Origin: Candidatus Saccharimonadota bacterium
GTDB taxonomy: Bacteria > Bacillota_I > Bacilli_A > Mycoplasmatales > Hepatoplasmataceae
Assembly (NCBI GenBank): GCA_027925225.1
Contig: AP027131.1
Span: 150,001 to 182,000, forward strand
Reading direction: 5' to 3'
DNA: 32,000 nucleotides
Within the stretch, counting starts at the first letter, position 1, and each line of letters opens with the position of its first letter. Positions 1-32,000 of the stretch are shown in pieces. The position numbers were made by a program, and so were the translations under genes. Under the pieces are notes generated by a model. That model was given only the letters and a program-made list of their open reading frames with translations. It made no database searches and was not told where the DNA came from.

Positions 1-1
1 A

Positions 2-415
2 AAATTTAATGTTTCTGTTTCTGAAATGATGATTTTTATAAATACAGTTTATAAGAATCCAAGAATTTCAAAAGAAATGGCAATAAAGTTTTTACAAATA
101 TTATCTTGTTTTGCTCCACATATTTCTGATGAAATATATTCTAAAATTAAAAGACAACAAAAAAGCATATCTTTTGTTTCTTGACCGATTAAATATGAAT
201 TAAAAAAAGAAGAAGAATTAAAAACAATTTTACTTCAAATAAATGGAAAAGTAAGAGCAACTTTTCAAGTTAAATTTTCTTTTGACTTGGAAAATTTAAA
301 GCAAAAAGAAATTTTAAAATTAATATGTAAATATGCGCCAAAATATTGTACTGATAAATCAAAATTAAAAAATATTTTTATTATAAAAAATAGAATTATT
401 TCTATAACAGTTTAA
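2..415 (+). CDS. leuS: leucyl-tRNA synthetase, C-terminal fragment (5' end lies outside the window)
   Basis: The frame is open from the window edge to TAA 413-415. The translation KFNVSVSEMMIFINTVYK...ILSCFAPHISDEIYSKI...SWP...LQINGKVRATFQV...IIKNRIISITV follows the conserved LeuS C-terminal pattern (FNTAIS..M.FIN..YK / APH..EE.W / WP.Y / Q.NGKV+A). There is one in-frame TGA, the Trp of SWP. Confidence 0.9.
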
Positions 416-465
416 CTTTAAAAATAAAAAAATAGTGTTCTGTTATTTTTTAACATTAAAACTAA

Positions 466-476
466 TGTGATAAAAT
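466..476 (+). promoter_or_regulatory. candidate extended -10 promoter element for the giant coiled-coil gene
   Basis: TGTGATAAAAT reads as TGn + TAAAAT. It lies 55 nt upstream of ATG 531 in the 115-nt spacer after leuS. The preceding 10-mer AAACTAATGT (459-468) recurs at 15254-15263 in front of another gene. In this AT-rich background such matches arise easily by chance. Confidence 0.25.
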
Positions 477-530
477 TATCTTAGTATATTGTTTATCCAA
501 TTTAATTTATATTAAATATAAACACACAAA

Positions 531-3191
531 ATGAATGAAAACGATATTAAAAAATTAATATTAAAACTTAAAAAACATTTAATTTTTGATAAACAAGAAA
601 TAAAAATTTTAGAACAATTTACAAAAACAGGAAATTTATTAAAATTTATCCAATACAAAGTAATTAATGAAAATTTAGCTGATGGAAATTTTAAAAGTTA
701 TTATTTTTCAAATAAAGATTGAATAGAAAAAGAAATTTTAAAAAAATCAGATAATTACTGAAGCTTTGTAAAGGGTGAATCTTATAGTTTTGTAGATATA
801 AGTTCTACTTTATTTTTCTTTTTGCTAAAACCCATTTTTCTTAATTTTAAAAGCAAAAATAGAAAGGTTTCTATAATATTTATTGATGAAAAGATTTATA
901 AAAAATTAGGTAATTATGAATCAATTATGTTTTCTAAAGAATTATTTTTAGAAAACATAATTGAAAAAGATTTAAACAAATTTAAAGAAAAAAATTGTGA
1001 TTTTGCATTGTTTATTTATAAAAAAGTAAAAGATAAATCATATTTTAAATTTATTGATTATTTTTTATTTGAAAAAGAAGATTCTAATAATTTTTATTTT
1101 AAAATAAATAAAAAATCAATTGAACCTTTAGATTTTGAGGAAATTAATAAATTAAAAAATAAAAGTAAAATTTCTTTAAGTTTTGTTGAAGAAAAATCAA
1201 AAATTATTAGAGAAACCGTTAATAATAATATAGATTCTTTTCATAAAAAAATAATAGAAAAATTAAAAGATTCTAAAGAAAATAAAGAAATAAATTTTAG
1301 CGAAATAAATAATATGATTAAAAAAGAAGGAGAATCAATAAAAGAAATACTTGAAAATTATTTTAAAAATTTAGTAAATCAAAATTCAAATGAATTAAAT
1401 ATTGAAGGAAAATTAAAAGATATTATTCAAAAATTTAATAATAAATTAACTGAAATATTTGAGAAAAAAGAAACTTCTGAAATTTCAAATATTAATTTAT
1501 TAGAAGAAAAAATTAATGATTTAAAAGAAAAAATTGATGAAGAATTAAATGAGAGGTTTTTTGAATCAATAAATGTTGAAGGAATAATAGAATTAAATAA
1601 AAAAGAATTAGTTAATCAAATAGATAATTTAAAAATTGATATTAAAAGCGAGAGAGAAGATTTTTCAAAAACCTTAGATTTAAAGCTTCAAAAATTTTTT
1701 GAAAAAATTCTTAAATCAGAAGAAATAAATTCTACTTTTGATATTAACGATATTAAAAAGCAAATTAAATTTGAAAATGAAAAATTACAACAAATTTTTG
1801 ATAAAAAATTTGAAAAATATGTAGAAAATGTTCAAAAAAATAACACATCAATTGTTTCTTTTGAATTAAAAAATTTAAAAGATCAAATAAACTTTAGACA
1901 AAAAGAATTTGAAAAAACATTAACATCAAGTTTTGAAAATATTATCCAAAATCAAGAAAAAATAGGTAGTTTAAAATATGAATTAGAATCTTTTATAAAT
2001 AGAATTCTTATTGACCAAAAAAATTTAGAAGAAAATATTTTAAAAAAAATGGAAAATAAAATATCTGAAATAAATGATAAAAATTTAATTCAACCCCAAT
2101 TTATTGATAATAATGAATCTGATATTTTAATAAAAGAAATAGAGAAAATAAAAATATTTATAGAAGAAAATAAAAATATATTAGAAAATAGATTAGATTT
2201 AAGATTTAATGAATTTATTACAAATAAAGAAATAGAAAATGATAAAAGTTATAAAAAAACAATAGAAGAATTTAAAAAATTAATTCAAAATGAATCAAAA
2301 TATTTAGAAGAAAAAATTTTAAATTTAGTAAATAAAAATTTAAATATAAATGACTTAAATAATAAGTTTAAAGAAGAGACTGAAAAAATAAATAATTTAC
2401 TTGAAAAAAAACTAGAAGAAAAATTTTCTGAAATACTTTTAAATAGTGATCAAAATGCTTCCGCAAGTATAAAAGTTTTAAGAGATCAAATACAAGAAGA
2501 AAATAGAAGAATAAAATCAGAAATAAAAAATGCAATAAATTCAAAATTTTCTAAAATAAATAATAAAGATAATTTAAATATAAAAAAAGAAATTTCTTCA
2601 ATAAGAAATGAAATTCAAAAAGATCAAAGAAGATTAGAAAAAAATATTAGAGATTTATTTAATAAAGAAATTAATGCAATAAATTCAAGCAAAGATACAA
2701 AAAATATTAAATTAGAGCTTGAAAATCTTGCAAATCAAGTAAGAAATGAGCAAGCAAAACTAGAAAAAATTTTAGAAGGAAAACTTTCCGAAAAATTAGA
2801 AGAATTAATTAGTAATGATTTTGAAAAAAAAGAAACATTAAATTATGAGTTAGAATCTCTTAAAGAAGAAATCATAAATCAAAAAGAAAATATTAAAAAT
2901 ATTTTTGAAGAAAAATTAAATATAAAAATTGATGAAATAGTAAAAAGTAATGAAGTTTTTGCAGCAATAGATTTAGAAAATATAAAAAAAGAATTAATTT
3001 TAGAAAATGAAAAAATTCAAAAAAACATTGAAAAAAAAATAGAAGAGCAATTTTTAAATTTAAATCAAAAAACAAATGATGAAGAATCTTTTAAAAAATG
3101 AAATGAAATAAAAAAACAAATTGAAAATGAACATTTAATTTTAGAAGAAAAATTTTCTAAAAAAATAGAATGAACTTTCAGTAAACGATAA
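531..3191 (+). CDS. giant coiled-coil protein, segment A (886 aa as sequenced, ending at a frameshift-induced TAA)
   Basis: Track ORFs 531-722 and 822-3101 are in the same frame, joined by TGA codons at 720 and 759. The frame continues through TGA 3099 and TGA 3168 to TAA 3189-3191. ATG 531 is the first start after the leuS spacer. Confidence 0.8.
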
Positions 3192-6150
3192 ACAAATAAG
3201 TATAAGTTTTTTAAATTTAAAAGATAATCTTAAAATAGAAAATCAAAAAGCAATAGAAAATTTAGAGTTAAAAATTTTAAATTTAATAAATAAAAATTTA
3301 AATACAAATGATTTTAACCAAAAAATACAAGATGAAATAAAAAAAATAAATAATTTATTTGAAGAAAAACTAGAAGAAAAGTTTTCTGAAATAATTTTAA
3401 ACAGTGATCAAAATGCTTCTGCAAGCATAAAAGTTTTAAGAGATCAAATACAAGAAGAAAATAGAAGAATAAAATCAGAAATAAAAAATGCAATAAATTC
3501 AAAATTTTCTAAAATAAATAATAAAGATAATTTAAATATAAAAAAAGAAATTTCTTCAATAAGAAATGAAATTCAAAAAGATCAAAGAAGATTAGAAAAA
3601 AATATTAGAGATTTATTTAATAAAGAAATTAATGCAATAAATTCAAGCAAAGATACAAAAAATATTAAATTAGAGCTTGAAAATCTTGCAAATCAAGTAA
3701 GAAATGAGCAAGCAAAACTAGAAAAAATTTTAGAAGGAAAACTTTCCGAAAAATTAGAAGAATTAATTAGTAATGATTTTGAAAAAAAAGAAACATTAAA
3801 TTATGAGTTAGAATCTCTTAAAGAAGAAATCATAAATCAAAAAGAAAATATTGAAAATATTTTTGAAGAAAAATTAAATATAAAAATTGATGAAATGGTA
3901 AAAAGTAATGAAGTTTTTGCAGCAATTGATTTAGAAAATATAAAAAAAGAATTGATTTTAGAAAATGAAAAAATTCAACAAATAATTGAACAAAAAATAA
4001 GAGATGAATTTAGAAATATAAATCTAAATTCAAATATGAACACAATTACTGAAAATTTATTGCTTTTTAAAATACAAATTCAAAATCAGCAAGTTGAGCT
4101 TCAAAAAAACATTGAAAAAAAAATAGAAGAGCAATTTTTAAATTTAAATCAAAAAACAAATGATGAAGAATCTTTTAAAAAATGAAATGAAATAAAAAAA
4201 CAAATTGAAAATGAACATTTAATTTTAGAAGAAAAATTTTCTAAAAAAATAGATGAACTTTCAGTAAACGATAAACAAATAAGTATAAGTTTTTTAAATT
4301 TAAAAGATAATCTTAAAATAGAAAATCAAAAAGCAATAGAAAATTTAGAGTTAAAAATTTTAAATTTAATAAATAAAAATTTAAATACAAATGATTTTAA
4401 CCAAAAAATACAAGATGAAATAAAAAAAATAAATAATTTATTTGAAGAAAAAATAGAAGAAAAGTTTTCTGAAATAATTTTAAATAGTGATCAAAATGCT
4501 TCTGCAAGTATAAAAGTTTTAAGAGATCAAATACAAGAAGAAAATAGAAGAATAAAATCAGAAATAAAAAATGCAATAAACTCAAAATTTTCTAAAATAA
4601 ATAATAAAGATAATTTAAATATAAAAAAAGAAATTTCTTCAATAAGAAATGAAATTCAAAAAGATCAAAGAAGATTAGAAAAAAATATTAGAGATTTATT
4701 TAACAAAGAAATTAATGCAATAAATTCAAACAAAGATACAAAGAATATTAAATTAGAGCTTGAAAATCTTGCAAATCAAGTAAGAAATGAGCAAGCAAAA
4801 CTAGAAAAAATTTTAGAAGGAAAACTTTCAGAAAAATTAGAAGAATTAATTAGTAATGATTTTGAAAAAAAAGAAACATTAAATTATGAGTTGGAATCTC
4901 TTAAAGAAGAAATCATAAATCAAAAAGAAAATATTGAAAATATTTTTGAAGAAAAATTAAATATAAAAATTGATGAAATAGTAAAAAGTAATGAAGTTTT
5001 TGCAGCAATTGATTTAGAAAATATAAAAAAAGAATTAATTTTAGAAAATGAAAAAATTCAACAAATAGTTGAACAAAAAATACAAAATGAATTTGAAAAT
5101 ATAAATTTAAATGAAAGTATTAATATAATTACTGAAAATCTTTTGGTTTTTAAAATGCAAATTCAAAATCAACAATTTGAACTTCAAAAAAATCTTGAAA
5201 GAAAAATTGAAGAAAATTTTTTAAATCTAGAACAACAAATAAATGGAGAAGAAGCTTTTAAAAAATGAGATGAAATAAAAAAAGAAATTGAAAATGATCA
5301 CTTAATTTTAGAAGAAAATCTTTCTGAAATAATTTTAAATAGTGATCAAAATGTTTCTGCAAGTATAAAGATTTTAAAAGATCAAATACAAGAGGAAAAT
5401 AAAAAAATAAAAATAGAAATTCAGAAGATAATAAACTCAAAATTTTCTAAAATAAATAATAAAGATAATTTAAATATAAGAAAAGAAATTTCTTTAATAA
5501 GAAAAGAAATTCAAAAAGATCAAAGAAGATTAGAAAAAAACATTAGAGATTTATTTAATAAAGAACTTAATGCAATAAATTTAAACAAAGATACAAAAAA
5601 TATTAAATTAGAGCTTGAAAATCTTGCAAATCAAGTAAGAAATGAGCAAGCAAAACTAGAAAAAATTTTAGAAGGAAAACTTTCAGAAAAATTAGAAGAA
5701 TTAATTAGTAATGATTTTGAAAAAAAGAAACATTAAATTATGAGTTAGAATCTCTTAAAGAAGAAATCATAAATCAAAAAGAAAATATTGAAAATATTTT
5801 TGAAGAAAAATTAAATATAAAAATTGATGAAATAGTAAAAAGTAATGAAGTTTTTGCGGCAATTGATTTAGAAAATATAAAAAAGGAATTAACTTTAGAA
5901 ACTGAAAAAATTCAACAAATAATTGAGCAAAAAATACAAAATGAATTTAAATCAATAGATAAAAACGAAAACATAGATATAGTTATTGAACAACTTTTAG
6001 ATTTTAAATTGCAAATTCAAAGTCAGCAAATTGAACTTCAAGAAATATTTGAAAAGAAAATTGAGAAAGAATTTTTTGACTTAAGACAACAAATAAATGG
6101 AGATGAAGTTGTTAAAAAATTAGATGAAATAAAAAATCAAATTAATAATA
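2313..6150 (+). repeat. four tandem copies of a ~1,083-bp (361-codon) intragenic repeat unit
   Basis: The landmark TCTGAAATA..AGTGATCAAAATG occurs at 2427, 3385, 4468 and 5323, giving spacings of 958, 1083 and 855 bp. I checked base by base that 2471-2894 is identical to 3429-3852 (424 bp). Copy 4 (5323 to about 6150) is clearly diverged. Confidence 0.95.
3169..5736 (+). CDS. giant coiled-coil protein, segment B (internal open frame with no start codon of its own near its 5' end)
   Basis: Frame 1 is open from just after TAG 3166-3168 to TAA 5734-5736. It includes track ORFs 3895-4185 and 4891-5268, joined through TGA 4183 and TGA 5266. Its translation is the same repeat protein as segments A and C. 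The first in-frame ATG is not until 3895. Confidence 0.55.
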
Positions 6151-8351
6151 ATAATTTAAATTTAGAAAATAATTTTAATGAAAAATTTGATGATTTTTCT
6201 ATTAAAAATTCATCAGAAAATATTATTTATCAAATAGAATCATTAAAAGAACAAATTTTAAAAAATAAAAATTCTTTCGAAAGTTTTTTAGAAAATAAAA
6301 TTGAAGAAAAGGTAGAAAAAATTTTAAAAAATGATGAGGTATCTTCTGCAATTGATTTAGAAAATATTAAATATCAAATAAGAAAGGAAAATAATAGATT
6401 ACAAAACATTTTAGAAAAAAACATTGAAGATAAATTAAATTTTTTAAACAAAAATAGTGAAAAAGATAATAATTATTTAGAAAAATTAGAAGATATTAAA
6501 AAACAAATAGAGTTAGAACAAGGAAACCTAGGGAAATTATTTGATGATAAAATAAATTATATAGTTGAAAATCGAGAAACAAATAATATAGATATTGATT
6601 TAAAAAGAGATTTTGAAGATATATTATTTCAAATTTCAGATGAACAAAAAAGAATTGAAGAAAAAATTGATTCAAAATTAGATGATAAATTAAGTAGAAT
6701 TGTAGAAAAAGATGAGATAAATTCTTTAAAAATAGAAATAGAGAATTTAAAAAATGATCTTAAGAAAAATTTTGAAGAAAAATTATCAAATGTTTTTCCA
6801 AAAGAAAGCTTAGACAGAAAATTTGGAGATTTGCAAAAAGAAATTAAAAACTTAAAAAATGATATGAGCATTCTTTTAGAAGAAAAATTAAGTAAAATAT
6901 TAAATGAAGAAAACTTCAATTCAATTATTAATTTGGATAATATAAAATATGAATTTGAAAAAGAAAAAAATGAAATAAATTTTGAAATTAAAAGACAATT
7001 AGAAAAAGGAATAAAAACACTTCTAAAAAGTGAAGAAATAACTTCGGCTTTTGACTTTGAAAATATTAAAAAAGAAATCAATGATAAAAATAAAAATTTA
7101 CAAAGTGAAATCATAAAAAAAATATCAAAAATTTTTAAAGAAAACTTTGATAATATAAATGTAAATAGTTTTAAAGAAGAGATGAAAAATATGCAAAAAG
7201 ATTTAGAAAATCTTATAGAAGAAAAAATTAAAGAAACACTCCAAAATAAAGATTTGGATTCAGAATTTAATTTAAAATCTTTAAAAGATGAAATTAATAA
7301 GGTAACAAATAAAGTAAGAGATAATCTTGAAAATACACTCGAAATTAAATTTAATGAATTGTTAAAAAAAGAGCCAAATGAAATTAGAATTTCTAAAGAA
7401 AAAGATAATAAAAAAGAAATGGTTGATAAATTAAAAAAAACCATTGAAATTGAAATGAGTAAATTTAAAGGATTTTTTTTATCTGATAATAAAGAAAATA
7501 CAATTCTAAAAAGATTAAATGATAATTTTTTAAAATTACAGGAAGATATTAATAAATTAAAAAATGAAGTAAATTCAAGAATAAATGAACCTTCAGAAGT
7601 TGATCGAAAATTTGATGATTTTTTAGAAAAAGTTACAAAATCATTTTTAGAATATAAAGATAATGATGAAACAATTGAAAAACAAATTGAAAATGTGTAC
7701 AGTGAAATAACAGAAGAATTTAAGGGTGTTTTTAATCCTGAAATAATAAATGATATTAGTGGTGTTAATAGAAATAAAATAGAAAAAATAGATAAATTAG
7801 AAAATTCTGAATTAAGAAATTATAGTTATGAAAAAAAACCAAATGTGGAGTACCATCATAAAAATTTAAGAAAAATTGAAAATGTTGTTTCAAATTCTAA
7901 AAAAGTAGTAGAAGAGAAATTAAAAGATAATGATTTTTTTCAAGAATATAGAAATTATGAATTATATAAAGATAAGTTTTTTAAAAAAGATTTTATACTT
8001 TTAAAAACAATTTCTAATTACTTAAAAATGAAATTAATTATTTTAAAAAAACAATGTGAATTAACTGATGTTAGTAATGGGGATTTTCTTGTTGCAATTT
8101 ATATTAAACCATGATTTTTATGTAATTCAGAAGAAAGAATTGATTTAGAAAATACAATTCTTTTAAATAAATATCACGCTCTTTTATTTATAAAAGGAGC
8201 AATTTCATTTGATGATAATGGAGAAATATTGTTTTCAAATTTTGTAAAAGAATTGATAGGAAATAATTTAAGAAAATATCATTCAATAAAAATGAACGAA
8301 AAAAAAATACAGTATATGAAATTTCATAGGAAAAATGTTTTTTTAAATTAA
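5712..8351 (+). CDS. giant coiled-coil protein, segment C (internal open frame plus the globular C-terminal region)
   Basis: Frame 0 is open from after TAA 5709-5711 to TAA 8349-8351. It includes track ORF 6009-8114 and continues through TGA 8112. There is no ATG near its 5' end. The C-terminal ~90 aa (WFLCNSEERIDLENTILLNKYHALLFIKGAISFDDNGEILF...) are non-repetitive. Confidence 0.6.
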
Positions 8352-8356
8352 AATTA

Positions 8357-9187
8357 TTATTTATTTTTTGCTCATTCTTTAAATAATTTATTTTTATCTA
8401 CAACCAAATTATTTTTTTTAATCATAGAATAAATTCCATTTGAATCAATTTTTTTGTTTATCTTAAAAGGAATATCATTTTTAATTAAATAATCTACTAG
8501 TCAATTATTATATGTATCTTTTGCAATAATTGATGCACAAGCAACTTCTAGATATTTGTCTTCTGCTTTTTGGACAAAAAGTATGTTTTTATTTATCTTT
8601 GTTTTATTATCAAAATAATTATAAAATTTTTCTTTATTCACAAATTCATCAATAACGGGTTGATAATTTATTTCATAAAATTCATTTATAAGTTCCATTT
8701 GCTTCAAAGCATTAATTTGTTTTACATTTTTTATTTCTTTTCATTCTTTGTTAAATTCTTCTGGTTTTAAAATTATTAATTTATATATAATGTGATTTTT
8801 TATTTCTTTTGCTATTTTTTTTATTTGTTTATAATCTAATTTTTTACTATCTTTAATTCCAATTTCGAATACTTTCTTTTTTTCTTCAAAGTTTTTAAAT
8901 TTTACCGCACAGACTACATACGGACCAATGTTTTCACCTACACCAACCTCATCTATTCCTATGTATAATTTTTTATCAATTAGTATATTTAATTTTTCTT
9001 TAATGTTTTTATTTATGTCTTTTGCAAAAAAAATAGTAAGATTTTTAAAAAAAGTAATTTTAATATTATCAACAAATATTTCATCAAAAATTATATTTGT
9101 TTTTATATTTCTTGTTTTTCCAATATTTAGTATTTCTTTATAAAAATCATCAAAACTTTTTTGATTATATGCTTTAACTGTTAACAT
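8357..9187 (-). CDS. rnhC: ribonuclease HIII (RNase HII/HIII family)
   Basis: Track ORFs 9223-8741 and 8707-8501, plus the tail down to TAA 8359-8357, form one frame joined by TGA codons at 8743-8741, 8503-8501 and 8374-8372. An ~85-aa N-terminal domain is followed by GIDEVGVGENIGPYVVCAV (the DE-x-G catalytic motif) and later by LEVACASIIAKD. The length and the N-terminal domain favour RNase HIII over HII. The start is uncertain: ATG 9187 is chosen, TTG 9223 is possible. Confidence 0.75.
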
Positions 9188-9215
9188 AGGGAAATTATAT
9201 AATATAATTTTTTTG

Positions 9216-9551
9216 ATGAGCAATTCTTATTTAGGTATTGATATAGTCGAAAATAAAAGAATAAATAAAAAAAAATTTGTTAATAGATTTCTATCAGAAA
9301 AAGAATATGAAAAATTTTTGTCCTTTTCTGATAGAAAAGCTGCTTTAAATTTTGCGATTGGAAGATGAGCTGCAAAGGAAGCAATAATAAAAGCAACCAA
9401 TAAATTATATTCAATAAGCGAAATAGAAATTTTTAATGAAGAAAATGGAAATCCAATTGTTTTTCTAAGAAAGGAATATAATAAAAATTGTAAAGTTTCT
9501 ATTTCGCATGAAAAAAAATATACAATAGCAATTTGTATTATGAGTGTATAA
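9216..9551 (+). CDS. acpS: holo-[acyl-carrier-protein] synthase
   Basis: The frame runs from ATG 9216 to TAA 9549-9551 (111 aa). The translation shows LGIDIVENKRI...IGRWAAKEAIIKA...VSISHEKKYTIAICIM, the AcpS pattern (GIDIVE / R.AAKEA / S.SH). The W of GRWAAKEA is TGA 9366-9368. Confidence 0.85.
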
Positions 9552-9554
9552 AGT

Positions 9555-10466
9555 ATGAAAAAAATTTGAGAAAAAACAATAGAATCAATTTCACGTGTGT
9601 TTCATGTAATTTTTTCCTTTTATATTCCTTATGCATTATGAAGAAATTCAAGAAGATTAAAAAAATGATTAAAAAAAAATAGAAAACAACAAGATCCTAA
9701 TCTCTACAGTTTTTCAGATCGTTTTGAATATATTAGAAGAAAAGCAATTAAATTTAATAAAAGAATGGGAATTAAAGTAAATATTATTGGATTAGATAAT
9801 TTACCAAAATCAGGTTCTTGAATAACACCAAATCATACATCAAATTATGATGGATTTTATTTGCTTGAAGCACTGGGGTCAAAAGTTCAATTGGTTCCTA
9901 CAGCAAACGATAAAGTAATAAAAGGAAGAATAGCAAGTGGTTTCTTAAATGCTGCAGATGCTTTTATAATTGACAGAAATAATATAAGACAAGCTTTAAC
10001 AAATTTAAATAATGCAGCAAATTATGGAAGGCAAAATAATAGAGGGGTTGTAGTTTTTCCTGAAGGGACAAGGTCATTTACAACAAAACTTTTAGAATTT
10101 AGATGTGGCAGCTTTAAGTTTCCGCAAAAGTATGCTCTTCCAATTGTTCCAATTACAATAACAGGAACATTGCAGGCAAAAAGATGATGAAAATTATATT
10201 ACAGATATGTAAATGTTACAATCCATAAACCATTAAAACCAATTGAACATATAAAAATTCCGAGTGATATTGTTTGTAGAAGAGTTTACGAAAAAATTAA
10301 TAATGAATTAATAAAATATGAAAAAGAATTATCTAATAGAGAAAAAAAACATTTAGAAAAGCTAAGACTTAAAGCAATAAAAAGTGATAAAAAAAAAGAA
10401 AGAAAACTAATTATAGAAAAAGAAAATTTTATAAAAAAAGATTTAAAAAAATCTAAGAAACAATAA
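9555..10466 (+). CDS. plsC: 1-acyl-sn-glycerol-3-phosphate acyltransferase
   Basis: The frame runs from ATG 9555 to TAA 10464-10466 and has six in-frame TGA codons. Track ORF 9861-10187 is an internal piece. The acyltransferase motifs are NHTSNYDG (the H-x4-D box) and VVFPEGTRS. An N-terminal hydrophobic segment is present. Confidence 0.85.
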
Positions 10467-10505
10467 TAATTTTTTCTTTTTTTTCTTTTTGTTAGAATAA
10501 GAAAA

Positions 10506-11132
10506 ATGAAATATAAAAATCTCCATTTAATATATGGGCCAATGTATTCTGGAAAATCAAAAAAATTAATTGAAACATATCAAAAAAAAATTACAAATAA
10601 ATTGATATTTAAACCCAAAGCAGATACAAAAAATAGAGAATATGTGAAATCAAGAGATGGACAAAAGGTAAAAGCAATTTCTCTTGAAAAAATAGAAGAA
10701 GTTTATGATTATTTAAATGAAGAAAATCTTAGATTTTTATTTTTTGATGAAGTTTTTATGTTTAAAGGTAATTTAGAAAAAACATTTATTGATCTTTTAG
10801 AAAAAAAATATGAGATATTTATTTCTACATTAGACATGGATTTTAAAGGTCAGTGATTTGGTAATGTAAAAAATTTATTTTCTTATGCTTTTAAATATAA
10901 AAAGGAACATCTCTTTTCAAAATGTCATGTATGTGGAAATCCTTCGGCATGATCAATAAGAATAGTAAATGAAAAAATTGCAAAAGAAGATTCTCCAATA
11001 ATTTTGGTTGACAATAAAATTAAAATGAATATTCGTTATGAAACAAGGTGTGATAAACATAAAAATGTTATATTTACAAAAATAGATTATTTAGATAAAG
11101 AGTTGCTTAATGAAATACAAAAACAAATATAA
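10506..11132 (+). CDS. tdk: thymidine kinase
   Basis: The frame runs from ATG 10506 through TGA 10854 and a second TGA to TAA 11130-11132. It has the P-loop IYGPMYSGKSKKLI, the Walker B-like FFDEVFMF and a C-terminal Zn ribbon (CHVCGNPSAWSIR...RCDKH). This is the typical type II TK layout. Confidence 0.9.
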
Positions 11133-11219
11133 AAAAATATTAAATCATTAAAAAAGTATAAGAATGAAAATAATTAAAAAAAAGAACTATAATTAAGATT
11201 GAAAAATATTTTTATTATT

Positions 11220-12497
11220 ATGAATGTTGCTGAGATTATAAATAAAAAAGCAAATAATGTTCCACTTTCTACTGATGAAATAAATTACATAATGAAAGGG
11301 ATTGATAATTATGTAAATGATTATCAATTAAGTGCTTTTTTAATGACAATTAAAATTAATGGTTTTAATGATGAAGAGCTTCTTGCTTATACAGATTCAA
11401 TAATAAATTCAGGTAAGAAATTTCCATTAAATAATAATCAGATAGATAAACACTCAACGGGTGGAGTAGGAGATAAAGTATCTCTTATTTTGCTTCCCTT
11501 TTTTTCAATTGAAAATATAAAGTTTATAAAATTTTCTGGAAGGGGACTTGGTTTCACTGGAGGAACAATTGATAAATTAGAATCAATTGCAAATTTAAAA
11601 ACAAATTATTCATATAAGGAAATATTAGAATCAAAGAATAATTTAATTCTTTCTTCTGCGGATGAATTTGCTCCTTTTGATAAAAAAACTTACCTAATAA
11701 GAGATACTTCTGGAAGTATTGATTCATGAGCATTAATTGCTGCTTCTGTAATGTCTAAAAAAATAATTTCAGGTGCTAAAAATATTTTTATTGATATAAA
11801 AGTTGGAAGTGGTGCTTTTCTTAAAAATTTAGAGGACGGAAAAGAATTGATTCATTATTTAAAATTAATTGCTAAAAAATATAATAGAAATATTTTTATT
11901 TTATTTACAGATATGAATCAACCTCTTGGTTATACAGTTGGTAATACTTTAGAAATAGAAGAAGTTATGGATTTTTTTAAAGGAAACTATGAAAAAGAAT
12001 TAGGTAAATTAATAGAAAAAATTGTAAGTATATCTTATGCAAAAATAAAAAACATTAGTTTAAAAGATGCCAAAGATTTATATTATTTTAATTTAAAAAA
12101 TAAAAATTTAACAGAAGAATTTTTAAGACTTTTAGAAAATCAAAATGGTGATATAAGCAAATTAAGAGAGAGAAAAATTTTTAATCCAAATTTTTCTTTT
12201 GAGTACAAGGCAAAAAAAGATGGCTATCTTAAGTTTTTAGATATTTCAAAATTAGGGTATTTTTTAATTGATATAAAGGCTGGAAGAAAAAATAAAGAAG
12301 ACAAACTTTATTATGATGCTGGTATTAAATTTAATTTTAAACATGGAGATTTTATTAAAAAAGGAGACATTATTTTTACTATTTTTTCTGAAAATAAAAT
12401 AAATAAAACACAAGAATCTAAGATTTCTAATTTTTTAGAAGTTTCTTCTAAAAAAATTAAGCAAAATAAAATTATTTTAGGAGAAATTTTATGATAA
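11220..12497 (+). CDS. pdp: pyrimidine-nucleoside (thymidine) phosphorylase
   Basis: Track ORFs 11199-11729 and 11751-12494 are in the same frame, joined through TGA 11727. The signature KHSTGGVGDK and LIAASVMSKK are present. Under code 4 the gene ends ...EILW then TAA 12495-12497. ATG 11220 (MNVAEIINKK...) is preferred to TTG 11199. Confidence 0.92.
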
Positions 12498-13225
12498 AAA
12501 ATAAAAAGGAATTTAAATTAGATAATTATGAAGGCCCATTAGATTTGCTCTTAAATCTTATTAAAAGCAAAAAAATGAGCATAAATGAAATTTCTTTATT
12601 TAAAGTAATTGATCAATTTATTGAATTGGTTAACAATTCTAAAGATTTTAATTTAAATGATTTTTCAGAATATCTTCTTTATTCGGCAGAATTACTTTCA
12701 ATTAAATCAAAATATTTAGTTCAAAAAGAAAATGAAAATAATTCATTTGTAAATGATAAAAAAACAAAAAGACTTTTGGAACAGCTTATTGAATATGAAA
12801 AATATAAAAACCTTTCAGAAAAAATGCTAAGTTTGTATGAAAACAATATTATTTTTGATAAGAAGGATGATAATCTAGATGATTTTTTAATTGAAAATAC
12901 AACAAAAAATCTATTTTTAAAAGATCATAATAAACAAGATATTGAAATTGCTATTAGAAATATTTATAAAATGCTAAATGAAAAAAAACCTTTAAGCACA
13001 ACTCTTAAAGTTAAAAGAATTTCTGTTGAGCAAAGAAGAAAACAATTAGAAGATTTTTTTTTAGAAAATGAAAAAATTACTTTTTTTGAACTAATAGGAG
13101 AAGATTTTTCAATTTATATGATAGCAATAACTTTGCTTTGTATTTTGGAAATGTCAAATTCTCAAATTATTAAAATTTTACAAAACTATGAAAATGATGA
13201 AATTTTAATAGAAAGGATTAAATAA
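12491..13225 (+). CDS. scpA: segregation and condensation protein A (kleisin)
   Basis: This is an uninterrupted 244-aa ORF. The N-terminus FKLDNYEGPLDLLLNLIKSKKMSINEISL matches the ScpA signature (F.GPLDLLL.LI.+.+++I..I.+). It sits immediately upstream of scpB. ATG 12491 overlaps the end of pdp by 7 nt. Confidence 0.8.
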   Translation: MIKNKKEFKLDNYEGPLDLLLNLIKSKKMSINEISLFKVIDQFIELVNNSKDFNLNDFSEYLLYSAELLSIKSKYLVQKENENNSFVNDKKTKRLLEQLIEYEKYKNLSEKMLSLYENNIIFDKKDDNLDDFLIENTTKNLFLKDHNKQDIEIAIRNIYKMLNEKKPLSTTLKVKRISVEQRRKQLEDFFLENEKITFFELIGEDFSIYMIAITLLCILEMSNSQIIKILQNYENDEILIERIK

Positions 13226-13226
13226 T

Positions 13227-13781
13227 ATGGAAACAAAAATTTTAATGTCTATTCTTTTTTTAAAAGGCAAAAATGGAATTACTAAAAAAGAAATATCAAA
13301 AATTATGAATGTTTCTCTTCCGAATTTAAAAAAAATAATAAAAGAATTAGAAACAGATTTAATTAAAAAAGATTTACCTTTTATTTTGAAAGATTTTGAT
13401 GACTATATTTGATTGTCAATTTCTAGTGATATTTCAGTTGAAATATCAAAAATTATGAAAAAAGATGTTGCAATTAAATTAACAACTTCATTAGTTGAAA
13501 CTCTTACAATTATTGCTTATAAACAGCCTATAACCAAAAGTGAAATTCAAGCAATAAGAGGTTCTTCCGCAGACTATGCGCTAATGAAATTATTAAATCA
13601 TGATTTAATTCAATATCAAAAAGAAACTGATAGTATTAATTCTCCTAAGAAATTTTATACATCACATTATTTTTTAAAATTGTTTAATTTGAAATCATTA
13701 TTAGATCTTCCTCAACTTGAAAAAGATTTTCAAGAAAAAACTGAAGAAATTCAACTTTTTGATTATGATGAAAGAAAATAA
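13227..13781 (+). CDS. scpB: segregation and condensation protein B
   Basis: Track ORFs 13227-13412 and 13413-13781 are one frame joined by TGA 13410-13412. Two winged-helix-like halves are present (ILFLKGKNGITKKEISKIM... and ETLTIIAYKQPITKSEIQAIRG). The gene starts 1 nt after the scpA stop. Confidence 0.8.
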
Positions 13782-14514
13782 TAAAAATGAACGTATTCAA
13801 AAAATAATTTCAAATTACGGAAGTTATTCAAGAAGAGAAATCGAAAAATTAATAAAAGATAAATTGGTTAAAATAGACGGAGAAATAGCAAAACTTGGAG
13901 ACAAAGCTAATATAAATAGTGATATTAGAATTTTAAATAAAAAATTAACTTTAAATTTAAAACAAGAATACTATGTTTTAAATAAACCAAAAGGATATAT
14001 ATGTTCAAGAGTTGATGAAAAAAATAAAACCGCAATTTCCTTAATAAATAATTATAAAAATAAAAATATTTTTTCAATTGGTAGACTTGATGTTAATACA
14101 ACTGGTTTGCTAATAATAACAAATGATGGTTATTTAAGTAATTACATTACACTTCCTAAAAATAAAATTAGAAAAACATATCTTGTTTGATATCAAAAAA
14201 AATTAACAAAAGAAAACATTTTTAATTTAAAAAACGGAATAAAAATTGATGAAAATTATATTACAAAAAAATTAGCAAATTTAAAAGTTATTGATAATGA
14301 AAAAAAATTTGTTATTAGAATTACTTTAATTGAGGGGAAAAATAATCAGATAAAAAAAATGTTTATTGCTTTAGAAAATAAAGTAATAAATTTAAAAAGA
14401 ATTCAAATAGAAGATCTAAAACTTAATAGTTTAGAAATTGGTAAATATAAAAAATATAGTAAGCAAGAAATTTACAATTTTTTAAATGTAAGGGAAAATA
14501 AAAATGAAGCATAG
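13765..14514 (+). CDS. rluB: RsuA/RluB-family 23S/16S rRNA pseudouridine synthase
   Basis: The frame runs from ATG 13765 through TGA 14188 to TAG 14512-14514. It has an S4 domain (ERIQKIISNYGSYSRREIEKLIKDKLVKIDGE), then YYVLNKPKGYICS and the catalytic GRLDVNTTGLLIITNDG. The upstream TTG 13717 given in the track lies inside scpB and is less likely. Confidence 0.85.
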
Positions 14515-15214
14515 ATTTTTTATAGAAGACAAAGAATTTGATAACAAAGAATTTATTCCTAATATAAATTTAAAAAAACAGATTAAAAAGGTTCTTAGAA
14601 TAAAAAAAAGTGAAACATTTTTAGTAATTAATAAAGAAAAAGAATATCTTGCATATTTTGAAGATGATAAAATTAAAATTTTAAAATTAATTAGAGAAAA
14701 AGAAAAAGAAAAAAAAATTAAAATTTATTTAATACAATCACTTGTAAATCATTCTATTCAAAAAATTATTTTACAAAAATCAACAGAACTTGGAATAGAT
14801 GGAATTTATTTTTTTGAAAGTAAATTTTCAAATTATAAAATTAAAGATGAAAAAAATAAGTATAAAAGACATTTTCAAATTTTAAAAGAAGCCGCAGAAC
14901 AATCCAATCAACTTAAAATTCCATTTTTAAATTATTTAAATAATTTAGATGAATTATCTTTTTCAAAAAAAGATCTTCTTCTTTTTGCTTATGAAAAAGA
15001 AGAAGATATTTATTTAAAATCATTTTTAGATAAAAATAATTTTTATAAAAGAATATTTATTGTTATTGGCCCAGAAGGTGGTTTTTCTTTAGAAGAGATT
15101 AATAAATTTAAAAAAATGAATTTTAATATAGTAAAATTAACAGATACAATTTTAAGGACAGAAACAGCTGTAATTTATTCTATTTCTATTTTTAATTATC
15201 TATTTATTAAATAA
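14504..15214 (+). CDS. rsmE: 16S rRNA (uracil1498-N3)-methyltransferase
   Basis: This is an uninterrupted 236-aa ORF starting MKHRFFIED, with the C-terminal SPOUT motif IGPEGGFSLEEI...LTDTILRTETA. It overlaps the end of rluB by 11 nt. Confidence 0.85.
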   Translation: MKHRFFIEDKEFDNKEFIPNINLKKQIKKVLRIKKSETFLVINKEKEYLAYFEDDKIKILKLIREKEKEKKIKIYLIQSLVNHSIQKIILQKSTELGIDGIYFFESKFSNYKIKDEKNKYKRHFQILKEAAEQSNQLKIPFLNYLNNLDELSFSKKDLLLFAYEKEEDIYLKSFLDKNNFYKRIFIVIGPEGGFSLEEINKFKKMNFNIVKLTDTILRTETAVIYSISIFNYLFIK

Positions 15215-15260
15215 ATTTTTTAAAAAATATCTAAACTATTTTTTAAATTAAATAAACTAA

Positions 15261-15268
15261 TGTAAAAT
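15261..15268 (+). promoter_or_regulatory. candidate -10 element (TGTAAAAT) for the membrane-protein gene pair
   Basis: It lies 14 nt upstream of ATG 15283. It is preceded by AAACTAA (15254-15260), so the 10-mer AAACTAATGT at 15254-15263 is identical to 459-468 upstream of the giant gene. Specificity is low in AT-rich DNA. Confidence 0.25.
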
Positions 15269-15282
15269 ATTTTGTGATTTAA

Positions 15283-16035
15283 ATGAAAGATATTAAATTA
15301 GAATCTAAAGAAAAAATTTTTGAAAAAAATCAATATAATATCTCATATTTAACTTTTTTTTATTTTAAACAAGTATTTAATATTAAAAATTTATTAATGT
15401 TTGTCATTTTGTTTCTTTTAATTTTGACACTTTATAATTCCATAGGAAAAATAATCAATGCTAATGCTTTTAATTTATCAGACAGAAGTATAACTTTAAA
15501 TACTTGAACAACAATAATTTTTACGATTAATATTTATTTTACTTTGTTATTAAATTATATTTATTTATATTTAAAAAAATGTAATTTTACACAAGTAAAC
15601 TCTATAAAAAACACCATTAGTAATTTAATAATTATATTTTTAATTTTTATAATTTTTTATTCTTTTTTATATTTATTATTTCAAATTAATTTATCTGATT
15701 ATAAATATTATTCAAATGGAGAAAAAGCAGTTCCATTCAAAAATATAAATGTTTTATTTTTTAATATGTGTTTTTTTAATTTAATTGCAATTGCATTATT
15801 AAGCATTTTTGCTTCAAAAAGGAGAACATTTAAATTTCAATATTTATTTTTACTTGTAATTTTTATTTTAAATTTTATTTTTTTTCTTTGAATGCTTAAA
15901 ATTATATCTGCAGTTTCTGCGAATGAATATTTAAAATTTTTAAATATATTAAAAATTGAATCATCTATATTTTTAATTTTAATTTTTGTAAATTTATTTA
16001 AAAGAGTATTTCAAAATTATAGATATAAATTTTAA
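15283..16035 (+). CDS. multi-pass integral membrane protein (family not recognised)
   Basis: Track ORFs 15283-15507 and 15544-15891 plus the tail to TAA 16033-16035 form one frame joined by TGA 15505 and TGA 15889 (250 aa). Several long Phe/Ile/Leu-rich hydrophobic stretches are separated by short polar loops. It is a paralogue of the next gene. Confidence 0.7.
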
Positions 16036-16094
16036 AAATAATTTTAATTAGATAAATATTAGTTAACATAAGATTATAAAAAATGTTTATTTAA

Positions 16095-16830
16095 ATGGAA
16101 AAAGAATTTTTATCAATAAAGTATTTTAAATTTTTGGGTTTAATCTTGTTTTATATTAAAAAAACTTTTTAGTTTTAAAAATATTTTACTTTTTGCAATA
16201 ACATTTTTTATATTTTGAACATTTTTTGAAGGTTTTAACATTTGAATAAATTATTTTAGTTTAGATTCAAAATCATATATTTTTCGTATTTGAAAATATA
16301 AAATAAATATTTTGGCAATTTGATTTACTTTTGTGATTATATATTCCTATATATTTTTAAAGAAAAATAATTTTTTGCAAGTTAGTGCTTTTAAAAATTC
16401 TTTTAGTAATTTTATAATTATATTTTTTCTATTTATTTTACTATGAGGAACTACTTGTTTTTTTATGTTAAATCAAATGAGTTCCCATAGAGCATATGAT
16501 GAAACATATAATTATAGCATTGTAATTTATATGTTTACAATAATGTGTTGCTATAATTTGGTTACGCTTTTTACAATAAGTTTAATTTCTAAAAAATTAG
16601 ATTATTCAAATAGAAATTCAAATTTTTTCTATTTAATATTAATTATTGTGATTGTTATGCAACTTATATTATTTTTATATTTTCAAAGAATAATGTCATT
16701 TGCACATGATCAAGTCTTGAAAAAATTTAATATTATTACAGAGATATCTTTTATCATTATTTTTATTTTAATTATTTTAAATATTTTACAAAGATTTTTT
16801 TTAAGAAAAAAATTATCTCTAATTAATTAA
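16095..16830 (+). pseudogene. paralogous multi-pass membrane protein, frameshifted in a homopolymer region near codon 25
   Basis: ATG 16095 opens frame 0, which stops at TAG 16170-16172. The rest of the protein (frame 1, open from 16144 to TAA 16830, including track ORF 16465-16830 and five TGA codons) aligns to the upstream paralogue on both sides of the break. FYIKKTF/SFKNILLF aligns with FYFKQVFNIKNLLMF, and FLKKNNFLQVSAFKNSFSNFIIIFFLFI aligns with YLKKCNFTQVNSIKNTISNLIIIFLIFI. The length is 736 nt, which is 3n+1. Confidence 0.6.
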
Positions 16831-16953
16831 AATATTTTTAAATAATTAATTATTAATTTAATATAAATTTATTAAAATTAAAGAAATACTAAATTAAGCA
16901 TTTAAGTTTATAAGAAATTATTAATAATTATTTTTTATTTTTTTGTGTAAATA

Positions 16954-19287
16954 ATGAAAAAAATTTTTACTCCAATTCTTTTTATTTCTTTAATATTTTT
17001 AGTTACACTTTCAAGTGTTTCTTTTTTTAATTATTTTTCTAATAATCAAGTAAATAATAATATAAATACTGAAGAAAATATTGATTTAGAAAAGCAATTA
17101 GAAAATGCTTTTGTATTTAATCATAAATTACAAATAAAAGAATTTAAAGAAAATAATAAAGACACAGTAAACAAAAATTTTAATAATATGAGTTTTTATC
17201 AAATTAAATCTTGGTTAAAAAATAATCAAGATTTAATTCTTTGAAATTACTATGCTTTTTATGAGGAATTATCGTCATCTTTAACTTCTTTTATTTTTAT
17301 TTATATAAATCAAAATATTTTTAAAAGTAAAATAGAAGATTTTTTAATTACAATTAATTATTGTCTTGTTTCAAAAGAAAATATTGAGAATAATATAAAA
17401 GTAAATAGCTATGTTAGTCCAGAGAATATAGGTAAAATAAGAAACGTCGAGATTATAAGAATTAATGATATTACAAATAATAGTTATTTTAATCAATATA
17501 TTAATAAACATTTTTTTATTATTAAATATAAATTTGAAAAATTAAATAATATTTCTGATCATTATTATTTAGATACATCATTTTCTAATAAATTATCTGT
17601 TTGAATTGAATATTCTAATGAAAATTATCAAGAATTTTCATTTCGTATCATAGAAAACAGTGTTAGCAGTTTTGATTTAAATTATGAGAATAATTTTTAT
17701 TTAAATAATCCAAAAATTATAATAAATAATTTATTTTTTTTAAATAGCAATGTTGTTGAACTTAATTTAAATATCTTACTTCCTGAAAAAATTAGCATTA
17801 AAGAATTTTTAAATAATTTAAAAATTTATGCAGATTATAGATCTTATGATAATAGTAAAAATGAAAATAATTATCAATTAACTTTTACATCTGACGATGA
17901 TTATTATAAATATGGAAATAGCAATTGATATAACGTAACAATTTATATAAATAATATTTCAAAAGAAGAAGGAATAATTTATTATAATTTTTCTTTTTTT
18001 TATAATAATGAAGAAATATTTTTAAATGAGTGAGTTGATAATTACAAAATAATTACCCCAATCCACCCCCCTCAAATTGAGAATGTTTATTATGAAGAAA
18101 ATGAATATTATGATAATTCTTTTTACATCTTTATAAAATATAATGATGAAATAAATTATCAATTAGCTAATAATTTAGTTTTGTCTTATAAAAATAATGG
18201 AAAAGAAGAATATAAAGTTTTAACAAATCCAATTTATATGGAAAATTTGGATATTTATAAATATGAAATAAATTTTGATAAAAATAATACAAATGACTTA
18301 TCATCTTTTGTTTTTGTAAATAGTGGATATTTTGAATATGATTATTTAAACAATTCTTTTGTTAAAAATTATAAAGATAATAAAAATTATTTAAGTACCA
18401 CTGGTTATAAGTATTTTTTTAAAGAAATAAATTTTGAAACAACTTTTAATAAATTAAATATCGATGTAATTGATTCAAAAATTACAAAAAAAGGAAATAA
18501 ATATTATTTAGATGTTTTTTATCATTCTAATAAAATTTGAAATAATACTAAAAATGGAAATTTAAATTTAATAAAGGAAATTAATTTTAATTATTCCTTA
18601 TATGATAATAAAAATAATAAAATTGAAAAATATTCTAAAAATTTATACTATTCTAAAATAAATTTTATAAATTATAAAAATAATATAGAGGTTTTTTATG
18701 AAATACCAACTTTTGAGGAAAATAGTATATATACAAATATGAGTTTTTCATTAAATAAATTAGATTTTAAATATAATGAAAAATACTTCTTAAATAAGAA
18801 GATTTATATAACTAATTTCTCCAATACAAATATAAATAATATAAAAATTGAAAAAGTAAAAAATGATTCTATTACATTTGAAATTACATATTCTGATGTT
18901 TCAAAAATTCAAGCCAATAACTTAAGAATTACTTATAAGGACTCAAATAATAATGAATATGATAGTTTAAAAGAAGAAAATTTAATTAGCAATTCTACAA
19001 TTTATGAAAATCAATATGAATATACTTTAACAAATTTGGAAAATAACACTAAATATAAAGATTTTAATATTTATTTATTAAATAATGTAAGTAGTGATTA
19101 TAAATATGATTGAACTTTTTTGTATTTTGATGATTCTGTTTATCCAAATAATTATGAAAATGTATCAGTTGAAACCAAAAATAAAATTTTAATAATTCTT
19201 TTATCTTTATTAATTTTATTATTATACATTTTTACATTTACATATTTTTTAATTAAGTATATTAAATACAGAAAAAGTATTTTATAA
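16954..19287 (+). CDS. Asn/Tyr-rich surface protein with an N-terminal signal-anchor, FN3-like modules and a C-terminal TM anchor (777 aa)
   Basis: Track ORFs 16954-17244, 18181-18540 and 18739-19113 are all in one frame. I checked every codon in between; the only interruptions are TGA codons (17242, 17602, 17926, 18031, 18538, 19111). The gene ends at TAA 19285-19287. The N-terminus is MKKIFTPILFISLIFLVTLSSVSFF. The C-terminus is ILIILLSLLILLLYIFTFTYFLIKYIKYRKSIL. Confidence 0.75.
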
Positions 19288-19323
19288 TAATTTTAGATTT
19301 TAAATAATAAAAAGGAAACAAAT

Positions 19324-20805
19324 ATGCAAAAAGTAAATAAAAGAGTTTTGGCGACTGTTCTTTTGCCATTTTTTTTAATGATAATAGTATTACCTTTTAC
19401 AAAAAATAATTTAAAAATTAAAAATATTAATGAAGAAAATAATTTTCAAATTATTTCTTCTTATTTTGATTATGAAACATTAAAATACATCAGTGGAGAA
19501 TATGCCGAAAATGATATGACAGTATTGGCAACTACCGGTGTTTATAATGGAGATATTTCTCAAATAAATTCAATAACATTTGATTATCAAATTAAATCAG
19601 AGAATGATAATGATTATCACAACGTTTCTTTTGATGTAAATAAAAGTTTATTTAAAATTGAGAATTTAAATTCAATTACTTATTTTTATGTTGAATTACC
19701 TATTTATTATGATTATTTAACAGATTTTATATTTTTAGAATATGGTATAAATTACTTTATTTTAAATCCCACTTTAACAATAAATAATATTGATAATACA
19801 TCTATTAGTACAACTTATGAACAAGATTATAATATATTACCCGGAGTAACCATTTCTGATAATGGAGACCAAAGTTATCCTAAAATTGTGGGTTTTTCAG
19901 GTTCTAATTCGAGAGAAGTAAAAGTTCTCTTTTCTGATGGAGATAATTTTAATTTTTTAAATTATTCTTCTTATTCTCTTTATCACTATGCAGAATATTA
20001 TGATCTTTATGATACAAATAATGAAAATTTATTAGTAAAAGATTTTAGCAAATTAACTCCAGCTGGTAATGCTAAAAAAATAGAAAATACTAATTATGAA
20101 GGCTTATATGAACAAAGTTTTAAATGATCAGATGAAATGAAAAAACCTCCTCTAAATTATGGTTATAAGGTCGTAAATGAATCTTTATTATTTAATTTAA
20201 ATAATAATTATAAAACAATAAGTTATATTTTATTTAATTTAACTAATGAAAAAGAAAAATTAATTACTCCTAATATTTATAAAAAAAATATTTTAAATAT
20301 AACAATTAGCAGTAATGGAGAATTTACTAATTATGATTATTTAAAATTTGATATTTATTTAGATAAATATAATAAAAATAACACTTCATCTTATAAAGAA
20401 TTTACTAAGCATATTGAGATAGGGTTTAATTGAAAAATGCAAGTCAATGTAGATGATCCTTATGGTGGGCACAAAGAAATTCATACAGAATATATAACTT
20501 ATAAAGCTCAAGAGGTATCTGAAATAAATTCATCTTTCCTTTATACTTCTGGACTTTACTACCAAGAATCGGATATAAAAGCAACAACAGACCACACATT
20601 GCATTACACTTATTATTTAGTTCTTCCCAATGAAAATGATTGAATATTTGCAAACAATGAAACATATGGTGGCATTATGACTTTTAATGAATTTGGTATT
20701 TATTTTTCAAATATTATGACATATGACTCAGTTGATGGATATGAATATCTTTTTGCTAAAAATTCTCCAAATATAGTTATAGATAACGTTTTTATAAATC
20801 ATTAA
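19324..20805 (+). CDS. secreted or membrane-anchored Asn/Tyr-rich protein (493 aa), family not recognised
   Basis: Track ORFs 19324-20127, 20137-20433 and 20437-20643 plus the tail to TAA 20803-20805 form one frame joined by TGA codons. The N-terminus MQKVNKRVLATVLLPFFLMIIVLPF is a signal peptide or anchor. The gene starts 37 nt after the preceding surface-protein gene. Confidence 0.7.
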
Positions 20806-20816
20806 ATTTAATTTAA

Positions 20817-20857
20817 AAAAGCTTTCAATTAAAATTATTTTTTATTTGAAAGCTTTT
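20817..20857. terminator. bidirectional hairpin between convergent genes
   Basis: The perfect 12-bp arms are AAAAGCTTTCAA (20817-20828) and TTGAAAGCTTTT (20846-20857), separated by a 17-nt loop. A-rich sequence lies on one side and T-rich on the other. The right arm overlaps the last codons of the minus-strand MazF-like gene. Confidence 0.5.
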
Positions 20858-21417
20858 CTAAATTTATGCTTAATAAAATACTTTTCCATTCTTTTTAAAT
20901 TAACTGTAAAATCATTAATTTTAGTTAATTCACTTCTTGCATTATATATTTCTTCTTTTTTGAATGTTAATGGTTCATCAATAATAACATAAGAAATTTT
21001 TCCATTTATCTTTATTTTTTGTTGTTTGCCTTTTTTATGTTTTTTGCTTGTTATTTGCAAAATAACAATTTTATTATTTGAAGTAAAGTTTTTTAAAACA
21101 TAATAAGGTCTATTTTTTTCATATTCATAAATTTGACCAATTTTTCTATCAGATAAATAAATTACTTCTCCTGGAAAAATATTAAAATGTTTTTTATTTC
21201 TTTCATCTAATTTATTTTTAGCTTTTTCTAAATCATCTTTACTATTTAAAATGGCCGCTATTTGATAAGGATTTCTTTCTCTTATTTTATCAACATTTAA
21301 TACAATAAAATTTACATTTGCTTGTTTTCTTATTCAAGAAATCAGCATTTCATTTAATTCATCTTGCTCATCATTTCTAAATTTCTGTATTAAATAGGTA
21401 TATCTTAAATTTTTCAT
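20842..21417 (-). CDS. MazF/PemK-like endoribonuclease toxin domain with a ~78-aa N-terminal extension (191 aa)
   Basis: The frame runs from ATG 21417 to TAA 20844-20842 with one in-frame TGA. Track ORF 21060-20842 is only the C-terminal third. Its motifs line up with MazF/PemK as follows:
- FPGEVIYLSDRKIGQIYEYEKNRPYYVLK matches G-D/E-h-h-W/Y-V..........G.E....RP.hVL.
- NNKIVILQITSKK matches the vivaPiTs strand.
- ISYVIIDEPLTFKKEEI matches s.vl.dQirtidk.rl. Confidence 0.6.
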
Positions 21418-21498
21418 TTCTAATCTTGTATGTCAATATTATTATCTTGTATTACAAAATTTTTTGATAAGAAATTTATAATTTATAATTTAATTTGA

Positions 21499-23211
21499 AT
21501 GCACACACAACAAAACACTTTATTATTAAAGGACATTGATAATAATATTATTTACATGCTTTCTTTTTCTCATCTTATTGATAATTATTGAAAAAGTGAT
21601 GAAAGAAATTTTAATAGTTTAATAAATCAAGAAGGGCAAACATTAAATCAAAAATTAATTTCCATTCAATCTAAGAGAGAAATATTCCAAATTTTAAATT
21701 TAGAAGAATTAAAATTAATAATAAAAGATCTTTATTTAAGAAGAAGTATATTTATACATTTTATTGATAATCATTATGAATTTAATAATGATGAACTTTT
21801 TAAAGTTTATTATAAAATTTTAAAATTTAAAATAAGTAAAAGTTTTTTTAATAAAAAAAAAGTAAAAGAATTTATTTTTAAATATATTAATTATCTTTCT
21901 TCAATTATCTTTTTATATTCAGAAGAAAAAGATTCCTTTTTTTGAGACATAAAAAATATGTATGAAAGAAATTTAATGAAAAATTTTTCAATGATTCCAG
22001 AAAATAGATATAGTGAAATAAATTATGAGGCTGTTAATTGATATAATCATTATTTTTTTAATAAAATGAATAATAAAAACTCAGGAAATAGATATGAAAG
22101 TTTTTTGCTGCATTATGTAAATTTATTAAATGATATTTATAGTATACAAAACAAATTTTATTTTAAAAGTTATATTATTCATGAAAAATTTAAAATAATA
22201 GAAAATAAAAAATATAGTATAAAAAAAAGACACAAAAGTAATTCTATAGTTTTACTTTTTAGAGATTCAAAGAAGCCAGAAAACATTAAAGTAAACTTTG
22301 CATTATTTGATTATAGAATTTTTTTAATTATAGAATTTAAAAAAATTTTTAATAAAATGAATAAAAATTATGAAGAAGAAATTTTAAAAAAAATAATAAA
22401 ACAAGCAACAATAGAATTAAAGAAAAGAAATAAAATAGATAATTATTTTTCAATGTTTGATTTTTTACATATTTTATTTTCAAATGATGAAATTGAAAAA
22501 TTAAGTGTAATAGAGAAATCTACAAAAAAATGATTTAAAGATTTAGATAGTAATAATTATCAAAAATTTATTAAAAAAAAGATTATTACTGCATATATCT
22601 ATAATAAATTAAACCTTAATATTTCATTTTCCTTATTTTTAAAAAAATATTCAAGATTAAAAATTACAGAATTTTTATTATATTATTTTGTAATGAATGA
22701 AAAAAAGGAAAGTCACACATTTTTAAGAACATGAGAACTTTTTTTAAAAGATTATGAGGAGAAAAATTTAAATTTAAAGTTTTTAAATTTTAAAATTAAA
22801 AGAAAAATAAATATTAATAAAAATAAATTTATTTATATAGTTGGAACAACAAAGGACTTTTTTAAATTTTATTTTTTAATAAAAAATAAAAAACATATTT
22901 TAAGAATAGCAAAAAGAAATAGAATTAAAAATAATTCTGAATATTCAATAAAGTATGTTTGAAAAGAAATAGAAAAAATAATTTTATTAAAGCTTTTAAA
23001 TAAAGATGAAAATCTTACAATTGTTAGAAAATATGAGGAAGTAAAAGAAAATAATAAAAATGTAATAAAACCTTTATTTCATAATTATAGAAATTATATT
23101 GCTCATTTGGGAAATGGAAATGAGAATTTTTTTATTTCATATAAGGACTATGTAAGGAAAAAATGAAAAGTAAAAGAAATTATCAAAAATAATGATTTTT
23201 ATCAAAATTAA
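21499..23211 (+). CDS. 570-aa protein with two Rx4H (HEPN-type) motifs; putative tandem-HEPN RNase
   Basis: The frame runs from ATG 21499 to TAA 23209-23211. I checked every codon; the only interruptions are seven TGA codons, and track ORF 22066-22533 is an internal piece. The motifs are LYLRRSIFIHF (the R-S-I-F-I-H codons are 21742-21759) and FHNYRNYIAHLGNG (the RNYIAH codons are 23089-23106, about 35 aa from the C-terminus). An alternative start at ATG 21430 is possible. Confidence 0.55.
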
Positions 23212-23320
23212 TTTTAAAGTAATATAATGATTTTGGTTATGTTTTGTTTTTATAATAAATTCAAACTTAGCTCATTCAAATAGTTTGTTTTAGTATTAAT
23301 TGTAGAAATTAATCTAAAAT

Positions 23321-23350
23321 AAAAAAGGGAGATTTTCTCCCTTTTTGTTT
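23321..23350. terminator. bidirectional rho-independent terminator
   Basis: The sequence AAAAAAGGGAGATTTTCTCCCTTTTTG has a GC-rich stem (GGGAG/CTCCC, extendable into the flanking A and T runs), a 5-nt loop and a T-run on both strands. It lies between the convergent HEPN-like gene and manA. It is the only GC-rich hairpin I found in the window. Confidence 0.7.
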
Positions 23351-23356
23351 TATTAT

Positions 23357-24313
23357 TTATTTTAAATTATTTGGATATGCTACTAAAAGAGTCATTTTTC
23401 CATCAATTATTAATCTATCAAGTTCATCTGAAGTTATTATTATATTTTCATTTTTTAATAAAGCAGAATTTCCTATTATTCCATGACCTTCTAAACAATT
23501 TATTGTTAAAAAATTTACTTTATTTTTAGGAAGTTTAATTTTTACTTTCTTAAATATTTCTCATTTTTCTAATGTAAAATTATTATTTTTTGCAAGCTCA
23601 ATTATTTTTATGCTCTCATTTGTTATATTTTCAATTGCTTCAGAAGATTTTATTAAATTTTTTTCATTTATTGATTTTAATATTTTTTTAATTTGCGTAT
23701 TATCAATATTTAATAATTTTTCTTTATCTTTTTCTTTTTCGTTAAATATAATTATTGGCTTTCCAGTATTATCCTCTACTGAAAAAATTAAACTATTTGC
23801 CTTTATGTTGTATATTGTGCCAGAATTAACATTATAAGCTTTATTTTTTTCTAAACTTTCTTCTTCAAAAACAAATTTTCAATCATAAAATTTTAAAGCA
23901 TTTTTTAAAAGACTTTTATTTTTTATGCCTATTACAAATTTTTCTTTTTCATCAAGATCTAATGGATATCAAATTTGATTTGTTTCATTTGTTTTTTTCT
24001 TCATTGAAAAAAAACTAATTTTTGGATTTACAACAACAGGTAAATTTTTTCCTGTATTTATTATTTTTATTGAAAAAGGAAATTTATCTTTGTAATAATT
24101 ATTAAAAAGTTTTTCTCTATTTTCTTTATAAAATTCATCAAGATATTTATTTGTTCCTATTATTCTATTTATATTATCTCCATCACCAGAGAATAAAACA
24201 ACTTCTCCAATTTTTCCATGATTAGCATTATTTTCTTTTTTATTAAAAACTTTTTTAATATCATTTCCGCCTCATGGTTTTTTAACAAATATTGGTTCTA
24301 TTTTGAGTATCAT
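23357..24313 (-). CDS. manA: mannose-6-phosphate isomerase, class I (Bacillus-type PMI)
   Basis: The frame runs from ATG 24313 to TAA 23359-23357 (318 aa) with four TGA codons. The N-terminus MILKIEPIFVKKPWGGNDIKK...HGKIGEVVLFSG...FPFSIKIINTGKNLPVVVNP matches the PMI pattern (P.F.E+.WGG / IGE.W..S / FP.LIKI.DA...LSVQVHP). The conserved W of WGG is TGA 24274-24272. Confidence 0.85.
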
Positions 24314-24483
24314 ATTATTCCTTTCATTCCTAAAAACAACTAAATATTCCCTATAATATTATTATAAGTATTATTACTTTTAAAATCATTTTATTATTTT
24401 TTTTTATAAATTTTTAAAAAAATGAGAAAAGAAGAAATTTATTTATAATGTTGTATTTAGATTTTGAAAAGGAAAATCATAGT

Positions 24484-25584
24484 ATGAAAAGAGATAAAAA
24501 AACAGAACAAATAAATTTAAGAGTTACAAAAGAAGAAAAAGAAAGAATAAAATATTTATCAAAAAAAAGCAAACAATCTTCTCTTTCTAAATACATAATA
24601 AACCGTAGTTTAAATTTAGAAAATGATGATAATCTATCTTTTAAAAGGATTAATACATTGACAATTAACCCTTGGATATTATGTAGATTAAATATTAAGG
24701 AATTAAACAATAATATAAATTATGATACAAATGATTTAAATATTGAAATTATGGGTTCTGGAATAATTGCCTCAAAAATTATTAAGAAATTCAATTTACA
24801 AACCTTAACTATGCATTATTCTGGAGGTTTTACCGGTAAATATCTTATAGATAATTTAATAAATGAAAATATCGAACAAATACAATATGAATCAGAAAAA
24901 AATTCAAGAGTAAATTTAGATGTTTTCTATGATATTAATAAAAAAATTTCATTTGCAGGAGAGCCTTCAAAAATTAATGCAATATCAAAACAATTTATTT
25001 TAAAAAAAATAAGAACATTTTCTTCAAATGATATGTTTCTTATTACAGGAGATTTTCATAAAGATGATGAAGATTTTATTTACGAAATGTCAAAAGTTGC
25101 AAATAAAAATGGTGTAAAATTAATTTTTGATTTAAATAAAAATTTTAATAATATATTATTAAAATTTAATCCAATAATTATTAAATTGAAATATATTGAT
25201 TTATTAAATTATTATTCTAATTTTAAATTAATTGATGATTTAAGTAATAAAGATAATTTTGAAAAATTTAAAAAAATTTTACTAGAGCTTAGAGAAAAAG
25301 GAGCGCAAAATATATTGATAACATTCGACAGCAAAAGATCAATGCTTTATGATAGTGATTCAAATTTTTTTACTGCATTTATTGATTATGAATTTAAAGA
25401 TAAATCATATCAAGGTTCAGATGATGTTTTTATTGGAGCTTATGTATCTAATTTTTTAATAAACTCTTATGAAGCATTCCTTTATGCGAATGCAACAAAG
25501 ATGGCTTCGATTTCCAAAGAAGGAATTCCTAGTATTGATGAAATTAATATAATGAAGAAAAATGTAAAAATAAAAAAACACTAA
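24484..25584 (+). CDS. fusion of a ribbon-helix-helix (MobC/CopG-like) domain to a divergent 1-phosphofructokinase-like PfkB domain
   Basis: The ORF is continuous in the track (24448-25584). ATG 24484 is preferred because AAGGAAA lies about 9 nt upstream. Residues 10-43, INLRVTKEEKERIKYLSKKSKQSSLSKYIINRSL, follow the RHH pattern. From residue ~56 the sequence aligns to FruK: TLTINP, GSGIIASKI, HYSGGFTGKYLIDNLINENIE, SRVNLDV, GAQNILITFDSKRSML, and GSDDVFIGAYV in place of GAGDS..AG. Confidence 0.7.
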   Translation: MKRDKKTEQINLRVTKEEKERIKYLSKKSKQSSLSKYIINRSLNLENDDNLSFKRINTLTINPWILCRLNIKELNNNINYDTNDLNIEIMGSGIIASKIIKKFNLQTLTMHYSGGFTGKYLIDNLINENIEQIQYESEKNSRVNLDVFYDINKKISFAGEPSKINAISKQFILKKIRTFSSNDMFLITGDFHKDDEDFIYEMSKVANKNGVKLIFDLNKNFNNILLKFNPIIIKLKYIDLLNYYSNFKLIDDLSNKDNFEKFKKILLELREKGAQNILITFDSKRSMLYDSDSNFFTAFIDYEFKDKSYQGSDDVFIGAYVSNFLINSYEAFLYANATKMASISKEGIPSIDEINIMKKNVKIKKH

Positions 25585-25616
25585 TGTGTTTTTTTATTTT
25601 TTTAAGATAAAATATT

Positions 25617-25712
25617 CTATTTTGACATTGTGTTGTCTTTATTTTTTTCGTCTTTTTTTACTTTATCTTTATTTTTGTCTTTCTTTTCTCAGAATTTTCA
25701 ATTCATTGCCAT
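25617..25712 (-). CDS. candidate small Lys-rich protein (31 aa)
   Basis: The frame runs from ATG 25712 to TAG 25619-25617 and encodes MAMNWKFWEKKDKNKDKVKKDEKNKDNTMSK (two TGA-Trp codons). GAGGT lies 8 nt upstream of the ATG, one of the clearest Shine-Dalgarno matches in the window. I cannot assess homology or conservation for it. Confidence 0.3.
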
Positions 25713-25822
25713 ATTTTTTACCTCATTTTTATTTTATACATTTTTTTCAAAAAAGTAACAATATAATTATATTATAAAAAGTAAAAAATTTTTTTTTATT
25801 AAGATTAATTTAAAATTAAATT

Positions 25823-26659
25823 ATGACTGGGATAATAATTTCATCAAACATTAATACATATAAAGTAAAAATAAAAAATAAAACCTATAATGCTTTCTCT
25901 ACAAATCAGTTAAAAAAAAATAAACTTTATGTAGGGGATAAGGTTGAAATTGAAATTTTAGAAGATAAAAGAATTATTATAAAAAAAGTTTTAGAAAGAA
26001 AAAATTTTTTTATAAGACCTAGAGTTGCAAATATCGATAATGCAATTATTGTAAATTCAACAATAGAGCCTATTTTTAATGATTATTTTTTAGATAAGCT
26101 TATTACTTTTTTTCAATTTCAAAATGTTAAGCCAATTCTATTGTTTACAAAAATTGATCTTTTTTTAAATGATGAAATTAAAATATTAATTTCTGAATAT
26201 AAAAAAATGGGATATATTGTATTGCTTTTTAAAAATGGCTTTGATAAAAAAAATTTTCTTTTATTTCAAAATGAAACAAAAAATAAAATAAATGTTTTTA
26301 CTGGTAATACAGGGGTTGGCAAAACCACAATTGTTAATTCGCTTTCAAAAAATTTAAATTTAAAAACACAAGAAATTTCAAGATTTTTGAAAAGAGGAAA
26401 ACATACAACTACCAATTTAATTTCATATGAAATTTTTGAAAACTCTTTTTTTATTGATAGCCCAGGTTTTTCAATTTTTCAAAGCGATATGAATAAAATT
26501 GATATAGCTCATAATTTTTTAAATTATTCACTTTATTTAAAAGATTGTAAATTTTCTAATTGTTTACATAGAAATGAATCTGGTTGTAATGTAAGAGAAA
26601 GATATTCTAAAAGAAAATATATGAATTATTTGAAATTTTTAGATGAGGTAAAGAATTAA
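25823..26659 (+). CDS. rsgA: ribosome small-subunit-dependent GTPase A
   Basis: This is an uninterrupted 278-aa ORF with circularly permuted GTPase motifs (LLFTKIDL, then GNTGVGKTTIVNSL) and the C-terminal Zn knuckle CKFSNCLHRNESGCNV. Confidence 0.9.
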   Translation: MTGIIISSNINTYKVKIKNKTYNAFSTNQLKKNKLYVGDKVEIEILEDKRIIIKKVLERKNFFIRPRVANIDNAIIVNSTIEPIFNDYFLDKLITFFQFQNVKPILLFTKIDLFLNDEIKILISEYKKMGYIVLLFKNGFDKKNFLLFQNETKNKINVFTGNTGVGKTTIVNSLSKNLNLKTQEISRFLKRGKHTTTNLISYEIFENSFFIDSPGFSIFQSDMNKIDIAHNFLNYSLYLKDCKFSNCLHRNESGCNVRERYSKRKYMNYLKFLDEVKN

Positions 26660-26681
26660 TTTATTATAATTTCTAATCAAT

Positions 26682-28703
26682 ATGAATAAAAAAGAAAAAA
26701 AAACCATAGATAAAAATTTAAAAAATAATTCAAATTTTAAAATAAGTGAAAAAGAAAATGATTCTAAAGATAGAATGAATGATCATGATTTGGATAGTTT
26801 TCCCACATATCTTTGAAAATTAATTCTTGGTATTATTATTCTTGTTTTTGTTTTTATTTCTTCATTCGCAAAAAATCCAGAGGGTGATTTTTTAAAATTT
26901 ATAACAAATGATTGATTTACATTTTTTCTTGCTACTATAGTAATGATTATTTATGGAATAGATTATTTTAGGGTTTCTTTCATTGCTTTAATTCATGGAA
27001 AAGTCTCTGAAAATTTACTTGTTTCATTTTCAATGATTGCTTCTTATACTTTTTCTTTTGTTACAATTATTGTTTGACCCGATTCAAAGGTAATGTTTGA
27101 AGCAACATCTGAAGTTGCAATAATTATTTATTTTGGTAATTATTTAGAAGAATATCTTTCTAAAAAAATTACAAAAGATTTGAATAATACATTAGAACTA
27201 TATTCAAAGGAAGCAATAATTTTAATTGATGGTGAAGAAAAAAAAATAGCACCAAGTGAAATAAGACCAAATGATATTATGGTTGTTTATCCGGGCGAAA
27301 AAATACCAACAGATGGAATTATATTTTCAGGAATTACTGAAATTGATGAATCTACGTTTACGGGAGAAAGTTTATATATTACTAAGAAAAAAGGAAATTT
27401 TGTTTATGGAAGCACAATTTCGAAAACAAAAATTTTAGTAAAAGCAACAAAAGAAATAAAAAATTCAATATTAAGTCAAATTATTGATAAAATTGAAGAA
27501 ACAAAAAATGCAAAACCAGATACTCAGAAAATTGCTGATAAAATTGCTCAATATTTAATTCCAATTGTTCTTATTGTTTCATTGATTACCTTTATGTTTT
27601 ACTTAATATTTGCTAATGATGTATATGAATCATTTCAAGTTTGGGTAACCGTTCTTGTTGTGGCTTGTCCTTGTTCTTTCGCCATGCTCACTCCACTTTC
27701 AATTTTGGTTGCAAACAGTGAATCTGCTAAAAAACATATAATTTTAAATTCTAAGGAAGTATTTGAAAAAATTACTACAATTGACTCAATTTTATTTGAC
27801 AAAACGGGTACTTTGACCAAAGGTAAAATTTCAGTTATTGATTATAAACTAGATCAAGACATTATTCCTATTTTAGTTTCAGCAGAGAGGAATTTTAATC
27901 ATCCTATTTCTAAAGCAATTGTTAAATATTTTTCAAATTATAAGGAAATAAAAAATGATATTAAATATGATCAAATTTTAGGTAAGGGAATTTTAATTAA
28001 ATACAAGGAAAAAAAATATTACATTGGATCAAATAATTTTGCAAAAGAAAAAATAAATTATGAAGAAGAAGATTTTTTTAAAAAAATAAAAAACGAAGGA
28101 AAAAGAATAATTTATTTTTTTGATGATAAAAAAATACTTGGTCATATTGTATTGGCAGATAAAGTAAAAGAAGAAGCAAAAGATGTAATAAAAAAATTAA
28201 ATGATAAAAATATTGAGGTTTTTATGGTTACGGGAGATTCAAAAAGAAATTCTGAATTCATTGCAAAAGAATTAGGAATTAAATTATCAAATATTTATGC
28301 TGAGGTTTTACCTATAGATAAATCAAAAATTGTTAAAAAAATGCAAGATGAAGGTAAAAAGGTTGCTTTTGTAGGAGATGGAATTAATGATTCAATAGCT
28401 CTTGAACAAGCAGATTTAGGAATATCAATGGGTTCAGCAAATGATATTGCAATTCAATCAAGTGATATAACAATTCAAAATAATAATTTACATAATGTTT
28501 ATTTAGCAATAAAATTTTCAAGAACAACAGTTTTTACAATTTATTTTGGATTTTTTATTGCTATTTTATACAATGCTATTTTTATTCCTCTTGCAATGGC
28601 AGCAGTTCTTACGCCCCTTATAGGTGCTATAGCGATGATGCTTAATGATACAATGGCTCTTTTTGTTGCACTTTCACTTAAACGTTTAAAATTTAAAAAG
28701 TAA
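26682..28703 (+). CDS. P1B-type (CPC motif, CopA-like) heavy-metal-translocating P-type ATPase, without an N-terminal metal-binding domain
   Basis: The frame runs from ATG 26682 to TAA 28701-28703 (673 aa). Three TGA codons lie before track ORF 27093-28703. The motifs are TGES, the transmembrane ACPCSF, DKTGTLT, the HP dipeptide (NFNHPISKAI), MVTGD and VGDGINDS. Confidence 0.9.
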
Positions 28704-28756
28704 AACCTTTATGCTTTATAATTAAGAAAAGCATTATATAAAAATAAGGATTTAGT

Positions 28757-29842
28757 ATGAAATATTCAAAAAAATTAAAAAAATATTCAATGGAATTGGC
28801 AGCTCTTGATGGTGTTGCGGCGCATGAAAATGAAGTTGCAGATTATGTTATAAGAGAACTACATAATTTATCTAAAGTTAAGGTAGAAAGAGATGGATTG
28901 GGTTCTATTGCTGCAATTTTAAAATCATCAATTAAGGATGCTCCAACTGTTTCTTTTACAGCTCATATGGATGAAGTTGGTTTTATGATTACTAAAATTG
29001 ATTCAAAAGGTTTTATTAAATTTGCCCCTATTGGTGGTTGATGAAGTCATGTTGTTTTAGCAAAATTATTGAAAATTAAATCAAGTGGAGGAGAAGATAT
29101 AATTGGCGTTGTTGGTTCAACACCCCCTCATTTATTGAAACCAGAAGAAGCTAAATTGACAATACCTTTAAAAAATATGTTTATTGATATTGGCGCTAAC
29201 TCAAAAGAAGAAGTAGAACAAAAGGGTATTAAAATAGGTGATCAAATTGTCCCTGCTTCACTTCCTCCTTTTGAAATATTAAATGATAGAATAATGGCAA
29301 AAGCACATGATAATCGTATTTCTGTTGCAGTTGGGCTTGAATTACTTCGTTTTTTAAGCAATGAAGATTTAAAATGTAATTTTATTTTTGTTTTTTCAAC
29401 ACAAGAAGAAGTAGGACTTAGAGGAGCAAGAACATCAGCTTATAAATGAAAACCCGATGTTGGATTTGCTATTGATGTAACAATTGCAAATGATGCACCA
29501 GGTATGGAAGATAGAGATACTAAATTGGGTGCAGGAGTTGCTCTTTCTCATTTTGATTCATCTATAATTGCTAATCCAAAGCTTGTAAACTTAATGGAAG
29601 AAATTGCTAAAAAAAATCAAATAAAATACACATTTGATTCTTTAATGGGTGGAGGAACTGATGCTGGAATAATACATCTTTCAAAAGATGGTGTAATTTC
29701 AATGACTCTCTCAATTCCATCTAGATATATGCATTCTCATCATTCGATAATTGATTTAAAAGATGTGCAATGTACTGTTGACTTAATATTAGCTTTTGTA
29801 AGAGAATTCAATAGTAATATTTTTTATGATCTTAAATTTTAA
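28757..29842 (+). CDS. M42-family (glutamyl) aminopeptidase
   Basis: Track ORFs 28757-29041, 29069-29449 and 29504-29842 are one frame joined by TGA codons (29039, 29042, 29447). The pattern is G.AAHENEV...FTAHMDEVGFMIT...PIGGWW...AKAHDNRISV...STQEEVGLRGA...AIDVT...GGGTDAG...IPSRYMHS, with all the metal-ligand blocks of M42 peptidases. AAGGA lies 8 nt upstream of the ATG. Confidence 0.85.
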
Positions 29843-29884
29843 TAATTGCTTTTTTAATTTATAAATTATTATAATTTATATTGT

Positions 29885-31798
29885 ATGAACACAAAATTAG
29901 ATAATGATTATTTTTTAGGTAAACTAATAAAAGTTGAAAATGATATTGCATATTTGCATACAACAAACTTTAATCTTGAAAATAAGAGTTATATTATTTA
30001 TAAAAATAAGATTTTTAAAACACCTTATGTTGGTTCATTTTTAAAAATTTCTTCTTTTGGAAATTATTTTATTGCAAAAATAATTTCTGAAAAATTATTT
30101 ATTAATGAAAAAAATAAATATAAAATATACAAAATTTCTCTTATTGGTTTATTAGATGATTTTTATAAAATAAAAAATGATTATTCTTTTAGTCCGCAAG
30201 TTGGAAATAATGCATCCCTTTTTAGTAATGATGAACTAGATAAAATAGAATCAACAAAAGTTGAAGAAGGTTTTTATATTGAAAATGTAGGTACAATAAA
30301 AGATAATAGAGTACCGCTTGCAATAAATATAGATTTTTTTGCATCAAATATATTATTTGTAGGAAATAAAAATTTTGGGAAAACTAATTTAGTTTTTAGA
30401 ATTTATCGTAAATTTTTTTTTAATTATTTAAAAAAATTTAATAAAAATTATAAATTTTTATTTTTAAATTTTGAAAGTGAATTACATGATGATTTAAAGA
30501 TAATTTCAGATAAGGAAAATTACAAAGGTAAATTTATAGAAGTTGGTCTTGAAAATAATTCAATAAATCTTTTTAAAAAAGAAGATTTATTGCTTAATGA
30601 TTATTATTTATTGGGCGAAATAAAAGGAAATTCAGAAGCAAAAATTGCAGAAGATTTTTTTAATTGAGAAAGAAATGGATATGAAGATTTAAATATAGGA
30701 GAAATTTTTAATTTTGTTAAAAGTGACGAGAGAATATTAAACCATTTTAAAAACTCTTTTAAAGCTCTTTATAGAAAAAGAAGAGAATTAATAAAAAATA
30801 ATTTTAATTTTTCTAAATTAGAAAGATATCTTAATTATGCTCTTTTAAATATTAATAGTTTTTTAGACAATCTTTTTTTTAAAGAAAATAAATTGTTTTT
30901 AAAAACAGCACTTTTTAAAGAAAATAAAGATTTTAAAAAAGCTTTTTCAAGTCTCTATAAATATTATAAAGATGTTGAATATCTTGAACTTACTGGAGAA
31001 AGATTTAAATGACTTAGAGATTTTATTTTATTAAAAGAAAATAAAAATACATTTGATGTTACTTTTGAATTTAAAAAAAATATTAAAAAAAGTTTTAGAT
31101 TGAAACTAAATTTTTTTGTATTAAAATCTCTTATAGAAGAAAAGGAATGTAATTATGATCAAATAATAAATTTTTCTTCTAAATTTATTAAAAACTGAAA
31201 AATAATAAAGCATTTATTTTATGAAAATGATATTGAGTTAAAAGAAAATGTATTTGAAAAAAATAATATTTTTTCATTTAATTTTAAAAATTTAGGTAAT
31301 AATAAATCCTTGTTTGCAACAATTATTATTAAAAAAATTTATTCAAAATTTATAAAAATATCCGAAAAAGAAAAATTATTAAATATAATAATAGATTCTA
31401 AAGAGCAATTATTTGATTCAAAATATGATGATAGTATGTATTATGTAAAATATAAAAATAATTTTTTTAAAAATCTTTTAATAAAAGGAAAAGAGAATAA
31501 TGTTTATTCAACTTATTTATCATCATCATTTAAAAATTTAAATGTAGATATTCTTAATTTATTTAATAATTTTTTTGTTTTTAATTTAACTAGTAGCTTC
31601 GATTTTCAAATTATTTTGGAAAATTTTAATATTATAGAAGAAGATAATATTAAAAAAATAAGAAAATTTGGATATAACAATTGTTATTGTTTTGGGAAAA
31701 ATTTTATTAGATTATTAGAAATTTATTTTGAAGAAAATTATAACAAACAAAAAAGAGAAATTAATAATGAAACAACCATTAGTAAATTTCTCTCATAA
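29885..31798 (+). CDS. divergent HerA/DUF87-like P-loop ATPase (637 aa)
   Basis: Track ORFs 29885-30667 and 31310-31798 are one frame. I checked every codon between them; the only interruptions are TGA at 30665, 31010 and 31196. The layout is as follows:
- an N-terminal barrel-like segment (YFLGKLIKVENDIAYL...YVGSFLKISSFGNYFIAKIISE);
- Walker A GNKNFGKT (30362-30385);
- Walker-B-like LLNIIIDSKEQ (31376-31408);
- a C-terminal NNFFVFNLTS block. Confidence 0.55.
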
Positions 31799-31841
31799 TT
31801 TTTAAATATTTACTTATTAACATTTAAAAAAATAATTAATT

Positions 31842-32000
31842 CTACAATATATATTTATTAGGAAATTCCTTGCGCATTTTATTAATAAAAGTCTTTTTAT
31901 CTAGATTTTTATATTTTTTATACAATTCTTTAGCTTCCTTAATTTCTTTTAATGCAAATTCTAAATTTTCAAAACCACCAATAATAACTTTTTTGTTTTG
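31842..32000 (-). CDS. 3' end of an unidentified gene (5' part outside the window)
   Basis: The minus-strand frame is open from the window edge to TAG 31844-31842. It encodes ...QNKKVIIGGFENLEFALKEIKEAKELYKKYKNLDKKTFINKMRKEFPNKYIL. I do not recognise the family from 52 residues. Confidence 0.45.
   Translation of the reverse strand, partial: QNKKVIIGGFENLEFALKEIKEAKELYKKYKNLDKKTFINKMRKEFPNKYIL

Follow-up and report, generated by a model that had tools for sequence, protein, structure and literature searches.

A divergent pair of orphan genes and a structured RNA candidate in Candidatus Hepatoplasma vulgare: a possible RNA-restrained ribonuclease module

The gene pair and its flanks

The DNA analysed (the window, 32 kb) comes from the 660-kb genome of Candidatus Hepatoplasma vulgare, a symbiotic mycoplasma of the woodlouse gut in which TGA is read as tryptophan. 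With genetic code 4, two intact open reading frames are found in DNA of only 18% GC: gene A (HPAVJP_1570, BDV02268.1), at 20842-21417 on the minus strand, encodes a two-domain protein of 191 aa, and gene B (HPAVJP_1580, BDV02269.1), at 21499-23211 on the plus strand, encodes a protein of 570 aa. There are seven TGA tryptophan codons in gene B and one in gene A, so that table 11 splits both genes into fragments. As TGA encodes tryptophan in this organism, ORF calls made with table 11 are misleading. The annotated start of gene B is Met20; a start at 21499 is supported by M-H/Q-T, which is conserved in all three lineages that carry the gene, namely H. vulgare and two relatives (L001 and L002).

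The genes diverge from an 81-nt spacer (21418-21498) with TATAAT boxes on the plus strand at 21477-21482 and 21484-21489. The second box lies 9 nt before the ATG of gene B, which implies a leaderless or near-leaderless mRNA. The spacer is conserved in L001, while that of L002 is 119 nt long, likewise with TATAAT a short way before the ATG. The window contains no excess of promoter-like sites (134 found, 125 ± 11 expected from shuffles) and, at 18% GC, the boxes alone carry little weight.

The original prediction described this locus as a module of MazF-like and tandem-HEPN-like ribonucleases, insulated by hairpins. Its coordinates hold for both divergent genes and the 81-nt spacer between them, and for the two TATAAT boxes and two hairpins, as seen from the code-4 ORFs and the sequence. 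The left inverted repeat (20817-20857; perfect 12-bp stem, 17-nt loop) folds with an energy of -16 to -21.7 kcal/mol. This bidirectional terminator, peculiar to H. vulgare, sits between the convergent ends of a gene for a 493-aa surface protein (ending at 20805) and of gene A (stop at 20842-20844), and its right arm is gene A coding sequence, encoding the C-terminal KAFK. It was not listed in the terminator scan because it has just two G-C pairs per arm. In L001 the fold is weak, and there is no equivalent in L002, where the 3' end of gene A overlaps an rsmE-like gene. The right hairpin (23322-23346) has an 11-bp GC-containing stem, scored on both strands as an intrinsic terminator, in which a U-run comes behind such a stem-loop, and is conserved across lineages with compensatory changes. 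On the plus strand it is where the gene B transcript and the RNA candidate described below end; on the minus strand it terminates a PMI-like gene (stop at 23357).

Both hairpins thus fall exactly between convergent stops (20805/20842 and 23211/23357) and are ordinary bidirectional terminators, a class enriched in the window (three terminator-like hairpins found, 0.4 expected). Hairpin bracketing is not a feature of a module, since the left hairpin is missing or weak in the relatives. Nor are these the two strongest inverted repeats of the window, as had been claimed: by folding energy over 45 nt they come second and fifth, and the strongest (922-966) lies inside a gene.

The surface-protein genes to the left (15283-20805) are an insertion specific to the H. 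vulgare lineage. In L001 and L002 the pair directly adjoins rsmE, rluB-like and scpAB genes, and the claim that it does not lie among housekeeping genes is therefore true of H. vulgare alone. No mobility genes occur in the conserved synteny around the pair. The absence of a canonical partner was correctly noted as far as proteins are concerned: no gene for an MNT nucleotidyltransferase, MazE or AbrB lies within or beside the pair, no small ORF at the locus is conserved across the lineages and no neighbouring gene matches an antitoxin. What was missed is a structured RNA candidate directly 3' of gene B.

Features of the two proteins

Gene A encodes two domains and is conserved in the relatives (74% and 58% identity); a word-indexed profile search found no homologs beyond its three orthologs. 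AlphaFold predicts a β-α-β-β-α fold for the N-terminal domain (residues 1-76; 21190-21417, minus strand), with confidence over residues 1-70 (pLDDT 67-92). This domain has no match in Pfam and was assigned to no family.

The C-terminal domain (residues 77-191; 20845-21189, minus strand) is a putative PemK/MazF-like endoribonuclease domain. When it was scanned alone, its only Pfam match was PemK_toxin (PF02452; E = 0.0018), at 18.9 bits, which is below the curated cut-off of 23.1 bits. The match covers positions 14-93 of the 109 in the profile and residues ~95-165 of the protein, and was obtained with one of the three orthologs. Full-length gene A matched nothing in Pfam, NCBIfam or PADLOC. Alignment to MazF/Kid with hhalign gave P = 0.0015 at a probability of 16.6%, and paired R103-P104 (21106-21111) and T123 (21049-21051, within Q-I-T123-S) with R25-P26 and T48 of Bacillus subtilis MazF, the catalytic Arg (in Arg-Pro) and Thr. 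R103-P104 and T123-S124 are unchanged in the three orthologs. In structure searches with Foldseek, a PemK/MazF toxin was the top match of the C-terminal domain in the viral library (E = 0.011, prob 0.91) and Escherichia coli MazF recurred in the PDB (E = 0.28-1.4), with no match at E ≤ 0.001 in either. MazF, Kid and CcdB share an SH3-like β-barrel; the AlphaFold model of this domain is β-rich, but at pLDDT < 50, and PDB profile searches with gene A did not retrieve MazF.

Four independent results, all below threshold, converge here and the C-terminal half of the protein is probably PemK/MazF-like. The earlier MazF-like assignment can thus be kept tentatively, on the PemK_toxin match, the hhalign and Foldseek results and the aligned R-P and T, although every score is sub-threshold and the Pfam profile matched in only one of three orthologs. 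Like the PemK/MazF toxins (PF02452; E. coli MazF, B. subtilis EndoA, Kid), gene A keeps a G-[DE]-[IV] start, R-P and I-T-[ST]. It differs from them in the additional 76-residue N-terminal α/β domain, in its housekeeping-like context in the chromosomal core and in having no co-transcribed MazE, PemI or other protein antitoxin upstream, gene B being divergent.

Gene B encodes an orphan protein, predicted to be largely helical. It carries two Rx4H motifs, both invariant: R82-S-I-F-I-H87 (21742-21759, plus strand), inside the block IIKDLYLRRSIFIHF, and R531-N-Y-I-A-H536 (23089-23106, plus strand). The HEPN motif is a conserved Rx4-6H with a polar residue after the Arg (PMC3710099), and both motifs of gene B are of this form. 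The second also agrees with the finer features of HEPN sites, as it has Asn after the Arg and lies where a helix gives way to a loop: a Gly/Asn loop comes next, followed by a predicted helix. Rx4H occurs once in the 8,836 residues of the other proteins of the window and twice in gene B, where both motifs fall within the four most conserved 15-residue blocks. In composition-matched shuffles of the protein at least two such motifs arise at P = 0.07.

Homology searches with gene B were negative throughout. The full-length protein had no match in Pfam, NCBIfam or PADLOC, one non-significant match in PHROGs and nothing in a PDB profile search at E ≤ 10; the motif-bearing segments alone matched nothing in Pfam at E ≤ 10. 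No profile similarity was seen to described HEPN families (HEPN, Abi_2, AbiU2, AbiV, RnlA, Csx1/Csm6, Cas13 and others). PDB profile searches with the N- and C-terminal segments gave unrelated, non-significant matches and no HEPN protein, Cas13 or AbiF; matches to designed repeat proteins were rejected as low-complexity artefacts. No homologs outside the clade turned up among 1.84 billion cluster representatives searched exhaustively with HMMER, tblastn found none in plasmids and phages, and a Trp-free back-translation of HNYRNYIAH had no match in contigs of genomes or metagenomes. There is no internal duplication between the two motif-bearing regions. The HEPN fold is an up-down bundle of four helices in which the motif lies where helix 3 ends. 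The AlphaFold model of gene B failed (mean pLDDT 33.5, pTM 0.24); both motifs lie inside predicted helices.

What persists of the tandem-HEPN claim is the pair of invariant motifs, which profiles, PDB searches and structure prediction do not back. The putative active site formed by the Rx4H motifs is reminiscent of HEPN-MNT (type VII) systems, but gene B is far larger, has two motifs and has no MNT in its neighbourhood. Models of defence and toxin-antitoxin systems gave no match to either protein.

A structured RNA candidate downstream of gene B

Directly after gene B, and in its direction, comparison of the three lineages revealed a previously unnoticed candidate for a conserved structured RNA of ~115 nt. 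A -10 box opens the whole element (23222-23346, plus strand), followed by two hairpins and, at its end, a terminator. For isopod hepatopancreas no RNA-seq or metatranscriptome came to light; the reads DRR394921 and DRR394929 of PMC10928387 are from whole-genome shotgun sequencing of DNA. The -10-like box ATATAAT (23222-23228, plus strand) begins 11 nt past the stop codon of gene B and is invariant in 3/3 lineages; the promoter scan gave a match here of TTATCA-18-TATAAT. In the RNAalifold consensus of the three sequences, hairpin 1 (23235-23272, plus strand) has 3 of its 12 pairs changed on both sides. Hairpin 2 (23284-23323, plus strand) has 17 pairs and the loop GUAGA.

Seven spacers were compared in the three lineages, and no other non-coding block in them is as well conserved as hairpin 2. 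H. vulgare and L002 are identical at 34/38 positions and the four differences make up two compensatory pairs; the next best spacer window reaches 29/38. Identity over the whole spacer between gene B and the PMI-like gene is unexceptional (0.66, against 0.41-0.67 in other spacers) and it is the local block alone that stands out. The candidate folds with z = -4.76, 95.6% of the cells of its alignment are paired, and seven pairs are changed on both sides (2.9 ± 1.3 in shuffles, 0/500; 0-1 in controls with slid partners). The plus strand is favoured (-23.2 against -13.7 kcal/mol). The region 5' of hairpin 2 varies between lineages. Hairpin 2 is single-copy in each lineage, with no tandem repeat.

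Searches for relatives of the RNA gave no Rfam match, including to the abiF motif RF03085, either at the gathering threshold or up to E = 10, if noise driven by the terminator is set aside. The motif was not found in genome or metagenome contigs. Eight viral contigs matching a 20-nt core were dismissed as chance matches with unrelated flanks. A small peptide in this spacer was also rejected, as the 18-aa ORF of the window is not conserved.

A similar arrangement is that of AbiF, an Abi_2 HEPN toxin with a cis-encoded RNA antitoxin, AbiFr/RCd22 (PMC12373285; PMC12737573). As in AbiF/RCd22, a putative HEPN gene adjoins an RNA of ~100-130 nt that has a sigma-70-type promoter of its own, folds into two hairpins and ends in an intrinsic terminator. 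The RNA of AbiF lies upstream of its gene, whereas the candidate lies downstream of gene B and has no match to RF03085, and the locus is not prophage-borne. AbiF is described as a symmetric dimer with one HEPN domain per monomer (PMC12737573), while gene B, of 570 aa, has two Rx4H motifs in a single chain and no Abi_2 similarity.

Type III systems such as ToxIN and AbiQ also offer a parallel, in that a putative RNase of MazF fold occurs with a structured RNA and no protein antitoxin; ToxN itself has a MazF/Kid-like fold. In contrast to those systems, the RNA here is single-copy with no tandem repeat array and lies ~1.8 kb from the start codon of gene A, on the opposite strand and not upstream of it. 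Gene A has no ToxN match in Pfam.

The position of the motifs raises the question of Cas13. In Cas13b-type effectors the HEPN domains are placed N- and C-terminally, and gene B resembles Cas13, especially of this type, in having an R-x4-H near each end of one chain and a conserved RNA hairpin of repeat-like size (~40 nt) adjoining it. Gene B and the RNA might be an RNA-guided HEPN effector, compact and either Cas13-like or ancestral, that works with one fixed guide and no array; the highly conserved hairpin 2 would then serve as direct repeat, and the guide would be the more variable 5' part. AbiF-type systems with a non-coding RNA are held to be ancestral to Cas13 (PMC12737573). Nevertheless, this reading is very unlikely. 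The supposed guide region folds a hairpin of its own with compensatory changes, unlike a free guide, and as antisense or guide the RNA is no more complementary to the window than shuffled sequence is. There is no CRISPR array within the 32-kb window, and gene B is much smaller than Cas13, with no similarity to AbiF or to any solved Cas13.

Least probable of the explanations considered, and hardly to be expected, is that the RNA has nothing to do with genes A and B and derives from the type II-A CRISPR-Cas9 system of the organism, as a tracrRNA-, scaRNA- or natural single-guide-like molecule. Type II-A Cas9 is kept in Hepatoplasmataceae, mollicute II-A repeats begin with GTTTTRG, and hairpin 2 has the form GUUUUAG...CUAAAAU, resembling a fused repeat:anti-repeat. 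Since the sequence is AT-rich, such a repeat-like look arises easily by chance. Moreover, hairpin 2 shares only its first ~8 nt with the repeat of H. crinochetorum, no nexus-like element is present and the Cas genes are ~80-95 genes distant.

Distribution, selection and interpretation of the locus

Genes A and B were found in H. vulgare, L001 and L002 only, always adjacent and divergent. No homologs of either were found elsewhere, including in named Hepatoplasmataceae at ~46% AAI. The two genes share one pattern of presence and absence, though both evolve at an average rate. With dN/dS of 0.24 for gene A and 0.15 for gene B, both are under purifying selection, as are their neighbours (0.11-0.41). 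Linkage of the pair is conserved, as predicted, in that it is adjacent in all three syntenic relatives, but this amounts to about one evolutionary observation. The pair lies in conserved housekeeping synteny and, since the entire region is syntenic, nothing can be concluded from the fact that A, B and the RNA adjoin each other. Toxin-antitoxin and defence cassettes do not typically show housekeeping-like selection, divergent transcription or a non-mobile context, and these features count against a module.

The main rival to an RNase module is that A and B are unlinked, lineage-specific orphan genes which merely share a divergent spacer. Gene A would then be a domesticated MazF-fold protein, or not a MazF at all; gene B a helical protein in which Rx4H marks no nuclease site; and the RNA either independent or part of the 3' UTR and terminator of gene B. 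A and B do evolve like core genes, and their adjacency, among housekeeping genes and away from mobility genes, would be general synteny. The failure of defence and toxin-antitoxin models to match either protein, the sub-threshold nature of all the family evidence and the frequency with which composition alone yields two Rx4H motifs are also in its favour. Less easily accommodated are the agreement of four independent weak results on PemK/MazF for a protein with conserved catalytic residues, and the invariance of the motifs of gene B, which lie in its most conserved blocks and near opposite ends of the chain. The common presence and absence of the two genes also argues against it, as does the direct precedent that AbiF provides for a structured RNA beside a putative HEPN gene. 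On balance, unlinked orphans are a serious possibility, though a somewhat doubtful one.

A toxin-antitoxin or defence pair made of proteins only, as first proposed, is improbable. In this proposal each of the two proteins, MazF-like and tandem-HEPN, neutralises the other, or gene A is neutralised by its own N-terminal extension, with hairpins insulating the whole. The genes are indeed conserved and adjacent, there is no small antitoxin ORF, MNT or MazE, and the extra domain of gene A is confidently folded. Yet the hairpins are terminators, the left one is not conserved, and divergent transcription, with no operon, is atypical for protein toxin-antitoxin pairs. The proposal also leaves the conserved RNA out of account, depends on a hypothetical interaction of A with B and takes for granted what is a putative HEPN assignment.

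The explanation preferred, and held tentatively since it falls short of an even chance, is that A, B and the RNA form an RNA-restrained RNase module. As its best reading the locus has three parts, is restricted to the clade and is inherited vertically; it is not a hairpin-insulated cassette. Gene A would be a protein whose C-terminal half is a PemK/MazF-type endoribonuclease, keeping the catalytic Arg-Pro and Thr and preceded by an unrelated α/β domain. Gene B would combine two HEPN RNase half-sites in a single chain, in a Cas13-like pairing with one motif near each end. The RNA of ~115 nt, presumably transcribed in the direction of gene B from a -10 box of its own, would take in both hairpins and end at the terminator. 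By analogy with type III toxin-antitoxin systems and with the RNA-controlled HEPN toxin AbiF, it may bind B and hold the HEPN site inactive. Once the RNA was lost or cleaved, B would be set free to cleave RNA. Gene A could act as a second RNase, restrained in cis by its own N-terminal domain, or by B. What the sequences show directly is that the genes are intact, syntenic and under purifying selection, that the motifs are invariant, that the RNA structure carries compensatory changes and that the hairpins are terminators; the folds of both proteins, their RNase activity or toxicity, the partnership of RNA and protein and a link of A to B are inferred.

A bolder form of the preferred reading would place gene B and its RNA in a sequence-orphan branch of RNA-bound, single-chain tandem-HEPN ribonucleases between AbiF-type toxins and Cas13, with B an array-free core gene paired with a MazF-like protein; this is unlikely.

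Should the preferred reading fail, what is left is a pair of orphan genes with a small RNA, and the interest of the locus is only local. If it is true, a gut symbiont whose genome ranks among the smallest known keeps, at housekeeping-level selection, an RNase module whose parts have no close match among described families. The module would include a MazF-like toxin with no protein antitoxin and a compact, RNA-associated tandem-HEPN protein that is naturally array-free, which would bear on the origin of Cas13 from AbiF-like toxins. The locus would then be a test case for what toxin-like RNases do in reduced genomes, whether in defence, RNA turnover or addiction.

A divergent gene pair in the vulgare clade

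The G+C content of the window is approximately 18% and, under translation table 11, its ORFs are interrupted by TGA. With TGA read as tryptophan (code 4), both members of the divergent pair are intact: gene A (20842-21417, minus strand; 191 aa) has one TGA-Trp codon and gene B (21499-23211, plus strand; 570 aa) has seven. Their products are exact matches to HPAVJP_1570 (BDV02268.1) and HPAVJP_1580 (BDV02269.1), respectively, of Candidatus Hepatoplasma vulgare, a mollicute symbiont of pill bugs with a 662-kb genome (PMC10928387).

Among 5.8 billion sequences searched, there were two other homologues of A and two of B, located on the same two Logan contigs, which come from two related lineages (L001 and L002). 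Both contigs carry the divergent pair, bearing out its conserved adjacency, in a shared gene order (rsmE-like, A, B, PMI-like cupin, RHH-PfkB kinase, rsgA). No relative of B came to light outside the vulgare clade when 1.84 billion cluster representatives were searched exhaustively with an HMMER profile; a profile search for A likewise gave none beyond the clade, and B had no relative in plasmids or phages. The peptide-pattern scan of genome contigs back-translated Trp as TGG only, and so could not detect peptides with Trp in organisms that use code 4. Average amino acid identity (AAI) of H. vulgare to named Hepatoplasmataceae is only about 46%; as orthologues at this level should remain detectable, the pair appears to be confined to the vulgare clade, with one common presence/absence pattern.

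Both genes are under purifying selection (dN/dS: A 0.24, B 0.15, neighbours 0.11 to 0.41), and their identities to L002 (58% and 56%) represent a divergence equal to that of their neighbours. Neither mobility genes nor a compositional anomaly were found. The original prediction set the pair beside surface-protein genes and apart from housekeeping functions. However, none of the four genes concerned (15283-20805, between the rsmE-like gene and A) has an L002 orthologue. They encode a multi-pass membrane protein of 250 aa, a protein of 121 aa and two larger ones (777 and 493 aa) whose N-termini carry a signal or transmembrane segment; the sole L001 counterpart is a distant one (34% identity) of the 250-aa protein. 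The four genes are a lineage-specific insertion, and the ancestral context of A and B is therefore one of housekeeping genes.

Elsewhere in the window, the PfkB-family sugar kinase (24448-25584, plus strand; PfkB E = 3.4e-5), 1.2 kb from B, has an N-terminal ribbon-helix-helix (RHH) NikA-like domain (PF21983, E = 1.9e-7, residues 17-57), a fusion kept in L001 and L002. RHH is a typical DNA-binding fold of repressors or antitoxins. A strong terminator hairpin (25558-25602) lies 3' of this gene, followed by a long spacer (25585-25822; 238 to 330 nt across lineages) in which gene callers put a minus-strand ORF of 32 to 39 aa in both relatives (L001 14134-14232, L002 13937-14056). Three large Lys/Glu/Asn-rich proteins (531-8351; 886, 613 and 495 aa) have long near-identical internal repeat segments in common, and the 886- and 613-aa proteins have no orthologues in L001 or L002. 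A 637-aa orphan (29885-31798, plus strand) with no Pfam match shows 71% identity in L001 and 45% in L002.

Promoter spacer and flanking hairpins

The 81-nt A/B spacer contains TATAAT boxes at 21477-21482 and 21484-21489, exactly as first described. Since the second ends 9 nt upstream of the B ATG, its position suggests that the B mRNA is leaderless or near-leaderless. The AT-rich window has no excess of promoter-like sites (134, versus 125 ± 11 expected).

Both inverted repeats held to insulate the pair are present. The left hairpin (20817-20857; perfect 12-bp stem, 17-nt loop) overlaps the last codons of A and lies exactly between convergent stops at 20805 and 20842; the right one (23322-23346; 11-bp GC-containing stem) has a terminator score on both strands and lies between stops at 23211 and 23357. 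Their supposed status as the two strongest in the window does not hold, as by folding energy in 45-nt windows they rank fifth and second, respectively, the strongest local hairpin being intragenic (922-966, in the 886-aa gene; 19-bp perfect stem, -19.7 kcal/mol). The left hairpin is weak in L001 and absent in L002, where A and the rsmE-like gene share 8 nt at the 3' end of A. Given this, and their position between convergent stops, the two hairpins are ordinary bidirectional terminators and form no conserved bracket.

Putative RNase domains

Profile scans gave no family match for full-length A. An AlphaFold model built on three sequences has a confident beta-alpha-beta-beta-alpha N-terminal domain (residues 1-76, pLDDT up to 92) and a beta-rich C-terminal half of low confidence. 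The only Pfam match of the C-terminal domain alone was PemK_toxin (E = 0.0018, profile positions 14-93 of 109), at 18.9 bits against a cut-off of 23.1 and in one of three orthologues. Against an alignment of Kid and three MazF proteins (B. subtilis, S. aureus, E. coli), hhalign (P = 0.0015, probability 16.6%) placed the invariant R103-P104 opposite the catalytic Arg-Pro and the invariant T123 opposite the catalytic Thr. With Foldseek, E. coli MazF recurred among non-significant PDB matches, and the best viral-library match was a phage PemK/MazF toxin (E = 0.011, prob 0.91). All four signals, though weak and only partly independent, point to PemK/MazF for the C-terminal domain. The predicted MazF-like fold is plausible, indeed rather probable, but with all family scores sub-threshold, family membership is not established.

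In B, two copies of the HEPN signature Rx4H (R82-SIFI-H87 and R531-NYIA-H536) are invariant in three orthologues, both inside its four most conserved 15-residue blocks. One Rx4H was found in 8,836 residues of other window proteins, and at least two occur in composition-matched shuffles of B with P = 0.07. In the second motif a polar residue follows Arg, and the motif stands at a predicted helix end before a Gly/Asn loop and another helix, features described for HEPN domains (PMC3710099). No profile match (isolated segments included, E ≤ 10), resemblance to any solved structure (Cas13 and AbiF entries included) or internal duplication was found, and the structure model had a pLDDT of 33. HEPN is unproven, and the tandem-HEPN prediction, a hypothesis at the level of motifs, falls a little short of probable.

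A structured RNA candidate and its possible role

The most interesting element of the locus is a conserved, previously unreported RNA candidate 3' of B, missed by the original prediction that the pair had no canonical partner. In the 145-nt spacer, an invariant ATATAAT box (23222-23228) is followed by two hairpins and a terminator (23235-23346, plus strand favoured). The block AGTTTGTTTTAGTATTAATTGTAGAAATTAATCTAAAA is identical at 34 of 38 positions even in L002 (29 of 38 in the next best window among seven orthologous spacers), and all four differences make up two compensatory base pairs. The candidate, known here from the DNA of three sequences, folds with z = -4.76 and a consensus energy of -23.2 kcal/mol (-13.7 on the minus strand), with 95.6% of cells paired. 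Seven pairs have changes on both sides, versus 2.9 ± 1.3 in shuffles (0 of 500) and none or one with slid partners, and its invariant G.U pairs would become A.C mismatches on the opposite strand. It is single-copy, matches no Rfam family, encodes no conserved peptide, shows no complementarity above chance within the window and has no further instances in the collections scanned.

The AT-rich 5' arms of hairpins 1 and 2 are alike (GGTTATGTTTTG and AGTT-TGTTTTAG, spaced by about 47 nt; 23235-23281 versus 23282-23328), so that the hairpins could be two diverged copies of one unit, comparable to the two abiF motifs of RCd22. As type II-A CRISPR-Cas9 is retained in Hepatoplasma, a Cas9-related tracr- or scaRNA-like RNA might be envisaged, but this is highly improbable: the Cas genes are some 80 to 95 genes away, and hairpin 2 has only a generic GTTTTRG start in common with the H. 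crinochetorum repeat, the sole repeat compared.

Type III toxins such as ToxN have a MazF-like fold and are neutralized by RNA. The closest precedent for B with the RNA candidate is AbiF, a HEPN toxin regarded as ancestral to Cas13 and neutralized by a cis-encoded structured RNA of about 100 to 130 nt, which is transcribed from a promoter of its own and comprises two hairpin motifs and a terminator (PMC12373285; PMC12737573). Because of these two precedents, an RNA-restrained RNase module of A, B and the RNA candidate is tentatively favoured. The RNA would bind B, blocking a composite HEPN site, and A would be another RNase, under cis control by its own N-terminal domain or by B. Mutual neutralization of A and B by protein alone, as first proposed, is unlikely, and a Cas13-like fixed-guide effector very unlikely. 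The main rival, that A and B are unlinked orphan genes and the RNA an unrelated small RNA or 3' UTR, is almost as likely; housekeeping-like selection, non-mobile context, divergent transcription and sub-threshold family assignments all fit it.

The original observation was real, if over-interpreted. Should the RNA-restrained module be the right reading, it would be a variant of RNase-toxin and RNA-antitoxin themes, unusual in being part of a minimal symbiont's core genome, and the locus would be far more interesting if B were an RNA-bound tandem-HEPN enzyme.

What the first reader, a model, noticed from the sequence alone, without database searches (positions are those of the whole stretch)
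21499..23211. 570-aa protein with two Rx4H HEPN-type motifs, one near each end
Seen in the sequence:
- The C-terminal FHNYRNYIAHLGNG (RNYIAH at 23089-23106) is a textbook R-N-x-x-x-H HEPN catalytic motif. This form is seen in Cas13 HEPN domains and in Abi_2 (AbiD/AbiF) abortive-infection proteins.
- A second, weaker motif, DLYLRRSIFIHF (R-S-I-F-I-H at 21742-21759), lies about 80 residues from the N-terminus.

HEPN RNases need two Rx4-6H motifs to form one active site. Most get them by dimerising; proteins carrying both in one chain are rare, Cas13 being the well-known case.

At 570 aa, with no CRISPR array or cas gene nearby, this is not a Cas13. It could be a compact single-chain HEPN nuclease. 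The remainder is Lys/Asn/Phe-rich and I cannot place it in any family.
Basis: partly seen in the sequence, partly recalled or inferred. Interest (0 to 1): 0.72.

Follow-up and report, generated by a model that had tools for sequence, protein, structure and literature searches.

The report
Orphan HEPN-motif protein beside MazF-like RNase
A real but family-less 570-residue protein of an isopod-gut mycoplasma carries a conserved RNase-type (HEPN-like) motif, sits next to a MazF-like RNA-cutting toxin gene and is followed by a conserved RNA hairpin, which suggests an RNA-targeting module, but no tool could confirm the nuclease fold.

Summary
21499-23211(+) is an intact 570-aa gene only if TGA is read as Trp (7 in-frame TGA). 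The window is Candidatus Hepatoplasma vulgare, and the gene is HPAVJP_1580. Both motifs sit at the stated coordinates and are invariant in the only three homologues, down to 56% identity. LFHNYRNYIAHLG is the longest invariant run in the protein.

The HEPN interpretation could not be verified:
- Pfam, NCBIfam, PADLOC, PHROGs, PDB sequences and 1.84 billion representatives gave no hit.
- AlphaFold failed (pLDDT 35).
- The N- and C-terminal regions are not detectably related.
- Similarity to Abi_2/AbiF covers only 18 columns around the motif (P=0.02-0.06).
- By composition alone, about one RNxxxH is expected per window, and the second motif is statistically weak.

New context:
- The divergent 191-aa neighbour is probably a MazF/PemK-type endoribonuclease. 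Four weak but concordant lines point there, and the residues aligned with E. coli MazF E24, R29 and T52 are kept.
- A conserved 34-nt hairpin with two compensatory pairs lies just 3' of the gene, before a bidirectional terminator.
- The gene pair evolves at housekeeping rates and stays in synteny.

Best reading (about 0.4): a diverged HEPN-type RNase within a lineage-restricted RNA-centred module. A single-chain two-HEPN site has about 0.12. Cas13, AbiF and tracrRNA membership were tested and not met.

The parts
21499..23211 (+). 570-aa orphan protein gene (HPAVJP_1580), intact only with TGA=Trp; stop codon TAA included
   Evidence: translation; 7 TGA codons. (100% match to the NCBI Ca. Hepatoplasma vulgare protein). 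(orthologues at 84% and 56% identity).
21739..21759 (+). N-terminal motif R81-R82-S-I-F-I-H87 (Rx4H / Rx5H), inside the conserved block IIKDLYLRRSIFIHF
   Evidence: coordinates. (invariant R81, R82, H87; the 15-aa window is 13/15 invariant). Weak statistically, and the residue after the motif arginine R82 is serine rather than N/H/D.
23074..23112 (+). Invariant block LFHNYRNYIAHLG holding the canonical R531-N-Y-I-A-H536 HEPN-type motif (23089-23106)
   Evidence: longest invariant run in the protein. (hhalign places it on the AbiF catalytic RNxCAH; 18 columns; P=0.024-0.063).
20842..21417 (-). Divergently transcribed 191-aa neighbour (HPAVJP_1570). It has an N-terminal ~75-aa beta-alpha-beta-beta-alpha domain and a C-terminal MazF/PemK-like domain (residues ~77-191 = 20845-21189).
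   Evidence: PF02452, E=0.0018, 18.9 bits, below the 23.1 cut-off; found in 1 of 3 orthologues. (hhalign P=0.011 over 72 columns in register). (E. coli MazF chains recur among non-significant hits). (top viral-structure hit is a PemK/MazF toxin; E=0.011; probability 0.91). (residues aligned with E. coli MazF E24, R29-P30 and T52 are kept, with Glu to Asp in L001). (the N-terminal domain reaches pLDDT 67-92). (present in the same three genomes only).
21418..21498 (.). 81-bp divergent intergenic region shared by the two genes; no small ORF and no conserved RNA
   Evidence: (conserved with L002 only; no syntenic match in L001).
23287..23320 (+). Conserved 34-nt hairpin GTTTTAG[T]ATTAATT-GTAGA-AATTAATCTAAAAT. 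It has 14 core pairs plus up to 3 flanking U-A pairs (23284-23323) and lies in the gene's 3' region.
   Evidence: 17 pairs; 2 compensatory double changes and 2 U-A to U-G changes. (with the terminator: z=-6.9; + strand -23.5 vs - strand -18.8 kcal/mol). (best-conserved syntenic intergenic block versus L001).. (single copy per locus, 65-68 bits; next best 19 bits).
23322..23346 (.). GC-rich bidirectional intrinsic terminator AAAAAGGGAGATTTTCTCCCTTTTT between the convergent 570-aa gene and the mannose-6-phosphate isomerase gene
   Evidence: the only terminator-like site in 20700-24500, on both strands; 0.1 expected from shuffles. (the stem co-varies across the three genomes).
23223..23228 (+). 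Conserved -10-like TATAAT box just after the stop codon. It could be the promoter of a separate ~115-nt RNA ending at the terminator. Weak evidence.
   Evidence: TATATAATG is conserved in all three genomes. (TTATCA-18-TATAAT matches 10 of 12, but promoter-like sites in the region are no more frequent than in shuffles).

Best explanation
Shown:
- 21499-23211 is a genuine, selectively maintained 570-aa protein gene of Candidatus Hepatoplasma vulgare (code 4).
- It belongs to an orphan family found only in three Hepatoplasma genomes.
- In all three it sits in the same place. It is head-to-head with a 191-aa gene whose C-terminal half is MazF/PemK-like.
- It is followed on the same strand by a conserved 34-nt hairpin and a terminator.

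Inferred (my best guess, about 40%): the protein is a very diverged HEPN-type RNase. Its catalytic centre would be the invariant C-terminal R531-N-x-x-x-H536 motif, 34 residues from the C-terminus in a predicted helical region.

The composite active site that HEPN enzymes need would more likely form by homodimerisation of the C-terminal region, as in most HEPN proteins including AbiF. Pairing with the N-terminal RRSIFIH within one chain is less likely.

By analogy with AbiF and type III toxin-antitoxin systems, the cis-encoded hairpin is a candidate RNA ligand or regulator of the protein. The MazF-like neighbour would be a second RNase in the same module.

The pair evolves as slowly as the flanking housekeeping genes and is vertically inherited. 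The module is therefore more likely a domesticated or addictive RNA-cleavage or RNA-control system than recently acquired defence cargo.
For: - Motif and coordinates are exact.
- Both motifs are invariant across 84% and 56% orthologues.
- The C-terminal motif lies in the longest invariant run, and both motif windows are among the five most conserved.
- The best local hhalign match of the whole protein to an 8-member Abi_2 profile falls motif-on-motif. It extends to AHxG..N.NF. P=0.024 for the C-terminal domain, 0.58 for the reversed control, and 99.3% probability for the positive control.
- The low-confidence AF2 model puts the motif in a helix of a mostly helical C-terminal region.
- The neighbour is MazF/PemK-like by four independent weak lines, with residues aligned to E. 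coli MazF E24, R29 and T52 retained.
- The two genes occur in the same three genomes and the same synteny.
- The hairpin has 17 pairs, 98% of cells paired, and 2 compensatory changes. All 4 L001 substitutions fall in two base-paired positions (positions-only chance 91/46,376, about 0.002, my calculation). G-U pairs favour the + strand, and it is the best-conserved syntenic intergenic block.
- Precedent for a HEPN RNase regulated by a cognate ~36-nt structured RNA: AbiF (PMC12373285, PMC12737573).
Against: - No HEPN-clan or any other profile matches any of the three orthologues at E<=10.
- No PDB sequence match, even for the motif context, although AbiF and, to my knowledge, Cas13 structures are deposited in the PDB.
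- Nothing beyond itself among 1.84 billion representatives.
- AF2 failed (pLDDT 34.6), so the fold is untested. Foldseek on that model returned no HEPN.
- Similarity to Abi_2 covers 18 columns and is not significant.
- About one RNxxxH per window is expected by chance (inference).
- The locus is in housekeeping context (rsmE, manA, pfkB, rsgA) with no mobile-element or defence genes.
- It evolves at housekeeping rates, which is untypical of toxins and defence genes.
- The link between hairpin and protein is positional only.
- Covariation rests on three sequences, and the shuffle control is weak (53/500).
Confidence: 0.4

Rival explanations
1. One chain carries two HEPN-type motifs (R82..H87 and R531..H536). 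They come together intramolecularly to form a single RNase site, as in Cas13, giving a compact monomeric HEPN nuclease.
For: - Both motifs are invariant and both lie in top-conserved blocks.
- Two R[NSHQD]x3H motifs are unlikely from composition (P=0.006).
- The layout has one motif about 80 aa from the N-terminus and one about 35 aa from the C-terminus. From memory, this resembles the Cas13b-type arrangement.
Against: - The N- and C-terminal regions show no detectable relatedness (hhalign probability 0.07%).
- The residue after the motif arginine R82 is serine, and the spacer is I-F-I. The HEPN consensus has N/H/D at that position (PMC12373285).
- Plain Rx4H is expected 0.44 times per protein of this composition. 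With about 52% of columns invariant, a chance motif staying conserved is not rare.
- No structure is available to show proximity.
- Most HEPN proteins dimerise instead.
Confidence: 0.12
2. The protein is not a nuclease. The RNxxxH is a conserved structural or binding element that merely resembles HEPN. The protein is either the regulator or antitoxin partner of the MazF-like neighbour, which lacks a MazE-type gene, or a fast-diverged lineage-specific housekeeping or RNA-binding factor.
For: - All family, profile and structure searches are negative.
- Evolutionary rate and synteny look like housekeeping genes.
- About one chance RNxxxH is expected per window (inference).
- The MazF-like gene has no adjacent small antitoxin ORF, so some partner is needed.
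- The two genes share one 81-bp control region and the same phyletic pattern.
Against: - At 570 aa it is far larger than known MazE-type antitoxins, and the divergent arrangement is atypical for type II toxin-antitoxin operons (general knowledge).
- The motif is the single most conserved block and matches the catalytic consensus residue for residue.
- The neighbour's own N-terminal domain is an alternative in-cis regulator.
Confidence: 0.35
3. An RNA-guided or RNA-antitoxin HEPN effector on the AbiF-to-Cas13 continuum. The downstream RNA (conserved -10 box, variable ~50 nt, conserved hairpin, terminator) would be its cognate handle-bearing RNA.
For: - A conserved, strand-specific, single-copy hairpin lies immediately 3' of the gene.
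- The 5' part upstream of the hairpin is variable, and a conserved TATAAT lies after the stop codon.
- There is motif-level similarity to AbiF.
- Published precedent: AbiF with its abiF-motif RNA, and the miniature Cas13e (PMC12373285, PMC12737573).
Against: - There is no repeat array.
- No Rfam match at E<=10, including the abiF motif RF03085, CRISPR-DR families and tracrRNA.
- No Abi_2 or Cas13 profile hit.
- The variable part has no complementary target in 75 kb beyond the null.
- The known AbiF RNA lies upstream of its gene, not downstream (PMC12373285).
- The hairpin may simply belong to the terminator region.
Confidence: 0.05
4. The hairpin is unrelated to the protein's function. It would be a 3'-end stabilising or terminator-enhancing stem, or a palindromic DNA site, shared by the convergent gene pair.
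For: - It directly abuts the bidirectional terminator.
- Tandem stems at 3' ends are common (general knowledge).
- Symmetric substitutions are also expected in a palindromic protein-binding DNA site.
- The covariation statistics with n=3 are weak (53/500 shuffles).
Against: - Its sequence, including the GTAGA loop, is far better conserved than the terminator stem next to it, which varies freely.
- G-U and U-G pairs fit RNA on the + strand only.
- No other intergenic region in the syntenic block is as conserved.
Confidence: 0.45

Closest known systems
AbiF / Abi_2 (PF07751) HEPN RNase with abiF-motif RNA antitoxin (type III toxin-antitoxin-like; proposed ancestor of Cas13)
   Same: - It has an R-N-x-x-A-H catalytic-type motif. 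The local context aligns motif-on-motif: RNYIAHLGNG-NENFF versus RNQCAHYGRIYNNNF.
- It comes from an AT-rich bacterium.
- A ~34-nt conserved hairpin RNA is encoded in cis beside the gene. The abiF motif is 36-37 nt (PMC12373285).
   Different: - No PF07751 hit in any orthologue.
- hhalign similarity is confined to 18 columns. The other conserved Abi_2 blocks (YYR, PIW..E..FG) are absent.
- The protein is twice as long: 570 aa versus 287-342 aa for the Abi_2 members collected here.
- The hairpin is downstream rather than upstream and does not match RF03085.
- The context is chromosomal housekeeping, not prophage or plasmid.
Cas13 (type VI CRISPR effectors, single chain with two HEPN motifs)
   Same: - It has two Rx4H motifs in one polypeptide, one near each end.
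- The C-terminal motif is of the RNxxAHL type.
- A stem-loop RNA lies adjacent.
   Different: - No CRISPR array and no cas genes in 32 kb.
- No PADLOC or Pfam type VI profile hit.
- No PDB sequence similarity to solved structures, which to my knowledge include Cas13.
- The hairpin is single-copy with no detectable target.
- The genome's own CRISPR system is type II-A and lies elsewhere (PMC10928387). Its repeat, taken from H. crinochetorum, is unrelated to the hairpin.
MazF/PemK (PF02452) type II toxin-antitoxin endoribonuclease (applies to the 191-aa neighbour)
   Same: - It aligns in register over ~72-95 residues.
- It keeps the G-D/E start and the residues aligned with E. coli MazF E24, R29-P30 and T52. 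I recall R29 and T52 as catalytic; E24A mutant MazF structures appear.
- It is beta-rich with C-terminal helices.
- The top viral-structure hit is a PemK/MazF toxin.
   Different: - The Pfam score is below the gathering cut-off (18.9 versus 23.1 bits) and appears in one of three orthologues.
- It has an extra confident N-terminal ~75-aa beta-alpha-beta-beta-alpha domain of unknown fold family.
- No MazE-like antitoxin gene is adjacent. The only conserved partner is the divergent 570-aa gene.
HepT/MntA and other dimeric HEPN toxins
   Same: - A single catalytic Rx4-6H motif sits near the C-terminus of a helical region.
- It probably needs dimerisation.
- It is associated with toxin-antitoxin-like genes.
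   Different: - No nucleotidyltransferase (MNT) partner.
- No HEPN or DUF86 profile match.
- It is much larger, with about 430 aa of uncharacterised N-terminal sequence.

Membership tests
HEPN superfamily | Conserved Rx4-6H motif, typically R-[N/H/D]-xxx-H | tested here: met
   R531-N-Y-I-A-H536 is invariant in 3 orthologues and lies in the longest invariant run. The consensus is as quoted in PMC12373285.
HEPN superfamily | Four-helix up-down bundle carrying the motif | tested here: inconclusive
   AF2 on the 3-sequence alignment gave pLDDT 34.6. The secondary structure of that model is helical around the motif but unreliable. Foldseek on it is meaningless and returned no HEPN.
HEPN superfamily | Profile match to any described HEPN family | tested here: not met
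   Pfam, NCBIfam, PADLOC and PHROGs gave no HEPN-clan hit at E<=10 for the full length, for segments, or for any orthologue. PDB sequences gave none.
HEPN superfamily | Metal-independent RNase activity dependent on the R and H residues | not testable with these tools
   This needs expression of a TGA-to-TGG recoded gene and mutants.
Single-chain two-HEPN effectors (Cas13-like) | Two HEPN domains in one chain forming one site | tested here: inconclusive
   Two conserved Rx4H motifs are present. The N- and C-terminal regions are unrelated by hhalign (probability 0.07%), and no usable structure exists.
Single-chain two-HEPN effectors (Cas13-like) | Adjacent CRISPR array and cognate direct repeat | tested here: not met
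   No array was found. No CRISPR-DR Rfam hit. The single hairpin has one copy per locus.
Single-chain two-HEPN effectors (Cas13-like) | Match to Cas13 profiles or solved structures | tested here: not met
   PADLOC gave no hit for any orthologue. PDB sequence searches gave none.
Abi_2 / AbiF | PF07751 domain | tested here: not met
   No Pfam hit at E<=10. hhalign against an 8-member Abi_2 alignment covers only 18 motif columns, P=0.024-0.063, while the positive control gives 99.3%.
Abi_2 / AbiF | Associated abiF RNA motif (RF03085) upstream of the gene | tested here: not met
   No Rfam hit in the window at gathering thresholds. RF03085 is absent at E<=10 in 23150-23420. The upstream intergenic region is not conserved in L001.
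Type III toxin-antitoxin (ToxIN-like) | Tandem-repeat RNA antitoxin next to the toxin gene | tested here: not met
   No tandem repeats with a unit of 30 nt or more flank the gene. The hairpin is single-copy.
PemK/MazF (neighbour gene) | PF02452 match above the gathering score | tested here: not met
   18.9 bits versus a 23.1 cut-off, E=0.0018, in 1 of 3 orthologues.
PemK/MazF (neighbour gene) | In-register alignment keeping the residues equivalent to E. coli MazF E24, R29 and T52 | tested here: met
   hhalign against five Pfam-validated MazF/Kid/ChpBK sequences gives 72 columns and P=0.011. In a MAFFT alignment, the residues aligned with E. coli MazF E24 (Glu, or Asp in L001), R29-P30 and T52 are kept in all 3 orthologues. 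That R29 and T52 are catalytic is from my own knowledge.
PemK/MazF (neighbour gene) | SH3-like barrel fold | tested here: inconclusive
   The AF2 C-terminal half has pLDDT 33-50 and is beta-rich. PDB Foldseek returns MazF chains at E 0.28-1.4, TM about 0.3. The top viral-structure hit is a PemK/MazF toxin at E=0.011 and probability 0.91.
PemK/MazF (neighbour gene) | Adjacent small antitoxin gene (MazE/PemI type) | tested here: not met
   No small ORF lies in the flanking 36-bp and 81-bp intergenic regions.
tracrRNA / natural single-guide of the type II-A system (hairpin) | Anti-repeat complementarity to the genome's CRISPR repeat | tested here: not met
   The H. crinochetorum repeat comes from PMC3942034 Table S1. 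Its local score against the element is 8, versus a shuffled mean of 8.3. No tracrRNA Rfam hit. Caveat: the H. vulgare repeat itself was not available.

The most novel reading that the evidence does not exclude
The locus could be a previously undescribed RNA-centred module retained in a reduced symbiont genome. It would comprise a 570-aa single-chain or dimeric HEPN RNase unrelated at sequence level to any described HEPN family. This enzyme would bind the conserved hairpin RNA encoded at its own 3' end, as an antitoxin or handle as in AbiF or early Cas13 relatives. It would work together with a MazF-type RNase that carries a novel N-terminal domain. That would make it an independent, array-less offshoot of, or convergence on, the AbiF-to-Cas13 route.
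Probability: 0.06. Interest if true: 0.85.

Novelty: new variant of a known kind. Interest (0 to 1): 0.42.

Why it matters
If the protein is a HEPN RNase, it would define a new, very divergent HEPN family. The architecture would also be unusual: a large N-terminal region, a divergent MazF-like partner lacking a MazE-type antitoxin, and a cis hairpin RNA.

It would be kept at housekeeping-like evolutionary rates in a ~0.66 Mb symbiont genome, which a published genome analysis describes as apparently encoding no toxins (PMC10928387). That would bear on how reduced genomes retain RNA-cleaving toxin or defence modules. If the hairpin is a ligand, it would also bear on how protein-RNA HEPN systems such as AbiF and Cas13 arise.

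If the motif is incidental, the locus is still a useful case of a code-4 orphan pair whose only recognisable member is a MazF-like RNase.

There is a practical lesson too. Trp-containing seeds back-translated as TGG, and table-11 ORF calling, both fail on such genomes.

Tried and rejected
1. Table-11 reading: rejected. All 7 internal stops are TGA.
2. Family assignment: none. Pfam, NCBIfam, PADLOC and PHROGs were run on the full length, on segments and on all orthologues.
3. Distant homologues:
   - The word-indexed search found 3 proteins.
   - The exhaustive phmmer scan of 1.84 billion representatives found only the protein itself.
   - The C-terminal profile search found nothing at E<=10.
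   - tblastn against plasmids found nothing.
4. DNA-level relatives:
   - The first genome and metagenome scans were invalid because the seed peptides contained Trp, back-translated as TGG.
   - Repeats with a Trp-free segment found nothing in genomes, metagenomes or viral contigs.
   - The genome collection did not even return the source genome, so its absence there is uninformative.
5. Structure:
   - AF2 on the full-length protein failed (pLDDT 34.6), and Foldseek on it is meaningless.
6. Internal duplication of two HEPN domains: rejected as undetectable (hhalign probability 0.07%).
7. PDB motif-context searches with 67- and 77-aa peptides found no HEPN or Cas13.
8. A PD-(D/E)xK reading of FDYRIFLIIEFK: rejected by eye, because the E-x-K is not conserved (EFK, KFQ, EFL).
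9. An HNH reading of H-N-Y-R-N-x3-H: rejected by eye, because the spacing is too short and no beta-beta-alpha context is apparent.
10. Abi_2 membership: rejected at domain level.
11. Hairpin as abiF motif, CRISPR direct repeat or tracrRNA: no Rfam hit, and no relation to the H. crinochetorum repeat.
12. Hairpin as a dispersed repeat: rejected. It is single-copy and absent from viral contigs.
13. 'Guide' function of the variable 5' part: no complementary site beyond the null in 75 kb.
14. Conserved RNA upstream of the gene: none.
Full report
**1. What the sequence is**

The window has about 17-20% G+C. Under table 11 the reported ORF has seven internal stops. All seven are TGA, and the terminator is TAA.

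Read with code 4 (TGA=Trp), 21499-23211(+) encodes 570 aa. It is 100% identical to 'hypothetical protein HPAVJP_1580' of Candidatus Hepatoplasma vulgare, which NCBI annotates from Met20 at 551 aa. This organism is a mollicute of the isopod hepatopancreas (PMC10928387). Orthologues conserve residues upstream of Met20, which favours the 570-aa start.

**2. Is it more than chance?**

Composition-preserving shuffles give these expectations per protein:

| Motif | Expected | Observed | P |
|---|---|---|---|
| Rx4H | 0.44 | 2 | 0.066 |
| RNx3H | 0.054 | 1 | 0.052 |
| R[NSHQD]x3H | 0.12 | 2 | 0.006 |

Scaled to the ~10,000 aa encoded in the window, roughly one RNxxxH is expected by chance (my inference). 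Motif presence alone therefore proves nothing.

Conservation is the stronger argument:
- The protein has only three homologues in 5.8 billion clusters, at 100%, 84% and 56% identity.
- Both motifs are invariant in all three.
- LFHNYRNYIAHLG is the longest invariant run in the protein.
- The motif-bearing 15-residue windows score 14/15 and 13/15 invariant, against a mean of 7.9 and sd of 2.5.
- A third Rx6H at residue 198 is not conserved.

**3. Attempts to place the protein**

Family and sequence searches:
- Pfam, NCBIfam, PADLOC and PHROGs gave no family for the full length, for three segments, or for any orthologue at E<=10.
- PDB sequences gave nothing, either for the profile or for 67- and 77-residue peptides centred on each motif.
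- An exhaustive phmmer scan of 1.84 billion representatives returned only the query.
- A C-terminal-domain profile search returned nothing.

DNA-level scans:
- The first scans failed for a technical reason. The seed peptides contained Trp, back-translated as TGG.
- Repeats with a Trp-free segment found no relatives in genomes, metagenomes or viral contigs.

Structure and profile comparisons:
- AlphaFold2 on the three-sequence alignment gave mean pLDDT 34.6.
- hhalign of the N-terminal 163 residues against the C-terminal 146 gave probability 0.07%. There is no sign of two related domains.

Direct test against the closest known family:
- I built an 8-member Abi_2 alignment from the AbiF of phage phiC2 and seven plasmid 'Abi family' proteins.
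- The best local alignment of the whole target falls exactly motif-on-motif: HNYRNYIAHLGNG-NENFF versus TQVRNQCAHYGRIYNNNFR.
- It spans only 18 columns, with P=0.024-0.063. The reversed control gives P=0.58 and the positive control 99.3%.
- So the resemblance is at motif level. It is not membership.

**4. Context**

Synteny is conserved in the two other genomes that carry the gene (loci L001 and L002). The order is rsmE, then a 191-aa gene on the minus strand, the 570-aa gene on the plus strand, mannose-6-phosphate isomerase on the minus strand, and a NikA-like/PfkB gene on the plus strand.

The 191-aa neighbour (HPAVJP_1570) occurs in the same three genomes only. Its C-terminal half is probably a MazF/PemK endoribonuclease domain:
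- PF02452 at E=0.0018, which is below the cut-off and seen in one of three orthologues.
- hhalign against five Pfam-validated MazF/Kid/ChpBK sequences gives 72 columns in register, P=0.011.
- E. coli MazF chains recur among non-significant PDB Foldseek hits.
- The top hit in the viral structure library is an annotated PemK/MazF toxin (E=0.011, probability 0.91).
- The residues aligned with E. coli MazF E24, R29-P30 and T52 are kept in all three orthologues, with Glu replaced by Asp in L001.

Its N-terminal ~75 residues fold confidently (pLDDT 67-92) as beta-alpha-beta-beta-alpha, with no identified relative. No MazE-like ORF is adjacent.

Both genes evolve at the same rate as the flanking housekeeping genes. 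The target is 84% and 56% identical to its orthologues, the neighbour 74% and 58%, and the flanking genes 76-90% and 46-74%. The pair is therefore vertically inherited and under ordinary purifying selection. It is not fast-evolving cargo.

**5. A conserved RNA hairpin**

The 145-bp region between the stop codon and the convergent isomerase gene holds a 34-nt hairpin at 23287-23320. It directly abuts a GC-rich bidirectional terminator at 23322-23346.
- RNAalifold predicts 17 pairs, and 98% of cells are paired.
- All four substitutions in the divergent genome L001 fall into two base-paired positions (G-C to A-U, and U-A to C-G). The positions-only chance of this is 91/46,376, about 0.002 (my calculation).
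- An invariant G-U, and U-A to U-G changes, fit the + strand only. The + strand folds at -23.5 kcal/mol and the - strand at -18.8.
- It is the best-conserved syntenic intergenic block between the window and L001 (71 nt, 80% identity, E=3e-13).
- A covariance model finds only the three orthologous copies at 65-68 bits, with the next best at 19 bits.

With only three sequences the shuffle control is weak (53/500), so the structure is well supported but not proven.

It matches no Rfam family at E<=10, including the abiF motif, CRISPR-DR families and tracrRNA. It is unrelated to the H. crinochetorum type II-A repeat. The variable ~50 nt upstream of it has no complementary target in 75 kb beyond the null.

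**6. Interpretation**

My best-supported reading, at about 0.4, is a highly diverged HEPN-type RNase with R531/H536 as its catalytic motif. It would more likely act as a homodimer, as AbiF and most HEPN proteins do (PMC12373285, PMC12737573), than through an intramolecular pairing with RRSIFIH (about 0.12).

It would be embedded in a lineage-restricted RNA-centred module with a MazF-like RNase and possibly a cis-encoded hairpin RNA ligand.

What is shown:
- The gene, its conservation and the motifs.
- The co-distribution and synteny of the pair.
- The likely MazF-like nature of the neighbour.
- The hairpin.

What is inferred:
- The HEPN fold and RNase activity.
- The oligomeric state.
- Any functional link between protein, hairpin and neighbour.

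The main rival, at about 0.35, is that the motif is incidental. In that case the protein would be a regulator or antitoxin for the MazF-like gene, or a lineage-specific housekeeping factor. A Cas13- or AbiF-like RNA-dependent effector is possible but unlikely (about 0.05).

**7. Novelty and score**

Nothing here is a member of a described family by any test I could run. The resemblance to HEPN RNases is at motif level, and the resemblance to MazF is at weak-profile level.

I rate it a new variant of a known kind: a toxin-type RNase module. Interest is moderate (0.42). The architecture and its retention in a 0.66 Mb symbiont genome are unusual, but the central claim remains unverified.

Noticed in passing
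window 1-32000: The whole window uses genetic code 4 (TGA=Trp) at about 17-20% G+C, and it is Candidatus Hepatoplasma vulgare. Table-11 ORF lists fragment most genes. Protein-to-DNA seed searches that back-translate Trp as TGG silently fail on this lineage.
   Followed up: yes
window 20842-21417 (-): The 191-aa divergent neighbour has a confidently folded N-terminal beta-alpha-beta-beta-alpha domain of unknown family. Its C-terminal domain is MazF/PemK-like and keeps the residues aligned with E. coli MazF E24, R29 and T52. No MazE-type antitoxin gene is adjacent.
   Followed up: yes
window 23287-23346 (+): A conserved 34-nt hairpin with two compensatory pairs and an invariant GTAGA loop directly abuts a bidirectional intrinsic terminator. 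A conserved TATAAT at 23223-23228 may drive a separate ~115-nt RNA. No Rfam family matches.
   Followed up: yes
window 522-8351 (+): The three ~880-aa coiled-coil, highly repetitive ORFs (522-3191, 3169-5736, 5712-8351) are one giant gene of about 2,600 aa split by two single-base indels in A-rich runs: GAATGAAC versus GATGAAC near 3170, and A7 versus A8 near 5720. These could be real frameshifts or phase variation, or homopolymer errors of the nanopore assembly. The gene matches the 'large repetitive ORFs' described for Hepatoplasmataceae (PMC10928387).
   Followed up: partly
window 15283-20805 (+): An indel hotspot lies next to the gene pair. About 5.5 kb, encoding two polytopic membrane proteins and two large Asn/Tyr-rich proteins with N-terminal hydrophobic segments, sits between rsmE and the 191-aa gene. 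L002 has a single 268-aa gene here (29-35% identical to the two membrane proteins), and L001 has nothing.
   Followed up: partly
window 24448-25584 (+): This gene fuses an N-terminal NikA-like ribbon-helix-helix segment (PF21983, E=2e-7) to a PfkB-family sugar kinase (PF00294, E=3e-5). It is divergent from the mannose-6-phosphate isomerase gene, and their shared intergenic region is the second-best conserved one versus L001. It may be a DNA-binding kinase that regulates its own locus.
   Followed up: no
window 29885-31798 (+): A 637-aa protein with no Pfam family is conserved in all three genomes (71% and 45% identity). It is another orphan in this syntenic block.
   Followed up: no
window 21499-21555: The NCBI annotation starts the target gene at Met20 (21556). 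The upstream 19 codons are conserved at protein level in both orthologues (L.LK..IDN.IIYM), so the longer 570-aa reading is probably correct.
   Followed up: partly
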